64,000 nt of DNA, taken from a virus. This document shows positions 1 to 64,000 of this stretch, one piece after another. Location: positions 19,578 through 83,577 of the IMG/VR virus record IMGVR_UViG_3300045996_001613. The stretch is one strand, 5' to 3'. Both the position numbers and the translations under genes were made by a program. The number at the start of each line of letters is the position of its first letter. The first letter of the stretch is position 1. The notes under the pieces were generated by a model, which worked only from the letters and a program-made list of their open reading frames with translations, did no database searches and had not been told where the DNA came from.

Positions 1-1
1 T

Positions 2-103
2 GGGTAAGGGTAAGGGGTGAGGCTTATTAAGATAAGGGTATCAAGGGTATGAGGGTCATACCCTTATTGCACACAAGACTAGTGAACAAAGGAGATAAGG
101 GTT
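2..103 (+). repeat. Cluster of TAAGGG(T/G) short repeats at the window edge
   Basis: GGGTAAGGGTAAGGGG at 2-17, then TAAGGGTA, CAAGGGTA, TGAGGGT and TAAGGGTT within 100 bp. Confidence 0.6.
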
Positions 104-379
104 ATGGTTATTGAGTTCTTTATAACGGATGATACAGAAGGGATCGAGTACGGTCCGTTCGGCACCCCGCAAGAGGCTTATGATATAGATGTATCAATGG
201 ATATGTATAAGCCTGCAGTAGTACGCCGGATAGATTGTGACTATCGTTCCGATGTTGAGGTAGACCGGGATGGGAATGATAAGCCTAGCTTAGACGCCCA
301 CTACGATAGGCTTAACGCTCGCGATAGGGCTACGTACGGTATGAGCCCGCAGCAGATAGAGCGACACGACAGTATGTAA
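104..379 (+). CDS. Hypothetical early protein
   Basis: AAGGAG upstream; acidic 91-aa ORF. Confidence 0.6.
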   Translation: MVIEFFITDDTEGIEYGPFGTPQEAYDIDVSMDMYKPAVVRRIDCDYRSDVEVDRDGNDKPSLDAHYDRLNARDRATYGMSPQQIERHDSM

Positions 380-544
380 CAAATGTATCCAGGGTGTAGC
401 GTGCACCACGGCGTACGGGGCGAACCCACTACACCCACTAGTAATAAGGGCTACGAGGTCAGGAGATAAGGGTATGTCCGCCACAACAGTCGAGGTCAAG
501 AAGTACGGTGCATGCACCATCCGTATCAAGGTTACAGTGGTACG

Positions 545-928
545 ATGATAGCCTACAGGATCTATGAAGAAAGGGACGGGCAACTGTACCCACTGCAGCA
601 CAAGACACGCACCCCGGTACCCTTGAACGAATGGATGCAAGCAGACGTAAAGATGGCGCGTGATGGGTCAGGCAACAGATGGTACAAGGCGGGCTTCCAC
701 TCTGTACCTCGTATCGAAGATGCCGAGGCTTATATGCAGCATTTCAGGTCAGCCCGTCGCGAGAGGTTAAGGGTCGTCGAGGTCGAGGTTAGCAACACAT
801 GGAGCAAGGACCACTCGCCTGCCCCTGTGATCCTGTCGGAGTACATGTTGGTTAAGGGTATCGTAACTACGCAAAACACAGATTTCAATCCGAGGTCTCA
901 GAGCTGTGATCTCGGGGAGGAGGCATAG
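545..928 (+). CDS. Hypothetical early protein (start uncertain; ORF track starts at 512)
   Basis: Protein-like composition (AYRIYE..GFHS..LRVVEVEV); abuts the next gene. Confidence 0.65.
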   Translation: MIAYRIYEERDGQLYPLQHKTRTPVPLNEWMQADVKMARDGSGNRWYKAGFHSVPRIEDAEAYMQHFRSARRERLRVVEVEVSNTWSKDHSPAPVILSEYMLVKGIVTTQNTDFNPRSQSCDLGEEA

Positions 929-929
929 C

Positions 930-1115
930 ATGCTAGCGCAGGACGTAAAGCCTTTGGAGCGTGAGCTTCTGGACCACCTGTATCAGGTGTTGCTTGAAGC
1001 AGAGAACGATGAGCTACCGAACCCAGACCGGATACGCAAGGCACGCGCCGACTATGCCGCATGCGAGGAATGGTATGCAAGGAAGTACAGCGTAGACATG
1101 GAGGTTGCATCGTAA
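930..1115 (+). CDS. Hypothetical protein
   Basis: GGAGG upstream of ATG 930; TAATG coupling to the next gene. Confidence 0.65.
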   Translation: MLAQDVKPLERELLDHLYQVLLEAENDELPNPDRIRKARADYAACEEWYARKYSVDMEVAS

Positions 1116-1252
1116 TGCATGTTGCGAAGTACGAGATCAAGGCAGACGGGCGCAGGGTCGGCGTCGCGGATAAGCCTGATCAGGCCAGCGACGCGAGGAA
1201 GAAGTATCGCAACTATGGCTACAAGGTGGAGGTCAAGAAGTTCAGAGTGTGA
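1115..1252 (+). CDS. Small basic hypothetical protein
   Basis: GGAGGT SD, coupled ATG at 1115. Confidence 0.6.
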   Translation: MHVAKYEIKADGRRVGVADKPDQASDARKKYRNYGYKVEVKKFRV

Positions 1253-1290
1253 ACGAATTCACAGCGGGGGATAAGGGTAGGGCTTAGACT
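1248..1290 (+). promoter_or_regulatory. CRP/FNR-type box TGTGA-N6-TCACA with downstream -10 (TAGACT)
   Basis: TGTGAACGAATTCACA 1248-1263; TAGACT 1285-1290; 21-nt gap. Confidence 0.65.
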
Positions 1291-1324
1291 AGTGTCAACG
1301 GTAACGGAACGAACGGAGGACAGG

Positions 1325-1561
1325 ATGCAGTACCTAGACCGGAACTACAGCAGCAAGGCCGCAGTCAAGAGGGCTCTGGCCGAGGGTGCCGAGATCAGGG
1401 TCAACGTGGTTGAGCCGCAGATCTCGGGCCGCAGCGTCAAGAGCAAGAAGTTCGGCACCGTGACCGAGCACACCGTCGCGGGTCCATGGTTTCCCCAGCC
1501 GCATAGCTGGTACGGCAACGTCCGCGTCAACGACGCGGGCCTCGTGGTCGAGGTCAAGTAA
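1325..1561 (+). CDS. Hypothetical protein
   Basis: GGAGG SD before ATG 1325. Confidence 0.7.
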   Translation: MQYLDRNYSSKAAVKRALAEGAEIRVNVVEPQISGRSVKSKKFGTVTEHTVAGPWFPQPHSWYGNVRVNDAGLVVEVK

Positions 1562-1803
1562 TGGCGCAGACCGACGAGACCAAGGCGATCAAGGCAAAGG
1601 TACGGGCCGCGAAGCAGAATCTGCAGAAGGCAGAGAGGCTGATCCTCGACGCGGAAAAGGGCGAGGTCAGCGTGCACATCGGTAGCCTACTGGCCGCGGG
1701 ATACGCGATGATGGCAACACACGACGCGCAGGACGCGGAGCGCAACGCTCGCGGACTGCACGCGGCGACGGAGGACAGCTACCACGAGGAGGTCTCGGCG
1801 TAA
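1561..1803 (+). CDS. Hypothetical helical protein
   Basis: TAATG coupling; GAGGT SD. Confidence 0.7.
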   Translation: MAQTDETKAIKAKVRAAKQNLQKAERLILDAEKGEVSVHIGSLLAAGYAMMATHDAQDAERNARGLHAATEDSYHEEVSA

Positions 1804-1835
1804 CGCCGGGACCTCTCTACCCGAAGGGAGCAGCA

Positions 1836-2288
1836 ATGCCAGCCATCACCCCGGAGCAGATAGACCAGAAGTTCGGCGGACAGTACTCCGAGAACTACAC
1901 CTTAGGCGTACGCCATGGGGTCAAGGCCGAGACCAGCGTAGTGCACGCGACCATCGGTCGCGCAGAGGACAACCTGTTCGCCACGACCGAGGCGCAGTGG
2001 GACTACCTCGACGGTTGGGTTCAGGGGCGCGTCGAGTGGGACGCGGCGGTTGAGGGCGATCAGGTCTACGAGCAGTATGCTCGGATGTTCACGGACGGCA
2101 AGTTCGACGTGACAGACATGGTGCGATTCTTCCTCGCGGACCTCGCGACGGAGGACGTGTACATCGCGATACCCGCGGCAGGCGACCCGTTCGCGGCTGC
2201 TCTGCGCGAGGCCGAGTGCGATATGCTGGCTCTGTACCTCGACGACAAAATCACTGCCGACCAGTACCTCTATGCGAGGGGAGCGTAA
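1836..2288 (+). CDS. Hypothetical protein
   Basis: AAGGGAG SD; high GC3 codon pattern. Confidence 0.75.
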   Translation: MPAITPEQIDQKFGGQYSENYTLGVRHGVKAETSVVHATIGRAEDNLFATTEAQWDYLDGWVQGRVEWDAAVEGDQVYEQYARMFTDGKFDVTDMVRFFLADLATEDVYIAIPAAGDPFAAALREAECDMLALYLDDKITADQYLYARGA

Positions 2289-2289
2289 G

Positions 2290-2529
2290 ATGGAGCAGAA
2301 GTACGTCGTAGCCGAGCAAGACCCGAGCCTCAGCCCGAGCCGTGAACTCGGGCTGTCCTCCTCCGGTGTACGGATGGACCTGTACTCAGCCCTGTCGACG
2401 GCTGCGGAAGCAGCCCGCAGGTACGGCACAGCACATGAGGTCCGCGTCGTGACCCGCGAGTATGACTCCGGCACGTTCGCGGTCGGGGCCAGCCGGTACA
2501 CCGTCGACCCCTCGGAGGTCAGCGCATGA
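2290..2529 (+). CDS. Hypothetical protein
   Basis: GGGAG SD before ATG 2290; ATGA overlap with the next gene. Confidence 0.65.
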   Translation: MEQKYVVAEQDPSLSPSRELGLSSSGVRMDLYSALSTAAEAARRYGTAHEVRVVTREYDSGTFAVGASRYTVDPSEVSA

Positions 2530-2747
2530 GCATGACTCTGACGGACGTACGCAACGCGGTACCAGCCATGACCGACGGCATGCTGGTGGAGCTATACTGC
2601 CAGTACAGCACCTTTGCCGACCGTAACCCTGACTCCGACGAGGGGCGATACAAGGCGAAAATGGAGATCGTAGACGCGGAGTCTAAGAAGAGGCACCGTC
2701 CACACGTGGACGCGAAGAAGGCGACGAAGTGGGGGTATTGGAAGTGA
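2526..2747 (+). CDS. Small helical-hairpin hypothetical protein
   Basis: GGAGGT SD, ATGA overlap. Confidence 0.7.
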   Translation: MSMTLTDVRNAVPAMTDGMLVELYCQYSTFADRNPDSDEGRYKAKMEIVDAESKKRHRPHVDAKKATKWGYWK

Positions 2748-3472
2748 ACATCGCAGTGCTATTCGACGGCGCAGGGCTCGCACGACTCGGGCTAGAGCAG
2801 GCGGGGCATACGTGCACCGGATACGAGCTAGATCCGTGGAAGCACTACCTCTCGCAGTTCGTGGGCTCGGGGAATTCCGTGCTCGCGGACGTACGCGACG
2901 TGGACCTGTCCCCCTACGATGCAGTGTGGGCATCGCCCCCGTGCCAGTGGCACAGCAGCGCACGCACGCAAGGGGACCCGGTCTCGGGCTTCGCGACCGA
3001 TCTCCTAGAGTGGTCTCTGAACCTCGACGTGGGTGTCCTGTGGGTGGAGAACATCATGAGCCAGACTGCCAGCCTCAATACGTGGGGCACCAAGTACAAC
3101 GCGGCTCAGTTCCTATCCGTCCCCATCCAGAATCGCAACCGCATCGTCGGCGGTCACTATCGCGAGCCGTTTGTGTACGCGAGCTACCGGCGTACGTTCG
3201 CGGGGATCTGCCCCTGCATCACGGCCAGCGAGTACAAGGGCTGCGCCTCCGACACGCGCAGGGCGTCGCGCTACTACGGGCGTCGCCTGACTGTCGGGGA
3301 GTGTGCCGACCATCAGGGGCTCACCATTCCCCCCGAGTGGCACACCGTACCCGAGGGATTCACGCCGGGACGTTGGAGGCAGAATCTCTACGAGGCGATT
3401 GGTAACGGGGTCCCCGTCTACATGGCGCGTGGCTTCGGTGAGATGTACCCGGCGAAATCCAGGGGATTGTAA
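2744..3472 (+). CDS. DNA (cytosine-5) methyltransferase, compact
   Basis: Motif I LFDGAG, IV SPPCQ, VI VENI, VIII QNRNR, IX RRLTVGEC, X IGNGVP; GTGA overlap gives start 2744. Confidence 0.9.
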   Translation: MNIAVLFDGAGLARLGLEQAGHTCTGYELDPWKHYLSQFVGSGNSVLADVRDVDLSPYDAVWASPPCQWHSSARTQGDPVSGFATDLLEWSLNLDVGVLWVENIMSQTASLNTWGTKYNAAQFLSVPIQNRNRIVGGHYREPFVYASYRRTFAGICPCITASEYKGCASDTRRASRYYGRRLTVGECADHQGLTIPPEWHTVPEGFTPGRWRQNLYEAIGNGVPVYMARGFGEMYPAKSRGL

Positions 3473-3493
3473 CTGCCGGCACAAGCTCGAGAT

Positions 3494-3536
3494 TGTGAAC
3501 GAATTCACAGACAACGGTAGCCGAGTAGGAGATAAT
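3494..3536 (+). promoter_or_regulatory. CRP/FNR-type box with downstream -10 (GATAAT)
   Basis: TGTGAACGAATTCACA 3494-3509; GATAAT 3531-3536; 21-nt gap. Confidence 0.6.
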
Positions 3537-3589
3537 GCGGGAGCAATGAGAAGGACAACGACAAGGGGAGAGACATGTGAACTCAGAGG

Positions 3590-3890
3590 GGCGAGCCTGA
3601 CGGTCCTGACCCCAACAGGCGAGACGGTCGGAGTACCAGACCGGCGGGGATGTGGGCGCGAGCCCGTGCATGAAAGAGAGCACACCCAGCGAGGGCCGCT
3701 GGTAAGGAGGCTCACATCCCCTGATGGCGAGGCAGATACGGGCGCAGTGGTGCGAACGGCTCATGGGGCTGATCACCCCGGCAAGCCTAGTAGCACGGTG
3801 AAAATCCCACGGCTAACTGCCGTGCCGATGGCGACAATGGGGCTGATCACCCCGGAGTCGACCGGGAAAGCTGCGCCGGTATCTGCCCCG
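3590..3890 (+). ncRNA. Putative multibranched structured ncRNA (unknown class)
   Basis: Stems GGGGATGT/ACATCCCC and GGCAGATAC/GTATCTGCC enclose several hairpins, including two copies of ATGGGGCTGATCACCCCGG; no credible CDS. Confidence 0.6.
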
Positions 3891-3909
3891 ACCACGAATG
3901 GAGGAGCAC

Positions 3910-4092
3910 ATGAGACCGCCAGCACGACATACGGTGGACGGGGTGCACAAGCGCACCGGGATGATAGTCACGGTGAAGCTGGGCTTCGCCTCTCACCGGG
4001 ATGCGCACAACTACATAACCAAGCACCTGACCGAACTGCACGTCAGGGGAATAGACCCGGTGCACGTCGGGACGGACAGGACGGGCGCGTAA
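3910..4092 (+). CDS. Small hypothetical protein between ncRNAs
   Basis: GGAGGAG SD before ATG 3910; its stop lies inside the mini-tmRNA 5' end. Confidence 0.6.
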   Translation: MRPPARHTVDGVHKRTGMIVTVKLGFASHRDAHNYITKHLTELHVRGIDPVHVGTDRTGA

Positions 4093-4161
4093 TGGGTTCG
4101 ACGGGTGCAACGGGCGCGAGCGCCCAACACCCGGAGGAGAGTTCGATTCTCTCCGCGTCCA
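4083..4161 (+). ncRNA. Mini-tmRNA: tmRNA tRNA-like domain with no mRNA-like domain
   Basis: Acceptor GGGCGCG/CGCGTCC with G3.U70 and A73; unpaired D-region TAATGGGTTCGA; P2 CGGGTG/CACCCG; GAG linker; T-arm GAGAG-TTCGATT-CTCTC. Confidence 0.8.
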
Positions 4162-4164
4162 CTA

Positions 4165-4295
4165 CGAGTCCCGGCATGGTACGGGAGAGACACGCTGAAA
4201 CACCACGCACGGCCACTGCGGTAGTCATGACCCGCATGCTTTCAAAGTGTCTCTGGTTGAATATACGCGACTCTCCCACACCATGCCGGGGCTCG
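4165..4295 (+). ncRNA. Putative rod-like structured ncRNA
   Basis: CGAGTCCCGGCATGGT/ACCATGCCGGGGCTCG 16-bp stem, then GGGAGAG/CTCTCCC, AGAGACAC/GTGTCTCT, TGAAA/TTTCA and GCGG/CCGC. Confidence 0.6.
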
Positions 4296-4327
4296 GCTGT
4301 AGTCAACACCGACCGGGAGGTCTGACC

Positions 4328-4462
4328 GTGGACACTATGGACCTGCACAACTGGCGTGAATGGAGCGCAGAGCAGTTCGCCCTCGACGCGGAGGCCGAGG
4401 TCTCCGAGGACGAGATAGCCGCGAGCTACGCGGCCACGAACCCCCACGAGGAGGTAGAGTAA
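4328..4462 (+). CDS. Small acidic hypothetical protein
   Basis: GGAGGT SD before GTG 4328. Confidence 0.55.
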   Translation: MDTMDLHNWREWSAEQFALDAEAEVSEDEIAASYAATNPHEEVE

Positions 4463-4659
4463 TGACCGGAGTACACGGCCCACTGGTCGTCCGCGAGGTC
4501 TGGATCGTCGGGCCAGTGATGTCGGAGTTCGTCGGCTTCATGAACCGCGTAAATTCCCGCATCAAGGTCGGCAGGATAGCCGAGCTAAATGGGTGGGAGG
4601 TATGGGATCGCGAGATAAACGAGACACACGACACCTTTTGGCTGAGGGAGGCATCATGA
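4462..4659 (+). CDS. Hypothetical protein
   Basis: GGAGGT SD, TAATG coupling. Confidence 0.65.
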   Translation: MTGVHGPLVVREVWIVGPVMSEFVGFMNRVNSRIKVGRIAELNGWEVWDREINETHDTFWLREAS

Positions 4660-4823
4660 CCACCACGAGCATCGCGAAGGCCCGCCAACAACTCAAGCGG
4701 CAGTACCGGAAGATATCGACCGGCGTGCTCTATGGATGGATGGCCGTCTACCTCGTCGAGGACAACGAGTACATGTGCACCACAATCCGCGAGGTACTGC
4801 GGGAGAGGGGCGAGCAGATATGA
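4656..4823 (+). CDS. Small helical-hairpin hypothetical protein
   Basis: GGAGG SD, ATGA overlap. Confidence 0.65.
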   Translation: MTTTSIAKARQQLKRQYRKISTGVLYGWMAVYLVEDNEYMCTTIREVLRERGEQI

Positions 4824-5173
4824 TGCACCTAGAGTGGCATCTGGACAAGCTGAACGACGCGGCTAACGAACTAGCCCACAACGCCAAGCACCGCGAACTG
4901 ACCGAGGAGGAGATCGTCGAGTTCAAGCAGGAGTTCACCGACCAGATCCGCAACCTGCAGGACGAGGTATCGTCCCTCGGAGGACACCTGACCGACGCGG
5001 TAAACGAACTGTACGAAATGCTGCCGAAGTGCGAACAGTGCGACGAGATCCTGACCGAGGACAACATCGCGGACACGGCAGACCTACGAGACGCGAAGGT
5101 CTGCGCCGACTGCCAGTACGACATGGACCCCATGAACGACGTGAACTACGTCGGTCACCCGATGCACTACTAA
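4820..5173 (+). CDS. Coiled-coil plus CxxC..CxxC zinc-finger protein
   Basis: CEQC...CADC; ATGA overlap. Confidence 0.7.
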   Translation: MMHLEWHLDKLNDAANELAHNAKHRELTEEEIVEFKQEFTDQIRNLQDEVSSLGGHLTDAVNELYEMLPKCEQCDEILTEDNIADTADLRDAKVCADCQYDMDPMNDVNYVGHPMHY

Positions 5174-5174
5174 T

Positions 5175-5216
5175 TGTGAATTCGTTCACAGATATCACGG
5201 CACAATTTGTTACACT
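5175..5216 (+). promoter_or_regulatory. CRP/FNR-type box (inverted copy) with extended -10 TGnTACACT
   Basis: TGTGAATTCGTTCACA 5175-5190 is the exact reverse complement of the other two boxes; TACACT 5211-5216; 20-nt gap. Confidence 0.65.
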
Positions 5217-5253
5217 TGAGGTCAACGGTAAGGACGATCAGGAGGTAGGCAAG

Positions 5254-5874
5254 ATGCAGTACAAGGTGGACCCGAAGATCCAAAAGCTCTGCGACGAGGG
5301 CGTGAAGTACATCGCGGAGTTCTTGGATCTAGTCGACACCCGCAAGCTGTACGAGTTCAAGATCCGGCAGTCTGATAGCGCACGCGCCATCCCCTGCGCG
5401 TATGGCAACTGCAAGTCTCCGCGTCGCTCGTCGATTCTCGGTGGCGGCAGCGGCCAGACCGCGGGATTCCGCATCTCAGTCTCCCTCAAGGGCAGCGACG
5501 ACGATTTCCCGTGGGCTCCGGGCTCGTGGGGTCGACGGGGCTATCTCCGGCACGCGGGTGAAATCCACCACGGACATGTAGGCACTACGCTAGCCGAGCA
5601 GATGGTCTTCGTGTCCGGTCACGAGTTCCTGCACTACGCGGCCCTGTCGGGGCTGTGTCCGGTGCGATACAGCCAAGAGTACAACGCGGATCGGTTCGGA
5701 TACGATATGATGCATTCCTTCCGAGAAGGCGTCGATCCGGTCTTCCTCGCGGAACACTTCGATACCAACATCTGCCACGACCCCGGACACTACGCGCATC
5801 AGGTGCCTACGCGAATCGCGCATCAGCGAGCACCGTACGCGGCACTGCCCCCGACCATACGGAAGGGGATCTAG
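5254..5874 (+). CDS. Putative zinc metallopeptidase (HExxH)
   Basis: AGGAGGT SD before ATG 5254; GHEFLHY with downstream QEYNAD. Confidence 0.65.
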   Translation: MQYKVDPKIQKLCDEGVKYIAEFLDLVDTRKLYEFKIRQSDSARAIPCAYGNCKSPRRSSILGGGSGQTAGFRISVSLKGSDDDFPWAPGSWGRRGYLRHAGEIHHGHVGTTLAEQMVFVSGHEFLHYAALSGLCPVRYSQEYNADRFGYDMMHSFREGVDPVFLAEHFDTNICHDPGHYAHQVPTRIAHQRAPYAALPPTIRKGI

Positions 5875-5984
5875 TGGCCGTCACGCTGATCGCGATGCTG
5901 TTCATCGCGGTGTTCATCGGGCTACTGACCAAGCTGCCGGTAAGGTTCACCAACGAGTTCACAGGGGAGGACACCGATGATTGA
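5874..5984 (+). CDS. Small membrane protein
   Basis: TAGTG coupling; hydrophobic stretch TLIAMLFIAVFIGLL. Confidence 0.5.
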   Translation: MAVTLIAMLFIAVFIGLLTKLPVRFTNEFTGEDTDD

Positions 5985-6555
5985 TCCGATGAACGTCACC
6001 GACTTCGACCGCAGCGATGCAGAGCTAGAGGAGTTCTTTCTCTTCGCTGTGCTGGTCGCGAACAAGAACTCCGATAGGATGGCTCGGGCTCTGGATTTTC
6101 TGCTCCGGCAGGGTGAGCCGGGAGACTCCCCCTTTGACACGATCAGGCGCATGGTACTCGACGGCTCGATGCCCCTCCGCCTGATTCAGGCGAAGACCGG
6201 AGAGTATGGTCGACGCCTCAAGACCCTGACCGAGGTCGCGACCGGCATGGTGCCAAACCTCCGCAATGCGGAGCCGGAGGACCTAGAGCAGATCCACGGC
6301 GTCGGGCTCAAGACGGCACGATTCTTCCTCATGCACAGCAGGCGCAACAGCCAGTACGCCGCGATAGACACTCACATCCTCAAGTACATGAGGGAGTTCT
6401 ATGGGCACAAAGTTCCCAACCGTACGCCCACCAACCGGGAGGAGTACCGGGAGCTAGAGGAATGGTTTGTCTTGCAGTGCGCCATCGAGGGCGTCACCCC
6501 CGCGGCGAAGGACCTAGAGGTATGGAAGCTATACAGTGGGAGAGTAAGCGCATGA
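5977..6555 (+). CDS. HhH-GPD superfamily DNA glycosylase (OGG/endonuclease III-like)
   Basis: HhH motif LEQIHGVGLKTARFF and catalytic Asp in AAIDTHI. Confidence 0.8.
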   Translation: MIDPMNVTDFDRSDAELEEFFLFAVLVANKNSDRMARALDFLLRQGEPGDSPFDTIRRMVLDGSMPLRLIQAKTGEYGRRLKTLTEVATGMVPNLRNAEPEDLEQIHGVGLKTARFFLMHSRRNSQYAAIDTHILKYMREFYGHKVPNRTPTNREEYRELEEWFVLQCAIEGVTPAAKDLEVWKLYSGRVSA

Positions 6556-6860
6556 GCACCACGATAGACGGACAGAAGACTCGCGTCTCCATGGATGGCA
6601 CGCTGCCCTCGGAGATAGAGGGTGCCGAGCACATCAGCACCCTGCGAGCCGGAGGACGTGGCCGCAGAACATGGTACCGGGCTCTGTACTACGTAGAGCA
6701 GGGGTACGTGGTCTACGACTACGCCTACCATGACCGGATGCCAGACGCGACAGTCGGCTGGCTCAAGGGATACATGGACCGGGAGACTGTGGGCCGCGAG
6801 CACGCGGAGTTCTCGGAGGCACTGACCGCGAGGGACGATGCGAAAGGGGGTGAAGAGTGA
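6552..6860 (+). CDS. Hypothetical protein
   Basis: ATGA overlap; SD upstream. Confidence 0.65.
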   Translation: MSTTIDGQKTRVSMDGTLPSEIEGAEHISTLRAGGRGRRTWYRALYYVEQGYVVYDYAYHDRMPDATVGWLKGYMDRETVGREHAEFSEALTARDDAKGGEE

Positions 6861-6956
6861 GCAGGATCACCGACCTCGTACTGACCGTAGTCCTCGGGCC
6901 ACTGATTATCTACGGGATAGCCACAACTGTAATCGAAATTCTTCTCTAGGAGGCTA

Positions 6957-7592
6957 GTGATGCAGGATACACAACCGTACCTCGCGACCGAGTGGGGAGG
7001 CCAGCAGTGGATTATCTTTGCGAAGGCGTACCCCCACGCGATGAATAAGGCGAACAAGGTAGGCATAGACCACAAGTATCTCCGGGAGATAGAGGAAGAT
7101 GAGTATCCGGTCTCGTGGGACAAGGTCGGAGAGTACAGCTACCTCTCGTCGGGAAGTGCCGAGGTATGGCGCGTGTTCGACTACTGCCCCTTTGCTTCGA
7201 CCCTCGACGGGTCACACCTGCCCGACGAGGAGCCGGGAGAGGTTGAGGGTGAGGACCTGACCCCTCCGTACATCAGCATGGGCTTGCCGGTCTTCCGCGT
7301 ACGTGTGGAGCCCTTCGCAACCGGCGACGGATGGTCTGCCACTGTGCTGCTGTGGAAGAGAGAGGACGGCACGGGTCCGCAGGGCATGGACCCCGACGCG
7401 ATACTCACGTCTCTCTCCAGTGAAGCGTTCTTCGCCTACCTCAACATCAAGCAGACCCTCGACAGCATGGGCGTGGCCGGGTTCATCGAGCCCGAGTTCG
7501 CACCACATGGATCACGCAAGGGGTTCTACAACATGGACTCCACGCAAGAGAGAATGCCACTCCAGGCACAAACCAATCAAGGAGGCAAGTAA
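6957..7592 (+). CDS. Hypothetical protein
   Basis: AGGAGG SD; 211 aa. Confidence 0.7.
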   Translation: MMQDTQPYLATEWGGQQWIIFAKAYPHAMNKANKVGIDHKYLREIEEDEYPVSWDKVGEYSYLSSGSAEVWRVFDYCPFASTLDGSHLPDEEPGEVEGEDLTPPYISMGLPVFRVRVEPFATGDGWSATVLLWKREDGTGPQGMDPDAILTSLSSEAFFAYLNIKQTLDSMGVAGFIEPEFAPHGSRKGFYNMDSTQERMPLQAQTNQGGK

Positions 7593-7852
7593 TGGCAAGA
7601 CGAGAACTCGCGACCGCGATTGTGTCCGACACGATCCTGACCGTAGTCCGCAGGGACGTGGGCGACTACGCGCTAGAGATCGAGTACCCGAACGGGGATA
7701 CCCTCAAGTACGGGTCCCTCGACGTGCGTGATGTGTTCACCAGCATGGGCGACGAAGTGCGCCTGCTACTCCACAAGGAGGGGACGTTCAGCGAGGAAGA
7801 GAAGCACTTCCTCAAGATTATGGACCGGCTTCCCGAGTCGGAGGAGGCGTGA
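7592..7852 (+). CDS. Hypothetical protein
   Basis: AAGGAGG SD, TAATG coupling. Confidence 0.75.
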   Translation: MARRELATAIVSDTILTVVRRDVGDYALEIEYPNGDTLKYGSLDVRDVFTSMGDEVRLLLHKEGTFSEEEKHFLKIMDRLPESEEA

Positions 7853-8043
7853 TGTACGAGGACCGTAGCGACTACGAGTTGTGCTCACTCTACTGCGACT
7901 ACCACGAGTGGTTGGAAACAGGTAGCGATATAAAGCCCAACGTAAGGGAGAAATACGAAAACCACTTGGCCGAGATTATGCGAGAGATCGCACGTCGTTA
8001 CAAGTGGGCGACGCAGACGGCACACTACAAGAAGGGGCAGTGA
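7849..8043 (+). CDS. Small helical-hairpin hypothetical protein
   Basis: GGAGG SD; resembles 2526-2747. Confidence 0.7.
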   Translation: MMYEDRSDYELCSLYCDYHEWLETGSDIKPNVREKYENHLAEIMREIARRYKWATQTAHYKKGQ

Positions 8044-8279
8044 TGGATTGCAAGCACCCCAAGGTGGCGCAGAGGTACGGCGTTACCGAACAGCCGCGGC
8101 ACATCCCCGACGTGTTCACCGGACTATGGCCGCAGTGGTACCAGTTCTGTACCCACTGCGGTGATCTGGTCGATGAACGGTGGGTACATCCCGACAAACT
8201 GACCGACGGGCAGTTATTCACCCTACTGATGAGCAATGCGGAGTGCGACGCTGTAGTACAACAATACGAGAGTCAATAG
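8043..8279 (+). CDS. Small zinc-ribbon hypothetical protein
   Basis: CKH...CTHC; TGATG coupling. Confidence 0.6.
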   Translation: MDCKHPKVAQRYGVTEQPRHIPDVFTGLWPQWYQFCTHCGDLVDERWVHPDKLTDGQLFTLLMSNAECDAVVQQYESQ

Positions 8280-8306
8280 TGGGAGGTAGCATGAACACCG
8301 TCGAGC
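8251..8306 (+). repeat. Direct repeat copy 1 (gene end + SD + first codons)
   Basis: CTGTAGTACAACAATACGAGAGTCAATAGTGGGAGGTAGCATGAACACCGTCGAGC. Confidence 0.85.
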
Positions 8307-8668
8307 AGGCGATACGTGCCAGCCTGACCCCCGAGCTATTAAAGCCGGAGTACCGGGGGTCAGACCGGCCATACGCGGGCCACTGCTACGTCGCGAGTGA
8401 GGCGTACTGGCATCTCCGTGGTCGCAGCCACGGCTACATCCCCCACCGGATCAAGCACGAGGGGTCGACGCACTGGTACCTCATGCGCCGCAACACCGGA
8501 GAGGTCATAGACCTGACCGCGGAGCAGTTCGAGACATCTGTTCCATACTCCGAGGGTGTGGGCTGCGGCTTCCTAACAAGCAAGCCGAGCAAGAGGGCAC
8601 AGACCGTGATAGACCGGGTGCTACTTCGCTTACTGATGCCCACTGTAGTACAATACGAGAGTCAATAG
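8291..8668 (+). CDS. Transglutaminase/papain-fold-like protein (Cys-His-Asp)
   Basis: GHCYVASE, THWYL and VIDLTAEQF; GGAGGT SD before ATG 8291. Confidence 0.6.
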   Translation: MNTVEQAIRASLTPELLKPEYRGSDRPYAGHCYVASEAYWHLRGRSHGYIPHRIKHEGSTHWYLMRRNTGEVIDLTAEQFETSVPYSEGVGCGFLTSKPSKRAQTVIDRVLLRLLMPTVVQYESQ

Positions 8669-8695
8669 TAGGAGGTAACGTGAACACCATCGAGC
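8643..8695 (+). repeat. Direct repeat copy 2 (includes TACAAT -10)
   Basis: CTGTAGTACAATACGAGAGTCAATAGTAGGAGGTAACGTGAACACCATCGAGC. Confidence 0.85.
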
Positions 8696-9258
8696 GCAAG
8701 CAGAAGATAGAGGAACTGGTTGGAGAGGTCCTGATGCACGTGCGTGCCGACCTCACCCACGCGGAGAGCAATCTGCGCCTTCTCCGCCGCCAGTCGTCCG
8801 ACAACAACGTGGACTGGTTTCTCGGAAACATCACGAAGCAGGCCACCCTAGCTGCGGCATCGCTGCAGGTCATGCTCAAACAACTAGACGAGAAGGGACT
8901 GACCACCGCGGAACTTGCGGCTGCGGTCGAGGAGAGGGAGTCCTTTCAGGAGGCATTGGAGTCCAGCCCTCAGGTCACGCCCGCGATGCTGCAGGACTGG
9001 TTCGGGGACAACCCCTCTGACGGGATGGCGAAGTACGGGGATGGTGGGATCGAAATCAACCCCGATCTCGGGGCCGAGTACAAGAGTGCATTGGGGGAGC
9101 ACCAAAAGGCACAGGAGGAGATCGCGAAAGCCCGGCGGTTCCTCGACGTGGAGTCCGTAGTCGGGTATTCCAACGTCAGCCAGTGCGAGGAGACGGACGA
9201 GCCCCACGAGATCGAGGCGTTGGGTGACCCGTCCAACCCGGAGGAGGTCTCCCACTAG
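8680..9258 (+). CDS. Hypothetical protein
   Basis: AGGAGGT SD, GTG start. Confidence 0.75.
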   Translation: MNTIERKQKIEELVGEVLMHVRADLTHAESNLRLLRRQSSDNNVDWFLGNITKQATLAAASLQVMLKQLDEKGLTTAELAAAVEERESFQEALESSPQVTPAMLQDWFGDNPSDGMAKYGDGGIEINPDLGAEYKSALGEHQKAQEEIAKARRFLDVESVVGYSNVSQCEETDEPHEIEALGDPSNPEEVSH

Positions 9259-9593
9259 TGGGAGACCTGATCTACTTCCCCGGCTCTGATCCGGAGGAAA
9301 GGGAGAAGCGTGCTCGCAAGCTAGAGCGTGCGCGTAACAACCTCTTGGATATCTTCGACCATCTTGGCCTCGACGAGGCGAGGGTAGAGTACCTAGAGCT
9401 ACTAGAAGAGGCGAAGAAACAGCGTCTCACGATTGAGTTCTTGGAGCGCAAGCATAGGATGGTCTCCAAGAACATACACGCCTACGAGCAGGAAGAGAGA
9501 ATCGTTCTCAAGTTCGACAAGACGGGGAGGTACGTAGGGTACGTGGATAGGGACACCGGGGAATTGAAGAAACATGTACGGGAGGAGACGTGA
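9258..9593 (+). CDS. Hypothetical coiled-coil protein
   Basis: TAGTG coupling; GGAGGT SD. Confidence 0.7.
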   Translation: MGDLIYFPGSDPEEREKRARKLERARNNLLDIFDHLGLDEARVEYLELLEEAKKQRLTIEFLERKHRMVSKNIHAYEQEERIVLKFDKTGRYVGYVDRDTGELKKHVREET

Positions 9594-9721
9594 GGCACTG
9601 CTACTGCATCGGTCGCTGCCGGTGTCGAGCAGGATGCCTCGACGTAGTGATCAGCGTAATCTTTGGACCCATCATCATCCTGTGCATTGTGCTCGGGCTG
9701 ATCGAGTGGCTGTTCGGATAG
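9590..9721 (+). CDS. Small Cys-rich membrane protein (not in ORF track)
   Basis: MRHCYCIGRCRCRAGCLDVVISVIFGPIIILCIVLGLIEWLFG; GTGA overlap and GGAGGAG SD. Confidence 0.55.
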   Translation: MRHCYCIGRCRCRAGCLDVVISVIFGPIIILCIVLGLIEWLFG

Positions 9722-9728
9722 GAGATTA

Positions 9729-9899
9729 ATGGTAGATACAGTTGAGTCCACGCCGCTGACCAAGATGCTCGACGAGGGTATCACGGCGCTGACGAAGGAA
9801 GAACTGATCGGACTGTGGGGGTACTGCCGGAAGCACGGATACACCGCGACCGCGGAGTTAGCGGTCGAGGAGATGGGGGATAGGGGGATGGAACTGTGA
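9729..9899 (+). CDS. Small helical-hairpin protein (not in ORF track)
   Basis: GGAG SD; MVDTVESTPLTKMLDEGITALTKEELIGLWGY... Confidence 0.6.
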   Translation: MVDTVESTPLTKMLDEGITALTKEELIGLWGYCRKHGYTATAELAVEEMGDRGMEL

Positions 9900-10000
9900 C
9901 GAAGAAGCAGTTTTTGCTGGTGCTCTTGGTCGGCGCGATAAATGGAATGCTGCTCGGTCTGATCCTGGGCATGCTGTACACGTGGAATATCTACAACTAG
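9896..10000 (+). CDS. Small membrane protein (not in ORF track)
   Basis: MTKKQFLLVLLVGAINGMLLGLILGMLYTWNIYN; GTGA overlap. Confidence 0.55.
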   Translation: MTKKQFLLVLLVGAINGMLLGLILGMLYTWNIYN

Positions 10001-10008
10001 GAGAGCAT

Positions 10009-10383
10009 ATGACTGAAACGAGGAAGTCGCCAAAGACGAAGTGCGACGCGACCGGATACGTGCTCGGACAGCCGATTCGCGAGACCTTTGAGCACGACAC
10101 GGACACCGGGCTCAGTGCCAACAGGCAGGCAGTGCTGTGGGCTCAGGAGAAGGGCGTCTCCGTACTAGAGACCGCGAAGCCCCCGTACCGCAACAAGGAC
10201 AGGAACTACTACGCGACCAACCCCTCGACAGGGAAGATGAATCGGATCTCGTTCAACAAGGCGAAGATCATTACGGCTATGATCCCAGCCATGTTCGCGG
10301 AAGAGGGTGCCGAGTCGGAGGAGGACAAGCGCCAGATCGTCGAGAGAGTGATCCGACGGGAGATCTCGGGGGTACCCGAGTAA
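10009..10383 (+). CDS. Hypothetical protein
   Basis: AGGAG SD before ATG 10009. Confidence 0.7.
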   Translation: MTETRKSPKTKCDATGYVLGQPIRETFEHDTDTGLSANRQAVLWAQEKGVSVLETAKPPYRNKDRNYYATNPSTGKMNRISFNKAKIITAMIPAMFAEEGAESEEDKRQIVERVIRREISGVPE

Positions 10384-10592
10384 TGACGCTCCTGTTTGCG
10401 TTTATCCTTTGGTTTGCCCTGATGTGCTGCATGGCGGGTCCGTACCTCATGCTTCTGGTATGGGCATGCAACACCGCATGGGGGAAGAGATCTCCGCAAT
10501 GGGTGTGGGGTGGCTCAATAGTCGTGGGGTATCCCCTACTGATGTGCGTTGCCGCGTACGTAGCAGGCTACTGGTACGTGATGCACTCATGA
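10383..10592 (+). CDS. Membrane protein (2 TM)
   Basis: TAATG coupling; two hydrophobic helices. Confidence 0.6.
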   Translation: MTLLFAFILWFALMCCMAGPYLMLLVWACNTAWGKRSPQWVWGGSIVVGYPLLMCVAAYVAGYWYVMHS

Positions 10593-10801
10593 CCACCTTT
10601 GAGAAGCTGTACGAGATCTATGGTATCTGGCTGGCTCTGCTGTTTACGCTGTTACTCGCGGGCGCGTGGGCCATGATCGAGATGTCCAAGTGGGCCGACC
10701 GAGAGGGGAGCATCAACGCGGTGGTCGTGGTGATTGCGTACGTGGTGCTCTGCATCGCGTGCACGTACGTGATAGTGACGTTGTGGGGGTTACCTGTATG
10801 A
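10589..10801 (+). CDS. Membrane protein (2 TM)
   Basis: ATGA overlap; two hydrophobic helices. Confidence 0.6.
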   Translation: MTTFEKLYEIYGIWLALLFTLLLAGAWAMIEMSKWADREGSINAVVVVIAYVVLCIACTYVIVTLWGLPV

Positions 10802-11082
10802 AGCTGGTCTACTGCCGAGAGTGCCAAGACGTATTCAAGCTCACTACCAAGGAACTCCGGTTCTGCGAATGCGGAGAAAGTGCCGGCAGTTACAAGCCGG
10901 ATGGACTGCATGCGCTGATCTACGGTGCCGCGATACCCCTCGGCTTTGACAACGGATCGCTCCTACGTGCCTTGCAACAAAGAGCACCAGGGGATTTCAA
11001 GCGCCCGAGGTATGGCACGAGGTTTGAGGCGTTCGTGATCCCCCACCAGACCCCGACCGTGAATGGAGGCAGATGGACGTAA
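10798..11082 (+). CDS. Zinc-binding hypothetical protein
   Basis: MKLVYCRECQD...CECG; ATGA overlap. Confidence 0.7.
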   Translation: MKLVYCRECQDVFKLTTKELRFCECGESAGSYKPDGLHALIYGAAIPLGFDNGSLLRALQQRAPGDFKRPRYGTRFEAFVIPHQTPTVNGGRWT

Positions 11083-11312
11083 TGAAGACGCCGCGGTTCC
11101 GTAAAGAAATGGAGGTCGAGATCTGCCCCTTCCAACATGGCCGAATCTGTGCCGACGAGGACATTCTGCGTCTGGATGGACGACGGGGCACGGTAACCAA
11201 TGTCAAGAATCACTCCCAAGGACAGATCGTGTATGTACACGTCGAAATGGAGAGGGCCGCGATAGCCTACCTCACCGAGATACTGAAACCCATGGTTGAA
11301 AGTCAACGGTAG
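11073..11312 (+). CDS. Hypothetical protein
   Basis: GGAGG SD. Confidence 0.6.
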   Translation: MDVMKTPRFRKEMEVEICPFQHGRICADEDILRLDGRRGTVTNVKNHSQGQIVYVHVEMERAAIAYLTEILKPMVESQR

Positions 11313-11384
11313 TCGAGTACAATAGGTACAAGCGTCAATAGTGGCGCAGTAGCCATGTCGTGCAAGCGACACAAGGAGGCGAAC

Positions 11385-11675
11385 ATGGCGGAAAAGGTAG
11401 CGAGCACGCGACACTTCGTGTGCTCACCGGCAGTGGCGATGGGCCTCGCGAGGACCCTAGTCACCGGACTGCGGGACGAGGTTGCGGTCAAGTGCTTCAA
11501 CCGTGAGCCGCAGAAAATGGCGGAAGCCCTGATGGAGTGGGCTGAGGAGAAGCGCATCCTCAAGGGCGAAGACCCCAACGACAACCTGCTTGCGTGGGCC
11601 ATGCGTGAGGGACGGGGCAAGTGGAACCCCGACCCTGATCGGTACCAGCGCAACGCGGATCTGGTGGCGGCGTGA
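11385..11675 (+). CDS. Hypothetical protein
   Basis: AAGGAGG SD before ATG 11385; TACAAT promoter-like site at 11318. Confidence 0.7.
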   Translation: MAEKVASTRHFVCSPAVAMGLARTLVTGLRDEVAVKCFNREPQKMAEALMEWAEEKRILKGEDPNDNLLAWAMREGRGKWNPDPDRYQRNADLVAA

Positions 11676-11983
11676 GCCTATATCAGGCTCTCATGCAGGA
11701 GGCGGAGGCACAACTGGCCTCTGCCTCCTCTTCTATGGACAAGCTGGATACAGTGATGTTCTGCCTCGGTCTCGACGACGAGGACTTTGAGGAAGAGGGG
11801 TATGAGGGTCGAGGCGAAGCCGAGGATATAGCCTTGGTTCACATACGCGGGGTTCAGGGGTCTTGGGGCCGCATGCTGGATCTCTTTGAGGCCGCGGTGA
11901 TGCGAAGGATAGGAGACGCCCGTGAAGAAGGCGATACACGTATCCAAGGAGAGGATCAAGGCAAACCGGAAAGCGGGGAATAA
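11672..11983 (+). CDS. Hypothetical acidic protein
   Basis: GTGA overlap. Confidence 0.6.
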   Translation: MSLYQALMQEAEAQLASASSSMDKLDTVMFCLGLDDEDFEEEGYEGRGEAEDIALVHIRGVQGSWGRMLDLFEAAVMRRIGDAREEGDTRIQGEDQGKPESGE

Positions 11984-12173
11984 CTTCCCCTTCATTCGCG
12001 TGATCGCGGCGTCCGGTCGGGACGGCTTCGGGCACAAGGCGTACTGGAACGGGCCGACCCTGTTGAGGAACTTCGCGAACCTCCCGGATGGGGAGCAGCA
12101 TGTCCACGTCGAGACGGACGCACTGGTCTTACTCACGAACGAAATATCCGGGGAAGAGCAGGTGTTTGAGTGA
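11922..12173 (+). CDS. Hypothetical protein
   Basis: AGGAG SD; IHVSKERIKANRK..HVETD pattern. Confidence 0.65.
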   Translation: MKKAIHVSKERIKANRKAGNNFPFIRVIAASGRDGFGHKAYWNGPTLLRNFANLPDGEQHVHVETDALVLLTNEISGEEQVFE

Positions 12174-12538
12174 TCACCGAGGAGCAGTTCGGCAAGCTGC
12201 CACGCTATGTGCAGCACGAACTTGAGAAGCTACGTGCCGACGTAGCGTGGTATAAGCATAAGTACGAGGCGATCAGCGGAAAGACCTCTCGCGTGTTTGT
12301 CAACCGTCGCCTCGGCTCTGAGAACCCCGGCAACCTACACCTGCCGGAGGACGAGAGCATCACCTTCAAGGTGGAGGACGATACACATTACGTCGGGGAT
12401 GGCGCGTACATCGAGGTTGAGCTATCGAGTAGCCGGGACCACATCGAGGTTCGTGGACGAGACGGATTGCTCACGGCCCTCGACAGCAGCAACCGCATGC
12501 GGATCTACCACGGTAGGTCCCTGACACCACTACGCTAG
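12170..12538 (+). CDS. Hypothetical protein
   Basis: GTGA overlap; KLPRYVQHELEKL N-terminus. Confidence 0.7.
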   Translation: MITEEQFGKLPRYVQHELEKLRADVAWYKHKYEAISGKTSRVFVNRRLGSENPGNLHLPEDESITFKVEDDTHYVGDGAYIEVELSSSRDHIEVRGRDGLLTALDSSNRMRIYHGRSLTPLR

Positions 12539-12546
12539 GAGGCAAC

Positions 12547-13770
12547 ATGACTGACACACTCATGGCACCCGAAGACTTCCTTACTGCAGCACTATCGGAG
12601 CAGGAGAGGGAAGAGAAGAAGGAATTGGAACTACGCCACGAGAAGCGGTTACAGAACGGGTCCGCGATCAAGAACACCCTCCCCTACAAGGCGTTCGCGG
12701 CCCTCGGCGTGGACCCCGAAGAGGTTGTGACGACCGAGGGGACCTCAGAGGTATACACCACCGGATCATTCGTGATCGAGGGCGAGCGCATGGAGGTACA
12801 GTTCAACTGCTCGTCCGGCTCCGCCATGCGCCCTTCCGTGACCTTTACCATCCTCGACGTGCGATCTGACATCAACCTCACATCAGGCGTCGAGTACTTC
12901 GAGACAAATGTTACGAGGGTGGGTCGGGCCATTGCTCGGGCTCTGGTCAACATACGCACTATCCGGGACGCGGAACGTCGGCGCAAGGTGGACGTGATCA
13001 AGAACTACATACCTCAGCGGTTGGAGAAGGACCGCAATGCGGCCCGACAGAGGTTACATGACCTGAATCAGAGGGTCGCGGACGACACGGTGGAACTGGA
13101 AGAAGATGTCAAGACGGCCCTGTTCGCCGCGATCAAGGACGAGTTTGAGACGGTGGACAACCTGTACACGCAACGGGCCAAGGCCGCGGCTCAGGTCATG
13201 CAGCTTGCCCGAGCATACGCACAGGATCTCAACCGTTACGAGGGAGAGGTATTCGCGTGGGCGTCCAACAATACGGAGAAGCTGTGGTCTCCGTGGTCGG
13301 CACTCAAGATCGAGTACACCAAGGTCGCGGCCAACCTTGCATTCCCGGAGTTCTACAACGAGTACGAGGAGTTTCCCAACCTTGAACTAACCGACGAGAT
13401 AGTGGTCCTGCCCGAGAAGGCGAACGGCTGGTATCAGGAGATCAACTCCTACGGAGAGGTCAAGCTGATAGACGTACACGGGATCGTCAAGACCGAGCCT
13501 CTGAAATTCTCTGCCCCGTCCACAGACCGGAAGCTGAGGTTCCACCAGACGTACAAGTGCTCGACTCCGGGTCGGACCTACTACGTGAACGTTCCACCCC
13601 TCGTCGAGGAAGAACCGACCGAGGTCCCCGTTGCTCCGGTCAACTGGCGGGAGAGGGTAGACATTGTAGACCTGTCGTCCATGCCCGACGAGACGATAGA
13701 CTCGATCTACTCCGCGGGTGGCAATAGGATCATAGAGGTTCTACGCAACGCTCTGGTCTACTGGCTGTAA
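12547..13770 (+). CDS. Large hypothetical protein (407 aa)
   Basis: AGGAGG SD; long ORF with no recognised motif. Confidence 0.8.
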   Translation: MTDTLMAPEDFLTAALSEQEREEKKELELRHEKRLQNGSAIKNTLPYKAFAALGVDPEEVVTTEGTSEVYTTGSFVIEGERMEVQFNCSSGSAMRPSVTFTILDVRSDINLTSGVEYFETNVTRVGRAIARALVNIRTIRDAERRRKVDVIKNYIPQRLEKDRNAARQRLHDLNQRVADDTVELEEDVKTALFAAIKDEFETVDNLYTQRAKAAAQVMQLARAYAQDLNRYEGEVFAWASNNTEKLWSPWSALKIEYTKVAANLAFPEFYNEYEEFPNLELTDEIVVLPEKANGWYQEINSYGEVKLIDVHGIVKTEPLKFSAPSTDRKLRFHQTYKCSTPGRTYYVNVPPLVEEEPTEVPVAPVNWRERVDIVDLSSMPDETIDSIYSAGGNRIIEVLRNALVYWL

Positions 13771-13788
13771 ACAAAGTAGCGTTTACGC

Positions 13789-13809
13789 TACAATGGTAGC
13801 AGTCAATAG
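13789..13809 (+). promoter_or_regulatory. Putative promoter: TACAAT plus GTCAATAG motif
   Basis: Intergenic; preceded by palindrome TAGCGTTTACGCTA. Confidence 0.5.
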
Positions 13810-13821
13810 ACAGGAGACAGT

Positions 13822-14064
13822 ATGCACAAGAGAACGCTACCCTCTCTGGCCGAATTTATAGGGGTTACGAAGCAGAGGGTGCACAAGCTGAAGGACGAAG
13901 GGCGTATACCTAGCGCCGTGCAGGGAGTTGGCGGCAGATATACGGTAGATTGGGACCCACAGATTTTGCGTGGAAATCGCGAGCGTCCGGGTCCTGTGAC
14001 CGAGTTCATCAAAGATTGGGAGATGCGTAATAGCGTATCCCCGGAGGACAACACACTCACATGA
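13822..14064 (+). CDS. HTH DNA-binding protein (excisionase/MerR-like)
   Basis: SLAEFIGVTKQRVHKLKDEGRIP. Confidence 0.7.
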   Translation: MHKRTLPSLAEFIGVTKQRVHKLKDEGRIPSAVQGVGGRYTVDWDPQILRGNRERPGPVTEFIKDWEMRNSVSPEDNTLT

Positions 14065-14471
14065 GCGTCGCACATATGATCATCGCCTCGGCGGGGTTAG
14101 GAATAACATTCGCATTCCTAACCCTGATCTCTTGGTACGTGATCACCACGGAGAGGTTCCGCCTCGACTTACGGTACAGACTCACCAAGTTCAAGCTCAA
14201 GTTGAAGTTTAAGAGGGATGAAGTCACCTGCGTTATATGCGGAGGCAAGGGTACATATCCCGCGGACGGGGCGTTCGGTAAGATCCAAGTCGAGTGCACC
14301 CGATGCGATGGCGATGGGTTCGCATACGTCTACACCTACCGCTTCAAGTGGTGGACACCGTCCGACTCTGAGGGATTCCACGCGGACCAGGATCTCGTCG
14401 AAGCCGTGCTCGGGAAGTCCTCGGAGCACGTCATGACTAAAGAGATGGCTGAAGCAACGAGGGAGAGGTAG
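14061..14471 (+). CDS. Membrane-anchored DnaJ-type zinc-finger protein
   Basis: N-terminal TM; CVICGGKG and CTRCDGDG. Confidence 0.7.
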   Translation: MSVAHMIIASAGLGITFAFLTLISWYVITTERFRLDLRYRLTKFKLKLKFKRDEVTCVICGGKGTYPADGAFGKIQVECTRCDGDGFAYVYTYRFKWWTPSDSEGFHADQDLVEAVLGKSSEHVMTKEMAEATRER

Positions 14472-14473
14472 CG

Positions 14474-14686
14474 ATGCAACAGACGCAGATGCTTCGACTC
14501 TACATGAAGTCAGGGAACATCGTCGAGATACCCGCGGCAGACTGGCACCTAGAGGGGAGCGTGGAGGGCTTGTTTAGGCTCAGGTGGGAGGTCTCGGACG
14601 ATTCCGCTGAGAACCCCCTGCTGACCAAGCTGATATGGGTGTCCCTGCCAGATATCGAAGCCGTAGTGGTACAGGATGTATCGTGA
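14474..14686 (+). CDS. Hypothetical protein
   Basis: GAGGT SD. Confidence 0.65.
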   Translation: MQQTQMLRLYMKSGNIVEIPAADWHLEGSVEGLFRLRWEVSDDSAENPLLTKLIWVSLPDIEAVVVQDVS

Positions 14687-14952
14687 CCTCCATGACACTG
14701 CGCCGTAACGGTAAGTGGCTCACCCTACAGGCTCCCATCCCCTTCCACACACCCCACTTTACCGTTGACTGGTGCAAGAAGATCGCGTATACTATGCGTC
14801 AACGGAAGGCGTCCAGAGAAAGGATAGAAGAGGCATTGCGGAAGTACGAGGTAGAGGACCCCGATACGCAATGGGGCGTCGGGGAAGACACTATCCAGCG
14901 CATACTTGAAGAGGTATGCCCCACCCCGAAGGAGGAGCAGACTCTATGGTAG
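14683..14952 (+). CDS. Hypothetical protein, possible HTH
   Basis: GTGA overlap; VGEDTIQRIL. Confidence 0.55.
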   Translation: MTSMTLRRNGKWLTLQAPIPFHTPHFTVDWCKKIAYTMRQRKASRERIEEALRKYEVEDPDTQWGVGEDTIQRILEEVCPTPKEEQTLW

Positions 14953-15356
14953 AAGACTACCCACGTCTGACCCCGGCACGCATCGTTTCGACGCTGAACG
15001 ATCACCCCCACATCTACCTTTCAGGCAGTGTGTGGCACGAGAGGTATAAGGGGGACGGCGACCGCAAGGACGATATCCGGCTTGGCCCGGTTAGCTTCCT
15101 TCTCGCCTCGGAGAAGGGGTTGACCAGCGTGGTCGAGGTATACGCGGGCTCCGCAGGGGTTCCCGCGTATGTAAGAGAGAGGGTGTCCCGTCTTTTAGGC
15201 ACCCCAGAGGACTACCTAAAGGGACTCCTTGATGGGTTCGTTGATCCAGACGGACAGTTCGATCTAATGTGGGGAGACTATGCGATAGGGTTTATCGACG
15301 GCAATGTGGCCGCGGACCTGATCGAAGGCATAGACCCCGAACGGGAGGCAAGTTAA
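14946..15356 (+). CDS. Hypothetical protein
   Basis: AGGAGGAG SD before ATG 14946. Confidence 0.65.
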   Translation: MVEDYPRLTPARIVSTLNDHPHIYLSGSVWHERYKGDGDRKDDIRLGPVSFLLASEKGLTSVVEVYAGSAGVPAYVRERVSRLLGTPEDYLKGLLDGFVDPDGQFDLMWGDYAIGFIDGNVAADLIEGIDPEREAS

Positions 15357-15835
15357 TGGAATACGTCACGAGTGTGGTGCTCGGAGAAGAGTACGAGTAC
15401 AAACCGCTGAACATCAAGGGTATCGCGAACGGCGTCAGCTTCTTCCAGCACGGCTGCGACCGCGTAGGGTTGGAGTACAACAACAGCGGTAGCATCGAGT
15501 TCATCGGCGTGGACGCTCTGTCCCTTGAGCCGAAGGACAACTCGACCTACGTCTCGGATGTAGTGGTCGGCAAGGAGTACAAGGACAAGCAGACCTCGAT
15601 CAAGGGCATCGTTACAGCCCTCACCTTCTACCAGCACGGGCAGGAGAGGGCTGAGTTGGAGTGGACCCACAAGGGAGAGGTCAAGACCGCGACGTTCGAC
15701 GTCGAGCGTTTAGAGGGCAAGCCCGAGCAGTCTTCCATCTTCGGGCCGCGAAGTGAGCCGGTCTCTTCTCCGAAGTCAGGTGGTCCCGGACGCGGCGTGT
15801 CCAATGTCCGCCGCGGCGCAATCACAAGGAGGTAG
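15356..15835 (+). CDS. Protein with two tandem beta-barrel-like repeats
   Basis: YVTSVVLGEEY..IKGI..FFQHG and YVSDVVVGKEY..IKGI..FYQHG. Confidence 0.75.
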   Translation: MEYVTSVVLGEEYEYKPLNIKGIANGVSFFQHGCDRVGLEYNNSGSIEFIGVDALSLEPKDNSTYVSDVVVGKEYKDKQTSIKGIVTALTFYQHGQERAELEWTHKGEVKTATFDVERLEGKPEQSSIFGPRSEPVSSPKSGGPGRGVSNVRRGAITRR

Positions 15836-15837
15836 CA

Positions 15838-16509
15838 GTGCGCTACGCATTCTTCGGAAAGATGGGAAGCGGTAAGACTACCGCTGCTCAGTACCTCGTA
15901 GAGGAGCACGGCTTCAAACGCGTATCCTTTGCGTCTCCTCTCAAGAAGATAGGAGAGCTAAAGGACATTCTCGTCCCCGACATGTACTACGATTGGCTGT
16001 ACAAGTGGGCGATGGACCTTCTGCCCGACCGGGTATACGGCATGCATTTTACCGGATGGATGGAGGGTAAAAGCACGCGGGAGTGGCTAGTGGATAGGTG
16101 GATCGAGGACTTCCAAGAGTCCAAGGACACACGTGAACTACTCCAACGCATCGGCACCGACTCCGGTCGGAAGGCCAACCCGGAGATCTGGATCAACTAC
16201 TTCGCGAGACACCTGCCTGATGGCAACCTCGTGGTAGATGATCTCAGGTTCCTCAACGAGGCGCAGGCACTCCGGGACCTGTCGTTCAAGCTGATCAAGC
16301 TAGAGCAGCCCGAAGAGGATCGCGTCGTACGCCTCGCGACGAGGGACGGGTTCTTCGACCCGGCTACGCAGGGCCACGCCAGCGAGACAGAGTTGTCCAA
16401 CATCGAGGCCGACGCAGCCATCTTCAATGACAGGTACCTCGACCTCGACCAGTTCCATGCCGTGCTGGACGAGTTGGTACGGACCCGTCACGTACACGTT
16501 GGGGCCTAA
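15838..16509 (+). CDS. Deoxynucleoside monophosphate kinase
   Basis: P-loop GKMGSGKT; SFASPLK, RELLQRIGTD, DDLRFLNE, HASE. Confidence 0.9.
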   Translation: MRYAFFGKMGSGKTTAAQYLVEEHGFKRVSFASPLKKIGELKDILVPDMYYDWLYKWAMDLLPDRVYGMHFTGWMEGKSTREWLVDRWIEDFQESKDTRELLQRIGTDSGRKANPEIWINYFARHLPDGNLVVDDLRFLNEAQALRDLSFKLIKLEQPEEDRVVRLATRDGFFDPATQGHASETELSNIEADAAIFNDRYLDLDQFHAVLDELVRTRHVHVGA

Positions 16510-16510
16510 C

Positions 16511-17134
16511 ATGCACATCCTAGGGATGGACATAGACAGCACAATCTGGGACTCCACCCTGTTCTATCACGACGCTCTTGAGGACATGGGTTATCCGAGG
16601 CTGTCACACGAGGACTTCATCTCATGGGACTACCACTTCGACCGCTTTCCTCGCGAGGTAGTGTTGGAGATGTTTCGCCGTGCTCTCGATCCGAGCCGTC
16701 TGGACGAACGCCCCCTCTATCCCCATGTAGTAGAGGCGATACGTACGCTACGTGAAGACGTAGGGGTACAGATACACTTCATCACCCACAACGCGGAGCC
16801 TGACGCTCTGCGTACGCCGCTAAAGAAATGGCTCGCGGGGCGATTTGGGGGAGACGTGGGCCTCAGTACGTTCCACTTAAAGACGCCCAAGCTGCGTAAG
16901 CTGAACCAACTTGGGGCATTTGGCATGGTAGACGACAAGCCCGCATTCGCGGTCGAGGTCGCGGACGCGGGTCTCTGGTCCGCGTCCAAGGTACATCCGT
17001 ACAACAAAGACGTTGTGCTGAAGGACGACAGGATCTTCGCCTTTAACGATTGGAGGGAGGTACCGTATGCGGTAGCACTCGCGATTGAGGGACGTGCGAT
17101 ACAGCAACTACAGACCATAGGAGGTCGAACATGA
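16511..17134 (+). CDS. HAD-family 5'(3')-deoxyribonucleotidase
   Basis: Motif I DIDST, FITH, MVDDKP, HPYN, NDWRE. Confidence 0.85.
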   Translation: MHILGMDIDSTIWDSTLFYHDALEDMGYPRLSHEDFISWDYHFDRFPREVVLEMFRRALDPSRLDERPLYPHVVEAIRTLREDVGVQIHFITHNAEPDALRTPLKKWLAGRFGGDVGLSTFHLKTPKLRKLNQLGAFGMVDDKPAFAVEVADAGLWSASKVHPYNKDVVLKDDRIFAFNDWREVPYAVALAIEGRAIQQLQTIGGRT

Positions 17135-17502
17135 GCACGACATTGACGACAGAGATAGAGGCGCAGGGGCTCGTCGCGGATACCGCGAGGGTCCTGGACT
17201 CGGTGAACGACGGATGGTGGAGGCGCATGAAGGACACGGGTCCGGGGTTCTCCGTCTTCTCCGCGGATAACTGCCCCTTACAGCAGATCTACGGAAGCTA
17301 CATAGTAGGCCGCGAGGTACTGGAGGAGCAGCACGGCGTAGATCCGTCCCTGCTGCAGGGCACCGTATGTGCGCATTATGAAGATCCGTGGTTCGTCGAA
17401 GCGTGGCGCGAGGAGATCGCCAAGCGCAACAAAGAAGACGAGGTTCACGCGCTTACCACCGAGGAGGCGGAGGAACGCGAACTAGTCCTCGCGACTAGAT
17501 AA
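17131..17502 (+). CDS. Hypothetical protein
   Basis: AGGAGGT SD, ATGA overlap. Confidence 0.7.
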   Translation: MSTTLTTEIEAQGLVADTARVLDSVNDGWWRRMKDTGPGFSVFSADNCPLQQIYGSYIVGREVLEEQHGVDPSLLQGTVCAHYEDPWFVEAWREEIAKRNKEDEVHALTTEEAEERELVLATR

Positions 17503-17519
17503 TACGATAGCCGATAGTT

Positions 17520-17563
17520 AGTGGGGTCGGGGGCTTGGTCGCCCCGCAACAGCCGACCCCACT
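17520..17563 (+). promoter_or_regulatory. Strong hairpin in the leader of the replication initiator
   Basis: AGTGGGGTCGG/CCGACCCCACT enclosing GGGGC/GCCCC. Confidence 0.5.
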
Positions 17564-17589
17564 GCTTTAGCGATCCATAAAGGAGGACC

Positions 17590-18267
17590 GTGGCTTCTGA
17601 GGGGTACTACACCAAATTCTCGAACTACGTCTTCGATCACATCATGCCCGAGTTGAGCCCCGCGGCTTTCAAGGTACTGATGTTCATCATACGCAGGACC
17701 CTCGGCTGGAGAAAGGAGTGCGACGAGATCTCCTATTCTCAGTTCATGGAGGGCACCGGCATCGGATCGGAGCACACCATCAAGAAGGCTATAGACGAAC
17801 TAGATAGCAAGGGCTACATCAAGGTAGACCGCGACCGGGGTGTGAGTAATTTCTACTCAATTAATACTCAAGTTTTGAGTGTCACGACCACTGTAGAAAG
17901 TGCAGAGGATACCACTGCACAAAGTGCAGAGGATGGCGGGGGGACCTCTGCAGAAAGTGCAGACACAAAAGAAAGTGGTAGGAAACCTTCGGTTTCCAAC
18001 GATGAAGACATAGCTGTGACCGAGTTGCAGCGATGCGATAAGTTCCCCGATGAATACAAACCCAACATCCAGATGATCAGGCGCATTGCAAAGGATTACC
18101 CAAAGGTGAACGTAATCATGGCCGTGTCCTCCGCGGTCAACGCGATAGACGAGGGGGAAAAAGTACGTAGTCCCTACGGATTCCTGCGGTATTATTTCAA
18201 GAGAGAAGATGCGCTAAGAAAGAAATCATGGGAGGAACAGTACGCTGATGCAAACATCGTCAACTAA
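17590..18267 (+). CDS. Replication initiator (lambda O-like, N-terminal wHTH)
   Basis: YTKFSN..LSPAAFKVLMFIIRRTLGW..ISYSQF..IKKAIDEL; lies upstream of DnaB. Confidence 0.85.
   Translation: MASEGYYTKFSNYVFDHIMPELSPAAFKVLMFIIRRTLGWRKECDEISYSQFMEGTGIGSEHTIKKAIDELDSKGYIKVDRDRGVSNFYSINTQVLSVTTTVESAEDTTAQSAEDGGGTSAESADTKESGRKPSVSNDEDIAVTELQRCDKFPDEYKPNIQMIRRIAKDYPKVNVIMAVSSAVNAIDEGEKVRSPYGFLRYYFKREDALRKKSWEEQYADANIVN
17845..17963. repeat. Putative replication origin: AT-rich tract plus three iterons
   Basis: ACCWCTGYASAAAGTGCAGA at 17887, 17911 and 17944; AT-rich 17845-17880. Confidence 0.7.
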
Positions 18268-18272
18268 CTGCT

Positions 18273-19589
18273 ATGCCTGATCGACCCTCGTTCCGCCACA
18301 ACCTAGACGCCGAAGACTACATCCTCGGAGCCATGATCACCAATCAGGGTATCCGCAAGCAGGCACTATCGGAGATGACACCCAAGGACTTCTACTCCGA
18401 GCAGAACCGCAACATCTTCATCGCCCTCACCGGACTGCATCAGTCCTCTCCGACCGTATCCGGTTGGGTAAACCCGAGAGATCTGGCCCTCGACAGCGTA
18501 GACGCGAGGAAGGTTGCGAACCTCATGGCCGCAGAGCCCTCGACGATCCGGTGGCGCGACTCCATGCAAGAGGTACGGCGACTCTCACAGATCCGGGATC
18601 TGGCTACCAATATGGCCGGTCTCAGCAAGGCGCTGATGGAGGAGGAGGACCCCGAGGCCATCGCGTCACGCTTCATGGGTACCCTAGAGGGACTGTTGTC
18701 CGGATCGCTGGCGCAGGGTGCCGAACACATATCAACGAAAACGCCGGCCTTTCTTGAGATTGCCAAGGAGGTACGAGAGAAGAAGGGACTCGTCGGCATA
18801 CCCTCTCGTTTGCCTATACTCGATAGGCATCTTCGGGGCTTCCGTCAAGGACACAACGTAGTGGTAGGAGCCCGCAGCGGACACGGCAAGACCACGCTCG
18901 CGACCACCATCGTCAAGAACGTCGCCTTACAGGGATACCGAGTGCTCGTGCAGTCTACGGAAATGACCCACGAGCAGTACATCGAACTCTTGGCCTGCGC
19001 CCATGCCAACGTATCCGAGCAGCAGTGGCAAGATGGCGAGATCAATGACGCCAAGTGGCGGCAGATCGAGAAGGCCACCGAGAAGCTAAATGACCTAGCC
19101 ATCTATACCGACGACTACGCAGGAGCCACGCCCGACATGCTACGTCGCAACATCGTACGTGTGCAGCCTGACCTCGTGGTCATAGACTACCTACAGCGCA
19201 TGAAGCTACCCCATACCCTCCGCGGACGGAGTGAGTACGAGGATGTCAGTACCCTGTCACTGGAAGTGGATCGGCTGAAGGGGATCTACAATGTGCCGCT
19301 GATCACCGTAGTGCAGTTGAGCCGCAAGTCGGAGGACCGCGATGATCACAGGCCCAGGATTTCCGATATCCGTTCCTCGGGACAGATCGAGCAGGATGCG
19401 AACACCATCCTACTGCTACATCGTCCGTCCAAGTATGACGAGGATGCGCCCTCTGATATGTCCATGCTGGAATGTGTGAAGAATCGCAGAGGTGCAGAGG
19501 ACTGGACGATAAAGTTATACAAGCCCGGAGGCGTGCCGTTCTTGACCGACGATAAGGGAAGGGGTGTAGGGTATGGCGCTGAGTATTAA
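18273..19589 (+). CDS. dnaB: Replicative DNA helicase
   Basis: Walker A GARSGHGKT, STEM, VVIDYLQ, VQLSR, DIRSSGQIEQDA, KNRRG. Confidence 0.95.
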   Translation: MPDRPSFRHNLDAEDYILGAMITNQGIRKQALSEMTPKDFYSEQNRNIFIALTGLHQSSPTVSGWVNPRDLALDSVDARKVANLMAAEPSTIRWRDSMQEVRRLSQIRDLATNMAGLSKALMEEEDPEAIASRFMGTLEGLLSGSLAQGAEHISTKTPAFLEIAKEVREKKGLVGIPSRLPILDRHLRGFRQGHNVVVGARSGHGKTTLATTIVKNVALQGYRVLVQSTEMTHEQYIELLACAHANVSEQQWQDGEINDAKWRQIEKATEKLNDLAIYTDDYAGATPDMLRRNIVRVQPDLVVIDYLQRMKLPHTLRGRSEYEDVSTLSLEVDRLKGIYNVPLITVVQLSRKSEDRDDHRPRISDIRSSGQIEQDANTILLLHRPSKYDEDAPSDMSMLECVKNRRGAEDWTIKLYKPGGVPFLTDDKGRGVGYGAEY

Positions 19590-19836
19590 GATAGACCCAC
19601 AGGAGGTATGGAGTAGGATCTATGAGGAGTACTGGCGCAAGTTCTCCGAGATATCCGACGTCTCCCTTGTAGAAGACGAGGACCTACAAGGGGCAATGAG
19701 GGACGCGATGATGTCCATGACACCCGAGTGGAAGGGAATAGAGACGCACGAGGATCTGGCCTCGACGATCTTCGACACGAGAGAAGTGATGGAGTTGACA
19801 CTGAAGACGCAAAGGAGTAAGCGGCATGCGAGTTAA
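19573..19836 (+). CDS. Hypothetical protein
   Basis: Overlaps neighbouring genes within the operon. Confidence 0.6.
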   Translation: MALSIKIDPQEVWSRIYEEYWRKFSEISDVSLVEDEDLQGAMRDAMMSMTPEWKGIETHEDLASTIFDTREVMELTLKTQRSKRHAS

Positions 19837-20206
19837 GCCACACCTGAAGTACAACGACACGCAGGCAAGGTGCTCGTCCTGCAAACAGTGGAAGGATCAC
19901 GACTGCTTCTACCAGCGACACATAGGCGACACCGGACCTCCCGTATGGCCGCGGTGCAAGAAGTGCCGGGGCGTCGAGGAGGGCAAGTACCGTCCTAGCA
20001 AGAAGGATGCACAGAAGCCTAGTCCGGGTCTATGCGCGAATGGGACAGACTGCGTATGGTTTGAGCAGTTGGAGCAGCCAGCCCCCCTGCGTAAAACGGG
20101 TCGAGTGCACAACGTATGCGAGTCCTGCAACAGCCGCCGCATAGAAGGAGATGTCGCGAAGGCGCAGGAGAAAGCAGAGAAGGCTAAAAGGGCACAAAGG
20201 TATTGA
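19826..20206 (+). CDS. Zinc-finger protein
   Basis: CSSCKQWK..CKKC; second C..C..CESC cluster. Confidence 0.7.
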   Translation: MRVKPHLKYNDTQARCSSCKQWKDHDCFYQRHIGDTGPPVWPRCKKCRGVEEGKYRPSKKDAQKPSPGLCANGTDCVWFEQLEQPAPLRKTGRVHNVCESCNSRRIEGDVAKAQEKAEKAKRAQRY

Positions 20207-20231
20207 GTAAAGGCGGAGTCAATGGTATAAT
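20203..20231 (+). promoter_or_regulatory. Sigma70-type promoter for ssb
   Basis: TTGAGT-17 nt-TATAAT with extended TG. Confidence 0.75.
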
Positions 20232-20270
20232 GCTCTGCATGGTACGAAGCGACAGAAAGGATTACGCACT

Positions 20271-20657
20271 ATGGTGAGTTTCAACCGTACCGTTCTCGCC
20301 GGGAACTTGACTCGTGACCCCGAGTTAAGGCACACCAAGGACGGCGTCGCCGTCGTCAACTTGGGACTGGCAGTCAACAGGGTCCGGTCGAAGAATGAGG
20401 AAGTGGACTTCTTCGACGTGACGGCTTGGAGAGAGTTGGCCGAGACAATCGCCAACTACAAGAAGAAGGGTGATCCCATCCTCCTTGAGGGCCGTCTGCA
20501 GTACCGTACGTGGGAGGACAAGGACACCGGGGCCAAGCGGTCCAAGGTGGACGTTGTTGCCGACTCCGTACAGTTCCTCGGTCGAGGCGGAGCCGCGGAG
20601 GATAGCGGCAACGACACGACGGTGGATGAATCCGACTTTGAGGACATTCCCTTCTAG
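20271..20657 (+). CDS. ssb: Single-stranded DNA-binding protein
   Basis: NRTVLAGNLTRDPELR..EGRLQYRTW; C-terminal DIPF. Confidence 0.97.
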   Translation: MVSFNRTVLAGNLTRDPELRHTKDGVAVVNLGLAVNRVRSKNEEVDFFDVTAWRELAETIANYKKKGDPILLEGRLQYRTWEDKDTGAKRSKVDVVADSVQFLGRGGAAEDSGNDTTVDESDFEDIPF

Positions 20658-20696
20658 GCGGACAGGGACCGTGGACCTCACACGTAGGTTGGATTG

Positions 20697-20727
20697 GGCG
20701 ACGCTACTTCCTTGCGTCGCCCCTTTG
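20697..20727 (+). terminator. Putative terminator after ssb
   Basis: GGCGACGC-loop-GCGTCGCC followed by CCTTT. Confidence 0.5.
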
Positions 20728-20741
20728 CTATTGGAGGACAG

Positions 20742-20921
20742 TTGAGTAAGAAGCGCAACGGAATCAGGATCTTGCCTATCGGGTTGAAATGGCAGAGCAT
20801 CATCGCGACGGACGCAGTAATGACCCTGCGGGGCAAGAAGGGCTACGCGATTCCTCTCATCACGTTGGGAGACTATGGGATAGTCCTTATGAGCCAGAAG
20901 AAGAAACATCGCAATGCATAG
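20742..20921 (+). CDS. Small hypothetical protein
   Basis: GGAGGA SD before TTG 20742. Confidence 0.5.
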   Translation: MSKKRNGIRILPIGLKWQSIIATDAVMTLRGKKGYAIPLITLGDYGIVLMSQKKKHRNA

Positions 20922-21174
20922 GCCACTGCCGATTACGCCCCTTGGGGCCGTGTGGATCGGACTGTACAACGCTACCATTTGCTCCGACCTCCGTTCCGCG
21001 GGGGCCTCGGACGTTGTAGAGGTTCTACCTCCGGGCCACGAACTGTCTATAGGGGAAGTGCAGGAGATTCTTGTCTCGCTGTGGGAAGATGGTTGGTTGC
21101 GGCTATATCAGATAGACCACTCGGGGGAACTTATGTTCTGTTTTCTTAGCACCCCCGATCCTGTTCATGTCTAA
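20914..21174 (+). CDS. Hypothetical protein (possible wHTH)
   Basis: Overlaps neighbouring genes in the operon. Confidence 0.55.
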   Translation: MHRPLPITPLGAVWIGLYNATICSDLRSAGASDVVEVLPPGHELSIGEVQEILVSLWEDGWLRLYQIDHSGELMFCFLSTPDPVHV

Positions 21175-22150
21175 ACTCACACACCTAGACCTCTTCGCGG
21201 GTATCGCGGGGTTTACATATGGGTTTGAACGTGCTGGATTAGAGACCGTCGGGTTCTCCGAGATTGACAATTTGCCCAACAGGGTACTAGCTCGTCGATA
21301 TCCGGGGATTCGCAACGAAGGAGACATACATGGAATGGACGGCAGAGACTACCGAGGGGTCGACATCGTCACCTTCGGATCGCCGTGCCAAGACTTCTCA
21401 CTGGCAGGAGAGCGCCGTGGACTTGACGGAGGTAAAAGCGGCATCCTACGCGAAGCCCTCCGAATCGTTCGCGACGCCCGACCACGACTCGCTATTTGGG
21501 AGAACGTCCCCGGTGCCCTTACCTCTAACAAGCGATGGGACTTTGCTGCCGTACTCGACGCGCTGGCTGAACTCGGGGCGATGGACATCGCGTGGCGAGT
21601 CTTGGACGCGCAATTCTTCGGAGTCCCCCAGCGTCGTAAGAGAGTCTTCCTTGTCGCGGATTTTGCAGGATTCCGTGCCGAGAAAATACTTTTTGACTCC
21701 AGTCGGAGCCCGCGGCCTACTCGCACGGTCCGAGCGCAGGGGCAAGAAATTGCCGGTACTCTTGGTGGAGGCTCTGGAGATCGCGGCTGGGCACCGGACA
21801 CCGACCGAATGACGTTTATACCCGTGGGCACGCGCAACGGGGAGCAGAAGTTCATCGTGGAGGACGAGTCCCTACCCATCGCGATACACCTGACGCAGGA
21901 CCCCATACATGGATACATTGCGCCGTGCATGTCCGCGGGAAATAAGCAGGGCTGCGCTACCATCGGGGTCTTCGACGGTGTAGGAGTGCGTCGACTCACG
22001 CCTCTGGAATGCGAGAGGCTGCAGGGCTTCCCGGATGGGTGGACCGATGTGGACGGGGCCAAGGACAATAAGAGATACAAAGCCCTCGGAAATGCTGTGT
22101 CTCCGGCGCAAACGACGTGGCTAGGGGAGCAGGTGGCACATGCCCTATAG
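21167..22150 (+). CDS. DNA (cytosine-5) methyltransferase
   Basis: DLFAGIAG, GSPCQD, WENVPG, PQRRKRVF, RRLTPLECERLQGFP, LGNAV. Confidence 0.95.
   Translation: MSKLTHLDLFAGIAGFTYGFERAGLETVGFSEIDNLPNRVLARRYPGIRNEGDIHGMDGRDYRGVDIVTFGSPCQDFSLAGERRGLDGGKSGILREALRIVRDARPRLAIWENVPGALTSNKRWDFAAVLDALAELGAMDIAWRVLDAQFFGVPQRRKRVFLVADFAGFRAEKILFDSSRSPRPTRTVRAQGQEIAGTLGGGSGDRGWAPDTDRMTFIPVGTRNGEQKFIVEDESLPIAIHLTQDPIHGYIAPCMSAGNKQGCATIGVFDGVGVRRLTPLECERLQGFPDGWTDVDGAKDNKRYKALGNAVSPAQTTWLGEQVAHAL
21330..21812 (+). CDS. Nested alternative-frame protein, M.EcoHK31I beta-polypeptide-like
   Basis: AAGGAG SD 6 nt before ATG; C-terminus SSLSRILQDSVPRKYFLT..GLLARSERRGKKLP..L.EAL. Confidence 0.65.
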   Translation: MEWTAETTEGSTSSPSDRRAKTSHWQESAVDLTEVKAASYAKPSESFATPDHDSLFGRTSPVPLPLTSDGTLLPYSTRWLNSGRWTSRGESWTRNSSESPSVVRESSLSRILQDSVPRKYFLTPVGARGLLARSERRGKKLPVLLVEALEIAAGHRTPTE

Positions 22151-22907
22151 TCGCGGTAAGCCCCTGATACAGATGTGGACCGACGGGTCGGTGCAGAAGC
22201 AGCACGGCCCCGGCGGGTACGGGGTGGTGATCCGATCCGGGTCCTACTACAACGAGACCTCAGGGGGTATGGGTTCCGCAACGAGTCAGCGTATGGAGCT
22301 AGTCGCGGCGTACGAGGGCATCAGGTTTGTCGAGTCCCTGTCTAGGTCAGGCGGCGTGCAGCAGATCGAGGTGCGCTCGGACAGCAAGTACCTCGTCGAG
22401 CAGATCTACTCGCCCAAGGTATTGAGACTCTACCAAGATGGCAGCTTGCATACTATTGCTAACGGGGACATGTGGGACAAGCTGTTGCAGCTACGCCAGT
22501 TCCACAACATCGAGTGGATCAAGGTCCCCGGACACGCGGGCATCGAGGAAAACGAGAGAGCACACGAACTGGCAAGAGAAGCGGTAGAATCAATAGTAGA
22601 GAAGACGAGGCTAGAGAAAGAGAAGGAGCAGAAGGATGTTGACCACGGTCGCAGCCTATATCGCTACATTGTGGAGAAGGGGATTGAAGATCCCGCGAAG
22701 GTCACAGCGACAAATCCTCGCAACAAGAGAAGAGAAGAGGCGAAACTTCTCAATGTTCTTGGACCCGATGCTCATGTCCTTTTCTCCACCACCATCACAA
22801 AGAAGGCACTATGGCAGGGATACGGGAAGCAGGGGAATCAGAGCAAGTATCCGCCGATGGATGTCGTAAGTATATGGGATGTACAACCGATCAAGGAGTG
22901 GGAGTGA
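22140..22907 (+). CDS. rnhA: Ribonuclease HI with C-terminal extension
   Basis: WTDGS, GPGGYG, QRMELVA, SDSKY, NGDMW, WIKVPGHAG..NERAHELA. Confidence 0.9.
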   Translation: MPYSRGKPLIQMWTDGSVQKQHGPGGYGVVIRSGSYYNETSGGMGSATSQRMELVAAYEGIRFVESLSRSGGVQQIEVRSDSKYLVEQIYSPKVLRLYQDGSLHTIANGDMWDKLLQLRQFHNIEWIKVPGHAGIEENERAHELAREAVESIVEKTRLEKEKEQKDVDHGRSLYRYIVEKGIEDPAKVTATNPRNKRREEAKLLNVLGPDAHVLFSTTITKKALWQGYGKQGNQSKYPPMDVVSIWDVQPIKEWE

Positions 22908-23158
22908 CAGACAAACAGGATAAGGCGAGAGTCAGGGCAGAGGAAGAGGCTGAGATCCTAGCAGCCCAAGCCGAGCAGGAGAGGGAGCAGATCGAGCAAG
23001 AGTATCGAGACCTCGCAAGGTACACCATGGTGTACTTCAACGCTCTGCTAACCTTTGGAGCCAAGCGTAGGGATATCATGATTTGTATGCTTGGCTTCCT
23101 TAACGAGGAGATCAAGCAGGTGCATGACCGACGTCGCGAGCGTCTGGAGGACGAGTGA
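22904..23158 (+). CDS. Hypothetical coiled-coil protein
   Basis: GTGA overlap; AAGGAG SD. Confidence 0.6.
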   Translation: MTDKQDKARVRAEEEAEILAAQAEQEREQIEQEYRDLARYTMVYFNALLTFGAKRRDIMICMLGFLNEEIKQVHDRRRERLEDE

Positions 23159-23400
23159 TCGAGACACAAGATGTGTACAACGCGGGCGTGCCGGAAGGAG
23201 GGGCGACAGATCTGGCTATGAATCTGGCGAAGGAGATGTCCGAACGTGGCGTAAGCGACGGGGCTGTGGTAAAGAGGATCATGGAGATCTTAGAGAACCC
23301 CTCTGAGGGATTCCTGAGTGGACCGTGGGAAGCGCAAATGTTTGCGCGTGAGATATGGGACTTGAAGCGTACAGGGCGCTTCACAACAGAAGGGACGTAG
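23155..23400 (+). CDS. Hypothetical protein
   Basis: GTGA overlap; GGAGG SD. Confidence 0.65.
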   Translation: MIETQDVYNAGVPEGGATDLAMNLAKEMSERGVSDGAVVKRIMEILENPSEGFLSGPWEAQMFAREIWDLKRTGRFTTEGT

Positions 23401-23401
23401 C

Positions 23402-23869
23402 ATGAGGGTTAGCAAGGAAAAACTCGAGAATCAGGGCGTGTGGGCTGAGGGGCTAGGCCCGGAGTATGACGACTACAAGGAGATGTTCGCGCTGGACAAC
23501 CTCGTGGACGTGTTCACCGGGGAGCAGTTGAAGGGCAGGCTGCACCAGAAGGTCGAGGAGGGAAAGAAGGGATGGGACGATCCGGAAACGGACTACGACT
23601 TTGAGGCTCTGATATCTCAAGCCGCGGGAGCCGGTAAGTGGGTAGACGTAGCGGTGTACGCCATGCTCGCATGGAATGACGAGCAGCCCGACGAGGATAT
23701 ATCGCCGCAAGACCTACCGGCGCAGCCTGATGGACCCGAGACCTTCGCGGGAGCGTCCCCGCCGGTTAGCTTTGACGGCGACGGCACCGCGATACGGGGG
23801 CTTGAAGCTCGTCCTGAGGGGATAGAGAACGAGGCGGAGGGTCCTGGGGGCAGGTCTCGGGGTCACTAG
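23402..23869 (+). CDS. Hypothetical protein
   Basis: KGWDDP..GKWVDVAVYAML helical pattern. Confidence 0.7.
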   Translation: MRVSKEKLENQGVWAEGLGPEYDDYKEMFALDNLVDVFTGEQLKGRLHQKVEEGKKGWDDPETDYDFEALISQAAGAGKWVDVAVYAMLAWNDEQPDEDISPQDLPAQPDGPETFAGASPPVSFDGDGTAIRGLEARPEGIENEAEGPGGRSRGH

Positions 23870-23871
23870 TC

Positions 23872-25278
23872 TTGGCGTATAAGGCGATCATAGCGCGAGT
23901 CTACACCCGTCCACACCCCAACGCGGATCGCATCCAGCTTGGGGAGTGCCGCGGCTATCAGGTAATCGTGGGCAAGGATGTAGAGGACGGGACCCTCGGA
24001 GTCCTGTTCCCTCCGGACGGTCAGTTGTCCCACGAGTTCTGCCTTGCGAATGAATTGTATGCAAGGCACCCCGAGACCGGGGAGAAGATGAAGGGGTTCT
24101 TTGACAAGAACCGTAGGGTCAGGGCTCAGAAGTTTCGCGGAGAGAAGTCAGAGGCGTTCTGGACGGGTCTGGAGAGCATTTACAAGATGGCGGGACTGCG
24201 GGACTGGCGGAAGGATCTACCCGAGGGCAAGGAACTCGACGAGTACCTTGGCATGTCCCTATGTCAGAAGTACGTCACCCCCGCGACGCGCAGGGCTCAG
24301 GCCAACAAACAGCAGGCGGCTCGACGTGAGCTACCGAATTTCCACAAGCACTTCGACACGGATCAGTTGAAGAGGGAGATAGACTACATACCCGAGGGGG
24401 CGTTGCTGTACTTCACGGAGAAGTTACATGGCACGTCTCAGCGCAGCGCATACCTCACGGTCGAGTCTGACCACAAGCTGCCGTGGTTGCAGAGGCTCGG
24501 GTTGTGGTTGAGCCGCATTCCTTTTGCACCCCCAACGCAAGACGAACACCTGCTAGGCACGCGCAACGTAGTCCTCGGTCGGTACGAGGGCAAGAGCTAC
24601 TACGGATCTGAGGGGTTTCGGTATCGGCACCATGACCGCATTAAGGACAAGCTGCACCTTGGAGAGACGGTGTACTACGAGGTTGTCGGGTTTACCGGGC
24701 CTATCTCAGGAGTGCCCGAAGACCCCTTCCGGGCGTGGGACGCGAACGTCGCGCCGATCATGCCCGCGGTCAGCACCAAGGCGCTAAGAGACCATTGGGT
24801 GTCTTCTCCTGATCAGAAGGTTGCCGAAAGCGTCAAGGGCCGGTTTCCCGAGATGTACGGCGACACTATGTGGTACACGTACGGCAATTGGGAAGCGGAC
24901 AGTCCTGCAGCCCCTCGTGCGATGGGTGGATCGGAGATCTACGTCTACCGCATCACGCAGCAGAATGCGCAGGGCATCGTGCTCGACCTATCGTGGGAAC
25001 AGGTGAAGGGACGGTGCGAGGAGTTGGGCGTCCCGCATGTGCCAGAACTGGCGGCACACAAGCACCACTGGAGAACGGAAGCCCTTATGGAACATGCGGA
25101 ACAACTGGCCGAGGGACCCTCGACACTCGACAGGACTCACATACGCGAAGGCGTATGTGTCCGTTGGGAGAAGGGAAAGAAGATAGGTATACTAAAGCAC
25201 AAGTCATTCGAGTTTCTAGTGCTGGAGGGCGTGGTGAAGACCGACGAGAACTATGTAGACTTGGAGGAATCCTCGTGA
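23872..25278 (+). CDS. RNA ligase, Rnl2/DRB0094-like
   Basis: N-terminal PHPNADRIQL domain; motif I TEKLHGTS, YYEVVG, REGVCVR, LKHKS. Confidence 0.9.
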   Translation: MAYKAIIARVYTRPHPNADRIQLGECRGYQVIVGKDVEDGTLGVLFPPDGQLSHEFCLANELYARHPETGEKMKGFFDKNRRVRAQKFRGEKSEAFWTGLESIYKMAGLRDWRKDLPEGKELDEYLGMSLCQKYVTPATRRAQANKQQAARRELPNFHKHFDTDQLKREIDYIPEGALLYFTEKLHGTSQRSAYLTVESDHKLPWLQRLGLWLSRIPFAPPTQDEHLLGTRNVVLGRYEGKSYYGSEGFRYRHHDRIKDKLHLGETVYYEVVGFTGPISGVPEDPFRAWDANVAPIMPAVSTKALRDHWVSSPDQKVAESVKGRFPEMYGDTMWYTYGNWEADSPAAPRAMGGSEIYVYRITQQNAQGIVLDLSWEQVKGRCEELGVPHVPELAAHKHHWRTEALMEHAEQLAEGPSTLDRTHIREGVCVRWEKGKKIGILKHKSFEFLVLEGVVKTDENYVDLEESS

Positions 25279-25493
25279 GGGTGCGTGCGAAGAATAAAGA
25301 GGGAGTGACCATGGTGGTGCAGGAGGCCACGAATGCCACGATATACTCCTCTCGTATCCACCCCTCGGGCAGGGCGCTCCACGTCGAAGACGATCCGTTC
25401 CTCGACAAGCTGGTGTTGACGTTCCACGCGGAAGAGATACGGCAGCGCGTGAACTCCGCGGGGGAGATCGAGATCACCGTAGGCGGCAACTAG
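25275..25493 (+). CDS. Hypothetical protein
   Basis: GTGA overlap; GGAGG SD. Confidence 0.55.
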   Translation: MRVRAKNKEGVTMVVQEATNATIYSSRIHPSGRALHVEDDPFLDKLVLTFHAEEIRQRVNSAGEIEITVGGN

Positions 25494-25786
25494 TGGAGAG
25501 CTACGTACAGGTCCTCTTCTATCACTCCAACTCGTTTCTACACGGCGGCGGCGGTTCAATCTTGGCTGAAGCTAACATGGTGGTGCTGCCCCGTGAGGGA
25601 GAGTACGTAATTGTGAATGGCTGGGGGCGCGAGGGATTTGGAATCAGTCCGTATCTAAGAGCTAGGGTAACTGCGGTGGAACACCGGGTATTTGACCATA
25701 CGGCGCGACAGCCGAGTGGCACCGCGTATGTGTACATCACACCAGTTGGAGGAGAAGAGAATGACGGGGAGAGTTCGGAAGATTGA
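25493..25786 (+). CDS. Hypothetical protein
   Basis: TAGTG coupling; LPREGEYV..VTAVEH pattern. Confidence 0.65.
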   Translation: MESYVQVLFYHSNSFLHGGGGSILAEANMVVLPREGEYVIVNGWGREGFGISPYLRARVTAVEHRVFDHTARQPSGTAYVYITPVGGEENDGESSED

Positions 25787-25982
25787 GTGCAATCGCGACC
25801 GAGCAGCAACGCCGGAGGTCAGGAGGAAGATCAGCGGAGGCGGTGAGCACGAGGTCCTGATCATCCATGCGGACGTAGCGTACGCGGAGCATGAAAATGG
25901 GCGCGAAGGATTCTTCTGCATAGTATGCGGGGACGGCCCACTTACTCGTGTGCGTTCAGATAACAAATACACATCGAGGTAG
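25761..25982 (+). CDS. Small hypothetical protein
   Basis: GGAGGAG SD before ATG 25761. Confidence 0.55.
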   Translation: MTGRVRKIECNRDRAATPEVRRKISGGGEHEVLIIHADVAYAEHENGREGFFCIVCGDGPLTRVRSDNKYTSR

Positions 25983-25985
25983 ACA

Positions 25986-26285
25986 ATGGAGTTACTGATT
26001 CCCGGATGGATGGTTCTGTCCGCAGCGGCTCTCGGGGGTGCTGCGGGTGGGTTCGTTGTGGTGGGCCTGGTATGGCGCGAATACACGCGCATGGACATGG
26101 CTCGGCACAACTACATGGCCCGCATGCTCACGGAACTGCGTAGCAAGCATAATGACTGGTCGGATCTCAGTGGAGAGGACATCTTCCGAGACGGCAAATA
26201 CAGCCTATCTGAAAGAATTATGCACCACCTGTTAGATCGACTATACGCGAGGGGTCGACCGTCAAAACCCACAAACAAGCCATAA
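25986..26285 (+). CDS. Membrane-anchored hypothetical protein
   Basis: GAGGT SD; N-terminal TM. Confidence 0.65.
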   Translation: MELLIPGWMVLSAAALGGAAGGFVVVGLVWREYTRMDMARHNYMARMLTELRSKHNDWSDLSGEDIFRDGKYSLSERIMHHLLDRLYARGRPSKPTNKP

Positions 26286-26303
26286 TAGGTGTAGAATGCA
26301 TAT

Positions 26304-26663
26304 GTGAGTCGTCAGATCACATTCTGGTACGTTGGGGATATAGCTTCCAAATCAAACTACCGATTCGGGTACTCCAAGAAGGCGAAGGATGCGTGGGCGA
26401 AGATCAAGACCTACGAGACCAAGATCGGGGAACTTGCGAACGAGGCCATGGTCCAGAAGGGATTTGTCTCTCGTAGGGGAGATGTAAAAGTGTCAATAGT
26501 AGCGTATAATCAGAAGGTTGACATAGACAACGTGTTCAAGGCAACACTCGATGGCATGGAGGGTATATGCTACCTAAAGGATTCTCAGGTCTCTTCGGTC
26601 GCAGCAAGAAAGGCGAAGGACAAGAAGGGGAAGCGGGCGAGGATAACAGTGACTTGGCTCTAG
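26304..26663 (+). CDS. rusA: RusA-like Holliday junction resolvase
   Basis: SKSN..DIDNVFKATLDG..KDSQV; TAGAAT 6 nt upstream (leaderless). Confidence 0.85.
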   Translation: MSRQITFWYVGDIASKSNYRFGYSKKAKDAWAKIKTYETKIGELANEAMVQKGFVSRRGDVKVSIVAYNQKVDIDNVFKATLDGMEGICYLKDSQVSSVAARKAKDKKGKRARITVTWL

Positions 26664-26893
26664 CCTCTCCGGGCAACGCACTCAAGTCCGTGGCTCATGC
26701 CTTCCGCGTAGTATTCTATGTGTTAGTAGTGATAATCTTCACTCTTTCCATAATGGGCGCTGGCATACACCTTGCCTTTCATGGGGTTGAAGTATCCTCA
26801 GACGCCTCGACGTGGTGGGGTGTGTGGTGGGGCGTCTTGTATACAGGGGCAGGGCTAGCACTGGTGGTCAGCATAGTGAAGTTGGGAGACTAA
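26654..26893 (+). CDS. Membrane protein (2 TM)
   Basis: Two hydrophobic helices; start uncertain. Confidence 0.55.
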   Translation: MALASPGNALKSVAHAFRVVFYVLVVIIFTLSIMGAGIHLAFHGVEVSSDASTWWGVWWGVLYTGAGLALVVSIVKLGD

Positions 26894-26894
26894 C

Positions 26895-27404
26895 ATGGCA
26901 GGTTTTAACCTAGAGAACTACACAGGGTACGAGGCGGCACTAGATCAGGTACATAAGCTGGGGATCTCAAAGACTGACAGCAATGTGGTGCAGTTTCCCA
27001 ATGAGGACAATGGGTGGACCGCGGTGGTGAAGGCCACTATCGTGCTGTCCGATGGCAGAGAGTTTAATGCCCTCGGAGACGCGAACTCAGACAGCATCAA
27101 GAGTGGGAGCATCAAGCCACACTATATCCGCATGGCGGAGACTAGGGCTAAGGGGCGCGTGTACCGGGAGGCGATCAACGACGGTGGCGACCCGGATCTA
27201 GGGTCTGGAAAGATAAGCGGACAGCAGGCTGAGGATCTGATACTCAAGTCTCTCGACGTTCTCGGACAGGGTGGCCCCACTAGGGTCGCGCAGAGATACG
27301 GCAAGGACTACGTCGCGGATCTTACTATGAAGGAAGCCGTACACGCGGGCAACATGCTCGACCGGCAGGTCGAAGAAGCCGCGGCAAAGGACGGTGAGGC
27401 ATAG
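26895..27404 (+). CDS. Putative ssDNA-annealing protein (Rad52/Sak-like)
   Basis: AVVKATIV..FNALGDA..IRMAETRAKGR. Confidence 0.6.
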   Translation: MAGFNLENYTGYEAALDQVHKLGISKTDSNVVQFPNEDNGWTAVVKATIVLSDGREFNALGDANSDSIKSGSIKPHYIRMAETRAKGRVYREAINDGGDPDLGSGKISGQQAEDLILKSLDVLGQGGPTRVAQRYGKDYVADLTMKEAVHAGNMLDRQVEEAAAKDGEA

Positions 27405-27542
27405 CACCGCTTGTAGGTGCTATCGAAGGTTGAGGGGCGCGAGAGAGCCCGAGAGAGATCGGGTGCGCCGTAGCAGGACGCTACGGCAACCGGACAGATG
27501 TCCGGAAAGCGAGGAGACGACACCCCTCCTTTCCCTTCCGCC
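27401..27542 (-). ncRNA. Putative multi-hairpin ncRNA at the convergence point
   Basis: Hairpins ATAGCACC/GGTGCTAT, CCCGA/TCGGG, GCCGTAGC/GCTACGGC, CCGGACA/TGTCCGG; closing GAGGGG/CCCCTC; own promoter. Confidence 0.55.
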
Positions 27543-27546
27543 TTGC

Positions 27547-27576
27547 ATTCTATGCTAAGTCAATGGAATACGTCAA
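27547..27576 (-). promoter_or_regulatory. Sigma70-type promoter
   Basis: TTGACG-18 nt-TAGAAT on the - strand. Confidence 0.7.
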
Positions 27577-27584
27577 GGAATAGG

Positions 27585-27608
27585 AAAGGCCCCCGGTGGA
27601 AGGGGCCT
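27585..27608 (-). terminator. Intrinsic terminator
   Basis: AGGCCCC-loop-GGGGCCTTT. Confidence 0.65.
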
Positions 27609-27630
27609 ACCCGGTTACTTGGCTGATCAC

Positions 27631-27639
27631 ATTATACCA
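27631..27639 (-). promoter_or_regulatory. Extended -10 promoter TGGTATAAT
   Basis: Perfect TGnTATAAT. Confidence 0.65.
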
Positions 27640-27643
27640 CAAG

Positions 27644-27671
27644 AAAAGCCCCCGGCCTCACTCGGGGGCTT
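27644..27671 (-). terminator. Intrinsic terminator
   Basis: AAGCCCCCG-loop-CGGGGGCTTTT. Confidence 0.75.
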
Positions 27672-27705
27672 ATGCAGGAGAAGAACTCCTACGCTGAACG
27701 ATAGT

Positions 27706-27714
27706 ATTATACCA
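27706..27714 (-). promoter_or_regulatory. Extended -10 promoter TGGTATAAT
   Basis: Perfect TGnTATAAT. Confidence 0.65.
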
Positions 27715-27724
27715 TAGGATAGCC

Positions 27725-27748
27725 AAAAGCCCCTCAACCAGAGGGGCC
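27725..27748 (-). terminator. Intrinsic terminator after the beta-helix gene
   Basis: GCCCCTC-loop-GAGGGGCTTTT. Confidence 0.7.
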
Positions 27749-27852
27749 TCAGCCGTGGGACTGATTATGTGTCCTCACCTTTGCGCATACAGAGTATATC
27801 ACACTCTAGAGTGTGGTGTCCTCCGGTCGAATTATCGGACCCATTACACCCC

Positions 27853-28851
27853 TTACTGGTTATTAGCGCAGCGCACTATGTTATCGGGCAGTTCGCAGCC
27901 CTTGAACGTCTCCCCGTTGAAGTCATTGTTCACCACGTCTATGTTAGACAGGTTTACGCGATCCGACCGGCCCGAGTCTGACGCAATCCCCGCGAGGTTC
28001 TTGGCGTTGTTGTCAAACACGTTGCCCTGCACCAGCGCGTTCTGAGAGTCGCGTATACTGACGCCTCCGCGGGTAGCCTCGGTCGAGTTGCCATGTATGT
28101 AGTTATCCTCGATCAGAGCCCCGCCGCTGCAGTTCTCATAGCGCACACCGCCGCGTGTGTTGCCTTCTACGTCGACGTTATGAATCCAGAACCCGTTAGG
28201 ATGGGTGGAACTTGGTGTGCAGCGCACGTCTCCCCATATGCCGTTGCCCTCATTGTCGTGCGCCCATCCACCGGACACCTCGATCACATTGATCGACTTG
28301 ATACCCGAGGACGTGAAGCCGAGGGCCGCGGCGGAACCGTTGTTGTCGAACTCGACGTCAAAGAACTTGCCATTGGCGTTACTTACGCCCATAGCTTCAT
28401 TGTTCGTGAACCGAGAGTTACGGACCACGGTGTTCTGTCCCGCGGAGCCTAGAGCTAATCCTGCACCACTGCCCGCGGACCCATCAAAGTTAGCCCCCTG
28501 TACTTGCACCCAATTTTGCGCATAGGGACCCTCCTTTGGCTTGATCACCTGATCGACGTTGTTAGTGCCGTTGACGATGCTAGTGATGTTCTCCGGATTG
28601 GTGCCGGCGACCGGACGGTTAGACACGGTGCCGGGTACCCCCACGAGTTCGTCTCCCTTGCGGGGCGCGATGGTCGCGGAAGTATTGTACGTACAGGACC
28701 CGAGCTTGAATGTGGTGCCGATGTCCTTGGCGTCGTTATTCACCACATTCGCGAGGTTCGACCCGCAGGGCACGTTGACCGTACGCGAAGCGCCCATCGA
28801 GAAGACCGCGACCACCGCGATCATCAGGGCTATTAGCATTACTTTCCTCAT
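27853..28851 (-). CDS. Secreted right-handed parallel beta-helix protein
   Basis: Signal peptide MRKVMLIALMIAVVAVFSMGA; repeats such as HDNEGNGIWGD, EGNTRGGVRYE, IEDNYIHGN. Confidence 0.8.
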   Translation of the reverse strand: MRKVMLIALMIAVVAVFSMGASRTVNVPCGSNLANVVNNDAKDIGTTFKLGSCTYNTSATIAPRKGDELVGVPGTVSNRPVAGTNPENITSIVNGTNNVDQVIKPKEGPYAQNWVQVQGANFDGSAGSGAGLALGSAGQNTVVRNSRFTNNEAMGVSNANGKFFDVEFDNNGSAAALGFTSSGIKSINVIEVSGGWAHDNEGNGIWGDVRCTPSSTHPNGFWIHNVDVEGNTRGGVRYENCSGGALIEDNYIHGNSTEATRGGVSIRDSQNALVQGNVFDNNAKNLAGIASDSGRSDRVNLSNIDVVNNDFNGETFKGCELPDNIVRCANNQ

Positions 28852-29003
28852 TCATTCCTCCCTTGTTCGGACAGTTGCTTTTCATTCATTTTACGCTGCT
28901 TGCGTGACTCTTTCCACGTCTTGTGTCTTTGGCGCATGGCAAACAGGGTACCCAGCGCAGTGATAGTACCCGTTATGCACAGATAGAATTCTACAGAAGT
29001 CAT
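28848..29003 (-). CDS. Small membrane protein
   Basis: MTSVEFYLCITGTITALGTLFAMRQRHK...; ATGA overlap with the next gene. Confidence 0.5.
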   Translation of the reverse strand: MTSVEFYLCITGTITALGTLFAMRQRHKTWKESRKQRKMNEKQLSEQGRNE

Positions 29004-29014
29004 TAGATTCCTAG

Positions 29015-29086
29015 TTGGGTATGTGGGGGTCGAACCCACCATTTCCGAGTTCCGAACCCGGAGTCACACCCCGCGACTTATACCCA
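29015..29086 (-). tRNA. tRNA-Pro(CGG), atypical D-arm and A8
   Basis: Acceptor TGGGTAT/ATACCCA; anticodon arm CCGGG-TTCGGAA-CTCGG; T-arm GTGGG-TTCGACC-CCCAC. Confidence 0.75.
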
Positions 29087-29110
29087 GCGATTACTCTGAA
29101 CGTATATCGC

Positions 29111-29264
29111 TAGGTCGTGGTCGATGTGAGTTTCCTGTGGTGATGTCCATAGGCCCATGATAACACATGATACGGCGCAGGCTCCCTCGTAACACACCTA
29201 CGCCCTGAAGAGGACTCCATACGGGGAGTCGAACCCCACGCCTCTCCACCCGGTCCACACCCTA
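29111..29264 (-). ncRNA. Putative structured RNA with a T-loop hairpin
   Basis: Ends pair (TAGG..GTGG/CCAC..CCTA); GGGG-TTCGACT-CCCC; GGCGTAGG/CCTGCGCC. Confidence 0.45.
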
Positions 29265-29266
29265 CG

Positions 29267-29338
29267 TCGCGGGCTTGGGAATCGAACCCAATATCTCCGG
29301 CGTATGAAACCGGCGAGTTACCATTTCTCCTGCCCGCA
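29267..29338 (-). tRNA. tRNA-Met(CAT), initiator-like, with A8
   Basis: TGCGGGC/GCCCGCG (U1.G72); GAG/CTC D-stem; CCGGT-TTCATAC-GCCGG; TTGGG-TTCGATT-CCCAA. Confidence 0.85.
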
Positions 29339-29340
29339 AT

Positions 29341-29576
29341 GTGCCGGACGCGCCCTCGCTTCCCGGCGTGGGTACCCCGCTATGTCCACCCTTCCGTTTT
29401 ACGGCCAAGGGCACGGCACCCGTCCCAATTTAGGCCGGACTCACCCCTCTGCTATCCGACTTGGGCCACTCCTCTTCACCTCGCGTGACCTCGCCCAACC
29501 GCGGCCTCCCACCATACGTACCGCGTATTTACAGGAACCGTCGGATGTCCCGCAACCCGTCCCACAGTGGAGACTC
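29341..29576 (-). ncRNA. Putative structured ncRNA between tRNA-Asn and tRNA-Met
   Basis: ATCCGAC/GTCGGAT, TTGGGC/GCCCAA, CGCGGT/GCCGCG, GGGTGCC/GGTACCC, GCCGGG/TCCGGC; TGGGACGGGT twice. Confidence 0.5.
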
Positions 29577-29579
29577 GTG

Positions 29580-29652
29580 CTGCGACGGTAGGAATCGAAC
29601 CTACAACCTTCGCCTTAACAGGGCGCTGCTCTGCCTGTTGAGCTACACCGCA
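29580..29652 (-). tRNA. tRNA-Asn(GTT)
   Basis: Canonical cloverleaf: GCTC/GAGC D-stem, CTGTTAA loop, GTAGG-TTCGATT-CCTAC, G73. Confidence 0.93.
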
Positions 29653-29718
29653 ATATTTCATTGTGGAGGGATCGCCCGCAACACGCCTCCAATGCGCCCC
29701 TACCCTAAAGCAAACCGA

Positions 29719-30138
29719 TCATGACGCACCCGCCGCAAAGTTTCTGCCAAGGTATTCTATAGCCCTCGCGAGGTTTTGTCTATTATCCTTCATGAGCCCT
29801 ATGCCGGTGTTGCAACTGTTGCAGAGAACCCCTCTCACAATATCCGTATCGTGGCAGTGGTCCACACGCATATTATTATTGTCGAGTTCTACGCTACAGA
29901 TCGGGCATATGCTGCCTTGGTTTGCCACGATCTCGTCGCGTTCTTCTAAGGTCATGTTGTACTTATGTTTGAGATTAGCACGAAGCCGATACTCCCCCGA
30001 GTTCCAGTGCTTGATGCACTTGGAGCACTTCCAACGTGGATTGGCGAGAGCCGGTGTGCGCTGATAGGTAGTGAGTCCGTGGTGCTTACAGACCCTGTAC
30101 GTGTATTCAAGAATGGGGGCGTTACGCCTCTTTCTCAT
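29719..30138 (-). CDS. HNH endonuclease, endonuclease VII family
   Basis: KYNMT..QGSICPIC..VDHCHDTDIVRGVLCNSCNTGIG. Confidence 0.92.
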   Translation of the reverse strand: MRKRRNAPILEYTYRVCKHHGLTTYQRTPALANPRWKCSKCIKHWNSGEYRLRANLKHKYNMTLEERDEIVANQGSICPICSVELDNNNMRVDHCHDTDIVRGVLCNSCNTGIGLMKDNRQNLARAIEYLGRNFAAGAS

Positions 30139-30159
30139 GCGCCACGCCCCCCTAGATTA

Positions 30160-30381
30160 ATGCCGGTCCCTCGGGCACAACCGCGAATGATCGCGGCCCC
30201 TACGTCCGCTGACTCATGACCGGCCCTACCAACGTATTGCGGCGGCAACATTGAGATGGAGCCGCCGATAATATCAAGTTCAAGCCGGAGAGCCACTGTC
30301 GGTATCGGGAAGATCAGGCGACAGGAAACCCAGGATTTTTTTTCTCGCGGATTTTTCAACTCCTGCCGTTGACTCTCCGGC
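30160..30381 (-). ncRNA. Putative structured RNA upstream of the HNH gene
   Basis: GCCGGAGAG/CTCTCCGGC, CTGTCG/CGACAG, GGCGGC/GCCGCC, GCCGGTC/GACCGGC, CCGCGA/TCGCGG. Confidence 0.5.
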
Positions 30382-30412
30382 CCACCCATACTACTCTCCC
30401 CCTCCTTAGATT

Positions 30413-31438
30413 TCAAGACCCACTTTTGAACCGTACATTGTGCTGGTCCTCTATGTACCCGTCCTCGTCCAGCCGGTACGCGACCGACCCGACGCGGCTG
30501 GCAACCCGTAGTTCCTCCTCGTAGTCGTCGCCCTCCGCGATGGCTGGGAGCCGTATTAATTCCATCTCCGCGGCCTCGGAGACCTCGCGGTGGTGAAGAT
30601 GCCCGATGTAGTAGTAGTAGTGCTCGACGAAGGCGCGATCCTCCACGCTGGCAACCATACTGACAGCCGTACGACTCTTCTCATGGGCCGAGGGGCTGCT
30701 TAGGGAGTTGATTCCCTTGCCGTGGTCAAAGAAGTGCATGCACTTCCCCTCCTTGAACCACACTTTCTGATCGTTGCGGACGTTGACAGTGACGCCGGGA
30801 ACGTTTCTATACCATGCGTCTACTTCTCTATAAGTCAGGTGGAGAAAGATGTGATCGTGGTTGCCCTCGGTGAACTCTATCTCCACCTCGTCACAGACCT
30901 CCCGGAGCCTGTCTATGCGATACTTCTCCGCCGCGGAACCCTCCTCTATGACCTTCTTGGCCCGCGTATCTTGGTGAAGTTGCGTGCCCGACTGCGTCTG
31001 CCCGTCAATCGCGTGCCAGAAGTCCCCGATATTTGTAGCGTAGATCTTCCGGCAGTGTCCGGGCTGGCGCAAGATCCACGCGGCTACATCGTCCGCGGTC
31101 TCACGTATGCGCTGACACGCGATGTGGGTGTCGTAGTCCTCTCCCCACCCCTCCTTGCCCCACACGTACTTGCCTATGTGGGGATCGGCTATAGGTGCAT
31201 GACACACCCAATCGGGACCCTCGTCTTTGACGTACTTGACCTTGCGTGGGCGCTTCTCCTCCTCACGCACAAAGCCCTCGTGAATGGCTTCTGCTGCCAC
31301 GATGGACAGTTCCCGCCAGTCATAGAGGGCTGCTTGTATTTTCTGTAGTTCGGTGTTTGCGCTAGTGAGTCTACTTTGGAATCGCTTTAGATCCCTCCGG
31401 TGTGCATCGTGGCTATACCACCACTGTGCGCTTGCCAC
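30413..31438 (-). CDS. Calcineurin-like metallophosphoesterase
   Basis: ADPHIG, GDFWH, GNHD, DHGK, GHLHH. Confidence 0.9.
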   Translation of the reverse strand: MASAQWWYSHDAHRRDLKRFQSRLTSANTELQKIQAALYDWRELSIVAAEAIHEGFVREEEKRPRKVKYVKDEGPDWVCHAPIADPHIGKYVWGKEGWGEDYDTHIACQRIRETADDVAAWILRQPGHCRKIYATNIGDFWHAIDGQTQSGTQLHQDTRAKKVIEEGSAAEKYRIDRLREVCDEVEIEFTEGNHDHIFLHLTYREVDAWYRNVPGVTVNVRNDQKVWFKEGKCMHFFDHGKGINSLSSPSAHEKSRTAVSMVASVEDRAFVEHYYYYIGHLHHREVSEAAEMELIRLPAIAEGDDYEEELRVASRVGSVAYRLDEDGYIEDQHNVRFKSGS

Positions 31439-31473
31439 TCGGACCTCCCGTATACCGCTTACACGTCGGGAGT

Positions 31474-31493
31474 ATTATACCTCAACTATTGAC
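31474..31493 (-). promoter_or_regulatory. Promoter-like TATAAT with upstream GTCAATAG
   Basis: - strand GTCAATAGTTGAGGTATAAT in the intergenic gap. Confidence 0.55.
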
Positions 31494-31499
31494 GATTCT

Positions 31500-31904
31500 C
31501 TAGTTGAAATTTCCTTTAACGATAGACTGTGGATTGTAGATCAGCGTGTCCAGCATGTCCCTTAGCTCTCGGCGCTGCTCTCTGTAGGACGGAACACGAG
31601 GATCGGATAGCCGGAAGGTGTTGGGTGCCATAGAGTAGTCTATGACTACCGGGATGTCCATGAACGAAGTGCTCTTTTCGCGCTCCAGACCACGAAGGAA
31701 CGCACGAGCCATCGCCCCTTCGAGGTTTTTAAGCATGATACGATTAATCTCTTTTTCCAGCGCATCGCGGTCCTCTTCGTCCATGTTCTCTAGCATCTTA
31801 CTCAGCTTGGGGGCGTCCGCATCTTGCACGGTCTTGAGGAAAGGGGCGAAGTCTCCGCCACCCTTCCCTCTCCTGAGACCGGGGTCTCCCGCATTAGGCA
31901 TCAA
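31500..31904 (-). CDS. Hypothetical protein
   Basis: Coupled to the holin gene; 134 aa. Confidence 0.65.
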   Translation of the reverse strand: MMPNAGDPGLRRGKGGGDFAPFLKTVQDADAPKLSKMLENMDEEDRDALEKEINRIMLKNLEGAMARAFLRGLEREKSTSFMDIPVVIDYSMAPNTFRLSDPRVPSYREQRRELRDMLDTLIYNPQSIVKGNFN

Positions 31905-32142
31905 AACGATCCCCCTTGCGTCCGGGCTTTATCCCGAGGGATGCCTTGGAGCGCGTGTAACGCTGTGCCGTTAGCCCCGCGAGCACCTGCACGACCACTA
32001 CTAGGGTCGCAAGTTGCTCCTCGGTGAGTGCGTTGTCCACGCCCGTCAGCGCGATTACCCCCGCGTTGATCGCCGCGGCAATAGCCTGACTAACCGGAAT
32101 AGGATACTGCTTGAGCAGTTTCTTGATCTTCCTCATATTCAT
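31894..32142 (-). CDS. Putative holin
   Basis: Two TM helices, basic termini, MNMRK possible dual start; follows the lysin. Confidence 0.7.
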   Translation of the reverse strand: MNMRKIKKLLKQYPIPVSQAIAAAINAGVIALTGVDNALTEEQLATLVVVVQVLAGLTAQRYTRSKASLGIKPGRKGDRFDA

Positions 32143-32789
32143 TGCTTACCTCCTCTCTGCTGACCTATCACGGCCATTACATCTTTAGTTGGTGCGTCGG
32201 GAGCCGTGACCCGACTAAGACGGTTTTTCCAATGTCGCTCTAGCCGAGCGAAGTCTACATCATAGGGGTTGTCCGGGTTGTTCGACCGTCCATTGCCATC
32301 GTTGTACGCCTCGATAGCGTTTAGGTAGTCATACCGCGACAAGAGGCTGTCGAGGAATCTGATCGCGACGCGCAGTTGGTAACGAACAACGTGTGCCCCA
32401 CCTTCACGGTTCGCCTCGATTACGAAGTCCTTCATCGTAAGCTGTGGGACTCCGACGCCGTTCTGTCCCCCACCTTCCTCGATATTAAGAAGCAGAGCAA
32501 CCACCCGGTCCTGGGTCACCGGCACGCGGCAATACGGGGGCTCCTCGGTCCACGAGGGTCCCCAATCGCATCCAAAGATGTTCCTAGCCCCACTCTCCTT
32601 TTCCGCGAGGGCCGCGATCCGGGCTACATTGATACGCTTGCTATTAAACTGCCGTACCTCGCTGACTAGGATGCTGCCGATAGGCTCATATGGACCTAGC
32701 CAGTCGTAGTGATTGGCAAAGTAGCGGTCAATTATCTGCACCTTGGCAGAATCCCTTACGCCGAACTCTAGTCTCGATCCGCCTCGCAT
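32139..32789 (-). CDS. Endolysin, lysozyme-like/SLT fold
   Basis: EKESGARN, GVGVPQL, EAYNDG motifs; TAATG coupling gives start 32789. Confidence 0.75.
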   Translation of the reverse strand: MRGGSRLEFGVRDSAKVQIIDRYFANHYDWLGPYEPIGSILVSEVRQFNSKRINVARIAALAEKESGARNIFGCDWGPSWTEEPPYCRVPVTQDRVVALLLNIEEGGGQNGVGVPQLTMKDFVIEANREGGAHVVRYQLRVAIRFLDSLLSRYDYLNAIEAYNDGNGRSNNPDNPYDVDFARLERHWKNRLSRVTAPDAPTKDVMAVIGQQRGGKQ

Positions 32790-33388
32790 TACCACTCCCT
32801 CAGCCTGACCTGTGCAGCCCAATCGAGCACAGTGATGTGTATATGGTAGTCATGCCTCGCGTCAGACCCCGCGGGTCCCGGCGGCGAGCCCTCCCACCAC
32901 GTCTGGAACGTCACCGGGTTACGCACCCACATGCGACCCCGGTATATCGCCCACCAGATGTCCGGGGGGCTCTCATCGTTGAAGATATGCGACCACACCG
33001 CGGCACCTACATCTAGGGGCAGTGGATCTCCACGCCCCCCAAACCCCCATATGTCGTAGGAGGTCATATCCCTGTTCCACTCCGGCGGGTGTTGGAAGTA
33101 CGTGTTTGCCCATATCTTGCCCTTGAATTGAGGCAGGTTCACCAGTTGGTGCAGATAGCTCTCGACGTCCGGGGGTCGCCAGTTGTAGTTCGTGGGGTGC
33201 GCCTTTACATACGGACCCGCGGTCGACCCGTCCTTACCCACACCGGGCTGCAAGATCACGGCCCGACGCCGCAGCGCCGCGTGCGTGTCTTCCTGCTGCT
33301 TGCGCTGTCTATTTCTGCGCTGTTTCAGGTTGCGCTTGCGCTGCTGGCGACGTAGTACGCGCTTCTGGCGCTTGGTAACCACTGCTAC
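32789..33388 (-). CDS. Putative M15-like zinc peptidase (cell-wall hydrolase)
   Basis: H..(x7)..D (QHPP..SYDIW) and RHDYHIHI; highly basic N-terminus; start uncertain (track 33424). Confidence 0.55.
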   Translation of the reverse strand, partial: VAVVTKRQKRVLRRQQRKRNLKQRRNRQRKQQEDTHAALRRRAVILQPGVGKDGSTAGPYVKAHPTNYNWRPPDVESYLHQLVNLPQFKGKIWANTYFQHPPEWNRDMTSYDIWGFGGRGDPLPLDVGAAVWSHIFNDESPPDIWWAIYRGRMWVRNPVTFQTWWEGSPPGPAGSDARHDYHIHITVLDWAAQVRLREW

Positions 33389-34071
33389 GCAGCCTTGGGC
33401 TCCGTTGAGGAGCAGCCTGTCCATCCAGAGAGATAGGAGAGTTCCCGCATGGTGCGATCATGCATGTACACGATGCCGCCGTCCCCGTAGTCCGTTCCCC
33501 ACGAGTTCTGGAATATCCAGATAGTGTTTCCGTCATGGAGTACGTAGAATCCTATGCAAAGTATCGCATGTCCTCCAACGAGAGGTCCGGTGGGGTAAAT
33601 GAAGTTGTACCGATCCGGCTCGTACATCCCGTCGAACCAGCGCATCGTCATGACCACTGGCCCCTTGTTCATTCTCATCCAGAGCTTTACGTCGTCGAGT
33701 GTTCTTGCCCACACGAATCTCTCGATGTATCCATAGCCGCGATAGATCTTCGCGCCCGCCTGATTACTGGTCCCCTCTTCTGGGGGCGTGTCGGCAAACT
33801 CGTCTATCGCTTGCGCCTCGGGATAGAAGCGGAAGGCGTCCTCGTCGGTCAGGAGCGTCGCGGGCACGCGAGGCCCCGCGTTGATCTTGTGCGCCCATGC
33901 AAAGAGCACACAGGCCCCCTCCTGACCCTGATTCAGAGTGGGTCCGGGATCGTAGAATGGTGACGTCTGTATAGTGGCGGTCGCGGGGAACTCCGCGGCC
34001 ATGAGATAGTTTAGAGCACGCTCATCTACAACGTACTTCGCTCCCAATCCTTTACGTCCACGTTTACTCAT
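33385..34071 (-). CDS. Papain-like (C1) cysteine peptidase
   Basis: NQGQEGACV, GGHAI, QNSWG. Confidence 0.88.
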   Translation of the reverse strand: MSKRGRKGLGAKYVVDERALNYLMAAEFPATATIQTSPFYDPGPTLNQGQEGACVLFAWAHKINAGPRVPATLLTDEDAFRFYPEAQAIDEFADTPPEEGTSNQAGAKIYRGYGYIERFVWARTLDDVKLWMRMNKGPVVMTMRWFDGMYEPDRYNFIYPTGPLVGGHAILCIGFYVLHDGNTIWIFQNSWGTDYGDGGIVYMHDRTMRELSYLSGWTGCSSTEPKAA

Positions 34072-34077
34072 AATGGT

Positions 34078-34086
34078 ATTGTACCA
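34078..34086 (-). promoter_or_regulatory. Extended -10 TGGTACAAT giving a leaderless mRNA
   Basis: 6 nt between TACAAT and ATG 34071; no SD. Confidence 0.6.
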
Positions 34087-34105
34087 ACCTTTGCTTTTAT
34101 TGTAA

Positions 34106-34558
34106 CTAAGAGCCGTTCCTTCGTTCTCTTTGCCTCGCTATGTACATGTACCACCGTCGACGATAGTTTCGTATCCCCAAAAGTATCACGAACAGTAGAA
34201 TCTGGATCGCGCCCATAAGCATCTCGGTACTTATGAGTAGAGAAGATATAAATATGGCACGGTCCTCTCCCGACTCGGTAGTGGGAGGGATCATAATCGC
34301 GATCAGTCCCGCGGAGGTAATAACCAGATCCATAGGAACAAAGACCACGGACATAATGAACAAGCGAAAGGACAGGAATATAGAGCTATCACTTAGTATT
34401 TTCTCGGACTCCGTGGGCATGTCCGCTAATAGTCCAGCCCTCTCAGCAAGGTTTACTTGCCACTCTTCCCATGCTAGCAAGGGGATTATGACAGAAAGTA
34501 TCAGGAGTAGGAATCCTATGCCTGTCCATGTATACGCGAGATAATCTGTTGCAGTCAC
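34106..34558 (-). CDS. Membrane protein (3 TM)
   Basis: Three hydrophobic helices and a basic tail. Confidence 0.75.
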   Translation of the reverse strand: MTATDYLAYTWTGIGFLLLILSVIIPLLAWEEWQVNLAERAGLLADMPTESEKILSDSSIFLSFRLFIMSVVFVPMDLVITSAGLIAIMIPPTTESGEDRAIFISSLLISTEMLMGAIQILLFVILLGIRNYRRRWYMYIARQRERRNGS

Positions 34559-34824
34559 TACGATCCCTTCTTATCTTTAATTGACGCCTCCTTCGCCAAG
34601 GCTATTTCCCTTATGCGGAGGACGTGCTGCTCAATCCTCTCGGCGCTGGTTTTTACGTTGTTAGTCTCTTTGCGTATTGCTTCTAGGTCTCTCTCGCTTA
34701 GATCGCCCTCTACCTCAAAGGTCTCGAATGCACGGTCTTCTTTGCAGAACAGATACCATACCCCCCCTCCTATAGACATTCCGAAGACCAAAATCGCAAT
34801 GATTTGAAATATAACTATCGTCAC
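34558..34824 (-). CDS. Membrane-anchored coiled-coil protein
   Basis: N-terminal TM plus heptads. Confidence 0.7.
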   Translation of the reverse strand: MTIVIFQIIAILVFGMSIGGGVWYLFCKEDRAFETFEVEGDLSERDLEAIRKETNNVKTSAERIEQHVLRIREIALAKEASIKDKKGS

Positions 34825-35162
34825 TCTGGGCCTCCCTTGCTCAGTCTTCTGACATAAAGATCGGCCAACTCCACTGTAGCCCTCTGTCCCGCTTGGATAG
34901 CGGGTATGATCGAGTCACGATACTGCGCCACCGTCGTTTCCAAGCTGGAAATGCGACTATTCTGGCTATCTATCGTCTTGTCGCGATCTTCTATGCGCTT
35001 GTCCTTCTCTTTATTGAGCAGCCAGAACAAAGCGGCGATGGCCGACAGTATAGGCAAAACCAGCGTGGTAATCAACCACTGCGGAGGGATTGTAAAGCCT
35101 CCGGATGATACTTGGATTAGAAGTCCCACTTGCGCCCCCTCGGTTATCAGGCAGTCTACCAT
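34821..35162 (-). CDS. Membrane-anchored coiled-coil protein
   Basis: TM plus KDKRIEDRDKTIDSQ coil. Confidence 0.7.
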   Translation of the reverse strand: MVDCLITEGAQVGLLIQVSSGGFTIPPQWLITTLVLPILSAIAALFWLLNKEKDKRIEDRDKTIDSQNSRISSLETTVAQYRDSIIPAIQAGQRATVELADLYVRRLSKGGPE

Positions 35163-35178
35163 TTAATAAAACTTAAAA

Positions 35179-36498
35179 CTACGCCTCGCCGCGAATACCA
35201 ACCATTCCCACCAGATCGATGCCTTCCGCGGCAGGAGGAGTGCCTGAGGCGATTGGGGGTAGGGTCAGAGACGTAGTGCTGGTACGCATATTGGTGTTGT
35301 GGCCGGTTGCTGTTCCCGCGGTGACCGTTTGCCAAATAATCTGTATTAACAGATATTCGTTGGCAAATACGACGTCACTAGCAGGCGTGAGTATTGCCGA
35401 GAGGTGAGTGTCCCCGTTCGTCTGTGCAGCGGGCCACGTTACTTGGTCGCTGACCACGTCGGACCCTATCTGTGTGGGGCTGGACCCGGTTGCGCTTGCA
35501 CTTCTGAAAAAGCGCACTCTGATCGAGTGGGCTCCGGCTGACGCGGCGGTCCCCTTGCCGTGCCATAGGAAGTGCCAAGGCTTACCCGCGGGCAACGTCT
35601 TACTCAGTGGACCCACCACGATGCAGTCTCCACGAGCCGCGTCAGGCAAGGATGAGGGTATCGTAGTTACGAAGGAGGCACGAGGGATGATGAAGTTAGA
35701 GTCCATTAGAGCGTATCTGGGAACCGGCGTGCTGTTGCCGTAGTTAAATCCGGTCCCTCCTCCCGCCGAGTCTATCGGACTGTCGTCAGACGTCGAATGG
35801 TGGTTGTTTACTCCCGACTCTACTAATGGGGTAGCCAACCACTTGCGATCTATTGTCTCGGCTTCGGTGTCGGGATGCAGTATGACCGTAAACGCGGACC
35901 ATGCAGATGAAGTGATGGTTATACTGGAGTCTCCACACAGCCCCTCGGAGGCTAGGTTCTCAGAAGCTATCTGGCAGGACCTCACGGCACCATTCTGCTC
36001 CTGATGCACCGTGCCCGTCGCGGGGTCGCCCATAGCGTTAACTGAGTTGCACGCCCATCCCCGTACGAGAAGCGAATTTGCCGCGTAGCTGTACGTGCCG
36101 GGTGCTGTGGCCGTTGTGCTGTTTGCATTTCCCGTTTTGGGCCTAAAGTTTGCAATGGCTCGTGTCACGTGGCAGTTTTGAAAGGCCCCCGCGACCCAAT
36201 TACCTACAGTGGCAGCGCTAATGGTAAAGCTCCAACTGGTCTCTCCGGCCCCAGCTTTACCCCACAGTGCGTAAAAGTTGTTGTTGCCGACGTTCTGCGC
36301 TCGTACTGAGGCCCATCCCGTCGGTTGCACTGTGACAAGAGCAGCGCTGTCCAGTATCAGGAAGGCGACAATCCAGTCCCCCTCTTGTGCACCCGGTACG
36401 CTGACAGCTTGGGTAGTAGAGGAGGCGTTAGACCCCTTGTTGGATGTCCGGAGGGACGGCATTACGCCTCTGTGACGCGGCAGGTGTTTCCGCGGCAT
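35179..36498 (-). CDS. Minor tail/virion protein, beta-rich (start probably near 36465)
   Basis: S/T/A/G-rich; PGAQEGDWIVAF..PTGW pattern; tail context. Confidence 0.7.
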   Translation of the reverse strand: MPRKHLPRHRGVMPSLRTSNKGSNASSTTQAVSVPGAQEGDWIVAFLILDSAALVTVQPTGWASVRAQNVGNNNFYALWGKAGAGETSWSFTISAATVGNWVAGAFQNCHVTRAIANFRPKTGNANSTTATAPGTYSYAANSLLVRGWACNSVNAMGDPATGTVHQEQNGAVRSCQIASENLASEGLCGDSSITITSSAWSAFTVILHPDTEAETIDRKWLATPLVESGVNNHHSTSDDSPIDSAGGGTGFNYGNSTPVPRYALMDSNFIIPRASFVTTIPSSLPDAARGDCIVVGPLSKTLPAGKPWHFLWHGKGTAASAGAHSIRVRFFRSASATGSSPTQIGSDVVSDQVTWPAAQTNGDTHLSAILTPASDVVFANEYLLIQIIWQTVTAGTATGHNTNMRTSTTSLTLPPIASGTPPAAEGIDLVGMVGIRGEA

Positions 36499-37760
36499 GT
36501 AACCATCGAGTTCAGTATGGGCTGGAGCCAGGACTTAACCTGCTGGCCCTCTGCAGTATTGACAATGTTGGTCAACTCGTAGGGGTCCGCGTCGTCCCCG
36601 CCTATATCAAAGATCAGAATGGGCTCAGTTTTATTGGAGCGCTGAATGTAGGCGTACGCTTCGTTGGTTTGGTAGTCCATTGTACGGAGCATTTTCCAGC
36701 CTGATCCCGTAGATTCAATTAACACCTTGGTGCGCCAATCAGTAGGTACAACACCCGAGAAGGTGGGCACTAGGCTGCGCCCGTCCCAATCGGACCACGA
36801 GGCCCCTGCGAGGTCTGCAATGGTCGTAGGTATGTCTATGTGGGAGACTAGGGCAGGGCTCTTGACTCCCGCGGGAATCGTGGGACCCGTCGCGGTAAAC
36901 GGAATCTTTACGGTTTCGTTCCACCACTTATCTTTCTGGTACTGGTCGTGCTCGCCTAGCAGATAGCCGTTGTCGGCAACGTGTATTACGTAGGTGTTCT
37001 CCAGTTGTCCATTAGCCGCCAGACTGGTGTAGATGCGGTCGATAGCCTCATCCAACTCCTGCACCTCCTCCAGCTTCCCTTCTTGTACCTGCTGCTGGGC
37101 CTCCCTCTCCGCGGGGCTCATCCCCGTCATGTTGGGGGTGATGGCTAAGGGAGTATCATCATGCAGGTGTTCGTACTCGGGCTCCGGCTTGTACGGGCTG
37201 TGAGGGCTTAGGTACGAAGCCGTGATAAAGAAGGGCTCGGGCCGGGTTGACTGCTGATTAAGAAACGACTCCACCCTGCTAGTGATAAGCTCAGAGCTAT
37301 AGTGAGGCGGCTGGGCGAAGGTCCTAACTGTGCCAAACTCATTAAAGGTGTGAGACGGCTCGGTGTCGACAATCTTGTTTGCATGCACGAACCATGCACT
37401 CTGATCGTAGCCGGGGGGCAGGTCCAAGGGCATGTTGAAGTAACCGTTTTGGATCTTGCCAAAGTATCCCACTCGATACCCCATCGACTGCAACCGAGTG
37501 GCGGGAGTGTCGAGCAGTAGCCCCTTACTCTTTCCTGCAGAGTATCCGGTGTCCGTGTTGACTGTAACCCGGTGGGTGTGCTGGTGTTTGCCACAGATCA
37601 TCGTCCATCGCGTCGGTGTGCACAGAGGGGTCGAGCAAAACCCGTTATCGTAGTCTATGCCGCCGTCCACCATGTGATGAAACTTCTTGGGCATGACGTC
37701 GCGATGGTGGGTGTACTTCTTGGGATCATCGTCGGAAATCAACAGTACTATGTTGAACAT
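36462..37760 (-). CDS. Formylglycine-dependent sulfatase
   Basis: NIVLLISDD, CTPTR (CxPxR), GYRVGYFGK, SPHSP, ADNGY..GEH..K. Confidence 0.92.
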   Translation of the reverse strand: MFNIVLLISDDDPKKYTHHRDVMPKKFHHMVDGGIDYDNGFCSTPLCTPTRWTMICGKHQHTHRVTVNTDTGYSAGKSKGLLLDTPATRLQSMGYRVGYFGKIQNGYFNMPLDLPPGYDQSAWFVHANKIVDTEPSHTFNEFGTVRTFAQPPHYSSELITSRVESFLNQQSTRPEPFFITASYLSPHSPYKPEPEYEHLHDDTPLAITPNMTGMSPAEREAQQQVQEGKLEEVQELDEAIDRIYTSLAANGQLENTYVIHVADNGYLLGEHDQYQKDKWWNETVKIPFTATGPTIPAGVKSPALVSHIDIPTTIADLAGASWSDWDGRSLVPTFSGVVPTDWRTKVLIESTGSGWKMLRTMDYQTNEAYAYIQRSNKTEPILIFDIGGDDADPYELTNIVNTAEGQQVKSWLQPILNSMVTCRGNTCRVTEA

Positions 37761-37791
37761 GTTGCACCTTTCTTTGGTATATGTGTTTGGT

Positions 37792-38844
37792 TTAGTAGGT
37801 TCCCCTCACCTTCACGGTGAGATTGGCACCCGTCGTGCCGGTCCCTACTTGGTCTATGTCACAGGTGATTATCGACCCTACCCCCGGCTGCGTAATGTCC
37901 GGCAGGGCAGCGTTCACGCGATAGTTTCCCGCGGGAGTTATAGCCGGTCGATTGCCCTGCGTAGTGTACAGAGTAGTCTTTGCCCCCGTGCTCAGGTTGA
38001 CCGAGTTTATATCCACAATCACATTTTGAGTGGTCGGCTTGGTATCACAGTAGATAGACACCTCTGTGATAGTGGGCGTACCGCTGTTGGGCAGGTGCTC
38101 CCCACCCACTCCGACTTGCGTTGCGAGGTTGCCTCCATAGAAAAACGTTGCATTCCACTCTCGGGTAGTGGGTGCCCTCGCGTCTGATAGCCTAGAATCG
38201 TTTCCTGCCGCGGCCTGCTGCGCCCCGGTGCCGAGGGTACGGAACGAGGGTATTGCTGCCGCCGCGTCAGAGGGGAGGCGTACCCATCTGCCGACTCCTG
38301 CCCCGCCATAGTTCGCGTCCCACACTAGAAGGGCTCGGCTGTTGGGGGAGAACTGCCCTCCGCCAACTACTCGACTGGTAGCCTCGGTTGCGTTCAGGGA
38401 AAGGGTGAAGGCAGAACGGTTGACCACGTGTATGAATTGACCGTCAAATCCCCCCGCGTCAACTGTTACGCCGGTCCTGTCTGCGGTGGCTGTGACAAGT
38501 ATTACGCCGTCGGTTCCTACCGCTATGGCTCCCGAGGCCGCAATGGTCTGCAGGGCTCGTACCGAGGGGCGTACCGGATCTGCGCCTCCCCATCCGTGGC
38601 TAGATCCGTGGCTAGTGGGCGTTCTCGCGTCTGACAGCCTAGAATCGTTCCCCGCCGCGGCCTGTTGAGCACCAGTACCGAGAGTGCGAAGGGAGCCGGT
38701 GGCTGCAGCCGCGTCCACGGCCATTGCGTCTCCCCCTCCCGGCTGGTGCGACGAAGCGTGGGAAGCGGGTGCTTCGCCAGCCTTACTTAGGTTGACCCCG
38801 TTGTGCGTAGGACGATCTGGACCAAAGAAGTCGTGATCACCCAT
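37792..38844 (-). CDS. Tail fibre-like protein with an internal repeat
   Basis: RTLGTGAQQAAAGNDSRLSDAR occurs twice; HASSH motifs. Confidence 0.7.
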   Translation of the reverse strand: MGDHDFFGPDRPTHNGVNLSKAGEAPASHASSHQPGGGDAMAVDAAAATGSLRTLGTGAQQAAAGNDSRLSDARTPTSHGSSHGWGGADPVRPSVRALQTIAASGAIAVGTDGVILVTATADRTGVTVDAGGFDGQFIHVVNRSAFTLSLNATEATSRVVGGGQFSPNSRALLVWDANYGGAGVGRWVRLPSDAAAAIPSFRTLGTGAQQAAAGNDSRLSDARAPTTREWNATFFYGGNLATQVGVGGEHLPNSGTPTITEVSIYCDTKPTTQNVIVDINSVNLSTGAKTTLYTTQGNRPAITPAGNYRVNAALPDITQPGVGSIITCDIDQVGTGTTGANLTVKVRGTY

Positions 38845-39642
38845 TTATCCGCCTAGTATTACAACGCGAAACTGGTCCGTAGTGGGAGCCGTGCCATACA
38901 TCAGGCGCACTGTGTTCGTGTCCGGTCGACGGACTCCCGGCTGGGCCGAGGCCCACGGGGTAGAGTTGTAGTACACCTCTACCCCGACATCCCTAGATCC
39001 GAAGTTGTGGGTGATGTCTATCTGGGTCGCGGACCCGTTGCCCACATTTGAGGCAAACTTCTTGGCCCTCGCGTTTATCAGGTTCGTGATGGTGGTGGAG
39101 AAGTTGGCATCGTCCCCTAGGGCCGCGGCTAACTCGTTTAGTGTATCGAGGGTGCCGGGAGACGAATCCACGAGGTTCGATATCGCGGTGTCTACATAGC
39201 TTTCCGAGGCCAAGTTCGCGACGGCTGTAGCAATCTGTCCGAACGCCGCGGCGTCCGTATTTGCCGTGCCGTTTGCGAGGTTGACAATCTTCTGTGAGTT
39301 AAGGTCAACACTAGCCGTGGGGTCAGCCATGTCCGACCATTTCTGCGCTAGTACTGCCGTCGCGAAGTCCGAGATGGTCGCGGCAAGCTGTGATCCCGTA
39401 TGGTTGGCTCGCGCCAGATAGTACGTGCCGTCCTGACCGTCCAAGGTCTCCGCATCCCCGCCGCCTCCCGCGGTGCCAAGTGTTATAACGGTGCTCCCGT
39501 CATACACCTTGACCGCGTTGGCCGAGGAGTCCCACCAGATCGACCCCTCCGTAGGCGTGCCGTGGTTTCCCGCGATAAGCTGGAGAACCAAGTTTAGCGC
39601 CTGATGCTTGTTGAACTCTACATTATAAAGAAACTCTGTCAT
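38845..39642 (-). CDS. Tail fibre/minor tail protein
   Basis: YLARANHTG, SPGTLDTLNELAAALGDD, ITHNFG motifs. Confidence 0.75.
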   Translation of the reverse strand: MTEFLYNVEFNKHQALNLVLQLIAGNHGTPTEGSIWWDSSANAVKVYDGSTVITLGTAGGGGDAETLDGQDGTYYLARANHTGSQLAATISDFATAVLAQKWSDMADPTASVDLNSQKIVNLANGTANTDAAAFGQIATAVANLASESYVDTAISNLVDSSPGTLDTLNELAAALGDDANFSTTITNLINARAKKFASNVGNGSATQIDITHNFGSRDVGVEVYYNSTPWASAQPGVRRPDTNTVRLMYGTAPTTDQFRVVILGG

Positions 39643-39654
39643 GATCCCTTTCCC

Positions 39655-40068
39655 CTAGTTACAGGACGCGGTACCGCTAAATGGTGCGCTAAAGTACAAC
39701 GTCAATTGGTTGGAACTGTTGAATACAACCCGTCCCTCCACCTTTTTCCCCGACGAATCCATTACAGTTACCGCGGGATATTTACCTAGATTGTGATTGA
39801 CGGTCCATGTGGCAGATGCAGCACCCTGCTCGTGCAGGTATTCCGCGTCTCCTCCGCCTCCGCCTTCCCCCTCGGCTACCGCTTCCCATGCGGAGCCCGT
39901 CCACACCTTGAGGGTAAGGCCCACCCCATCGTCAATCCAGAAGTTTACTTGCGAGGGGTCGGGCGCAACGTTACCCTGATACAGTTTACCACGAGTTCCG
40001 TCTGCCAATGCATAGATAGGCATGTCGTCGAAGTTGCCGGCACGCGCTATTACCTTCCCCTCGGTCAT
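39655..40068 (-). CDS. Minor tail protein
   Basis: TWTVNHNLGKYPAVTV motif. Confidence 0.7.
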   Translation of the reverse strand: MTEGKVIARAGNFDDMPIYALADGTRGKLYQGNVAPDPSQVNFWIDDGVGLTLKVWTGSAWEAVAEGEGGGGGDAEYLHEQGAASATWTVNHNLGKYPAVTVMDSSGKKVEGRVVFNSSNQLTLYFSAPFSGTASCN

Positions 40069-40418
40069 TACGCCTTCCTTGCTTCCGCGGTTATGAGCAC
40101 GAGGTCCACTGGACGGTAGTCGTCGGACGTTCTACCCTCAATATCTATGAGGTACTTGCCCTTGCCCTTGTCGAGCAAAATGCGGAATCTCCACTCTCCG
40201 GGCCGGTCGGTGGGCTCTACGTCCCCATCCGTCAGGGTAAATACCTCCTGCGTCTTGTCCGGGTAAGTGACGGTGACGATGATCTCAGATACCTGAGCAC
40301 CCGACAGCCACGCGGGATCGTTGGGACTCTCCTCCCGGTCGGGCTTCTCCGGGCTAATGCGCCTATCCCACATCTCCCATCGTACAGTTTGCGTCTCGTT
40401 TACGTATTGCTTTGCCAT
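40068..40418 (-). CDS. Minor tail protein (Ig-like)
   Basis: Beta-strand pattern; tail operon. Confidence 0.65.
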   Translation of the reverse strand: MAKQYVNETQTVRWEMWDRRISPEKPDREESPNDPAWLSGAQVSEIIVTVTYPDKTQEVFTLTDGDVEPTDRPGEWRFRILLDKGKGKYLIDIEGRTSDDYRPVDLVLITAEARKA

Positions 40419-40760
40419 CTATTCCCCCGGCTCCAGTGTGGCCTCGCCGCTGATCTCCTGAAATATCTCTATATCAGACCCAATCTCATTGTCATGAGTC
40501 GCGGTTGCTGCTATCTCCTGATCCACCACGGCACTACCCTCCAATTCCCCGAACATCTCCGCGGACATCGCGGGCTGCTCCGGCGTATCTATCTCGACGG
40601 GAACCCACACTACCGGCTGGTCGTCCTCGTTGTACTCCACCAGCCCAACCGCGGGCCGGACCACCACCTGCCCGTCTTCATTCTCGTAGGCCGCGTACGA
40701 GTCCTCTGTGCGTATTACTACCTGACCCTGCGCGTTTAGCCACGTATACGGATCGGGCAT
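40419..40760 (-). CDS. Acidic hypothetical virion protein
   Basis: NxxGQ(V/P)VV-like repeat three times; coupled. Confidence 0.65.
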   Translation of the reverse strand: MPDPYTWLNAQGQVVIRTEDSYAAYENEDGQVVVRPAVGLVEYNEDDQPVVWVPVEIDTPEQPAMSAEMFGELEGSAVVDQEIAATATHDNEIGSDIEIFQEISGEATLEPGE

Positions 40761-41410
40761 TACAGCCTCACAATACGGTTTGGCCCCTCGTCAAATATGT
40801 ACACCTTGTCCGTGCCATTGAGGGTCATGGGGAATCCGGAGTTGACGACACGAGGCATCGCGACCGAATTGACCGCGACCGGGGCCGGGAGCGCGTCCAC
40901 GGACACACTGCGAGACCCGACCGTCGCGGCGGCGGAGAGTGTCGCAGTCACTCCCCCTCCGAAGTCTAACACGGTCCCATCGGCAAGGGAACCGGAGAGC
41001 CGGTCTACCTTCAGCGTAGTATCCCCGGCACTCGCGGCCTCCGCGACGATCACCGGGTATTTACCGTCGAGGTACATCAGTATCGGGCTAGTGCTGTCGA
41101 TGGGCGCACCCGTCCCGATCCTGCGAAAGATCACGATGCCCTCCGCGGGAGTGGCGCTAGTCGGTACGCTAGGAAAGAGCAGGTCATTCGCGTCCAAGGC
41201 ACCGTTGACCACACTGCGCCCTGACATGAGGATCTTGTCGTTCGTTACTGCACTGGAGGTAAAGTGTGGAGACACCGAACTGACAAATTCATGGTTCGCG
41301 TAGTCTGGTACATAGGTACCCCGTACCAATGCAGCCCAAATAGTAGAGGTCACCCAATTCGTGTCACCATTCAGTAGTTTGCTCGCGCCTTTACGGTATA
41401 GACCACTCAC
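40760..41410 (-). CDS. Minor tail protein
   Basis: TAGTG coupling suggests start 41410 (track 41446); GALDANDLLF. Confidence 0.7.
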   Translation of the reverse strand: MSGLYRKGASKLLNGDTNWVTSTIWAALVRGTYVPDYANHEFVSSVSPHFTSSAVTNDKILMSGRSVVNGALDANDLLFPSVPTSATPAEGIVIFRRIGTGAPIDSTSPILMYLDGKYPVIVAEAASAGDTTLKVDRLSGSLADGTVLDFGGGVTATLSAAATVGSRSVSVDALPAPVAVNSVAMPRVVNSGFPMTLNGTDKVYIFDEGPNRIVRL

Positions 41411-41964
41411 TACGGTACCTCCAATATCGCGGTAACCCAGCACCACACGCCGGGGTCGGTGTCCTCTTCGATATCGCCCGGAGAAGGACCCGAACCCTGG
41501 ATCTCTTGTCCCGCGTGTAGAATCTTTCGCGTCGGTTGCAATACGGCTCCTCGTGAGGGTATCTCGGTAGTATGGATGGGATACTGCCCAAAATATAGCT
41601 TGGGGGTCGCGGCAGCGGGCGTATCGTTGAACAACTCGTACTCAATGATGAATAAACGACATCCCGCGGGCACGACATACAATACCTCGGCGTATGGCTC
41701 GGTCTGTTCCGTGTTTTCAACCGGCAGCACGCCCTTAAACGCGGCTATTCCGTGGTCTCCCGAGCCATTGCTCGGCGGCGGTGCGTCTGTATAGAGGGTG
41801 CGATCAATATATATGGGTGCGTTACCCGAGCCCCCGCCTATCGTGCGCATAGCAAATGTGCCTAGGTGGTAGTCGGGCAGAGGATCGTAGGTGAATTGAA
41901 GGGGGCTTCCACGCACTATGGCGGAGGAAACTGACCTCGTGGGTTTCGTCCCAAAATCTGTCAT
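41410..41964 (-). CDS. Minor tail protein
   Basis: LYVVPAG..ILHAGQEIQG jelly-roll-like C-terminus. Confidence 0.7.
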   Translation of the reverse strand: MTDFGTKPTRSVSSAIVRGSPLQFTYDPLPDYHLGTFAMRTIGGGSGNAPIYIDRTLYTDAPPPSNGSGDHGIAAFKGVLPVENTEQTEPYAEVLYVVPAGCRLFIIEYELFNDTPAAATPKLYFGQYPIHTTEIPSRGAVLQPTRKILHAGQEIQGSGPSPGDIEEDTDPGVWCWVTAILEVP

Positions 41965-41967
41965 GCG

Positions 41968-42912
41968 TTACGTAGCGTCTCTCTTCATCCACATATTACT
42001 TGCGCTGCTTGGCCCTGTTCCCGTAGCCCTTACATAGACATCAGCGCCGAGGGTCACGGTGTCTCCATTACGCGCTGTACTGCTCTGAGCTAGGATGTAC
42101 CAGTCATACGCTTGCCCGCGATATTGACCGTATAGGGTGGCTCCGCCACCGTGCTCTATCCTCGGTCTTCCCACCAAGATGCTGTCGCCGTGCAGACGGT
42201 CAACGTCGGTGTTATTTATGCCGCCAAGGGTAGGCTGCAAGGGGGTCGTAGTGGATGTTAGTTGAAAGTTGCTTGACTGCGACAGGGTTACGGTAGGCAT
42301 CCTTGATATACCGCCGGACACACCCGAGGTAGCCATACCAGTATCGTTCCCTCGCCACGCATAGAGGGGGAAGGGTTCCGACGGACTACTCGTCATGAGG
42401 CTCTCAAACAGACCCAGAGACGCCCCATCGTCCGTAGTTCCAAACTTGACATACACGTTAAGCTGGTCCTTGGTGGCTCTGATGTAGTACTCTAGTCCGG
42501 TAGTGGACAAGGCTCCGTTAGGGCCGAAATAGGTAACGCTGGTAGAGTCTATCGTGTACCCGTTGACCTCGTCGCCCCAACTCCCGTTCGCGTTGGGAGC
42601 CCCCGCAGATGAGCTTCCCTTGACCGGGCGTATGGCCTTCTTGTTGGTCGCGTCCCATACCTCAAAACACTTCATGCGTACAAATTGCGCACCCCCACGA
42701 TAGATTGCGCAGTAGAAGTCGGACCCAAACGAGTTTGGATTAGTGACCCCCGATCCGCGATTGCGCCATATTCGATACGGGATGGTAGCAACCGTCACCT
42801 CTTCGACGAACTCCCACTGTCCGGTGTGATCGTTTAGTGTCCCCTCTATCTGTGCTAACAGTGCCGCCGCGGGGTCCGCGGTTGGTGCTATGCTTCCTTC
42901 ACGAAATGCCAT
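41968..42912 (-). CDS. Minor tail protein
   Basis: GGGAG SD; beta-rich 314 aa; NGDTVTLG C-terminus. Confidence 0.75.
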   Translation of the reverse strand: MAFREGSIAPTADPAAALLAQIEGTLNDHTGQWEFVEEVTVATIPYRIWRNRGSGVTNPNSFGSDFYCAIYRGGAQFVRMKCFEVWDATNKKAIRPVKGSSSAGAPNANGSWGDEVNGYTIDSTSVTYFGPNGALSTTGLEYYIRATKDQLNVYVKFGTTDDGASLGLFESLMTSSPSEPFPLYAWRGNDTGMATSGVSGGISRMPTVTLSQSSNFQLTSTTTPLQPTLGGINNTDVDRLHGDSILVGRPRIEHGGGATLYGQYRGQAYDWYILAQSSTARNGDTVTLGADVYVRATGTGPSSASNMWMKRDAT

Positions 42913-42927
42913 TGAAATCTCTCTCCC

Positions 42928-43752
42928 CTAATGTAATATGCCCCATTTTAGCTTACTTGCATACCTTGCACCACCGTCACCACCGCCGCCGGTAATGTCT
43001 ATAACCGTCTGGTTACTGGAGTTGTCGTCCCACGCATTTACGCCGGGACCCCTGAAGTCCATGTTGGGACGCTGTGTCAATGGTACGCCCTCGTTTTCTA
43101 TGATGTGCCCGCCGCTTTGCTGGATTGCTTCGACGATAGTTACATCGCCCACGGCACTGTCGGTCAGGTTGAAGTGGTCGTCCCTAAACCTCAACCTCGA
43201 CCTCTGGCTCATAGAGGTTCCGCCGTCTTGGATGATGTGGCCTGCGAGCTTCGCTTCCAAGGGGTCGAGCATCGCGTCCGTCTCCGCCTCGGTGTAGTAG
43301 CGCGTGTCGTGGTTGTGCGTGGTGCTCGACTTAGTCGCGAGTAGTGCGTCTATCTCGGCATCGGAGTAGGTCTCGGCCTTGGTGTAGTAGTTGTCCAGAG
43401 CAGCGCCGACTTGCTCCCCGCCGAAGTCCTCGTGGAAGTACAGGACCTCCAACGTCGTGCCTGCAGGGATATTGGTGTTGGTTACCGTACCCGCGGCGTA
43501 GTTGATGGTGTAATTAGTCCCCTTGGTGTATACCAAACCATCCGACTGCCGGCGGACCTTCTCAGAATTCTTCACTAGGGTGGTGAATTCCAAGTCTATT
43601 AGTCCCGCGGCAGATGGAGCCGTCTTAACCTCGCTGTAATACTTCTCGGTCTCAGTCGAGCCCCCGAGCTTGATCATAGTCGAGTTGGCTTCGGGGTCCT
43701 GTCTCCGGCTCTTGCCGGTCTTCATTCGTGCTAGTGAGTGTGGTACGGGCAC
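42928..43752 (-). CDS. Minor tail/fibre protein
   Basis: GTNYTINY, YYTKAE/YYTEAE, HIIQDGG/HIIENEG repeats. Confidence 0.75.
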   Translation of the reverse strand: MPVPHSLARMKTGKSRRQDPEANSTMIKLGGSTETEKYYSEVKTAPSAAGLIDLEFTTLVKNSEKVRRQSDGLVYTKGTNYTINYAAGTVTNTNIPAGTTLEVLYFHEDFGGEQVGAALDNYYTKAETYSDAEIDALLATKSSTTHNHDTRYYTEAETDAMLDPLEAKLAGHIIQDGGTSMSQRSRLRFRDDHFNLTDSAVGDVTIVEAIQQSGGHIIENEGVPLTQRPNMDFRGPGVNAWDDNSSNQTVIDITGGGGDGGARYASKLKWGILH

Positions 43753-46700
43753 TAGACTCCCCCTATCCCCATCGCGCTAATTGTTGGCGGCGACACCGCC
43801 ACGGCCCTGCCGAGGAAGTAGTCCGCGTACCCGGAGTCCCGGTTGGCTAGACCCTGCTGGTGCGCCACTGCGCCATCCACGACTCCCTTGAATACACATT
43901 CGTGTATGCTGAGGTTTCCGTTACTACTAAGGGAGTGGACGGTCTTCATTATCATGAACCTCATGTAGAAGTTTCTCGACGGCTTTGCGACGATTATCTG
44001 GTGTCTAAACCTCGCACGCATGTTTAGGGGCGTGGCTATGGTGACATTAAGCCCGGTCTTCATCATCGCGGCCTGCTGCTTCGCGTGATCTATGCATTGC
44101 TGGTCGGTCCACTCCGGGAGTGCCTGAATACGCAGAATGCTCGTCGGATCTACCGAGAACATTGTATCAACCGGCTCCAGCCACGAAAAGGAGGGGATCG
44201 CGACTACGCCACCCCGTACGCTCTCGGGCCTATAGACCTCGACGCCGAAGTGCACCTCCATCGCGTCGTAGTTGCGGGTAAACTCGATCAGGTCTATGTA
44301 CTCATTATGCACCCAAAAGATGTCTAGTGGCTCGGGAGGCACGATCTCAATGTTGTAGTCACCGGGGTCGAAGACCACGTAACCGAGATAATCCGCCAGC
44401 CACCAGATCGCATCCCATATCCTTGTCCCGGCTTCAAAGCACTTCGTGAAGTTGCGGTCACGCTCGTCCTCATACGTGACATTCGCGGGGTCTACGCCCA
44501 CTCGGGCTGCTAGCTCATTCAGGACGGCGCGTGCACTGGCATCTGTGTAACAGGTCTTCTCCGCGAAGGTGTCGTCGGTCGAGTACGGCGGGTCGACCAC
44601 TACATCTATGTCGGTTCCGTCCGGCCACGGGTCGGGTATCACTCCGCCGCCGTCGCCGGGGACCCCGATGTCTCCGCCTCCACCCCAATCTCCGCCGCTT
44701 CCGGGTCCGGTTCCGCCACTCCATCCACCACCGTCGTATCCGCCGCCTCCACTGCCTCCGCCGCTGCCAGATCCGCAGGGGTCATACCCCTCCATCGCGG
44801 GCAACTCAAAGCAGGGGTCTATCGGAAATTCGGGTATGGTGATCTCTCCGATTTCGCCGCATCCGAAGCAAGGCATTTCAGGGTATTCCCAATCAGCAGG
44901 GAAGGGGTCGGGGAAGTACGGCGCGATGTCGGCTCCGGGCAGGTAGTCGGGCATTACTCCGGGGAACTCGGGGGTCTCTATGTCGTCGGGCATGGGAGTG
45001 GAAAATTCGGGCATGGGGAACTGGTTTGGCCCGGTCGGGAAGTTCCCCTCGACGTTAGGGAATGTGGGGTCGGTTGGATCAAATATCGGGTCTGTAGGGT
45101 CAAATGAGGGGTCGAACGGGTTGTTGAATTCAGGGTTATTAAAGTTCGGGTCGTTGGGGTTGTCGAAGTCTGGGTCAGTGAAGTCCGGATTCTCGGGGTT
45201 CTCCGGCCATGTGTCCGGGTTCTCAGGGTCGAAGTTGGGGTCTTCGGGGTTGAAGTCCGGGGGCCATGTATCCGGATTATTGGGGTCGAAGTTCGGCCCC
45301 CCTCCCGGCAGGAAGTTCCCCGGATCAGGCGTGAAGGGCTTCGGATAGTCGGGATCATCGCCCGTCGGGGGTCCCGGAGGCTGAGACCACGGCGTAGGGC
45401 CACCCGTAGGACCGTCGCCACCCTCGGGTTGCGGGTCATTGTCTCCGGGTTGCGCGTCACTGTTGTCCCCACCCGACGGGTTACCGTTGGGGCAGGGGTT
45501 CAAGGTGATGCTGTTGCCCGCGACGGGCTCTTGCATAACACGAGATGGCGTGCGTACGGCACCGCCGCCGGGTTGAGGCACGGTCGAGGTGTCCCAATCG
45601 TATCCCCACGCGTATGCCACCCCATTAATGATCCCAAACATGTGATAGCGGCCCGCGGCCAGCTTGTCGTAGGCTTCCAGATGGGGGTGATGTGTAGGGG
45701 TGGTGACATACAGGTTGGTGTTGTCTGGGTCCCCTAGCATGCCATACCAGTTAGAGCCCCACGCATGACGCCCCACGATTGCGGTGACCTCAGAGGCACC
45801 GTCGGCTACTATTGAAGACCACCCGGCGCACACCCATTCTGCGCCGTTGAATGGCGGCTCCCCCTGTGGACCCACCTGACCGAATACGCTACTCCACTCA
45901 CTCCAGTGCGCTAGGTTGTCCGTATCACCTTCGCCTAACTGACCCTGGTTGTTGTTTCCGAAGTTGAATACATTCTGGGTACTAGCGGTGGTATAGAGGT
46001 TGTACCCCGCCATTTCTATTGCTGCTGCAGATATGCTGGGTCCGGGGTACTCTAGAGGCGCGTAGTCGCCTCCAGCGTCGTCGGGTACGGACTTCAGGAA
46101 GTCGTCTACTGTCTCCCCGAATCCTCCATACCCCCACGTGCACAAGACTCCATTGCCCATGACGGCTGCGGCGGACTCGTCTCCTGTAGCAAATTCCTCT
46201 ACCGCGGTGTTGCTCACATTTGTAAAATTTACCTGTGTCCATGTTAGGGCCGACTGATAGCACCTCTGCTGGAACGCCTGACCCGTGGACACCCACTCGC
46301 CCCCGGTCCCAAGCGTCCCGTGCTCAGATCCCCCGATTACGTAGAGGGTGCTGCCGGTCTTGCAAAACATGTGCCACTTTTCCCCCTTTAGCTCCATGTC
46401 CGGGTTGCCCTGCAGGTCAAATGCGGCTGGCAGCGTGCCGGGAACCTGCTCGAATTCTGAAGGCCAGTAGCTCGACGAGAGGGTCAGCCTGCCCTTGTAC
46501 CATACCGTGCCGTCGTCCTTGAGTACATACGTTGCGATTTCGTTGGTTGCAATCGCAACACCGCCGGGGACGTTGCCCTCAAAGTGAGCGAAGTCACTGC
46601 CCGTCAAGTTTCCCCACTCCCACACGTCTCCGTTAGCATACAATGCTACGGACCTGCCGGTGAAGTTGTTGCGGCCCGCGGCATCAATGTCAATAATCCC

Positions 46701-48002
46701 TCCGGGAGCCGGATCTTGAATCCAATTCTTGTCTATAATGGGGCTGGTCGGAGTCTGGACCTCTGCGCCCCACTCCTGATCCTCAGTACCAAGGTTGAGT
46801 TCGTCGCTGGACCCCCATACCTTCAAGGTACACCCCTGCTCCAAGGCGATTCCTTGGTAAGGCCCCGTCTTGATCTTCACTGCAGTAATGCCTATGGGCT
46901 GAAAGGAAAAATCGTAATTGTTGGCAGTGTCGCGGCCTAGCGCCGAGTCGTAATTCCATCCTGTAGTCTGGACATTGTTATCTCCGTCTATAATGGCCGT
47001 CCAGTCGTCCCCGCAAGACACGGCTTTTGCCGTTATGCCCGGAACCTGTACGGGTTCATAGTGCTCTCCGTCTCCATCTTCGTTGAGTCCCAAGCCGGAT
47101 TCCCACCCTAGACCCCACAAGGTGCCATCTTTCTTGATAAACAGTCCGTGTTCATTGCCCGCGGACATCGACTGCACATCGGTGGCTATCACTCGGGGGG
47201 TACGTACATAATCGTTGTCATACGGGTCTAGTCCCAAGGTCCCATAGAACGCGGCTCCCCATCCCAGCAGGGTGCCATTGCCCTTCAACGCATAAAAAAA
47301 CTCGCCTTCCGAGCTGACCGAGACACTAACAATTTCGTCGAGAAAGTGTGCGCGTGTTGGCACGTATATTCCGGAAAATTCCTCCGAGGAACTAGCTTGG
47401 TAGTAGGAGTCGTCCCCCCATGTCCACAGCCGACCGTCGGTGTCAATTGCCATGAAGGTTGCTCCGTTGTGGCCCGCGGCCACCTGCGTGAATTGAGGAG
47501 TGTTGGGTATCTCCTTCCACACATAGTGTTCCCAATTACCGGGAGGGTTCATGGTGTCGTCTACGCCCTCCCCGAGGCCCAGAGAGTTCCCTCCCCAACC
47601 AGCATTGTCACCGACGGCCCACGCGGTGCCATCGTAACGCAGAGCTATTGAATTATCGTAGGTCATTGCTATGTTAAAAACATTGTCCAGACCTAGATAG
47701 TGGAAGGGGTAGGACCACTCCGTGTCGTTGGTGTCTCCGAGGTCTCCGGTTACGTGCTGCCAGTATCCCATAGCGAGTCCATACCCAGCCCCCCACGTCT
47801 TACCATCGTCGGAGACGACAATAGTAGCATCGTACGTTAGTGCAAAGTCTACGAGGGTGGGGCTGCTCGGGATTTCCCCTTCTTCCGCGGTGATCCGTAG
47901 CTGTTCTATCCCCTTACGGCGTCGGGCGTGCCGACCAAACCTCAGCTTGGGCTGTCCGGCCTCCGCGAGGCGACGGCGGAGATGCAGGGGGATTTCCCTC
48001 AC
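43752..48002 (-). CDS. RCC1/BLIP-II-repeat tail protein with P/D/N-rich linker and C-terminal hub-like domain (paralog 2)
   Basis: Repeats such as DGRLWTWG, GTLLGWG, DGTLWGLG; C-terminal TRIWDAIWWLADYLGYVVF. Confidence 0.8.
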   Translation of the reverse strand: MREIPLHLRRRLAEAGQPKLRFGRHARRRKGIEQLRITAEEGEIPSSPTLVDFALTYDATIVVSDDGKTWGAGYGLAMGYWQHVTGDLGDTNDTEWSYPFHYLGLDNVFNIAMTYDNSIALRYDGTAWAVGDNAGWGGNSLGLGEGVDDTMNPPGNWEHYVWKEIPNTPQFTQVAAGHNGATFMAIDTDGRLWTWGDDSYYQASSSEEFSGIYVPTRAHFLDEIVSVSVSSEGEFFYALKGNGTLLGWGAAFYGTLGLDPYDNDYVRTPRVIATDVQSMSAGNEHGLFIKKDGTLWGLGWESGLGLNEDGDGEHYEPVQVPGITAKAVSCGDDWTAIIDGDNNVQTTGWNYDSALGRDTANNYDFSFQPIGITAVKIKTGPYQGIALEQGCTLKVWGSSDELNLGTEDQEWGAEVQTPTSPIIDKNWIQDPAPGGIIDIDAAGRNNFTGRSVALYANGDVWEWGNLTGSDFAHFEGNVPGGVAIATNEIATYVLKDDGTVWYKGRLTLSSSYWPSEFEQVPGTLPAAFDLQGNPDMELKGEKWHMFCKTGSTLYVIGGSEHGTLGTGGEWVSTGQAFQQRCYQSALTWTQVNFTNVSNTAVEEFATGDESAAAVMGNGVLCTWGYGGFGETVDDFLKSVPDDAGGDYAPLEYPGPSISAAAIEMAGYNLYTTASTQNVFNFGNNNQGQLGEGDTDNLAHWSEWSSVFGQVGPQGEPPFNGAEWVCAGWSSIVADGASEVTAIVGRHAWGSNWYGMLGDPDNTNLYVTTPTHHPHLEAYDKLAAGRYHMFGIINGVAYAWGYDWDTSTVPQPGGGAVRTPSRVMQEPVAGNSITLNPCPNGNPSGGDNSDAQPGDNDPQPEGGDGPTGGPTPWSQPPGPPTGDDPDYPKPFTPDPGNFLPGGGPNFDPNNPDTWPPDFNPEDPNFDPENPDTWPENPENPDFTDPDFDNPNDPNFNNPEFNNPFDPSFDPTDPIFDPTDPTFPNVEGNFPTGPNQFPMPEFSTPMPDDIETPEFPGVMPDYLPGADIAPYFPDPFPADWEYPEMPCFGCGEIGEITIPEFPIDPCFELPAMEGYDPCGSGSGGGSGGGGYDGGGWSGGTGPGSGGDWGGGGDIGVPGDGGGVIPDPWPDGTDIDVVVDPPYSTDDTFAEKTCYTDASARAVLNELAARVGVDPANVTYEDERDRNFTKCFEAGTRIWDAIWWLADYLGYVVFDPGDYNIEIVPPEPLDIFWVHNEYIDLIEFTRNYDAMEVHFGVEVYRPESVRGGVVAIPSFSWLEPVDTMFSVDPTSILRIQALPEWTDQQCIDHAKQQAAMMKTGLNVTIATPLNMRARFRHQIIVAKPSRNFYMRFMIMKTVHSLSSNGNLSIHECVFKGVVDGAVAHQQGLANRDSGYADYFLGRAVAVSPPTISAMGIGGV

Positions 48003-51000
48003 TACACACCCCCGATCCCCATATTGGACGGATTCGCGGGCGAGTAATCTGCAGGCTTGCCGAGGAAGTAATTCGCGTACCCGGACTCAGAGTTCGCGAG
48101 TCCCATCTGGTGTGCTATATCGCCGGTTAGGACGCCTTTGTACATGCATTCGTGAATGGAGAGGTTGCCATTATTGCTCAATGAATGCACCGTTTTCATA
48201 ATCATGAAGCGCATGTAGAAGTTCTTGGAGGGCTTCATGACGATTATCTGGTGACGGAATCTGGCACGCATGTTCAGGGGCGTGGCAATCGTGACGTTGA
48301 GTCCGGTCTTCATCATCGACGCCTGCTGTTTAGCATGATCTATGCATTGTTGGTCGGTCCAGTCTGGCAATGCTTGGATGCGCAGGATGTTGGTGGGGTC
48401 GACGGAGAACACCGTGTTGACTGGCTCTAGCCATGCGAAGGACGGAATTGCCACCACACCACCGCGGACACTCTCAGGTCTATAGACCTCGACGCCGTAA
48501 TATACCTCCATCGCATCGTAGTTGCGGGTGAACTCGATCAGGTCTATGTACTCGCTGTGGACCCAAAAGATATCCAGAGGCTCGGGAGGCACGATCTCGA
48601 CGTTGTAGTCACCGGGGTCAAAGACGACGTATCCAAGGTAGTCTGCCAGCCACCAGATCGCGTCCCATACACGCGTACCGGCCTCAAAGCACTTCGTGAA
48701 GTTGCGGTCACGCTCGTCCTCGTAGGTTACGGTCGCGGGGTCGACACCCACGCGGGCTGTCAATTCCTCTAGGGCAGCGCGTGCGCTGTGGTCCGTATAG
48801 CACGTCTTCTCCGCAAAGGTGTCGTCAGTCGAGTACGGGGGGTCAATGGTGTAGTCTATGTCTCCACCACCGGGCCATGGATCGGGTACCACTCCCCCGC
48901 CGTCTCCGGGCACGCTGCCCCAATCGCCTCCGCCTCCCCAATCTCCGCCGGACCAGTCGCCGCCACCGCCGGACCAATCGCCGCCACTTCCTCCGCCACT
49001 TCCTCCGCCACCTCCCCAATCACCTCCACCACCGCCGCAGGGGTCGTATCCACCCATCGGAGGTAGCTCGAAGCAAGGATCTATGGGGAATTCAGGTATC
49101 GTGATCTCTCCGACCTCTCCGCATCCGAAGCAGGGCATCTCGGGAAATTCAAAGTCGGGAGGGTATGGGTCGGGGAAGATGGGCATGACTGGCGCTCCGG
49201 GCAGGAAGTCGGGGTTGATGTCGCCAAAGTCGTCATATAGGAAGTCGGGCATAGGCTGAGAGAAATCCCCCATTGGGAACTGGTTAGGTCCAGTCGGGAA
49301 GGCCCCCTCGACGTTGGGAAACTCGGCACCGAAGTCACCGAAGTTCGGATCGTCCGGGTTTTCAAAGGACGGGTCGAAGGGTCCTCCGGGGGGCTCAAAG
49401 GTGGGTCCGACGGGCTCTTGGAATGACGGATCGTCTGGCATAAAGTCGTCCGGCCACGTATTCGGATCGAGAGGATCGAAGTTGGGGTCCTCGGGGTCGA
49501 AGTCGTCCGGCCATGTATCCGGGTTGTTTGGATCGAAGGGTGGGGCTCCGTCGGGTAGGAAGTTCCCCGGATCAGGCGTGAACGGTTTCGGGTAGTTCGG
49601 GTCGGACCCATCTGGAGGAGGGGGCGCAGGGGGCTCGTATGGGTTGTAGTTCGGGTCCGTGGGGTCCGGGGCACTGCCATCCGGGTACTGCCCCCCGTTA
49701 CCGCCGTCGGCGTCGCTGTTGTCACCATTGGTGGAGCTACTAATTGGACACATATTCAGGTATACAGTGTCCTCCTCGTCCGTGTACTGTGCGCCTAGTG
49801 ACGGGACTATGTTCTCCTCCACTCCATACTCTTCACCGAGGCCACCGTTGCTTGCCCACTCTCCCCACGCATACAGCACGCCATCTTTTATCGCGGTGCC
49901 GTGCACCGTTCCCAGCGACACCTCGTCGGGGTCGAACGCTTCCAGATTTGTAAGTTGTACAGGCGTGGAGAATATCCGATTGTATTGGTTGCCCTCCACT
50001 CCGCTTGCGTCTATGTCTGCCCTGATTTCCCCCCATGCCCATATGTCGCCGTTCGTGTCCATTACAAAGATAGCTTTCAACCCCCTCGCGAGGAAGCGGT
50101 CTATGGGTGGTAGGTCGGGAGCACCGGGTGTCTGGTCTCCGGATCTCAAGCTATGTACGGAGCTTGAAAACGGACGGTCGCCCATCTCCCCGCTGCTGTT
50201 GCCCCCATAGCAGGTTATAGATCCGTCCGCATGCAGCACTTCGGTATTTTGAGACCCGACGGATATAGCCACTCCCGTGACGCTTGTTAGGTGAGGCACA
50301 CTGGCACCCACTCCGCCGTCCGTCAAGTACCCGGTGTCAATAAGACCGCCAGTGTAGTTGCCACCCCATGTGTATATGTTCCCATTCTCGTCTATTGCTA
50401 CGGAGTGCGTTACCCCGGCCTTCACGTCGACAATTCCGCTGAGTCCCGGATTACCAAGCGGACCTAGAGCCCCTGAGGGAGTGGATTGTCCACAGATCCA
50501 GGTGTCGCCCGGACCGTCTGTGTACTCTCCGCCGATACCAAGCTGCCCATATGACGCGCCACCCCACGCGTATATCTCTCCCGCGGCATTTAGTCCAAAG
50601 ACTCGATTGCCTTCGAGTTGCCCATAGTTGTACCCATTACGGGTTGCTGATATCTTGACAATGCCAGAGAACCCGGATATCTGCACGAATCCTCCGACAT
50701 CGTGATTTATGTACCACACCGTACCATCCGATGTTAGGACAAATATGTACATCCCGGTGCACTGCACCTGTATGGCGTTGGGCACGACGCCGATTTGATG
50801 AGGAAACATTGTCCATTCCTCGGGGAAATAGGCGTAGGGCACGGTCCAGAATCCTCCCCACGCATACACGTTGCCGTCCGAGGTTATGGCGGCGCTGCCA
50901 ACAGCCGTACTGTCAACGTCTATGAAGTTGACCGGCAGGGTTTCGCGCTGCTCCTCCTTATTGGTGATGGCTTTTGCGGGTGTAACCCGATAGTTTGAGT

Positions 51001-52183
51001 TCTCGTCGACTATGCCAATATCATTCAAACCCCAGCACCACAACTCACACCCCGGCATTATTGCAAGGCCAATTTGCGGTCCGGCAAATATCTTGCCAGC
51101 CCCCGTCATAAAGTCCCCGTTACCCTTCTTAGCCTTGCCGAACACGTCGTTGGTTCCCACCGCGGGGGGCACGCGACACAGCACCCCATTACCACTGTAC
51201 CCACACGTCCATATCTGACCAGTGCCCTGTTCTATAAACATGGACCATTCCATGCCACAGGATATATCGGTGGCGAGTAGGTCAGGCACTTGTGTAGGGG
51301 TCTCGTGAGCATTGTAGTTCGCCTGTCCTATCATGTAGCCCTCACCGAGGCCCCACACGGTTCCGTCGGTCTTTATGTACATGGTATGGAACAGTCCGCA
51401 AGACACCTTACTAACGCCAGAGTCCACCTGAGAAGGAGATTGACGCCAGTCCCCCTGCGAGACGCCTGTACCAATGTCCCCGTAGTGCTGGTTTCCCCAC
51501 ATCCACAACGTGTTATCGTTCTTGATTACTCCCACGTGCTCACCGCCAAGGGATATGTACCGTACGCCAGTCAGGTTGTGCACATTCGTGGGCACATTGA
51601 AGCTCAGGATAGAAGGGTGTATCTGATAGTCTGACGCATCGCCCCAACCCCATACGGTGCCGTCGTTACGGAGAGCAAACACAAGGTTTTCAGCAGTGGC
51701 TATTTGTATGATACCGCTTAGGCCGGGAACCTTGACCCAATCATATCCCTGTTGCGCTTCATTCCACGTCGTATCCTGAGATCCCAACCCTAGTGCGCCT
51801 AACCCCTCGCCTTCTCCCGTCACCCACACCGTGCCGTCGTTCTTGAGTACAACCCCTACTTCGTAGTGCGTCATGCGAAACATCTTGGCATTGCCTATCC
51901 CGAGGAAGTGCCACGGATAAGAGTAGTTCTCATAACCAAACTTGTCGGGGTCGTTCTCCCCGTATCCCAGCGGTGCAGCTATGCCGGTACCCCATACCTG
52001 CCCATTGTCTAGCACGGCTCCGCAGGAGTTCCAACCCGCGGAGATATCCGTAGTACCCGCGGTCGCGGCGGCACGGAATGCTTCGGGATGGAATTTGGGC
52101 TTGCGAAAGCGCATGCCAACGCCACCCCCGCGGGCGATACGTCGACGAACGTTTGCAGGAATAGACTTGGGATTGATAGCCAT
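48002..52183 (-). CDS. RCC1/BLIP-II-repeat tail protein with P/D/N-rich linker and C-terminal hub-like domain (paralog 1)
   Basis: DGTVWGWG, DNTLWMWG..GDIG, NGNIYTWG; C-terminus near-identical to 43752-48002. Confidence 0.8.
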   Translation of the reverse strand: MAINPKSIPANVRRRIARGGGVGMRFRKPKFHPEAFRAAATAGTTDISAGWNSCGAVLDNGQVWGTGIAAPLGYGENDPDKFGYENYSYPWHFLGIGNAKMFRMTHYEVGVVLKNDGTVWVTGEGEGLGALGLGSQDTTWNEAQQGYDWVKVPGLSGIIQIATAENLVFALRNDGTVWGWGDASDYQIHPSILSFNVPTNVHNLTGVRYISLGGEHVGVIKNDNTLWMWGNQHYGDIGTGVSQGDWRQSPSQVDSGVSKVSCGLFHTMYIKTDGTVWGLGEGYMIGQANYNAHETPTQVPDLLATDISCGMEWSMFIEQGTGQIWTCGYSGNGVLCRVPPAVGTNDVFGKAKKGNGDFMTGAGKIFAGPQIGLAIMPGCELWCWGLNDIGIVDENSNYRVTPAKAITNKEEQRETLPVNFIDVDSTAVGSAAITSDGNVYAWGGFWTVPYAYFPEEWTMFPHQIGVVPNAIQVQCTGMYIFVLTSDGTVWYINHDVGGFVQISGFSGIVKISATRNGYNYGQLEGNRVFGLNAAGEIYAWGGASYGQLGIGGEYTDGPGDTWICGQSTPSGALGPLGNPGLSGIVDVKAGVTHSVAIDENGNIYTWGGNYTGGLIDTGYLTDGGVGASVPHLTSVTGVAISVGSQNTEVLHADGSITCYGGNSSGEMGDRPFSSSVHSLRSGDQTPGAPDLPPIDRFLARGLKAIFVMDTNGDIWAWGEIRADIDASGVEGNQYNRIFSTPVQLTNLEAFDPDEVSLGTVHGTAIKDGVLYAWGEWASNGGLGEEYGVEENIVPSLGAQYTDEEDTVYLNMCPISSSTNGDNSDADGGNGGQYPDGSAPDPTDPNYNPYEPPAPPPPDGSDPNYPKPFTPDPGNFLPDGAPPFDPNNPDTWPDDFDPEDPNFDPLDPNTWPDDFMPDDPSFQEPVGPTFEPPGGPFDPSFENPDDPNFGDFGAEFPNVEGAFPTGPNQFPMGDFSQPMPDFLYDDFGDINPDFLPGAPVMPIFPDPYPPDFEFPEMPCFGCGEVGEITIPEFPIDPCFELPPMGGYDPCGGGGGDWGGGGGSGGGSGGDWSGGGGDWSGGDWGGGGDWGSVPGDGGGVVPDPWPGGGDIDYTIDPPYSTDDTFAEKTCYTDHSARAALEELTARVGVDPATVTYEDERDRNFTKCFEAGTRVWDAIWWLADYLGYVVFDPGDYNVEIVPPEPLDIFWVHSEYIDLIEFTRNYDAMEVYYGVEVYRPESVRGGVVAIPSFAWLEPVNTVFSVDPTNILRIQALPDWTDQQCIDHAKQQASMMKTGLNVTIATPLNMRARFRHQIIVMKPSKNFYMRFMIMKTVHSLSNNGNLSIHECMYKGVLTGDIAHQMGLANSESGYANYFLGKPADYSPANPSNMGIGGV

Positions 52184-52575
52184 TAAGGTACAAAGCCCAA
52201 TCGTAACAAGAATAGCTTTAGGTCATACTGAGAGTAGGTGCGTATTCTAGGATCGCGCTTGGGCTGGGCCATAGCGAACGCCTGTACATCGTAGGCCCCG
52301 CCTTCAAGGTCGAAGTACCGAAACACCGTAAGATGCTTGCATGCGATTACGAGTTCCCACATGAGTGTAAGTTTCATGACAGGATGCTTCGCGTCGAATC
52401 GCCAGTCGGTCTCGGTGACGAACTCACCGACCGAGACCTCCTGCAGCAACGAGACGCCTGCGGTAGTGCGTAGCCGAGGCTGCATGTATTCCAGCGTCCA
52501 TCCCTCCCAATTCGGGAGTTGACGATTCGCCATCACCTTGCCATCGGACTTACGTAGTAACTGCGTGGCAGGCAC
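52183..52575 (-). CDS. Putative distal tail protein
   Basis: Lies directly after the tape measure gene; 130 aa. Confidence 0.55.
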   Translation of the reverse strand: MPATQLLRKSDGKVMANRQLPNWEGWTLEYMQPRLRTTAGVSLLQEVSVGEFVTETDWRFDAKHPVMKLTLMWELVIACKHLTVFRYFDLEGGAYDVQAFAMAQPKRDPRIRTYSQYDLKLFLLRLGFVP

Positions 52576-55500
52576 TTACCTACCGGCCCTATCGTGACTC
52601 TTCATTGTCCTCACTACAATAGCCGCGACCTGCTCGGGCGTTATGCCTCCCGGCGGTGCGCTTCCCCTGAATTCAATTATTATATGCTCTGGTTCGCTCT
52701 TTGTCTTCTTTGTGGCAACATTTTCTGTGGGCGCAGGGGTGGTGGACGCGGGTGGGGCGTTCATCGTATGCATCCCGGTAGATACGGTGGTGCCGATTCC
52801 CGGTGTCTCTGGGTTGCGTGTCGCACGCGCCTCTTCCGCGATGGCGCGACGGAGGTCTAGTTCCTCGCGCATATACGACATCTTGTTCTCGATGGCCGCG
52901 ATCTCTGCCTGATGCGCTGTAATAGCCTGTACCGCCGCGTCCTGTGCCGCATCCTTACCGGCCTCCATGACGTTCACCGTGGCGTCTACAACCTCTCCTA
53001 TAGTGTTCTCAATGCCAATCGCCATGCCAGCGCCGGTCTCTTCTCCGATCTCCTTGAATGCGCCCGACGGAGAGCTTACGGCAAGCTCCCTTCTAGCTGA
53101 CATGTATGCCTCCCACGCCATCTTAGCTGCGGCGGACGCAGCCTCTACCGCGGACTCGGAAATCCCCGCGGCAAGACCTTGACCCGACTGCAGACCCAAG
53201 TAATACTGCTGCCTTGTGAGGTCGGCATTGCGCATGGCTATTCGCGCCGCTTCCGCAAGCCGACGCACTTGCGCCTCCGCCTCTGCCCGACCGTCGGCAA
53301 CGCCCACGGCAAAGCTAGTGCCAGCCTCTATTCCGGCACGGCGCATTTCATATGATGCTATGAGTCGCGCACGATCTGCCATCATCTGTGTAGCGCGTGC
53401 CGCCTCGTACGCCTTGGTATTTACACCTTGAGCCAGACCCAGCGCGACCTGTTGGCCCATTGCGTCCATGACCTGCGAGGGGGAGGAGATCTGGAATCGT
53501 GCGCGAGCCGCGTTAATTGCCGATTCCGCGAGTTTCTGGAATACGTCTATGATCTGCTGTGACCTAGAAATCACGCCTCTCGCGAGTCCGGCCATTGCCT
53601 CCTGCCCCGCGGATTCCATACCCTGCATGCGCATCCGGACCATCCCGGATACGTCTCCGATCTTGACCGCGGCATCCTGCACCTGACTCGCGGCACCCGC
53701 CATCCCCTTAGCGAGTCCGTACATTGCCATGCGGCCCTCGCCCTCCATGCGGTGCAAGTGGTGCTGCACGGCCCTTGTGATGTCCGCGACCTTGCCCGCG
53801 GTCTGCTGGACGACTCCACCCTCGCGGTCCATGCCTCCCGCGATGTCTCCCGGCACACGCCCACCAACTTCGTTTAGGCGCTGGTTAGCAACCGAGGCTT
53901 CCGCGGAAGACCGTACCCCCTCGGCCAGCGCCCCTGACGCATCGTTTACGGCACGCTGATTGTCGTATATACCCTGAGCCATACCCGCGGCGGTCTCTCC
54001 ACCGATGCCCGCGAACACTGTAGACGGCGACTGCACGCCGAGGAGTTTCTTCGCGTAGTCTATTGCACCTGTCATGTTGTTCTTGAGGGAGTCGTAGAAT
54101 CCCTTGATCTTGTCCGCGAATCCCTTCTGCAGACCGTAGACAATCATCTGTCCGATTCCCTCAAAGGTGATCCGGAACGCCTCCCCGAGAGTGTTGGCGT
54201 TGGTGATCTGATTTATGTAATCATTGACCTTCTTCCATCCGTCTTGCAGCCATCTCAACGGCGGGAAGTTATTGGTGGCCCACTCCCAAAAGCGGTGTGC
54301 CATGATCTCAAAGGCACGGCGCAGCCACCCGGCCTTGTCGTCGGAGTTCCAGAAATCCTGCATTATGGACCACATATGGGTTGCCCACTTGACACCCGGA
54401 ACGTGCTCGTATATCCACTGCGCCACCGCGGACACCATGCGCTCAAACCCACGACGCAGCCATGCGCCCTTCTCGTCGGACTGCCAGAACTCCTTCATCT
54501 TGTTCCACTGGTTTACGCCCCACGTATATCCGGGAAGGTGATTGTGCAGGAAGTCCGATACGCGGTCCCGGATTCTCTCAAACCCACGAAGGAGCCAAGC
54601 GCCCTTCTCGTCCGACTGCCAGAAATTGACCATTTTCTGCCACTGGTTGAGTCCCCACTGGTATCCGGGTAGGTGGTTTACAAGGAATGCGTGCACTCGG
54701 TCGCGAATACGCTCAAACCCGCGAAGGAGCCAAGCGCCCTTCTCGTCGGATTGCCAGAAGTTGACCATCTTGTTCCATTGGTTCAGACCCCACTGATAAC
54801 CGGGAAGGTGGTTTGTGAGGAACGCGTGCACCCGGTCGCGAATACGCTCGAATGCACGCGTGAGCCATGTTAGCTTCTCTTCAGATTGCCAGAAATTGAC
54901 CATCTTATTCCACTGGTTCAATCCCCACTGGAATCCGGGCACATTATTGACAATCCACTGCACGACTCGCGTCCGGATGCTCTCAAACGCCCTCAGGAGC
55001 CATCCTAGCTTGTCGTCCGAGTTCCAGAAGGGAGCCATCTTCTGCCACTGGTTCTGCGCCCACTGGAATCCGGGCACGTTATTAACGATCCACGTTACTA
55101 CTCGGGTCTTGATGCCTTCAAAGGCTCGCAGGAGCCATCCCATCTTGTCGTCCGAGTTCCAGAATGGGGCCATCTTCTGCCACTGATTTATAGCCCACTG
55201 TGCACCCGGAACGTTGTTCACAATGAACTGTGCAACTCGTCCCACGATCCCGGTGAACGCACGCCACAGCCAGCCCTGCTTCTCGTCTCCGGTCCAGAAG
55301 TTGACCATCTTTTGCCACTGGTTCCACGCCCACTGTGCACCCGGTACGTTGTTTACGATAAACTGACCGACTCGACTTGCGATAGCAGAGAACGCGGTAA
55401 ACAGCCATCCCAACTTGTCTTCTGACTTCCAGAAATTCGCCATAAGGGACCACATATGCGCAGCCCACTTTGCGCCCGGTACGTTTTGGTAGATCCACTG

Positions 55501-58500
55501 TGCCACGCGAGACGCGATTGCAACAAATGCGGTAAATAGCCAGTTTAGCTTGTCCTCGGACTTCCAGAAGTTCGCCATAAGGGACCACATATGTGTAGCC
55601 CACTTAACGCCCGGAACATTCTGATAGATCCACTGACCGACTCGGCTCGCAATTGCCACGAACGCGGTGAATAGCCAGTTGAGTTTGTCTTCTGACTTCC
55701 AGAAATTCGCCATAATAGACCACATGTGCGTGGCCCACTTGACACCCGGTACGTTCTGATAGATCCACTCGCCCACACGGGCCGCGATAGCCACAAACGC
55801 GGTGAACAGCCAGTTGAGCTTATCTTCTGATCTCCAGAAGTTCATCATCAGGGACCACATGTGATGCGCCCACTTTGCGCCCGGAACATTCTGGTAGATC
55901 CACTCGCCTACGCGAGCCGCGATTGCAGAGAAAGCCGTAAATAGCCATCCCAGCTTATCCTCGGATTTCCAGAAATTAGACATCAGGGACCACATGTAGT
56001 AGGCCCACTTCGCACCGGGCACATTTTGCACAATGAACTGTGCGACACGAGACGCAATGGCGTTGAACCCATTCCACAGCCATCCGAGCTTGTCGTCAGA
56101 TTGCCAGAAGGCTTGCATGTGCTGCCACTGTCTCTGCGCCCACTCGTAACCCGGCAGTCTGGACAATACGCCTTGCGCCCGATTAAGCATCCCCTGGAAT
56201 GCGCCCCACAACCATCCGAGCTTATCTTCAGACTTCCAGAAATTGACCACGGCACCCCATATATTCTGCGCCCACGTTAATAGGGGGTTGACCGTGAGGA
56301 AGAGTATCCCCTGTATGAAGCCCCGTATGATGTCCTTGCCCACCTCCATCGCCTTAGTCGAGGGCGACGATATCCCCAGCCACTTGAGGAGTGCGTTCCA
56401 CGCATTGCCGATCCACTCGATAAACGGTCCGATGAGTGGCATGGCCTCCAGTGCCGCGATTACGCCCGCGAGTAGAGCCGAGACCGCGGATCGCGCCACG
56501 CTCTTCCCGGACTCTCGGTCCTGCTCATAAGTGGCCGTCAGCTTGTCCCAAAACGCCTTGACAATGCCCCCGAGGTCGATGGCACTCCATATTCCCCGCA
56601 GCGCAGCCCACACGATATTTACGAGTACATTGCGATCCTTGTCCCATCCGGCTTTCCATCCCTCGATGAACTTGGAGAAGAACTTCCCGATACCCTCGGA
56701 GATTGCGCCACCAGACACGAGATCCGCGACCAGTAGTATCCAACCCGCAGGTCCCGAGAGGAATCCAAGAGCTTTTCCGATCAAGCTCGGACCGAGTTTG
56801 GCCCCAATTCCCGCGAATACTCCGGGTAGCTTGGAGAGGATATTGCTGACCGCGGGTCCTATTCCCGGCAGCTTGGTGCTGACAAACTTGAGCACGTCGT
56901 CCCACAGGGATGCGATCTTCGGTCCGATATTCTCTATGCCGGGTATCAGCTTCTTTAATACGTTCCAGAAAGTTGTAATAGGACCGGCGCTGAAGATGTT
57001 TGCCAGCTTGGACATTCCCGGTATATTCGCGATGATCTTGCCAAACCATCCGACGAGGTCCCCTAGCAGCGTGCCCAGCTTGGGCAGTATCTTGTCCTTA
57101 AGCAGGTTCCATCCGGCTTCTAGTACACGGTGTCCGCCGACTAGACGCCATACAGCAGCCGCGAGTTTTACGAAGTTTGTTACGATAGCGGTGATAATCC
57201 CGCCACCCATGGCCTTGAACAGGACTACCGCGGCAGCACCTTGCACCACAAACTCACGTATAGGCTTCGGCAGACTGTTGAAGGCTCCTAGTATGTCTGC
57301 GAGGAATCCGAAGAAGCTCGCGAACAGCTTCTCGTTGCCGAAGATCAGGTTGACGATCTTGAACAGTTCGTCCCGGAACCGCTGCACGCCATCGCTTTGA
57401 GACAGCTTGTATAGGAAATCTAGCACCTTGAGTCCGAAGGTCACGATATCGCCAAGTAGTGATGCACCTTCTTCGATTAGCGTATTTATCTCCTCTTGGC
57501 CCTTTGCGGACTCTAGGAAGTCGGCCCAATTGCCGGTAGCACCCACCAGAGCGTCGAGCCACTTCTGGAACATCGGTATTGCGGGCTCGATCACCGCGAG
57601 AAGGATGCGGCCCATGTTGATCGCGATGTCTATAGCCGAACTCACCGCTTCGGGCATGGCTTCAAAGATATTTCTGAGCTTCTCTAGGCGTTCTGTCTCC
57701 GAGAAGGTATCCTTGACCCTGTTCCACCCATCGGAGACCTCCAGAGCCACCTGATACGCGATTCTGCCGAGAAATGGCAGTGTCTCTTCAGCCAACTTGA
57801 GAATATCTACCGCCATGTAGTTCAACACGTCCTGTGCTGGCTTGAATTCTTTCTCAAACTCTTCCGCGAAGCCCTTCCATGCATTCTTCAATGCACGCTG
57901 GCTATCTGTGAGCTTGGTGTTCGTATCGTCCGCGGCCTTGCGCACCTCTTCCTGTGCCTCGCGCAGAGCCTCGGTCGCTCGGGCCAGATCTCGCTGCGCG
58001 TTGGCTATATTGGTCTGTGCGTCGGCTTGCGTATTCAGGAGATTTCTAAGCGAGTCTACGGCTCGCTGCTGCGCGTCCGCCACAGCCTTGTTGCCTTCTA
58101 TGCGAGCGTCGCGTACCCGTTGCTCCGCGTCCTTGATGTTTTCCAGACCGTCCTCAAGAGCCCACATGCGATTACGCTCCGCGGTTTTCAGGTTCTCCAG
58201 ATCGCGGATCATCTGCTCACGAGCCCCCTTGATGAGCTTTTGCCCCTCGACCCACGCGTCACCGACACCCTTGACGGCGTTCTTTACCTCCTCAATGTCC
58301 GTCTTTATACGTTCCTTGCCGTCATGTACAGTGTCGCGGTAGGTGTCGAAGGACTCCTTGGCACGGGCCTGTGCATCCCTGACGTTGTTATTCCCTGTGG
58401 CTACGACCTCCTGCCAACGCTGGAACGCCTCCGCGGAGTTTTCCACCGCCGCCGCGACCGCTTCTTCCCCATCTTGCACCGTCTGCTTCCAAGTGTCGTA

Positions 58501-61500
58501 TACCTCCTTGGACCGAGTGATGGCATCTCTAACCTTCTGCTCAGTCTCGGTTACTACGTTGCGGTATTGCCAGTAGGCTTCTTTGGACTTGTTTACCGCC
58601 TCGCGCACCGCCTGCTCACCCTCAACTACGGTGTTGCGATAGTTCCAAAACGCCTGACGGGATTGCCAGTAGGCTTCCTTTATAGCCTCCTCGCCGTCCT
58701 TGACGGTTTGCCTCCAGTTCCAGAAACTTTCGCGTGCTCGTGCCTGCGCGTCCGCGATCTGCTGCTGACCAGAGGCTACCGTGCGCTGCCACCCCACATA
58801 GGCTTCCGCGGCTCGGGTCTGCGCTTCTGCTACACGCTCGGCTCCGTCCACTATGGTTTGCTGTAGTCGCTGGTTGGCGTCATTCAGCCGGTCTTGCGCC
58901 TCCGCGATGCGCTCTTGTCCCGAGGCTACGGTCTCTTGCCACCTCGCGTAGGTTTCGCGGGCACGGCCCTGCGCGTCGTTGATACGCTCTTGACCATTCG
59001 CGACCGTCTCCTGCCACCGTGCATGCGCTTCCGCGGCGCGTTCTATAACGTCATTCAGTCGCTCTTGGCCGCTGGCTACTGTGTCCTGCCATTGCTTGTA
59101 TGCCTCCGCGGAACGCTTCTGCGCTTCCGCAATGCGTTCCTGTCCACTTGTGACTGTTTCTTGCCATTGTGCATACGCCTCCGCGGTACGCTTCTGCGCG
59201 TCCGCTATACGCTCTTGACCATTCGCGACCGTCTCTTGCCATCTGGCATGTGCGTCCGCAGAGCGTTGCACCGCGTCGTTTACACGCTCTATCCCCGCGT
59301 TTACGGTCTCTTGCCAACGTTCGTAAGACTCAGCCGAACGCTTGTTAGCCTCGGCAATGCGCTCCTGTCCCTCGACCAAGGTTTCGCGGTACTTCTCGTA
59401 GCTCTCGCGGGCGCGTATCTGTAATTCGTTAATGCGCTCCCATCCCTCTTGCGTGACGCGTTGCAAGTTAGTCTGAGCCTGCACTACACGTCGAGCCGCC
59501 TCCACGATGCGCTCATTACCCTCAACCACCGACTCCTGCCAGTTTTCATACGCGTCCGCGGCCCTCTCGTTGGCCTCCGCCACCTTCTCGGCACCCTCTA
59601 GCTGTACTTCCGCGACTTTCGCGGTGGCTTCTGCTAGACGCTTCTGCGCGTCAGTAATTATCTTCGCGGCTTCAACCTGCGCCTTACCTATAGCCTCCTG
59701 AGCCGCGGCACTCTCTATGCGGGCCTGCTGTAGGGCTTTCTCTGCCTCGAATACCGAGCGCACCGCGGCCTGTTGGCGATAGTAGGCTTCCTCAACGGCA
59801 CTACGGGCACGCTGCAACTGGTCCGTGCCACCCTCTCGCGCCTGTTGCAACTCGCCCTCGGCCTCGGCAATATCTATGGCATTCTGTTTTTGTGAGAGTT
59901 GTAGTTTTGCGAGATCCTGCTGCGCGTCGATTATCCCCTGATAGTCCCCCACCGCAGTAGCCTCTGCCAACTGCTGCTGGGCCGCGGCCAAGTCGTACGC
60001 GGTGCCTATCTGATCCTGACGCGCCTTGTCTACATTTAATTCAAGCTGTGCCATCCGGATAGGCTCACCCGACATGACCTGATTGAGTTCTAGCTGTGCA
60101 TCCTTGAACGCTTCGGTGGTGTCGGTCAGATCCCGACGCGCCTCTATTAGCGCATACTCTCGTTCTGTAACATCTGCCGCGGCTTCCGCGGCCTTCTCAT
60201 GGGCGCTCGCGATAACATCTGCGGCACGCTCGTACGCCTCTTCCAGATCGGTTTGAGCCTCGGCCTGATCCTCAATCGCGTCAATGATATCCTCGCGTAC
60301 GTCCTGCTCCACCTTCGCGATCTTTTGCACCGCGTCTTGGTAGTCTTCGTAGTTATCCTCGATGTCCTCGTGCACATCGGCAACCGTTTTGGCAAGGTCC
60401 TTCTCTGCCTCTCGTATATCCATGATGGCTTCCGCGATATTTTCCGCGAGGTCCTGCTGTGCCTTCGCAATGTCGGCCAGGTTGTCTTGATAGGATTCCC
60501 ACGCGTCCTCCGCGGCCTTAGCCGCGTCGATCTCCGCGTCTTTGACATCCTCTATGGTCTCTATGTAGTCTTCCCATGCTTCCGCGTTATTTTCCGCGGC
60601 GTCCTGTTGGGCTTCGGAAATCTCTCCGATGGTCTCTACATAGTCAGCCCACGCTTCCCTGACGTCCTTTGCGACCTCTTCCTCGGTCTCGCGCAGTTCA
60701 TCTAGGGTCTCCATGTAGTCGACCCACGCTTCGGTGTTAGCCTTCGCCGCCTCTGCTTCCGCCTTGCGAAGGTCGTCAATGGTCTCTATATAGTCGACCC
60801 ACGCTTCCGCGTTGGCCTCCGCTATCTCTATCTCGGTATCGCGTACGTCTTCAACCGCGTCTTGGTAATCTTTCCATGCTTCCGCGTTGTCCTTCGCGAC
60901 CTCAGTCTCAACTTTGCCCACTTCCTGAACCGCGGATATGTAGTCGCCCCACGCCTCCGTGTTGTCCTTCTGTGCCTCTTCTTGGGCGTCCAGCAGATCT
61001 GCGATGGCCTCCTCGCGATCTTCCCACGCCTCCGCGGTGGCTTGCGCCGCGTCGATTTCTGCTTCCCGTACACCATCTACCGCTTCAAGGTAATCGCCCC
61101 ATGCGTCAGCGTTCGACTGCGCTACGTCAGCCTCGACCTGCTTCAGATCTGCCAGAGAGTCCTGATAGTCTTTCCATGCATCTTTATTCGCACGCGCTAC
61201 ATCCTGCTCGACCTCTTTCAGGTTTTTAAGACTCTTCTCGTAGTCTTGCCATGCATCTTTGTTAGCAGCCGCGGCCTCCTGCTCAGTCCTCTGCACGTCA
61301 CGGACGCTTTCTTCGTAATCCTGCCACGCCTCTTTCTGCTGTTTGGCCGCGTCGATCCTCGCGTCCTTGATGTCCGCAACAGAGTCTTGGTAGTCCTTCC
61401 ACGCGCCAGCCGAGGCTTCCGCTGCCTCCTTTTCCGCTTCCCCTATGGCTTCACGAGAGTCAATGAAGTCGGACCATGCATCAGCCGCGTCCTTTGCCGC

Positions 61501-63147
61501 TTGTGCCTCTGCTTCCTTTACGTCTTGCAGGGATTCCTGCCAATCCTTGAAGGCGTCCGCGTTAGCCTCCGCAACGTCTTGGCGGGTCTCCTTGAGTTGA
61601 GACATCGCATCAGCTACCTCGGCCCATGCCTCTTTTACGCCCTGCGCCGCTTCGCGCTCCGCTTCCGCGACCCCCTCAACTGAGTCTTGGTAGGTTTGAC
61701 GGGCTTGCTGCACCGCTTCGTTCTGTTCAATGACGGTACGGGCATAGTCCTGCTCGGCTTGTTTGCGCTGCTCTATCGCCTCCTGTATATTCTTGGTGCG
61801 CTCGCGCTCGGCTTCGTCTATACCTTGAAGGCTGTCTTGATATTCTCTCTGTGCTTGCGCTACGGCTTCCGCGGAATCCTTACGCACCTGCGTGAGGTTC
61901 CGCTGTGCGTCTGCTACGCCCTGAGCCGCCTGCTCCTCTGCCTCTAGTGCTGCAGACAGTTGCTCACTCGCGGCCTTGTGCTCTCCAATCGCCTTTATAG
62001 ACGGGGCGAACGCGGCTACCACGAGGGCCGCGGCCCCACCCAGCACGGTCAGTCCCGCGGCGAGCGTCGCGACAATGCCAATGAGGGGCGCGAATGCGGA
62101 GAGTGCGAGAACGATGCCGATGCGGGTCAGGGTCATAAGCACGGCACTGGTGGTCCGCGATGAAGCGGTCAGCCCGCCAAGTATGGAGGTAAGACTACCG
62201 ACCGCGACACGCATTGCGGCAAATCCCGCGAGGGCTTTGCCGGAGTCAATATCCGCCTTGATACGGATGGTCTCGCCGTTAAGGTCGCGTACCCCCGCCT
62301 CGATCTCGCGGATCGCCTGCATGACCTCCTCGTCGCCCTCCGCGGTCATTTTCATTCGCGCCGTCTTGAGAGCGATGGAGTCCATCAGCTTGCGAATAGT
62401 GTTGATTTCCCTGCGAGCCTCGGAGCCATCCCCGGTAATCTTGATCTGTCCCACCTGCGACGAGAGTGATGCTAGGTTCGCCTTGAGTGACTGTAGCTCT
62501 TGGGTTACACGATCAGAGTTCAAGGTGGCCTTGATCTCAAGATCTTGGTCAATCTTGGCACCCTCGACCTCGATACGGGCCTTCGCTACCTCCCCATCAA
62601 TTTCTTCCAGAGCAGCATTAAGGGCTTCGACTCTGGCTGTGCCGTTGTCGATGCCCTCAACGTCTGCATCTATTCGTATGGTTTCTTTACGGAGGGCATT
62701 GCGGGTACGGATTAGCTCTGCGAGCTTCGTCCGGGCCGCGTCGAGCCCCGCGGTCTCAATTGGCCCTATCTTCATCTCGCGAAGCACGGATGCCTGACGC
62801 TCAAGATCCTTCATCTTGGCCTCAGCCTGCTCGCTATGCATACGCGCACGTATGTTTACGACGCGCTCGCGATTACTCAGGATGTCTTGCAACTGTTGAC
62901 TTAGTTCGGCATAGAAGTACATTCTACGGGCCTGCGTAAGTTCGCCCGATGCTAGTTCTTTCTTGAGATCCTTGACCCTCTTCTCGCCATCGTCGAACCC
63001 CTCCATCATGAGGGTAGCGGTGGCGGTTACGTCCTCATTGCCGAGACGCTGCGCCTCTCGCCTAGTCTCCTTCAACTCGCGCTGAAGCTGGTCAAGCTGT
63101 GAACGTACGCGAACTACAAACTCTAGTTCTCTATCGCTTGGGTTCAA
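52576..63147 (-). CDS. Tape measure protein (3523 aa)
   Basis: Very long helical protein with TM segments and periodic Trp repeats; follows the tail chaperones. Confidence 0.9.
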   Translation of the reverse strand: MNPSDRELEFVVRVRSQLDQLQRELKETRREAQRLGNEDVTATATLMMEGFDDGEKRVKDLKKELASGELTQARRMYFYAELSQQLQDILSNRERVVNIRARMHSEQAEAKMKDLERQASVLREMKIGPIETAGLDAARTKLAELIRTRNALRKETIRIDADVEGIDNGTARVEALNAALEEIDGEVAKARIEVEGAKIDQDLEIKATLNSDRVTQELQSLKANLASLSSQVGQIKITGDGSEARREINTIRKLMDSIALKTARMKMTAEGDEEVMQAIREIEAGVRDLNGETIRIKADIDSGKALAGFAAMRVAVGSLTSILGGLTASSRTTSAVLMTLTRIGIVLALSAFAPLIGIVATLAAGLTVLGGAAALVVAAFAPSIKAIGEHKAASEQLSAALEAEEQAAQGVADAQRNLTQVRKDSAEAVAQAQREYQDSLQGIDEAERERTKNIQEAIEQRKQAEQDYARTVIEQNEAVQQARQTYQDSVEGVAEAEREAAQGVKEAWAEVADAMSQLKETRQDVAEANADAFKDWQESLQDVKEAEAQAAKDAADAWSDFIDSREAIGEAEKEAAEASAGAWKDYQDSVADIKDARIDAAKQQKEAWQDYEESVRDVQRTEQEAAAANKDAWQDYEKSLKNLKEVEQDVARANKDAWKDYQDSLADLKQVEADVAQSNADAWGDYLEAVDGVREAEIDAAQATAEAWEDREEAIADLLDAQEEAQKDNTEAWGDYISAVQEVGKVETEVAKDNAEAWKDYQDAVEDVRDTEIEIAEANAEAWVDYIETIDDLRKAEAEAAKANTEAWVDYMETLDELRETEEEVAKDVREAWADYVETIGEISEAQQDAAENNAEAWEDYIETIEDVKDAEIDAAKAAEDAWESYQDNLADIAKAQQDLAENIAEAIMDIREAEKDLAKTVADVHEDIEDNYEDYQDAVQKIAKVEQDVREDIIDAIEDQAEAQTDLEEAYERAADVIASAHEKAAEAAADVTEREYALIEARRDLTDTTEAFKDAQLELNQVMSGEPIRMAQLELNVDKARQDQIGTAYDLAAAQQQLAEATAVGDYQGIIDAQQDLAKLQLSQKQNAIDIAEAEGELQQAREGGTDQLQRARSAVEEAYYRQQAAVRSVFEAEKALQQARIESAAAQEAIGKAQVEAAKIITDAQKRLAEATAKVAEVQLEGAEKVAEANERAADAYENWQESVVEGNERIVEAARRVVQAQTNLQRVTQEGWERINELQIRARESYEKYRETLVEGQERIAEANKRSAESYERWQETVNAGIERVNDAVQRSADAHARWQETVANGQERIADAQKRTAEAYAQWQETVTSGQERIAEAQKRSAEAYKQWQDTVASGQERLNDVIERAAEAHARWQETVANGQERINDAQGRARETYARWQETVASGQERIAEAQDRLNDANQRLQQTIVDGAERVAEAQTRAAEAYVGWQRTVASGQQQIADAQARARESFWNWRQTVKDGEEAIKEAYWQSRQAFWNYRNTVVEGEQAVREAVNKSKEAYWQYRNVVTETEQKVRDAITRSKEVYDTWKQTVQDGEEAVAAAVENSAEAFQRWQEVVATGNNNVRDAQARAKESFDTYRDTVHDGKERIKTDIEEVKNAVKGVGDAWVEGQKLIKGAREQMIRDLENLKTAERNRMWALEDGLENIKDAEQRVRDARIEGNKAVADAQQRAVDSLRNLLNTQADAQTNIANAQRDLARATEALREAQEEVRKAADDTNTKLTDSQRALKNAWKGFAEEFEKEFKPAQDVLNYMAVDILKLAEETLPFLGRIAYQVALEVSDGWNRVKDTFSETERLEKLRNIFEAMPEAVSSAIDIAINMGRILLAVIEPAIPMFQKWLDALVGATGNWADFLESAKGQEEINTLIEEGASLLGDIVTFGLKVLDFLYKLSQSDGVQRFRDELFKIVNLIFGNEKLFASFFGFLADILGAFNSLPKPIREFVVQGAAAVVLFKAMGGGIITAIVTNFVKLAAAVWRLVGGHRVLEAGWNLLKDKILPKLGTLLGDLVGWFGKIIANIPGMSKLANIFSAGPITTFWNVLKKLIPGIENIGPKIASLWDDVLKFVSTKLPGIGPAVSNILSKLPGVFAGIGAKLGPSLIGKALGFLSGPAGWILLVADLVSGGAISEGIGKFFSKFIEGWKAGWDKDRNVLVNIVWAALRGIWSAIDLGGIVKAFWDKLTATYEQDRESGKSVARSAVSALLAGVIAALEAMPLIGPFIEWIGNAWNALLKWLGISSPSTKAMEVGKDIIRGFIQGILFLTVNPLLTWAQNIWGAVVNFWKSEDKLGWLWGAFQGMLNRAQGVLSRLPGYEWAQRQWQHMQAFWQSDDKLGWLWNGFNAIASRVAQFIVQNVPGAKWAYYMWSLMSNFWKSEDKLGWLFTAFSAIAARVGEWIYQNVPGAKWAHHMWSLMMNFWRSEDKLNWLFTAFVAIAARVGEWIYQNVPGVKWATHMWSIMANFWKSEDKLNWLFTAFVAIASRVGQWIYQNVPGVKWATHMWSLMANFWKSEDKLNWLFTAFVAIASRVAQWIYQNVPGAKWAAHMWSLMANFWKSEDKLGWLFTAFSAIASRVGQFIVNNVPGAQWAWNQWQKMVNFWTGDEKQGWLWRAFTGIVGRVAQFIVNNVPGAQWAINQWQKMAPFWNSDDKMGWLLRAFEGIKTRVVTWIVNNVPGFQWAQNQWQKMAPFWNSDDKLGWLLRAFESIRTRVVQWIVNNVPGFQWGLNQWNKMVNFWQSEEKLTWLTRAFERIRDRVHAFLTNHLPGYQWGLNQWNKMVNFWQSDEKGAWLLRGFERIRDRVHAFLVNHLPGYQWGLNQWQKMVNFWQSDEKGAWLLRGFERIRDRVSDFLHNHLPGYTWGVNQWNKMKEFWQSDEKGAWLRRGFERMVSAVAQWIYEHVPGVKWATHMWSIMQDFWNSDDKAGWLRRAFEIMAHRFWEWATNNFPPLRWLQDGWKKVNDYINQITNANTLGEAFRITFEGIGQMIVYGLQKGFADKIKGFYDSLKNNMTGAIDYAKKLLGVQSPSTVFAGIGGETAAGMAQGIYDNQRAVNDASGALAEGVRSSAEASVANQRLNEVGGRVPGDIAGGMDREGGVVQQTAGKVADITRAVQHHLHRMEGEGRMAMYGLAKGMAGAASQVQDAAVKIGDVSGMVRMRMQGMESAGQEAMAGLARGVISRSQQIIDVFQKLAESAINAARARFQISSPSQVMDAMGQQVALGLAQGVNTKAYEAARATQMMADRARLIASYEMRRAGIEAGTSFAVGVADGRAEAEAQVRRLAEAARIAMRNADLTRQQYYLGLQSGQGLAAGISESAVEAASAAAKMAWEAYMSARRELAVSSPSGAFKEIGEETGAGMAIGIENTIGEVVDATVNVMEAGKDAAQDAAVQAITAHQAEIAAIENKMSYMREELDLRRAIAEEARATRNPETPGIGTTVSTGMHTMNAPPASTTPAPTENVATKKTKSEPEHIIIEFRGSAPPGGITPEQVAAIVVRTMKSHDRAGR
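54270..56280 (-). repeat. About 15 tandem 135-bp (45-aa) Trp-rich repeats in the TMP
   Basis: FWxSxxK occurs 15 times, mostly at 135-nt spacing. Confidence 0.9.
58250..61700 (-). repeat. Two blocks of 25-aa (75-bp) coiled-coil repeats in the TMP
   Basis: NAEAWxDYxE block (~60280-61700) and AEAYARWQETVASGQERI block (~58250-59600). Confidence 0.85.
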
Positions 63148-63150
63148 CTG

Positions 63151-63548
63151 TTAGGGAACGTCCCTTCCGGATTTACCCGACTTAGACTTCTTCTTAGGTC
63201 GGGGTTGCGGTACGTGGAAGTAGTCCCACTTACCTTGCGCCCTACCCTTGCGGATAACGTCTTTGGCTTTATCGGGGTCTTGGCGCTGGAGATCCCACAA
63301 GCCATATATGCTGTGCACTATTCTAAACGAATGCCACACACGATGCGAGCCCGGAAGTGTTTTATCTGGTAATTCATGGTCACCGAAGCTCAAGTAGTTC
63401 CAGTATGCCACGAGTGCCGGTAAAGGTCTAGGGTAGCCATAGGGAGAGGGCTGGTTGAAAAAGTCTTCGCCCTCTCCCTCTTGGTCCGCGGTGCCGTCTA
63501 GTTCGATTAACCAGTTTAGTATCTGGTCACGAAGCTCCCCTAAGTAGG
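63151..63548 (-). CDS. Tail assembly chaperone, frameshifted (T) portion
   Basis: The -1 frame is open from about 63566, across the G stop, to 63151. Confidence 0.65.
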
Positions 63549-63926
63549 GTCCTCCTGCGCCTCTGAGTCAGCCGTCGCCGCGATATCCTCAGGCAGGGCA
63601 TTGAGGTCGCGAATGTGGTCCGCGATCTGCTCCGTAATGTACCCCTTGAACCGCTTGAAGGTCTTCTCTTCGATGGGCAGCTTGCCGTTCTCATCCTCAA
63701 AGGACCAGTCCTTGATGGATACCTTGAAGTCGTACACACGCTGCCGGTCGAGACGGATACCCGATCCGCCGCCTCGCCTGCCAGTGCTCGGGTCTATGAT
63801 CATGTTTGAACGATGCCGAATCTGCTCCTCAGACATCTCCGCCAGTTCTACCCACTCGGTATCACCGTCACGGAAAATGATGTCGCGGCGGAAATATTCG
63901 CCATCTTCTACGAAGAATCTACTCAA
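63540..63926 (-). CDS. Tail assembly chaperone (G)
   Basis: SIKDWSFEDENGKLP motif; ends EDPT*; upstream of the TMP; GGGAGG SD. Confidence 0.8.
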   Translation of the reverse strand: MSRFFVEDGEYFRRDIIFRDGDTEWVELAEMSEEQIRHRSNMIIDPSTGRRGGGSGIRLDRQRVYDFKVSIKDWSFEDENGKLPIEEKTFKRFKGYITEQIADHIRDLNALPEDIAATADSEAQEDPT

Positions 63927-64000
63927 TGCTCTCTCCCTCCCCAGGAAGTAATCAGGTTACGAGAAGCATTGTACTCTCCTTGGTACTGTTGTCAACTTTT

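Follow-up and report, generated by a model that had tools for sequence, protein, structure and literature searches.

What fills the 425-nt non-coding gap (3473-3897) between the cytosine methylase gene and the following 64-aa ORF in this phage? The phage comes from soil, its genome is about 83.6 kb, and all of the genes neighbouring the gap lie on the + strand. From the letters alone, an initial annotation had proposed that about 300 nt of the gap (3590-3890) form an unclassified, multibranched non-coding RNA that stands behind a candidate promoter, is co-transcribed with a mini-tmRNA and may serve as an anticodon-nuclease decoy. We found that the gap in the packed gene run is real, in that the GC3 bias of the neighbouring genes was absent from every frame in 3473-3897. 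The features of the locus are given below, with positions in the window, that is, the whole 64-kb stretch of DNA that was analysed.

3494-3509, no strand assigned: palindromic box TGTGAACGAATTCACA, of a type that the genome holds four times
3508-3536, + strand: promoter-like site CAGACA-17-GATAAT, with a putative transcription start near 3543
3540-3645, + strand: purine-rich 5' leader, largely unstructured in the prediction, with a small hairpin at its 3' end
3646-3721, + strand: domain 1, a 76-nt four-way junction, or a 12-bp closing stem with two hairpins
3728-3890, + strand: domain 2, a quasi-palindromic rod of 163 nt with its midpoint at about 3809
3763-3781, + strand: first copy of the 19-mer ATGGGGCTGATCACCCCGG, with the self-complementary core TGATCA
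3837-3855, + strand: second copy of the 19-mer, 74 nt downstream of the first
3898-4092, + strand: 64-aa ORF with a GC3 of 0.80, whose stop codon lies inside the mini-tmRNA
4083-4164, + strand: tag-less mini-tmRNA (tRNA-like domain only; RF00023)
4165-4295, + strand: second rod-like hairpin, directly 3' of the mini-tmRNA, with basal helices of 16 bp and 7 bp

The candidate promoter that had been placed upstream of the stretch corresponds to the CAGACA-17-GATAAT site. It was the only promoter-like site within 3300-4800, where shuffled sequences gave an expectation of 0.3, and it is preceded by the palindrome TGTGAACGAATTCACA at 3494. Each of the four boxes of this type (genome positions 18749, 20825, 23071 and 24752) precedes a -10-like hexamer. 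No terminator-like site was predicted in 3300-4800, and thus, with none before the mini-tmRNA, co-transcription of the stretch with the mini-tmRNA is plausible. The leader (3540-3650) had a folding z of +1.59; its hairpin, CGGTC at 3625-3629 with GACCG at 3639-3643, had a probability of 0.73, and a 15-mer within the leader, GACCCCAACAGGCGA (3608-3622), is common to L072, the closest relative found, at a borderline E of 0.09. In the 64-aa ORF, GGAGGAG precedes an internal ATG at 3910. The search for relatives of this ORF returned itself alone, and the Atlas gave no usable lead for it, with a best feature score of 0.85 and structure matches without function. The mini-tmRNA matched RF00023 (E 6.9e-21) with 55.7 bits, above the gathering score of 47, and has 20 nt in place of 312 model positions. 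The second rod folded at -62.7 kcal/mol (z -5.94). Elsewhere the phage encodes an RNA ligase (PF09414; phrog_968 at E 5.3e-58) as well as three tRNAs. Its 3522-aa protein, which had raised the idea of an N4-like phage, is a tape measure protein, and that idea was rejected.

All of the helices named in the initial annotation and both 19-nt copies were present where it had placed them. On the + strand, 3590-3890 folded at -151.2 kcal/mol (z -5.33); shuffles averaged -124.8, and none of 100 was as good. Taken alone, domain 2 gave -92.0 kcal/mol (z -6.59; 0 of 200 shuffles as good) and domain 1 gave -37.2 kcal/mol (z -3.48; 1 of 200), indicating that the stretch is structured well beyond chance. 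In a scan of GC-corrected folding energy over all 83.6 kb of the genome, the two 240-nt segments that cover the region ranked 5th and 6th of about 1389; it fell outside the top 25 with 160-nt segments, a length below that of the rod. The predicted multibranched layout is confined to domain 1. Here GGGGATGT (3646-3653) pairs with ACATCCCC (3714-3721) as the closing helix, which holds GGGC-GCGA-GCCC (3654-3665) with its GCGA tetraloop, GTGC (3666-3669) with GCAC (3680-3683), and CCAGCG (3686-3691) with CGCTGG (3697-3702). The domain has a 10-nt purine loop, AUGAAAGAGA, and carries the Shine-Dalgarno-like UAAGGAGG, mostly unpaired in the prediction. Its helix probabilities ranged from 0.39 to 0.76, and that of the closing helix was only about 0.5 once upstream sequence was included, which counts against the reading that we prefer below. 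An anti-Shine-Dalgarno switch was considered and rejected, CCUCC being absent from all of 3540-4330.

Domain 2 is built differently. Its outer duplex joins GGCAGATAC (3731-3739) to GTATCTGCC (3879-3887) and GGCGCAG (3741-3747) to CTGCGCC (3871-3877), giving 9 + 8 = 17 bp with one mismatch, and further in GCACGG (3793-3798) pairs with CCGTGC (3820-3825). A 7-bp hairpin forms the tip. The two 19-mers, together with their flanks, make up the central duplex of 6+5+6+5 = 22 bp, which has three 1-nt bulges. In the predicted ensemble, the outer helices and the copy-to-copy pairing had probabilities of about 1.0. The 19-mer occurs exactly twice in the 64-kb window, where 0.01 occurrences were expected and none of 100 shuffles held two matches. 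Each copy had been described as a 5-bp stem with a 7-nt loop, the geometry of an anticodon arm. The 7-nt loop stood when the 19-mer was folded in isolation (-6.5 kcal/mol); the stem did not, as it comprised four GGGG/CCCC pairs, the fifth (U-G) pair was not predicted, and in context the local hairpins had a probability of 0.00. The rod at -92.0 kcal/mol was favoured by 8.6 kcal/mol over the fold with both local hairpins forced (-83.4 kcal/mol). Because the copies pair with each other, domain 2 is, in the folding model, a single rod of about 160 nt, near-continuously double-stranded, and the anticodon-like arms are lost. A 6-bp extension, CGGCUC/GAGUCG, pairs outside both 19-mers, and therefore two palindromic sites alone do not account for the rod. 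RNase III substrates have a size range that matches duplexes of 22 bp and 17 bp, and the 22-bp central duplex reaches the length expected of an RNase III-type rod (about two helical turns, around 20 bp).

Our preferred reading, which we hold tentatively and rate somewhat short of an even chance, is that the stretch is a transcribed accessory leader RNA, with domain 2 as a processing or stability rod and domain 1 as a candidate stable RNA. The 425-nt gap would be the non-coding, highly structured 5' part of one transcript that starts at the box-plus-GATAAT promoter near 3543 and runs through the 64-aa ORF, the mini-tmRNA and the second rod. Domain 2 and the rod at 4165-4295 are similar and together bracket the ORF64/mini-tmRNA segment. 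Both may serve as RNase III-type elements for double-strand-specific processing or for stability, at which cuts would split the primary transcript into separate units protected by their hairpin ends. Domain 1, a compact junction of 76 nt in which UAAGGAGG is exposed and one loop is rich in purines, would be the part likeliest to persist as a stable RNA and to have its own function, and our guess is that its partner belongs to the translation apparatus. Transcription, cleavage, transcript ends, stability and any trans-acting role are what we infer for this locus.

The two 19-mers also allow a different fold. It is unlikely, but worth weighing, that the stretch is a stand-alone ornate RNA in which both hairpins form and their self-complementary UGAUCA loops kiss, so that it assembles or acts as a protein sponge; on equally uncertain ground, the contact might be made within one molecule, giving a compact tertiary fold, or between molecules, giving dimers or higher assemblies. 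Two exact 19-nt copies against an expectation of 0.01 fit this idea, as exact identity is unneeded for a rod and expected if both loops present the same palindrome. Each copy folds locally at -6.5 kcal/mol and would presumably form first during transcription. Similar palindromic kissing loops occur in OLE, ROOL and GOLLD. ROOL and GOLLD are phage or prophage RNAs, often near tRNA islands, that assemble via kissing loops, and palindromic loop cores switching among GGCC, GAUC and AGCU support intermolecular pairing (PMC12286853). However, both occurrences of the palindromic UGAUCA in our stretch were predicted to be paired in the rod, and the local hairpins have a probability of 0.00 against a rod that is 8.6 kcal/mol more stable, in a folding program that cannot score kissing loops. 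Rfam gave no ROOL, GOLLD or OLE match, the stretch, at about 300 nt, falls short of the length of those classes (about 580-800 nt or more), and no homologues were found that would show loop covariation.

The fold may also reflect a property of the DNA. Strand asymmetry was weak, at -92.0 (+) and -87.4 kcal/mol (-) for domain 2, with six G-U pairs on each strand, and at -37.2 (+) and -35.4 kcal/mol (-) for domain 1. The fold alone therefore cannot separate an RNA from a DNA palindrome, nor the + strand from the - strand. We regard as quite unlikely a DNA-level element, in which the two 19-bp near-palindromic sites bind a phage or host protein, or form part of a replication or recombination site, and the RNA fold is a by-product; an arrangement as an operator pair or for looping, from sites 74 bp apart (about 7 helical turns) inside a 157-bp imperfect palindrome, is quite unlikely to the same degree. 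Such an element would agree with the near-equal folding and equal G-U counts of the two strands and with the position between a regulated-looking promoter and the first ORF. Identical palindromic sites fit protein-binding sites, of which exact identity is typical, and any palindrome that occurs twice will by its nature pair between its copies. Operators, however, do not need the pairing beyond the 19-mers (9+8 bp in the outer duplex, 6 bp in the flank and 7 bp at the tip). No further copies of the core were found in the genome at up to 2 mismatches, and at 3 mismatches there were only two other 15-mers (genome positions 28472 and 22791). The neighbouring 64-aa protein gave no DNA-binding lead, and domain 1 is left unexplained. 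The site, at 23.3 kb of the genome, lies off the extremes of cumulative GC skew (about 10 kb and 46.5 kb), and on this ground a replication origin was rejected.

We searched widely for relatives of the stretch and found that its distribution is patchy. The only one seen was a 151-nt contig in an unrelated freshwater run (X7), identical at 126 of 127 nt over 3603-3729 (domain 1 with its 5' flank; a single difference), and the match breaks at 3729/3730, the border between domains 1 and 2. Over the mini-tmRNA stretch, the same run was identical at only 115 of 129 nt. No RNA run was among those listed as holding the stretch, and two other runs (X2 and X4) left parts of it without contig cover; neither observation is evidence either way. 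L072 has a methylase with 80% amino-acid identity and a glycosylase with 61% identity, or 67% in the best tblastx segment, of 141 aa. A search of IMG/VR with the glycosylase alone gave no relatives; an alignment of it as query returned 43 loci, with synteny in L072 only. Domains 1 and 2 were absent from L072 by BLAST and covariance model, and protein genes directly follow its methylase, suggesting that the element is dispensable for this phage group. Its mini-tmRNA module lies at a different location behind the same kind of promoter box, with a box of the TGTGAACGAATTCACA kind at about 6628.

Searches of larger collections found no homologue. Megablast and blastn with the stretch found no match among GenBank phages. 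In IMG/VR, the exact 19-mer had one match, which arose by chance within the coding sequence (MGLITPE) of a portal-like gene, and there were no matches to a 25-mer of domain 1, to a loop-based gapped pattern or to the 23-nt loose end of the freshwater contig; a pattern from the mini-tmRNA 3' part met five loci, whose common part was the T-arm/acceptor end only. The gapped pattern matched three loci in JGI metagenomes (L004-L006), all unrelated purine-rich repeats without helices. Among GTDB genomes, a 21-mer of domain 1 had no match and the 19-mer had 54 single matches, 47 of them in an open MGLITP frame, with 37 nt as the longest RNA similarity. BLAST of 3540-4330 against 401 Alphaproteobacteria genomes gave weak matches of 27-52 nt in two (E about 1e-4 per genome, too weak for significance when 401 genomes are searched), and four other genomes held only 20-23-nt matches to the 19-mer. 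A covariance model of domain 1 run on 51 sources (834,540 bases) returned only the window itself and one match at E 4.4, and on the 39-kb L072 record it returned nothing. The RNA does not appear to be part of a conserved mini-tmRNA module, because the gp33-gp34 gap of mycobacteriophage DS6A, taken as the tmRNA site, is 212 nt and thus too small for an upstream structured RNA of 300 nt, and because the L072 mini-tmRNA is also without the RNA.

Such patchiness could mean that the structure has no function. A by-product of this kind, a recent duplication or inverted-repeat remnant at the joint of mosaic modules that is passively transcribed as a leader, seems improbable to us. The absence of the element from L072 is in line with it. 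There the mini-tmRNA module lies elsewhere, again after a promoter box of this type, which points to shuffling of modules at the boxes. Identity of the two copies at 19 of 19 positions also fits, as after a recent duplication. On the other hand, 425 nt of non-coding DNA are costly in a packed phage genome, concentric helices and a separate junction domain would have had to arise by chance, yet z is -6.6, and domain 1 is identical at 126 of 127 nt in a run from another habitat, with nearby sequence at about 89%. A miniature inverted-repeat mobile element was rejected, the element being single-copy in the 83.6-kb genome. Its arms were not found in the other loci compared, the only possible flanking direct repeat was the 3-nt CGA, and none of the 401 Alphaproteobacteria genomes had more than a weak 52-nt match.

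A bolder version of an RNA function is a long shot. Here, domain 1 and the twin UGAUCA hairpins would be a small self-associating phage RNA, a miniature counterpart of the ROOL/GOLLD nanocages, within a counter-measure cassette made entirely of RNA. The self-associating RNA, the tag-less mini-tmRNA and the second rod RNA would come from the same transcript and disable host ribosome rescue or RNA quality control, with the mini-tmRNA titrating SmpB and the other RNAs titrating further partners.

The decoy role first suggested for the hairpins, in which they mimic a tRNA anticodon arm (loop CU-GAU-CA) and bait an anticodon nuclease, is very improbable. A 7-nt loop with U at its second position on a GC-rich stem does have anticodon-arm-like geometry, and the RNA ligase and three tRNA genes may hint at a stake of the phage in tRNA damage and repair. 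Against this, the local hairpins have a probability of 0.00 in the ensemble, the isolated stem has 4 bp and not 5, and the two copies pair with each other in the 22-bp duplex at a probability of about 1.0. By tRNA loop conventions, position 33 is U and position 37 a purine; the loop C-U-G-A-U-C-A has U33 but C at position 37. Its core is a 6-nt palindrome, which favours pairing over codon-like display. Among the literature matches listed, no phage RNA decoy of such kind appeared.

We also examined coding potential and membership in known RNA families. Rfam 15 covers, among others, tmRNA, 6S, SRP, Y RNA/YrlA, ROOL, GOLLD, OLE, riboswitches and CRISPR repeats; at its gathering thresholds, only three tRNAs matched in the whole window. 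At E<=10, five matches fell within 3300-4500 and none of them overlapped 3590-3890, in agreement with the designation as an unclassified non-coding RNA. The Rfam tmRNA signal was confined to 4083-4164, and a piece of a two-piece or full tmRNA was accordingly rejected. The initial annotation had itself pointed to translation of the overlapping ORF 3303-4325 as evidence that would speak against an RNA. This ORF found no support in GC3, homologues, Pfam or protein records. The GC3 of its frame was 0.55-0.68 against about 0.75-0.85 in real genes here, it had no real homologue among 1.84 billion representatives (one low-complexity protein matched), and Pfam gave no match for six candidate ORFs of the stretch. 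Ten ORF forms were looked up in protein records: eight across 3116-4322, six of which enter the gap, ORF64 as called, and P0002. Only ORF64 and a 49-aa ORF (4176-4325) were on record and none of the gap frames was in the collection; the 49-aa call is 100% identical to the last 49 residues of the 3303-4325 frame and was found on no contig other than that of 83,577 nt. Across 3570-3840, GC at positions congruent to 0 mod 3 was 0.70-0.80, a weak coding-like periodicity that fits a minus-strand ORF, 3360-3776, which has no Pfam match and is not on record. That the stretch codes for protein, be it through 3303-4325, a 260-aa form from ATG 3546, the minus-strand 3360-3776 or a 24-25-aa frame at 3724-3800, is barely credible: the long frame is free of stops, ATG 3546 lies near the putative transcription start, mod-3 GC is raised and UAAGGAGG stands 13 nt upstream of ATG 3724, but GC3, homologue, Pfam and record searches all speak against it, 3303-4325 overlaps the well-supported 64-aa ORF and the mini-tmRNA, and the 12-bp GC-rich closing stem sits between UAAGGAGG and ATG 3724.

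Should the stretch function as an RNA, the phage would give over some 780 nt downstream of a single promoter almost entirely to RNA products, namely domain 1, the 160-nt rod, the tag-less mini-tmRNA and the 131-nt rod. This would be a compact, naturally occurring case of accessory phage functions carried out by RNA only and would provide a handle on the role of tag-less tmRNAs during infection. The element is an orphan, clearly structured, non-coding and missing from the closest relative found, and its value is thus that of a lead for transcript mapping and metagenome mining and not of an established new RNA class.

Several known systems are comparable. The species 1 and 2 RNAs of phage T4 are small, stable, structured RNAs encoded beside tRNA genes, transcribed together with them and released by processing; the likeness is one of context only (a structured RNA beside a tRNA-type gene). 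For the neighbouring mini-tmRNA, the 'TLD only' tmRNA of mycobacteriophage DS6A is a precedent, and strong inhibition of tmRNA by a similar molecule, perhaps through titration of SmpB, is reported (PMC4131195). ROOL and GOLLD are likewise phage-borne and often next to tRNA genes, and the palindromic cores of ROOL, GOLLD and OLE, including GAUC, make symmetric kissing contacts, for which the loops here offer UGAUCA (PMC12286853). Our stretch differs from these three in its lack of an Rfam match, in its length (about 300 nt, where theirs is about 580-800 nt or more) and in loops that are predicted to be buried in the rod. The closest likeness to our preferred reading, that of a leader RNA with processing rods, is found in RNase III hairpins. 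These occur in T7 early transcripts and as the flanking stalks of rRNA and tRNA precursors. Compared with T7 sites, domain 2 (160 nt) is two to three times longer and contains two identical sub-palindromes. In both cases, long imperfect double-stranded rods lie between units of what is, or here would be, one transcript; the rods described here bracket an ORF and a tRNA-like gene, and their 17-22-bp duplexes with small bulges are comparable to those of the T7 and rRNA-precursor stalks.

The structured stretch lies in the non-coding gap at 3473-3897 of the window, and all of the genes flanking it are on the plus strand. The features considered here are:

2729-3472, plus strand: cytosine methylase, upstream, 66% identical to the Rhizobium phage RHph_N17 methylase and matching PHROG methyltransferase families
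3646-3721, plus strand: domain 1 of the stretch
3728-3890, plus strand: domain 2 of the stretch
3898-4092, plus strand: ORF64 (64 aa, GC3 0.80), downstream of the stretch
4083-4164, plus strand: tag-less mini-tmRNA (RF00023, 55.7 bits)
4165-4295, plus strand: second rod hairpin (131 nt, z -5.94), directly 3' of the mini-tmRNA
23872-25278, 22140-22907 and 29014-29652: set of regions holding the RNA ligase, RNase H and tRNAs

The window represents bases 19578-83577 of an 83,577-bp IMG/VR virus record with a GC content of 57%, and the uncultured source phage occurs in soil metagenomes from several studies. A 127-bp exact repeat at the record ends is labelled 'direct terminal repeat'; this is a typical assembler k-mer length, so the repeat may just reflect circular assembly and no physical terminal repeat. 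On the minus strand, 52576-63147 encodes a tape measure protein of 3522 aa, which identifies the phage as a siphovirus with a long tail, implies that the tail is exceptionally long and rules out an N4-like phage. Two adjoining proteins of ~1400 aa match PHROGs labelled 'regulator of chromosome condensation' (RCC1-like repeats). Across the whole genome, CCWGG was found 25 times against ~234 expected from base composition and GGCC 309 times against 541, whereas GATC, at 468 against 315, shows no depletion. The pattern resembles that expected where certain restriction sites are avoided, and the phage has a cytosine methylase of its own. The phage also encodes an RNA ligase (PF09414; phrog_968, E 5.3e-58), an RNase H and three tRNAs (Pro-CGG, Met-CAT and Asn-GTT). 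Alongside the mini-tmRNA, these genes suggest that the translation machinery and RNA repair matter to the phage.

All of the helices listed in the initial annotation were present at the coordinates it gave, and the 19-mer that it reported in two copies in domain 2 (at 3763 and 3837) occurs exactly twice in 64 kb, compared with 0.01 expected. The whole stretch folds on the plus strand at -151.2 kcal/mol (z -5.33), and none of 100 shuffles was equally stable. Domain 2 reached -92.0 kcal/mol (z -6.59, 0/200 shuffles) and domain 1 -37.2 kcal/mol (z -3.48, 1/200); the leader at 3540-3650, with z +1.59, is if anything less structured than chance. When 240-nt windows were ranked along the genome, the two covering the region came 5th and 6th of ~1389, and with 160-nt windows, which are too short for the rod, the region fell outside the top 25. 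The genome thus has several strongly folding places, of which this is one. An Rfam scan gave no matching family, in agreement with the proposal of an unclassified RNA.

The multibranched architecture first proposed applies to domain 1 only, which has two nearly equal predicted folds, and domain 2 is predicted to be unbranched. In domain 1 (76 nt), the proposed four-way junction (8-bp closing stem, GCGA-capped hairpin and two more hairpins) competes with a 12-bp closing stem bearing two hairpins. Its helices have probabilities of 0.39-0.76, that of the closing stem falling to ~0.5 once upstream sequence competes, and UAAGGAGG is predicted to be mostly unpaired. In domain 2, the outer helices (9+8 bp) have P 1.00, and the 19-mer copies pair with each other (5+6+5 bp) and extend by a 6-bp flank at P ~1.00. 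Because all of its helices are concentric on position 3809, domain 2 is modelled as one 160-nt quasi-palindromic rod with the sub-palindrome TGATCA on each arm. A different possibility, which we consider rather unlikely, is a self-associating RNA with kissing loops: the hairpin loops are self-complementary, so a twin-hairpin form could be kinetically trapped, and the folding program cannot score such a form. However, the local hairpins have P 0.00, and forcing them gave -83.4 instead of -92.0, a cost of 8.6 kcal/mol relative to the rod.

The fold alone does not exclude a palindrome acting at the DNA level. Strand asymmetry is weak, which fits a DNA-level binding site or palindrome: domain 2 gave -92.0 on the plus and -87.4 on the minus strand, with 6 G-U pairs each way, and domain 1 gave -37.2 and -35.4. 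Against a pure operator pair, the complementarity runs well past the two 19-bp sites, the genome has no more copies of the site and the location is away from the GC-skew extremes. We regard a DNA-level role as unlikely.

The candidate promoter proposed ahead of the stretch was recovered as the sole sigma-70-like site in 3300-4800 (CAGACA-17-GATAAT, 3508-3536), directly after the palindrome TGTGAACGAATTCACA. No terminator-like site was found in 3300-4800, and a predicted transcript from ~3543 through the structured RNA, ORF64 and the mini-tmRNA to the second rod is thus plausible. The palindrome box TGTGAA-N4-TTCACA occurs four times in the genome (window 1248, 3494 and 5175; genome 18749), and by eye a -10-like hexamer (TAGACT, GATAAT or TACACT) follows ~20 nt past it in three of the four cases. 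Such a box with its hexamer may head several transcription units and serve as a regulatory site.

Searches for relatives revealed no homologue among GenBank phages, in IMG/VR or in JGI metagenomes (three matches, all unrelated). GTDB genomes gave no match to domain 1 and 54 single chance matches to the 19-mer, 47 of them in-frame MGLITP codons; 401 Alphaproteobacteria genomes gave 2 insignificant matches. The closest reachable relative, the 39-kb fragment L072, has syntenic neighbouring genes, with 80% protein identity in the methylase and 61% in the glycosylase (67% over the best 141-aa tblastx segment). In L072, protein-coding genes lie straight 3' of the methylase, and neither BLAST with domains 1 and 2, apart from a 15-nt identity (E 0.09), nor the domain 1 covariance model gave a match. 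Since it is absent from L072, the element is an accessory, lineage-specific module. The 15-nt identity, GACCCCAACAGGCGA (window 3608-3622, L072 7187-7201), is the sole similarity between the RNA region and L072 and may be chance; in L072 it lies just past a hairpin, downstream of the mini-tmRNA and 12 nt before a gene's ribosome-binding site. L072 carries its own 134-nt mini-tmRNA elsewhere, in a unit headed at ~6628 by the same box type and then a homologue of window gene 1292-1561. RNA genes appear to have been shuffled between box-headed units, and the boxes may therefore be recombination joints as well. That the element is a functionless remnant of recombination seems to us improbable.

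We also aligned contigs of four public runs to the stretch. In a freshwater run, a 151-nt contig matched 3603-3729 at 126/127 positions (one difference) and became unrelated from 3730, the exact border of domains 1 and 2. A second contig of that run matched 4036-4164 (the ORF64 end and mini-tmRNA) at 115/129 positions, with 14 differences, and ran on into a diverged second rod. Should the two contigs derive from a single relative, domain 1 would be conserved far above the mini-tmRNA and domain 2 would be replaceable; should they derive from two different phages, a recent exchange of domain 1 may be all that the match reflects. As both contigs have depth 2 and single-read length, this conservation is a hint and not proof.

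In tRNAs, loop position 37 is a purine. The folding prediction lacks the anticodon-arm-like hairpins of the initial annotation, their stem in isolation has 4 bp and not 5, and position 37 of the loop is a pyrimidine, which makes an anticodon-nuclease decoy very improbable.

Least probable is a coding frame. The long overlapping ORF 3303-4325, raised earlier as a possible gene, has no internal stop, but GC at its third codon positions is 0.55-0.68 compared with ~0.75-0.85 in real genes of this phage, and its frame crosses the well-supported ORF64 and the mini-tmRNA. Scanned in full with HMMER, 1.84 billion representative proteins gave two matches: the 49-aa gene call P0002, 100% identical to the last 49 residues and recorded on the 83,577-nt contig only, and seven short stretches of a 1307-aa protein, which we regard as low-complexity similarity. 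No Pfam match at E<=0.1 came up for six candidate ORFs drawn from both strands. Exact-sequence look-ups of ten ORF forms (eight across 3116-4322, ORF64 as called and P0002) showed ORF64 and P0002 to be the only ones on record; none of the forms covered that enter 3473-3897 is. P0002 (49 aa, 4176-4325), from the source gene caller, lies almost wholly within the second rod and shares its frame with ORF 3303-4325, itself unsupported, and is therefore probably a spurious call. GC at positions congruent to 0 mod 3 (0.70-0.80 over 3570-3840) is a weak contrary signal that fits a minus-strand ORF (3360-3776) with no other support. The stretch is non-coding.

Our tentative preference is that the stretch forms the 5' portion, structured and non-coding, of a transcription unit rich in RNA products. 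The rods at 3728-3890 and 4165-4295 bracket ORF64 and the mini-tmRNA, their duplex lengths would suit double-strand-specific processing and end protection, and domain 1 would be the piece likeliest to form a stable RNA that has a partner of its own; we infer the steps from folding to cutting to action in trans. The ORF64 stop codon TAA (4090-4092) falls within the 5' acceptor strand of the mini-tmRNA. Were the mini-tmRNA excised at its 5' end, the ORF64 message would lose its stop codon, so that RNA and protein would be mutually exclusive per transcript and ORF64 would be a ribosome-rescue substrate.

The element is real, strongly structured, non-coding and outside all known families. In mycobacteriophage DS6A, the intergenic gap presumed to hold the TLD-only tmRNA gene is 212 nt and has no such upstream RNA (PMC4131195). 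Missing in DS6A and L072, the element does not accompany tag-less tmRNAs in a conserved way. The description that fits best is a structured phage RNA, a leader or processing element next to tRNA-type genes, with putative transcription and function. In its context it resembles the ornate RNAs of phages, which lie close to tRNA genes and rely on kissing loops that are palindromic (PMC12286853), but it is far shorter and does not match their models.

Follow-up and report, generated by a model that had tools for sequence, protein, structure and literature searches.

A soil phage gene predicted to encode a TLD-only tmRNA, and the largely unannotated phage RNA family around it

Introduction

Positions 4083–4161 on the plus strand of the window, by which we mean the whole 64-kb stretch of phage DNA analysed here, are, as judged from sequence and predicted fold, a phage gene for a TLD-only (tag-less, CDS-less) tmRNA of the kind known from mycobacteriophage DS6A. 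Most probably, and we put the chance at about 60%, the RNA acts by competing with the tmRNA of the host for SmpB and for stalled ribosomes. By model score and covariation, the window element is an added member of a phage RNA family that is known but has remained largely unannotated. Bacteria rely on trans-translation as their main system for rescuing ribosomes and for quality control, and it is being studied as a drug target.

Results

Anatomy of the element

The acceptor stem, stemless D-region, helix P2, insert hairpin, GAG linker and T-arm that the initial annotation had recognised are all present at the positions given in Table 1. The acceptor stem is formed by G1-C72, G2-C71, the G3.U70 wobble and four further Watson-Crick pairs. 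As shown by the alignment to the Rfam model RF00023, the GG and UUCGA of the D-region agree with the tmRNA consensus. The minimum free energy (MFE) fold of the element (-38.6 kcal/mol, z -2.73; 3 of 200 shuffles were equally stable) recovers the described helices, except that the seventh acceptor pair is open and a sixth pair is added to the T-arm. The RNA gene is followed by the trailer CTA (4162–4164). CCA is thus encoded neither in the element nor, again in agreement with what had been noted initially, in any of the five tRNA genes of this phage (0/5).

The element is present in a single copy in the phage genome. Its sequence was found unchanged in contigs from soil metagenome runs of three studies, which shows that it is not an assembly artefact. 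The six sequencing runs listed for this phage are all of soil DNA, and none is of RNA. Since these contigs carried no variants across the element, they provided no natural compensatory changes.

Table 1. Features of the RNA gene and its surroundings (window coordinates).
Feature	Position	Strand	Details and basis
Palindromic box TGTGAACGAATTCACA (3494–3509), then -10-like GATAAT (end 3536)	3494–3536	+	
Non-coding, strongly structured stretch, ~300 nt	3583–3890	+	z -5.37
60-aa upstream gene	3910–4092	+	GGAGGAG ahead of ATG; TAA 4090–4092
TLD-only tmRNA gene (predicted)	4083–4161	+	79 nt, G1 to discriminator A73; RF00023, R1 and R2 matches
Acceptor stem, 5' strand GGGCGCG	4083–4089	+	G3 in a wobble pair with U70
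Stemless D-region TAATGGGTTCGA	4090–4101	+	RF00023 consensus alignment
Helix P2, 5' strand CGGGTG	4102–4107	+	Fold; P2 pairs covary in the family
20-nt insert replacing the mRNA-like and pseudoknot domain	4108–4127	+	Fold, RF00023 alignment
Hairpin GGGCG-CGAG-CGCCC in the insert	4112–4125	+	Fold
Helix P2, 3' strand CACCCG	4128–4133	+	Fold
Linker GAG	4134–4136	+	Sequence
T-arm GAGAG-TTCGATT-CTCTC	4137–4153	+	Fold, RF00023 alignment; T-stem pairs covary in the family
Acceptor stem, 3' strand CGCGTCC (4154–4160), and discriminator A4161	4154–4161	+	Sequence, RF00023 alignment
Long imperfect hairpin	4165–4295	+	30-nt arms, 83% complementary; 131 nt

Model searches and annotation tools

A search with the Rfam tmRNA model had been proposed initially, and RF00023 matched 4083–4164 from end to end with the body of the model skipped. 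The score was 47.2 bits (E 2.3e-18) in a 98-nt scan with a gathering score of 47, and 55.7 bits in a genome-level profile search. Model positions 1–25 and 338–374 aligned to the element with high posterior probability, and a local end exchanged 312 model positions for 20 nt. The original reading as an alanine-type tmRNA tRNA-like domain (TLD) without a tag reading frame was borne out by this alignment. In one of the two runs the pass was narrow, and pieces of bacterial genomes (71–76 nt, known by score only) reached 32–48 bits with RF00023 in the genome-level search. For these reasons, a family assignment could not rest on the Rfam score alone.

Covariance models were also built from phage homologues, as the initial annotation had recommended. 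R1, trained on eight sequences of equal D-loop length with the window among them, scored the element at 86.3 bits. For R2, 95 other phage sequences were used and both the window and DS6A were left out; with this model the window element reached 71.1 bits (E 5e-16) and the DS6A element 72.3 bits, compared with at most 15 bits for the window's tRNAs and 27.3 bits for a full-length tmRNA. With both models the element scored level with the best family members.

Standard annotation overlooks the element. It was missed in an Rfam scan of the whole 64-kb window at gathering thresholds with default filters, and a 451-nt Rfam scan reported the T-arm only. ARAGORN, another check suggested at the outset, did not bear the reading out: at default settings it called no tmRNA and no tag peptide at the element, while an 80% score threshold gave 42 low-quality permuted calls, which we took as noise. 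Across the family, any overlapping ARAGORN call was obtained for 5 of 166 distinct members. RF02544 did not match at the element, and a control search with this model was likewise without a match in 14 genomes. Megablast of window positions 3000–6000 against cultured phages gave no match, and blastn of the element returned only short matches, namely tRNA-like ones and the DS6A T-arm.

A family of phage RNAs with covarying helices

Three pattern scans together with the covariance models yielded at least 201 matching IMG/VR loci with at least 167 distinct sequences; among the 167, length ranges from 63 to 92 nt and is most often 79 nt. The pattern that left the acceptor unconstrained retrieved 33 IMG/VR loci, 30 of them matching R1, and two broader patterns added at least 175 new loci (168/175 matching R1). 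On genome contigs the first pattern gave mostly chance matches, with 9 of the 80 loci tested matching R1.

Compensatory changes were observed in all three helices across the family. In alignment A4, 97.0% of the cells are paired and both partners vary in 12 of 18 pairs, values reached by none of 500 shuffles. Alignment A6 has 98.5% of its cells paired and 470 double-change cells, compared with 142 in shuffles. A1, an alignment made with MAFFT, has the 5' end out of register and was left out of the counts. Covariation and a retained G3.U70, which the initial annotation had expected of true homologues, were thus both found: covariation is strong in A4 and A6, and all 23 distinct relatives from the acceptor-unconstrained set have G1-C72, G2-C71, G3.U70 and A73 (23/23). 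Within the 167-sequence set, the presence of G3.U70 and A73 was largely imposed by the two broader search patterns. The central hairpin is single in the MFE fold of 159 of the 167 distinct members, and its commonest loop has 4 nt.

Genomic contexts vary widely. The largest cluster of neighbouring proteins occurs in 17 of 167 representative loci, and none of the neighbouring proteins at these loci turned out to be conserved across the family. A tRNA gene lies no more than 300 nt away in 24 of 166 distinct members, on the same strand in 23 cases and within 17 nt in 14. BLAST also detected the element, with G3.U70 and A73, in the cultured Streptomyces phages LuckySocke and Shaeky, where it is located in unannotated gaps within tRNA arrays. 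Both the proximity to tRNA genes and these locations are in keeping with tRNA-like processing.

The phage and the surroundings of the RNA gene

The element belongs to a complete virus record with direct terminal repeats, an 83.6-kb genome from a soil metagenome that encodes a phage helicase, methyltransferases, an RNA ligase, an exonuclease and tail proteins. By tblastn, the closest match of the helicase in cultured phages has 30.6% identity, and a second phage protein had no match in them. Domains of SmpB, RF-1/ArfB, Pth or a CCA-adding enzyme were not found in the complete genome, so that the phage would be reliant on protein partners of its host. Searches of the complete genome for a tyrosine or serine recombinase were negative as well.

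The palindromic box TGTGAACGAATTCACA, present in three copies in the window where 0.1 would be expected, and the -10-like sequence that follows it are likely to mark the start of a transcription unit containing the RNA gene. The structured stretch lies between this promoter-like site and the 60-aa gene; it had no Rfam match and no coding signature in any frame. In its GC content by codon position (0.62/0.44/0.79) the 60-aa gene resembles the known genes of the phage, and its product had no PHROG family and no relative in IMG/VR. The TAA of this gene falls 10 nt into the RNA gene, which gives an overlap of 10 nt. An upstream stop codon at least 7 nt inside the RNA gene was found in this phage and at 11 more of 165 loci. 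In this arrangement, excision of the RNA would create non-stop mRNAs. Downstream, the long hairpin begins 3 nt past the RNA gene (z -4.92 for 4083–4300) and is possibly a processing or termination structure; a U-tract terminator was searched for and not found.

Comparison with known systems

No phage example had been known to the initial annotation, but one is in print: mycobacteriophage DS6A has a 'TLD only' tmRNA, which is said to inhibit host tmRNA in E. coli (PMC4131195, PMC11915505) and is entered in the 2014 paper as 'Mycobacterium phage DS6A (TLD only)' (PMC4131195). Sources for the DS6A element are the tmRNA Website (tmID 11587), Hudson, Lau and Williams 2014 and the tmRNA database paper of 2025. 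The function suggested for it is sequestration of SmpB, which would block host trans-translation (PMC4131195), and this is also the function that the initial annotation had proposed first. Inhibition of tmRNA was reported to occur without a need for charging (PMC4131195). The two papers that cite the experiment give different accounts of the molecule used in it, which was either DS6A itself or 'a similar molecule' (PMC4131195, PMC11915505). In the excerpts of the literature searched, DS6A is mentioned and no family of such phage RNAs is described.

The DS6A and window elements share a 7-bp acceptor, G3.U70, A73, a stemless D-loop, the T-loop TTCGATT, a short P2 capped by a small hairpin, and a trailer, CTAC, without encoded CCA. 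Each is an unannotated element flanked by phage protein genes, and each scores about 71–72 bits with R2, a model built from neither. In sequence, however, they have diverged. The 15 nearest relatives, with identities down to 71%, do not include DS6A, the D-loop reads GGTGGTCGAC in DS6A and GGGTTCGAC in the window, and the T-arm is preceded by the linker CAC in the former and GAG in the latter. The phage differs from DS6A too, and probably also the host, as we deal here with an 83.6-kb soil metagenome phage without a close cultured relative. Set against DS6A, the stop codon of the upstream gene inside the RNA gene is a feature of the window phage.

Compared with the standard one-piece tmRNA (RF00023), the tRNA-like domain agrees at nearly all conserved positions, including the alanine set, whereas the resume codon, tag reading frame, stop codon and pseudoknots PK1–PK4 are absent. 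With 20 nt in place of 312 RF00023 positions, full trans-translation would be impossible for this RNA. Full-length tmRNAs occur in cluster C mycobacteriophages and in some Streptomyces phages, and tag peptides are annotated in phages of Streptomyces and Mycobacterium.

CDS-less tmRNAs, which consist of the tRNA-like part only and have no tag frame, have been described in jakobid mitochondria (RF02544) and Mallomonadaceae plastids, where they are thought to be helpful with incomplete mRNAs (PMC11915505). These RNAs are organellar, AT-rich and independently reduced; each is the sole tmRNA of its organelle, whereas the phage RNA would act beside the tmRNA of the host. Two-piece permuted tmRNAs (RF04321) are found in Alphaproteobacteria, cyanobacteria and marine phages such as Melnitz (PMC9004378) and resemble the window RNA in being a non-standard form of the tmRNA gene that phages can carry. 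The initial annotation had kept a two-piece tmRNA in reserve as an alternative. We rejected it for the window, in which the order is not permuted and P2 is closed intramolecularly, while the 83.6-kb genome contains no RF04321 match and no coding piece. The same minimal content as in the window RNA is found in synthetic TLD-only fragments (Shimizu and Ueda 2006), which reportedly accepted the peptide on stalled ribosomes with SmpB and EF-Tu (PMC3895274). Those fragments are laboratory constructs derived from bacterial tmRNA, whereas the window RNA is a natural, conserved phage gene.

Discussion

The RNA would be transcribed in an early-region unit starting near position 3540 and released in the manner of a tRNA by RNase P and 3' trimming enzymes of the host. 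The host CCA-adding enzyme would then supply the CCA tail and host AlaRS the alanine, and the RNA would bind host SmpB and, once charged, also EF-Tu. Because an RNA without a resume codon or tag frame cannot complete trans-translation, it would compete with the host tmRNA for SmpB and stalled ribosomes, and the net effect would be a suppression of host tagging and of the proteolysis of nascent chains during infection. Thus, the RNA probably interferes with the rescue-and-tagging system of the host. The strict alanine identity set nevertheless suggests that the published idea of SmpB titration is incomplete. Since inhibition has been reported without charging, pure titration would fail to explain why G3.U70 and A73 are invariant. 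The primary inhibition experiment is reportedly that of Mao et al. 2009.

The invariance of G3.U70 and A73 points to a charging-dependent role on the ribosome, which would favour tag-less ribosome rescue, overall a minority option in our estimate. The charged RNA would enter stalled ribosomes together with host SmpB and take over the nascent chain on its alanine, and the product would be resolved in one of three ways, namely drop-off with hydrolysis of the peptidyl-tRNA, ArfB-type release or another rescue round; the phage would gain recycled ribosomes, and its own proteins would not be tagged for degradation. The alanine set speaks for such a role, being kept where the search did not impose it (23/23; LuckySocke and Shaeky), whereas inhibition was reported without charging (PMC4131195). 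Peptidyl transfer to a TLD-only RNA has been reported in vitro (PMC3895274), CDS-less tmRNAs have been retained in the mitochondria of jakobids and in some plastids (PMC11915505), and the upstream stop codons within the RNA genes described above are in line with rescue as well. Against it, a peptidyl-Ala-TLD without a stop codon has no known release step, the phage genome has neither an RF-1/ArfB nor a Pth domain, and the sole phenotype reported in the excerpts cited is inhibition of tmRNA. A bolder proposal, which we regard as improbable, is that the RNA works on the ribosome beyond an SmpB sponge, adding to stalled chains a single untemplated alanine or, over repeated rounds, several of them, and forms a 'non-stop gene plus private rescuer' module with the 60-aa gene. 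A cut at G4083 would remove the stop codon of that gene, and its product would be finished only via the tag-less rescue of the phage and would escape the host degradation tag. Action on the ribosome would explain the strictly kept alanine identity.

Quite unlikely, too, is a function outside trans-translation, either as a processing or stabilising signal, with entry points for RNase P and CCA addition serving the 60-aa mRNA and the flanking structured RNAs, or as a decoy that draws off RNases of the host or defence proteins recognising tmRNA or tRNA. The location of the element between a 300-nt structured RNA with a small gene and a 131-nt hairpin, and its 10-nt overlap with the 60-aa gene, would be compatible with a signal, and in some defence systems there are SmpB-like domains for which tmRNA binding is predicted (PMC11090510). 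The flanking structures are, however, not a family feature, as the largest neighbour cluster comprises 17 of 167 loci, and conservation that falls on the AlaRS identity set, the tmRNA D-loop, the T-loop and the P2 junction is hard to reconcile with a mere processing signal. That the element is a functionless, decaying remnant seems far less probable still. Full-length tmRNAs with annotated tag peptides in other actinophages (Streptomyces and Mycobacterium phages) could provide the parent of a deletion derivative, and ssrA, as a common integration site, yields fragments (PMC4131195), which would allow an attP-type piece of host ssrA. Both TLD halves are nonetheless present with perfect pairing, the element scores as high as the best family members, all three helices of the family show compensatory changes, and the sequence is identical in the soil runs of three studies. 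With a complete TLD, covarying helices and no tyrosine or serine recombinase in the complete genome, we consider a remnant of either origin nearly refuted and rejected it. There is hardly any chance that the element is a D-stem-less tRNA-Ala. The alanine identity elements and the normal T-arm would suit one, but an anticodon arm is lacking: a 4-nt loop, CGAG, caps the central helix, and without a 7-nt anticodon loop this identity is refuted for the element. In addition, at E 0.001 or better RF00005 detects the genome's five tRNAs and not the element, and among the 169 central hairpin loops of the 167 members six have 7 nt and none contains an NGC anticodon.

Competition with the host tmRNA remains our preferred reading. 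The published record, as far as the excerpts consulted reach, consists of one phage, DS6A, treated in a handful of sentences, and the same RNA has now been found in a distant soil phage and, with at least 167 distinct family sequences, in uncultured phages. The unannotated copies in cultured Streptomyces phages make the RNA experimentally tractable. If the proposed action is true, a natural and widespread phage RNA that hijacks or blocks trans-translation would provide a ready-made tool and would add a new layer to the conflict between phages and their hosts.

Structure of the element and detection by standard models

The element, a mini-tmRNA gene reduced to the tRNA-like domain (TLD), is, with a probability of about 0.93, a TLD-only tmRNA gene of the kind published for mycobacteriophage DS6A. 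The architecture proposed in the initial annotation (acceptor stem with G3.U70, A discriminator, stemless D-region, helix, hairpin and T-arm) could be read directly from the DNA. Its helices were recovered in the minimum free energy (MFE) fold (−38.6 kcal/mol, z −2.73; 3 of 200 shuffles were equally stable), in which the seventh acceptor pair is unpaired and the T-arm gains a sixth pair. As had also been stated, CCA is not encoded behind the discriminator; none of the five tRNA genes of the genome encodes it either.

ARAGORN reported only tRNAs in the window and no tmRNA at the element, and Rfam at gathering thresholds returned three tRNAs only from the whole window. Using a 98-nt input, the tmRNA model RF00023 (gathering score 47) matched 4083–4164 from model position 1 to 374 with 47.2 bits (E 2.3e-18), 20 nt standing for 312 model positions via a local end. 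A profile search of the genome with RF00023 gave 55.7 bits at the same coordinates. The permuted-tmRNA model found no match in the genome; the mitochondrial tmRNA model was likewise without a match, which carries no information because its control search was silent everywhere.

Features of the element, its surroundings and other loci (window coordinates unless a locus handle, L plus number, denotes a retrieved contig)
Feature	Position	Description
Mini-tmRNA gene	4083–4161 (+)	sequence inspection
Acceptor stem, 7 bp		GGGCGCG/CGCGTCC; G3 faces U70
D-region		TAATGGGTTCGA; stemless
Helix, 6 bp		CGGGTG/CACCCG; encloses 20-nt insert
Insert, 20 nt		contains hairpin GGGCG-CGAG-CGCCC
Linker		GAG; between 6-bp helix and T-arm
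T-arm		GAGAG-TTCGATT-CTCTC
Discriminator	A4161	CTA next, not CCA
Palindromic box	1248–1263, 3494–3509, 5175–5190	TGTGAACGAATTCACA or reverse complement; at gene boundaries
Hairpin, 131 nt	4165–4295	30-nt arms, 83% complementary; begins 3 nt past mini-tmRNA
RNA ligase gene	23872–25278	PHROG 968, E 5e-58
Streptomyces phage LuckySocke mini-tmRNA	L345:1501–1578	R2 86.0 bits
Streptomyces phage Shaeky mini-tmRNA	L346:1491–1569	R2 80.7 bits
IMG/VR contigs with two differing copies	L030:1565–1638, 5111–5183; L229:5–81, 1317–1392	mini-tmRNAs
Candidatus Poribacteria TLD-only genes	L044:5102–5184, L104:6102–6184, L041:1361–1443, L106:6618–6700	also L340–L343, L336–L339

A covarying phage RNA family

A first IMG/VR pattern, which fixed only TTCGACGG, CCGGA and the T-loop at a spacing of 15–45 nt and left the acceptor stem unconstrained, retrieved 33 loci. 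Thirty share the architecture of the element and score 46–87 bits with R1, a covariance model built from eight seed sequences, while the tRNAs of those loci reach at most 25 bits; the other three (L010, L013 and L024) gave no R1 match. Two broader patterns yielded at least 175 new loci, 168 of which matched R1 at E 1e-5 or better. Including the window and DS6A, the family comprises at least 201 matching loci and at least 167 distinct sequences. Among the matches listed, lengths range from 63 to 92 nt (mode 79), CCA is encoded in 45 of 167 distinct sequences, and the closest relative of the window element is 77% identical. A second model, R2, trained on 95 sequences excluding both the window and DS6A, scored these two elements at 71.1 and 72.3 bits, respectively, full-length tmRNA at 27.3 bits and the tRNAs of the window at 15 bits or less. 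Two IMG/VR contigs carry two differing copies each. The literature searched contained no account of phage RNAs of this kind as a large family.

In the 23 distinct sequences of the unconstrained set, standard pairs filled 97.0% of cells versus 75.2% in shuffles, and double-sided changes occurred in 12 of 18 pairs. These values were reached by none of 500 shuffles, and pairing fell to 36–55% when partners were slid. The second set (82 distinct sequences) was paired in 98.5% of cells, with 470 double-change cells compared with 142 in shuffles. Both alignments were model-fitted and hence biased toward structure; an alignment-free, anchor-based parse nevertheless displayed the same compensatory changes. 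All 23 sequences retrieved without an acceptor constraint have G1-C72, G2-C71, G3.U70 and A73; in the larger set, the search patterns themselves required these features, whose presence there is therefore uninformative. The helices thus covary among homologues, with G3.U70 kept in the unconstrained set, and charging appears to be under selection in the family. RF00023, R2 and the covariation uphold the initial structural reading: the element is a complete, conserved and covarying tmRNA TLD with alanine identity and no template.

Among the matches listed, the MFE fold has a single central hairpin in 159 of 167 distinct sequences, most commonly with a 4-nt loop; 7-nt loops occurred in 6 of the 169 counted, none with an alanine anticodon. 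The tRNA model did not match the element. The prevailing loop size, the missing anticodons and this silence argue against tRNA identity, and a tRNA or a remnant is a very improbable explanation. ARAGORN calls of any kind overlap 5 of 166 distinct members among the matches listed, and in at least L008, L012 and L038 they are false long tmRNAs that make use of the mini gene's 3′ end. At L008:2976–3318, a 343-nt call joins this end to a spurious 5′ end in an apparent protein-coding stretch. Annotations that include calls of this type may conceal mini-tmRNAs.

Known examples and other carriers

The initial annotation knew of no phage example, a claim that did not hold: the entries given by Hudson, Lau and Williams (2014) include 'Mycobacterium phage DS6A (TLD only)' (PMC4131195). 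CDS-less forms have also been reported in jakobid mitochondria and some plastids (PMC11915505). We mapped the DS6A element to 28478–28557 of NC_023744, unannotated in the gp33–gp34 interval; it shares the trailer CTAC with the window element. The cultured Streptomyces phages LuckySocke and Shaeky carry the mini-tmRNA in unannotated gaps of their tRNA arrays, and BLAST suggests its presence in GiJojo, pSt2308, Alone3, BRock and Riptide.

Among the matches listed, a tRNA gene lies within 300 nt of 24 of 166 distinct members (same strand in 23 of the 24, within 17 nt in 14), and no protein neighbour is conserved, the biggest cluster covering 17 of 167 representative loci. On the short contig L080, from a cyanobacterial MAG bin and probably phage, the mini-tmRNA (828–904) begins right after a CCA-ending tRNA gene. 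Four Candidatus Poribacteria MAGs contain a near-identical TLD-only tmRNA-like gene of 83–86 nt on large chromosomal contigs (RF00023, 66–68 bits), and all four also carry a normal full-length tmRNA (176–185 bits). A tag-less copy thus seems to be kept beside the real tmRNA in a bacterial lineage too.

Genomic context

The virus record is complete (83,577 bp, direct terminal repeats, approximately 57% GC), the window being its final 64 kb. It encodes a DnaB-type helicase, two DNA methyltransferases, an RNA ligase, an exonuclease and tail proteins, and a search against cultured phages gave no close relative. The element is present once, and contigs from soil metagenome runs of three studies, none of them an RNA run, are identical to the window across it. 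The RNA ligase hints at RNA repair, for instance of cleaved tRNAs.

The palindromic box occurs three times in the window (0.1 expected) and resembles a repeated operator or activator site of the early region. From the copy at 3494, the order is box, −10-like GATAAT, structured stretch, 60-aa gene, mini-tmRNA and 131-nt hairpin. The structured stretch (3583–3890, approximately 300 nt) has no coding signature, a very strong predicted fold (z −5.37) and no Rfam match; within it, a 20-nt inverted repeat (3728–3747/3871–3890) flanks two identical 19-mers, ATGGGGCTGATCACCCCGG, at 3763 and 3837. A good ribosome-binding site precedes the 60-aa gene, whose GC pattern is that of coding sequence. The predicted hairpin has no U-tract after it and may serve for RNase III-type processing or for termination.

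The 60-aa gene ends with a TAA stop (4090–4092) that falls within the mini-tmRNA gene; therefore, RNase P cleavage at G4083 would leave a stop-less mRNA. This overlap is not universal in the family: among the matches listed, a same-strand ORF of at least 60 aa ends 1–30 nt into the RNA gene in 20 of 165 loci, and in eight of these the two share just one base.

Possible mode of action

The phage encodes none of the protein partners: a domain search of the complete genome found no SmpB, RF-1/ArfB, Pth or CCA-adding enzyme. Domains of tyrosine and serine recombinases were likewise not found. Host enzymes would release the mini-tmRNA in the manner of a tRNA, add CCA and charge it. The RNA would then bind host SmpB and, without a resume codon, compete with host tmRNA, suppressing tagging. 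Tagging suppression and competition with tmRNA have been reported for DS6A-type RNA (PMC4131195, PMC11915505). Interference with trans-translation via SmpB is somewhat favoured as the main action.

Inhibition of tmRNA is reportedly independent of charging (PMC4131195), and a pure SmpB sponge is therefore at odds with the invariance of G3.U70 and A73. Since peptidyl transfer to TLD-only RNA has also been reported in vitro (PMC3895274), a ribosomal role, either tag-less rescue or trapping, is a serious rival to interference via SmpB. Tag-less rescue itself seems rather unlikely, and some other function more doubtful still.

For this phage, the overlap of the RNA gene with the stop codon of the preceding gene is worth keeping in view. 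The mini-tmRNA family is large but escapes routine annotation, and the cultured Streptomyces phages that carry it provide a direct test system.

What the first reader, a model, noticed from the sequence alone, without database searches (positions are those of the whole stretch)
27401..27750. Tandem array of tiny promoter-RNA-terminator units at the strand convergence
Seen on the - strand, in order: terminator (27748-25); TGGTATAAT (27714-06); ~55 nt containing hairpin GTAGGAG/CTCCTGC and a terminator (27671-44); TGGTATAAT (27639-31); ~40 nt ending in a terminator (27608-585); TTGACG-18-TAGAAT; then a ~140-nt multi-hairpin RNA. The three terminators share GCCCC..GGGGC(C)TTT, while the segments between them are unique and have no ORF. 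Inference: an array of independently transcribed small RNAs with a constant 3' hairpin and a variable 5' part (antisense/guide-like or sponge), or empty moron slots left after gene loss.
Basis: partly seen in the sequence, partly recalled or inferred. Interest (0 to 1): 0.72.

Follow-up and report, generated by a model that had tools for sequence, protein, structure and literature searches.

The report
Gene-less promoter-terminator units in a phage
Where the two big gene blocks of an uncultured soil phage run into each other there is a short stack of strong promoters, each followed almost at once by a terminator with no gene in between, so the phage probably makes several tiny non-coding RNAs there whose role is still unknown.

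Summary
On the - strand of the 448-nt gap 27405-27852, three GC hairpin terminators alternate with two exact TGGTATAAT boxes and one TTGACG-18-TAGAAT promoter. A 147-nt strongly folding stretch follows, and I add a possible fourth unit upstream.

This is not chance:
- GCCCC-N3-14-GGGGC occurs three times in the 83.6-kb genome, all here.
- TGGTAYNAT occurs 8 times, all intergenic. Four copies sit exactly 6 nt before the ATG of a leaderless ORF, so it is the phage's real promoter box.
- The two array copies have no start codon, and every ORF in the gap scores as non-coding.

The phage is a long-tailed siphovirus-like virus, not N4-like.

I read the array as locally duplicated terminator-promoter cassettes forming gene-less transcription units (about 65, 57, 42 and at least 150 nt). 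Most likely they buffer the convergence of the two blocks; less likely they are trans-acting sRNAs.

"Empty moron slots" is possible but less likely.

I found no expression data and no orthologous region in relatives, so function remains inferred.

Scores: interest 0.5; new variant of a known kind.

The parts
26895..27404 (+). Last gene of the + (replication/recombination) block, 169 aa (P0001). Its stop codon TAG at 27402-27404 lies inside the last hairpin of the 147-nt element.
   Evidence: ORF list and translation. Weak hit to phrog_22961. Only distant homologues, at most 48% identity over half the length.
27395..27541 (-). Unit 3 product (inferred): a 147-nt multi-branch structured element with three internal hairpins inside a closing stem plus a terminal hairpin. 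It ends antisense to the stop codon of P0001.
   Evidence: Fold -68.2 kcal/mol, z -4.5. The + strand folds equally well. No Rfam family. No coding potential. A 33-nt core (27437-27469) recurs with 2 mismatches in another organism's contigs in 4 of 4 runs laid.
27547..27576 (-). P3: TTGACG-18-TAGAAT, directly after T3.
   Evidence: 10 of 12 consensus matches. Not significant on its own; its position repeats the terminator-then-promoter order.
27587..27608 (-). T3: hairpin AGGCCCC-TTCCAC-CGGGGGCCT followed by TTTCCTATT (weak T-run).
27583..27624 (-). Unit 2 product (inferred): about 42 nt, a 16-nt single-stranded 5' part plus T3. The start is placed 7 nt after the -10 box, by analogy with the leaderless genes.
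   Evidence: There is no start codon at the inferred start.
27631..27639 (-). P2: exact extended -10 box TGGTATAAT, 4 nt after the T-run of T2.
27646..27671 (-). T2: 9-bp hairpin AAGCCCCCG-(loop)-CGGGGGCTT followed by TTCTTG.
27641..27699 (-). Unit 1 product (inferred): about 57 nt, consisting of a 7-nt 5' tail, the 7-bp hairpin GUAGGAG/CUCCUGC (27692-27674) and T2.
   Evidence: Fold -28.9 kcal/mol, z -3.7. No start codon.
27706..27714 (-). P1: exact extended -10 box TGGTATAAT, 10 nt after the T-run of T1.
27725..27748 (-). T1: hairpin GGCCCCTC-TGGTT-GAGGGGC followed by TTTTGG. It is the first terminator after the last gene of the - block.
27793..27822 (-). Possible P0: AGGACA-18-TATACT preceded by TG (TGATATACT). 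It overlaps a perfect 16-bp palindrome at 27800-27815 and would give an RNA of about 65 nt (27786-27722) ending at T1.
   Evidence: 9 of 12 matches, TG present. Palindrome: (one of 4 perfect 16-mers in the genome, so weak on its own).
27853..28851 (-). Last gene of the - block: a 332-aa protein with a hydrophobic N-terminus and a right-handed beta-helix (P0002).
   Evidence: PF13229, 29.8 bits. A 44%-identical homologue sits at a different genome position in the nearest relative.

Best explanation
The gap holds a stack of three, possibly four, gene-less transcription units on the - strand. They are built from one composite cassette, an intrinsic terminator immediately followed by a promoter, that was duplicated locally.

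Mechanism:
- The host RNA polymerase with its primary sigma factor starts at each extended -10 box. No -35 element is needed, and that position is occupied by the preceding hairpin.
- It stops 40-65 nt later at the next GC hairpin.
- The last promoter gives a structured RNA of at least 150 nt that ends antisense to the stop codon of the opposing operon.

Most likely role: a buffer where the 27-kb + block and the 36-kb - block converge. Three terminators in series stop the late operon. The abundant short - strand RNAs, and the polymerases that make them, are exactly antisense to any read-through from the + block. That block has no recognisable terminator of its own. This is the way lambda oop RNA opposes the 3' end of cII.

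Shown: the motifs, their non-random clustering, the absence of genes, and the validity of the promoter box in this genome.

Inferred: that the units are transcribed (my estimate 0.75), that the cassettes are paralogues, and the buffering role (about 0.4 overall).
For: - Promoter box is validated internally. TGGTAYNAT occurs 8 times against 3.2 expected, and all 8 are intergenic although intergenic DNA is 12.8% of the genome.
- 4 of the 8 lie exactly 6 nt before an ATG that opens ORFs of 46-228 aa.
- The third exact TGGTATAAT drives the SSB gene.
- In the relative G003, an exact TGGTATAAT precedes a gene-less leader and tRNA-His.
- The terminators are unique in the genome and clustered.
- The same terminator-then-promoter order brackets single small genes in the early-left cluster, so the cassette is a working unit of this phage.
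- All three array hairpins share arms found nowhere else in the genome. Loops and spacers differ, while the stems, the T-runs and both 9-nt boxes are intact. This fits old local duplication with selection on both halves.
- There is no coding potential in the gap.
- No + strand terminator-like site lies in 27405-27852. Only T2 read backwards passes my looser scan.
- The other convergence in the genome is served by one bidirectional hairpin, which shows that this stack is something extra.
Against: - I found no RNA data: no listed run that holds the phage is an RNA run, so transcription is not shown.
- No relative covers the orthologous region, so there is no conservation or covariation test.
- The buffering role is an argument from position only.
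- Promoter-bound or short-range polymerases are not known to be good roadblocks (recalled: in coliphage 186 the elongating polymerase wins).
- P3 and P0 are ordinary consensus matches.
- T3 has a poor T-run.
- The host is unknown, so promoter and terminator rules are assumed to be the common bacterial ones.
Confidence: 0.4

Rival explanations
1. Trans-acting small RNAs. Each unit is an sRNA gene with a short unique 5' part plus a terminator hairpin. The 5' part base-pairs with host (or other phage) RNAs, or the abundant hairpin RNAs act as decoys for a host RNA-binding factor or defence system.
For: - The architecture (strong promoter, 16-38 nt unique 5' segment, terminator with U tail) is that of minimal bacterial sRNAs.
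- The two promoters are the best consensus in the genome, the class that also drives SSB, and a tRNA in G003. That suggests high output.
- Phage non-coding RNAs of unknown role made at high level are documented for L5/D29 (PMC5712189, passages read) and phiKZ/PAK_P3 (PMC10914365, passages read).
Against: - No target in the phage. The best duplexes of the three 5' parts with 116 start regions (-34.1, -28.8, -17.3 kcal/mol) equal the shuffled-seed means (-32.0, -28.4, -17.3).
- The 12-mer matches to the rest of the genome are at chance level.
- No Rfam family.
- The host genome is unknown, so the main prediction is untested.
- The location exactly at the block convergence is not explained.
Confidence: 0.25
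2. Vestigial scars. These are terminator-promoter cassettes left stacked at a recombination-prone module junction after moron-type genes were lost or moved. Any transcripts are by-products.
For: - The same cassette type flanks single small genes elsewhere in the genome.
- The neighbouring gene P0002 (and endonuclease VII) lies at a different genome position in the nearest relative, so this junction has been rearranged.
- Each hairpin is directly preceded by a stop triplet (TGA, TAA, TAG).
- Unit 1 holds an AGGAG, as a fused 5' UTR and gene end would.
- PeSL cassettes in T4-like phages mediate exactly such gene gain and loss (PMC2839356, passages read).
Against: - Recombination between two cassettes leaves one chimeric cassette, not two separated by 16-38 nt (PMC2839356, passage on ORF192). 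Two or three near-complete internal deletions side by side would be needed.
- The three hairpins share arms unique in the genome, so they look like copies of each other, not remnants of three different morons.
- Both promoters are perfect consensus rather than decayed.
- No similarity of the inter-element segments to any gene of this genome or of G001/G003.
Confidence: 0.2
3. A DNA-level element, such as a replication origin or other protein-binding region. The promoters would serve transcriptional activation or priming, and the hairpins and the 10-nt tandem repeat (27437-27456) would be binding sites.
For: - Cumulative GC skew peaks at 26-28 kb.
- The region lies at the end of the replication/recombination module.
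- It is a large, structured, gene-free gap with a GCGCGAGAGA/GCCCGAGAGA tandem repeat and a 16-bp palindrome.
Against: - The skew switch coincides with the coding-strand switch and needs no origin.
- There is no AT-rich unwinding element and no iteron family.
- Transcripts that are terminated and released cannot prime.
- The palindrome is one of 4 in the genome.
Confidence: 0.07
4. Only tandem terminators matter: the promoter-like boxes are incidental and silent.
For: Serial terminators at the end of a heavily transcribed operon are common (recalled). Neither box has a -35 element.
Against: Two exact 9-nt copies of the box lie 75 nt apart, and this box is otherwise found only in intergenic DNA before genes. 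Extended -10 promoters do not need a -35 element (established knowledge).
Confidence: 0.05

Closest known systems
PeSL cassettes (promoter-early stem-loop) of T4-like phages
   Same: A composite unit made of a G/C-tract stem-loop terminator followed by a strong sigma-70-type promoter. It is repeated in a genome, sits between small non-essential genes, and is tied to gene shuffling (PMC2839356, passages; PMC4122927, abstract). The order of parts is the same here.
   Different: PeSLs share about 100 bp of sequence and flank ORFans. Here similarity is limited to the functional motifs. The array cassettes flank no gene, they are stacked 63-77 nt apart, and the virus is a siphovirus-like soil phage with leaderless genes.
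Lambda oop RNA and P22 sar RNA
   Same: Phage RNAs of 68-77 nt, each with its own promoter and terminator, transcribed against a converging gene and acting as antisense (PMC12197685, passages). Unit 3 here ends antisense to the stop codon of the opposing gene.
   Different: Those are single units with a defined overlap with their target mRNA. Here there are three or four units in tandem, two of them wholly within the gap. No sequence relation.
Short terminated transcript of lambdoid late promoter PR' (6S RNA, StxS)
   Same: A constitutive strong promoter followed at once by a terminator gives a short RNA that can itself act as an sRNA (PMC7547250, only the abstract start in the search listing was seen).
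   Different: There the unit is a switch for antitermination into late genes downstream. Here no gene lies downstream on that strand.
Abundant non-coding RNAs of mycobacteriophages L5/D29/StarStuff
   Same: Highly expressed, stable, gene-less transcripts from a strong early promoter in a siphovirus, function unknown (PMC5712189, passages).
   Different: Those come from a region of about 500 bp at the genome end with one promoter. They are experimentally seen; the units here are not.
Morons
   Same: Autonomous promoter-X-terminator units inserted between phage genes (discussed in PMC2839356, passage; otherwise recalled).
   Different: A moron carries a gene. These units carry none.
Tandem sibling sRNA genes of bacteria (e.g. 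LhrC1-5, PrrF1/2; recalled, no call)
   Same: Several short sRNA genes in a row, each with its own promoter and terminator.
   Different: Siblings share the seed sequence. Here the 5' parts are unrelated and only the promoter and terminator are alike.

Membership tests
Intrinsic (Rho-independent) terminator | GC-rich hairpin directly followed by a T/U run on the transcribed strand | tested here: met
   T1 and T2 are clear. T3 has only TTT then CCTATT. Activity was not measured.
Extended -10 promoter of the primary sigma factor | TGnTATAAT box. It should be non-random in the genome and sit correctly before genes | tested here: met
   Exact TGGTATAAT twice in the array. All 8 TGGTAYNAT sites are intergenic, and 4 of the 8 lie 6 nt before a leaderless ATG. 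Activity was not measured.
PeSL-type terminator-promoter cassette | Stem-loop terminator immediately followed by a strong promoter | tested here: met
   T1-P1, T2-P2 and T3-P3, plus three cassettes in the early-left cluster.
PeSL-type terminator-promoter cassette | About 100 bp of sequence conserved among many copies in the genome | tested here: not met
   Mean column identity 59% over 3 copies, carried by the motifs. Loops and spacers are unalike. The early-left cassettes have other stems.
PeSL-type terminator-promoter cassette | Flanks ORFans in hyperplastic regions of T4-like myoviruses | tested here: not met
   No ORF between the array cassettes. The virus has a 3,523-aa tape-measure ORF and siphovirus-type head genes.
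Moron | Promoter, protein-coding gene, terminator | tested here: not met
   No start codon at or near the inferred starts. All ORFs in the gap score as non-coding.
CRISPR mini-array or solitary repeat units | Identical repeats at regular spacing with spacers of about 30-40 nt | tested here: not met
   The hairpins share only 5-nt arms, and the spacings are 77 and 63 nt. The family definition is recalled.
Base-pairing sRNA | Short transcript with a terminator hairpin and a seed complementary to target mRNAs | tested here: inconclusive
   The shape fits. No phage target was found above shuffled controls. Host targets are not testable because the host is unknown.
Any Rfam family, tRNA or tmRNA | Covariance-model or ARAGORN match | tested here: not met
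   Only chance-level hits at E above 2 in 26500-29000. At gathering score only the five tRNAs are found. ARAGORN finds nothing in the gap.
Cis-antisense RNA of the oop type | Own promoter, transcript overlapping the 3' end of a converging gene | tested here: inconclusive
   The inferred unit 3 RNA reaches the stop codon of P0001, and the only candidate 3' end is a weak hairpin at 27409-27392. The true 3' end is unknown.

The most novel reading that the evidence does not exclude
The array is a dedicated small-RNA battery. Tandem duplication of a terminator-promoter cassette has produced several very high-output units. Their 40-65-nt hairpin-capped RNAs, together with a 150-nt structured RNA whose 33-nt core is kept almost unchanged in a second organism from the same soils, act on the host as decoys or sponges for an RNA-binding defence or decay factor. 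This would be a kind of phage counter-measure not yet described for virulent siphoviruses.
Probability: 0.2. Interest if true: 0.75.

Novelty: new variant of a known kind. Interest (0 to 1): 0.5.

Why it matters
If the units are transcribed as predicted, this would be a compact natural example of promoter-terminator cassettes used without a gene. They would serve either as an insulator between two converging operon blocks or as a factory for very small RNAs.

Both cases bear on how phages manage head-on transcription and on the still small catalogue of non-coding RNAs from virulent phages. The parts would also be short, strong and well insulated, which makes them useful as tools.

The internal validation of a promoter box linked to leaderless genes gives a handle on the transcription programme and the likely host type of an uncultured phage lineage.

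If the units are silent scars, the locus still marks a junction where modules have moved between related phages.

Tried and rejected
- **N4-like phage.** This was my first guess from the 3,523-aa ORF. I rejected it: the ORF matches tape-measure families, and the head genes are siphovirus-type.
- **Expression.** No RNA holder is listed among 6 runs. The four runs laid are DNA contigs identical to the window, with no variants, indels or joints, so they give no population-level test.
- **Close relatives.**
  - blastn of 26800-28900 against phage records gave no match.
  - Single-protein scans of IMG/VR with P0001, P0002, the exonuclease and the RNA ligase gave 0 relatives each.
  - DnaB gave 10 loci at 35% identity or less.
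  - The portal gave 3 fragments at 65% identity. None of the 3 holds P0001 or DnaB.
  - The P0001 family alignment gave 1 viral and 50 metagenome loci, all distant. None has any similarity to the gap.
- **Architecture pattern in IMG/VR.** 5 loci from 2 unrelated lineages, with no blastn or tblastx similarity to this phage. They are analogues at most.
- **The 33-nt match in another organism.**
  - It is not elsewhere in this genome.
  - Its two flanks differ from each other, so it is not a CRISPR spacer.
  - An 18-nt core typed from the window found 23 genome loci, all unrelated, with 8-14 of the 15 flanking positions mismatched.
  - A covariance model of the 147-nt element found only itself in 65 sources (419 kb) and in 0 of 5 genomes.
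  - BLAST of 27395-27545 in 401 + 401 genomes gave 5 and 11 chance-level hits (E 2.5e-4 to 0.009 per genome). None covers the core as a 31-of-33 match.
  - I did not type the flank letters printed into any tool, so that contig was not retrieved.
- **RNA-RNA pairing inside the array.** There is an 11-nt perfect match between 27428-38 and 27729-39. However, duplex energies of units 0-2 with unit 3 are no better than with shuffles; the fraction of shuffles at least as good is 0.90, 0.98 and 0.48.
- **Integration site.** No tyrosine integrase was found in the genome, while the control rang in 14 of 14 genomes.
- **Palindrome as operator.** There is no second copy with 3 or fewer mismatches.
- **Supplementary files of the papers.** I did not consult them.
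Full report
**Setting**

The window is bases 19578-83577 of an 83,577-bp virus record with direct terminal repeats. Near-identical DNA is held by soil metagenome runs from three studies.

I first took the 3,523-aa ORF for an N4-type virion polymerase. It matches tape-measure families instead. The left 19.6 kb carries major head, protease, portal and minor tail genes. This is therefore a long-tailed, siphovirus-like phage, and no tyrosine integrase was found.

A rough gene call shows a + block from about window -830 to 27404. It holds SSB, DnaB, a methylase, an RNA ligase and RusA. A - block runs from 63.9 kb down to 27853. It holds tail genes, an exonuclease, endonuclease VII, three tRNAs and a secreted-looking beta-helix protein, P0002. 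The two blocks converge on the 448-nt gap 27405-27852.

**The observation**

Reading 5' to 3':
- T1: 27748-27725.
- TGGTATAAT: 27714-27706.
- A 7-bp hairpin: 27692-27674.
- T2: 27671-27646.
- TGGTATAAT: 27639-27631.
- T3: 27608-27587.
- TTGACG-18-TAGAAT: 27576-27547.
- A 147-nt stretch that folds into a closing stem with three internal hairpins plus a terminal hairpin. The energy is -68.2 kcal/mol, z = -4.5. The opposite strand folds equally well.

I add a possible fourth unit upstream. AGGACA-18-TATACT with a TG lies at 27822-27793. It overlaps a perfect 16-bp palindrome. It would give an RNA of about 65 nt ending at T1.

**Is it more than chance?**

Yes, on several counts:
- The motif GCCCC-N3-14-GGGGC occurs three times in the whole genome, and all three are T1-T3.
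- A strict terminator scan requires at least 6 Watson-Crick pairs, at least 5 of them G-C, and at least 3 T in the next 5 bases. It finds 7 sites on the - strand of the genome, 3 of them here.
- Exact TGGTATAAT occurs three times in the genome, two of them here.
- When sites are placed at random within intergenic DNA only, two of three boxes fall within 100 nt on one strand in 2.1% of trials. Three of seven terminators fall within 160 nt in 1.3% of trials.

**Are the boxes real promoters?**

The genome itself answers this.
- TGGTAYNAT occurs 8 times against 3.2 expected. All 8 are in intergenic DNA, which is 12.8% of the genome.
- Four of the eight sit exactly 6 nt before an ATG that opens an ORF of 46, 59, 124 or 228 aa. 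That is, they drive leaderless mRNAs.
- The third exact TGGTATAAT precedes the SSB gene, which is closed by a strong hairpin at 20696-20722.
- In the nearest relative available (G003; portal 65% identical; colinear over the structural and early genes), the same box occurs twice. One exact TGGTATAAT is followed by a gene-less leader with a strong hairpin and then tRNA-His.

So the box is the phage's own strong promoter signal, and the two array copies are its best versions. They differ from the others in one respect: no start codon at the expected start and no ORF behind them. All seven ORFs of 32-71 aa overlapping the gap score between -0.04 and -0.32 per codon. The 69 small called genes score 0.18 +/- 0.095.

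**What the array is made of**

In each unit the terminator is followed at once by the next promoter. The same order is seen in the leftward early cluster outside the window: hairpin, T-run, TTGAC-type -35, then TGGTAYNAT. There it brackets single small genes. The cassette is therefore a working module of this genome.

This is the architecture described as PeSL in T4-like phages. Those are stem-loops rich in G and C tracts followed by strong sigma-70-type promoters, flanking ORFans and mediating their gain and loss (PMC2839356, passages; PMC4122927, abstract).

Two things set the array apart from that family:
- Sequence similarity among cassettes is confined to the functional motifs.
- The array cassettes flank nothing.

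The three array hairpins share arms that occur nowhere else in the genome. The other terminators of the phage use other stems. That points to local duplication of one cassette rather than three independent remnants. Loops (5, 8 and 6 nt) and the spacers to the -10 box (10 and 4 nt) have diverged. The stems, the T-runs and both 9-nt boxes are intact. I read that as selection on both the terminator and the promoter halves. This step is inference.

**What it probably does**

Transcription by the host polymerase from the extended -10 boxes should give RNAs of about 57 and 42 nt, about 65 nt if P0 is real, and an RNA of at least 150 nt from P3. I put the chance that the short RNAs exist at about 0.75.

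For their role I favour a buffer at the convergence, about 0.4 overall.
- The late operon meets three terminators in series.
- The + block has no terminator-like site of its own in the gap. Only T2 read backwards passes a looser scan.
- Any + strand read-through would therefore be exactly antisense to abundant short RNAs and would meet polymerases coming the other way. This is comparable to lambda oop opposing the end of cII (PMC12197685, passages).
- The genome's other convergence makes do with a single bidirectional hairpin.

This role rests on position only.

**Rivals**

- *Trans-acting sRNAs or decoys (0.25).* This fits the shape and the promoter strength. Abundant phage non-coding RNAs of unknown role are documented (PMC5712189 and PMC10914365, passages). 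However, I found no phage target above shuffled controls, and the host is unknown.
- *Vestigial scars (0.2).* The junction has evidently been rearranged: the P0002 homologue of G003 (44% identity, E 6e-75) lies elsewhere, converging on tRNA-His. Each hairpin is preceded by a stop triplet. Against this, recombination between cassettes leaves a single cassette (PMC2839356, passage). The shared unique arms and the perfect boxes also argue against decay.
- *A DNA-level element such as an origin (0.07).*
- *Silent boxes (0.05).*

**An unresolved lead**

When contigs of four runs were laid on 26700-28500, the phage's own pieces were identical to the window. A second, longer contig also appeared in each of the 4 runs (3 studies). 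These were 0.7-8.4 kb at a depth of 5-8, and they matched 27437-27469 with 2 mismatches. That stretch is the central hairpin of the 147-nt element.

The 30-nt flanks printed there differ from the window but contain short 4-bp inverted repeats where the window has its neighbouring hairpins. The left flank resembles the window's closing-stem strand apart from a small indel. This is what a homologous structured element would look like. Stems that short are weak evidence, though.

I could not retrieve the contig:
- An 18-nt core found only unrelated genome loci.
- A covariance model found only itself.
- BLAST in 802 genomes gave only chance-level hits.

**Verdict**

The feature is real, non-random and gene-less, and its promoter and terminator parts are credible by internal evidence. 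Its expression and function are not shown.

It is best filed as a new variant of known kinds: phage terminator-promoter cassettes and phage non-coding transcription units. It is not a new class. Interest 0.5.

Supplementary files of the cited papers were not seen. They may hold cassette alignments that bear on the PeSL comparison.

Noticed in passing
window 34086, 20223, 538; L002 18581, 17985, 16022 (= window -996, -1592, -3555): The promoter box TGGTAYNAT is tied to leaderless genes. In 4 of 8 copies an ATG lies exactly 6 nt after the box and opens an ORF of 46-228 aa. This suggests a host in which leaderless translation is common (that link is recalled, not tested).
   Followed up: partly
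window 27437-27469: A 33-nt stretch recurs with 2 mismatches in longer contigs of another organism in all 4 soil runs laid. The flanks also form short hairpins. The contig could not be retrieved.
   Followed up: partly
window 27800-27815: A perfect 16-bp palindrome, CACACTCTAGAGTGTG, overlaps a promoter-like site just after the stop of P0002. It may be an operator. There is no second copy in the genome, and it is one of 4 perfect 16-mers.
   Followed up: partly
L096 4752-5819 (+) and 5822-6104 (-) (relative G003): The beta-helix gene next to the array has a 44%-identical homologue at a different genome position in the nearest relative. There it converges on tRNA-His, which is preceded by an exact TGGTATAAT and a gene-less leader of about 115 nt with a strong hairpin.
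   Followed up: partly
L002 15704-15854 (-): Two more tRNA genes (His, Phe) lie outside the window, downstream of a TGGTACTAT promoter and a 46-aa leaderless ORF. With Pro, Met and Asn at window 29014-29652, the phage carries five tRNAs.
   Followed up: no
L002 15325-15348 (= window -4252 to -4229): The genome's other convergence has a single hairpin, AAGGGACCCC-TTCG-GGGGTCCTTT, flanked by A and T runs. It is a textbook bidirectional terminator.
   Followed up: no
window 20223-20722: The SSB gene is a self-contained unit: exact TGGTATAAT, gene 20271-20657, strong hairpin 20696-20722.
   Followed up: no
window 43752-63147 (-): A very large tape-measure ORF (3,523 aa) with many internal repeats (multiple offset tblastx hits). 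Next to it are two adjacent ORFs of about 1,400 aa that match the same RCC1-like PHROG families.
   Followed up: no
L058-L061 (IMG/VR, unrelated low-GC phage lineage): Downstream of a gene's terminator lies a TGGTATAAT followed by about 60 nt and a second terminator. This is a single gene-less promoter-terminator unit of the same design in an unrelated phage.
   Followed up: no
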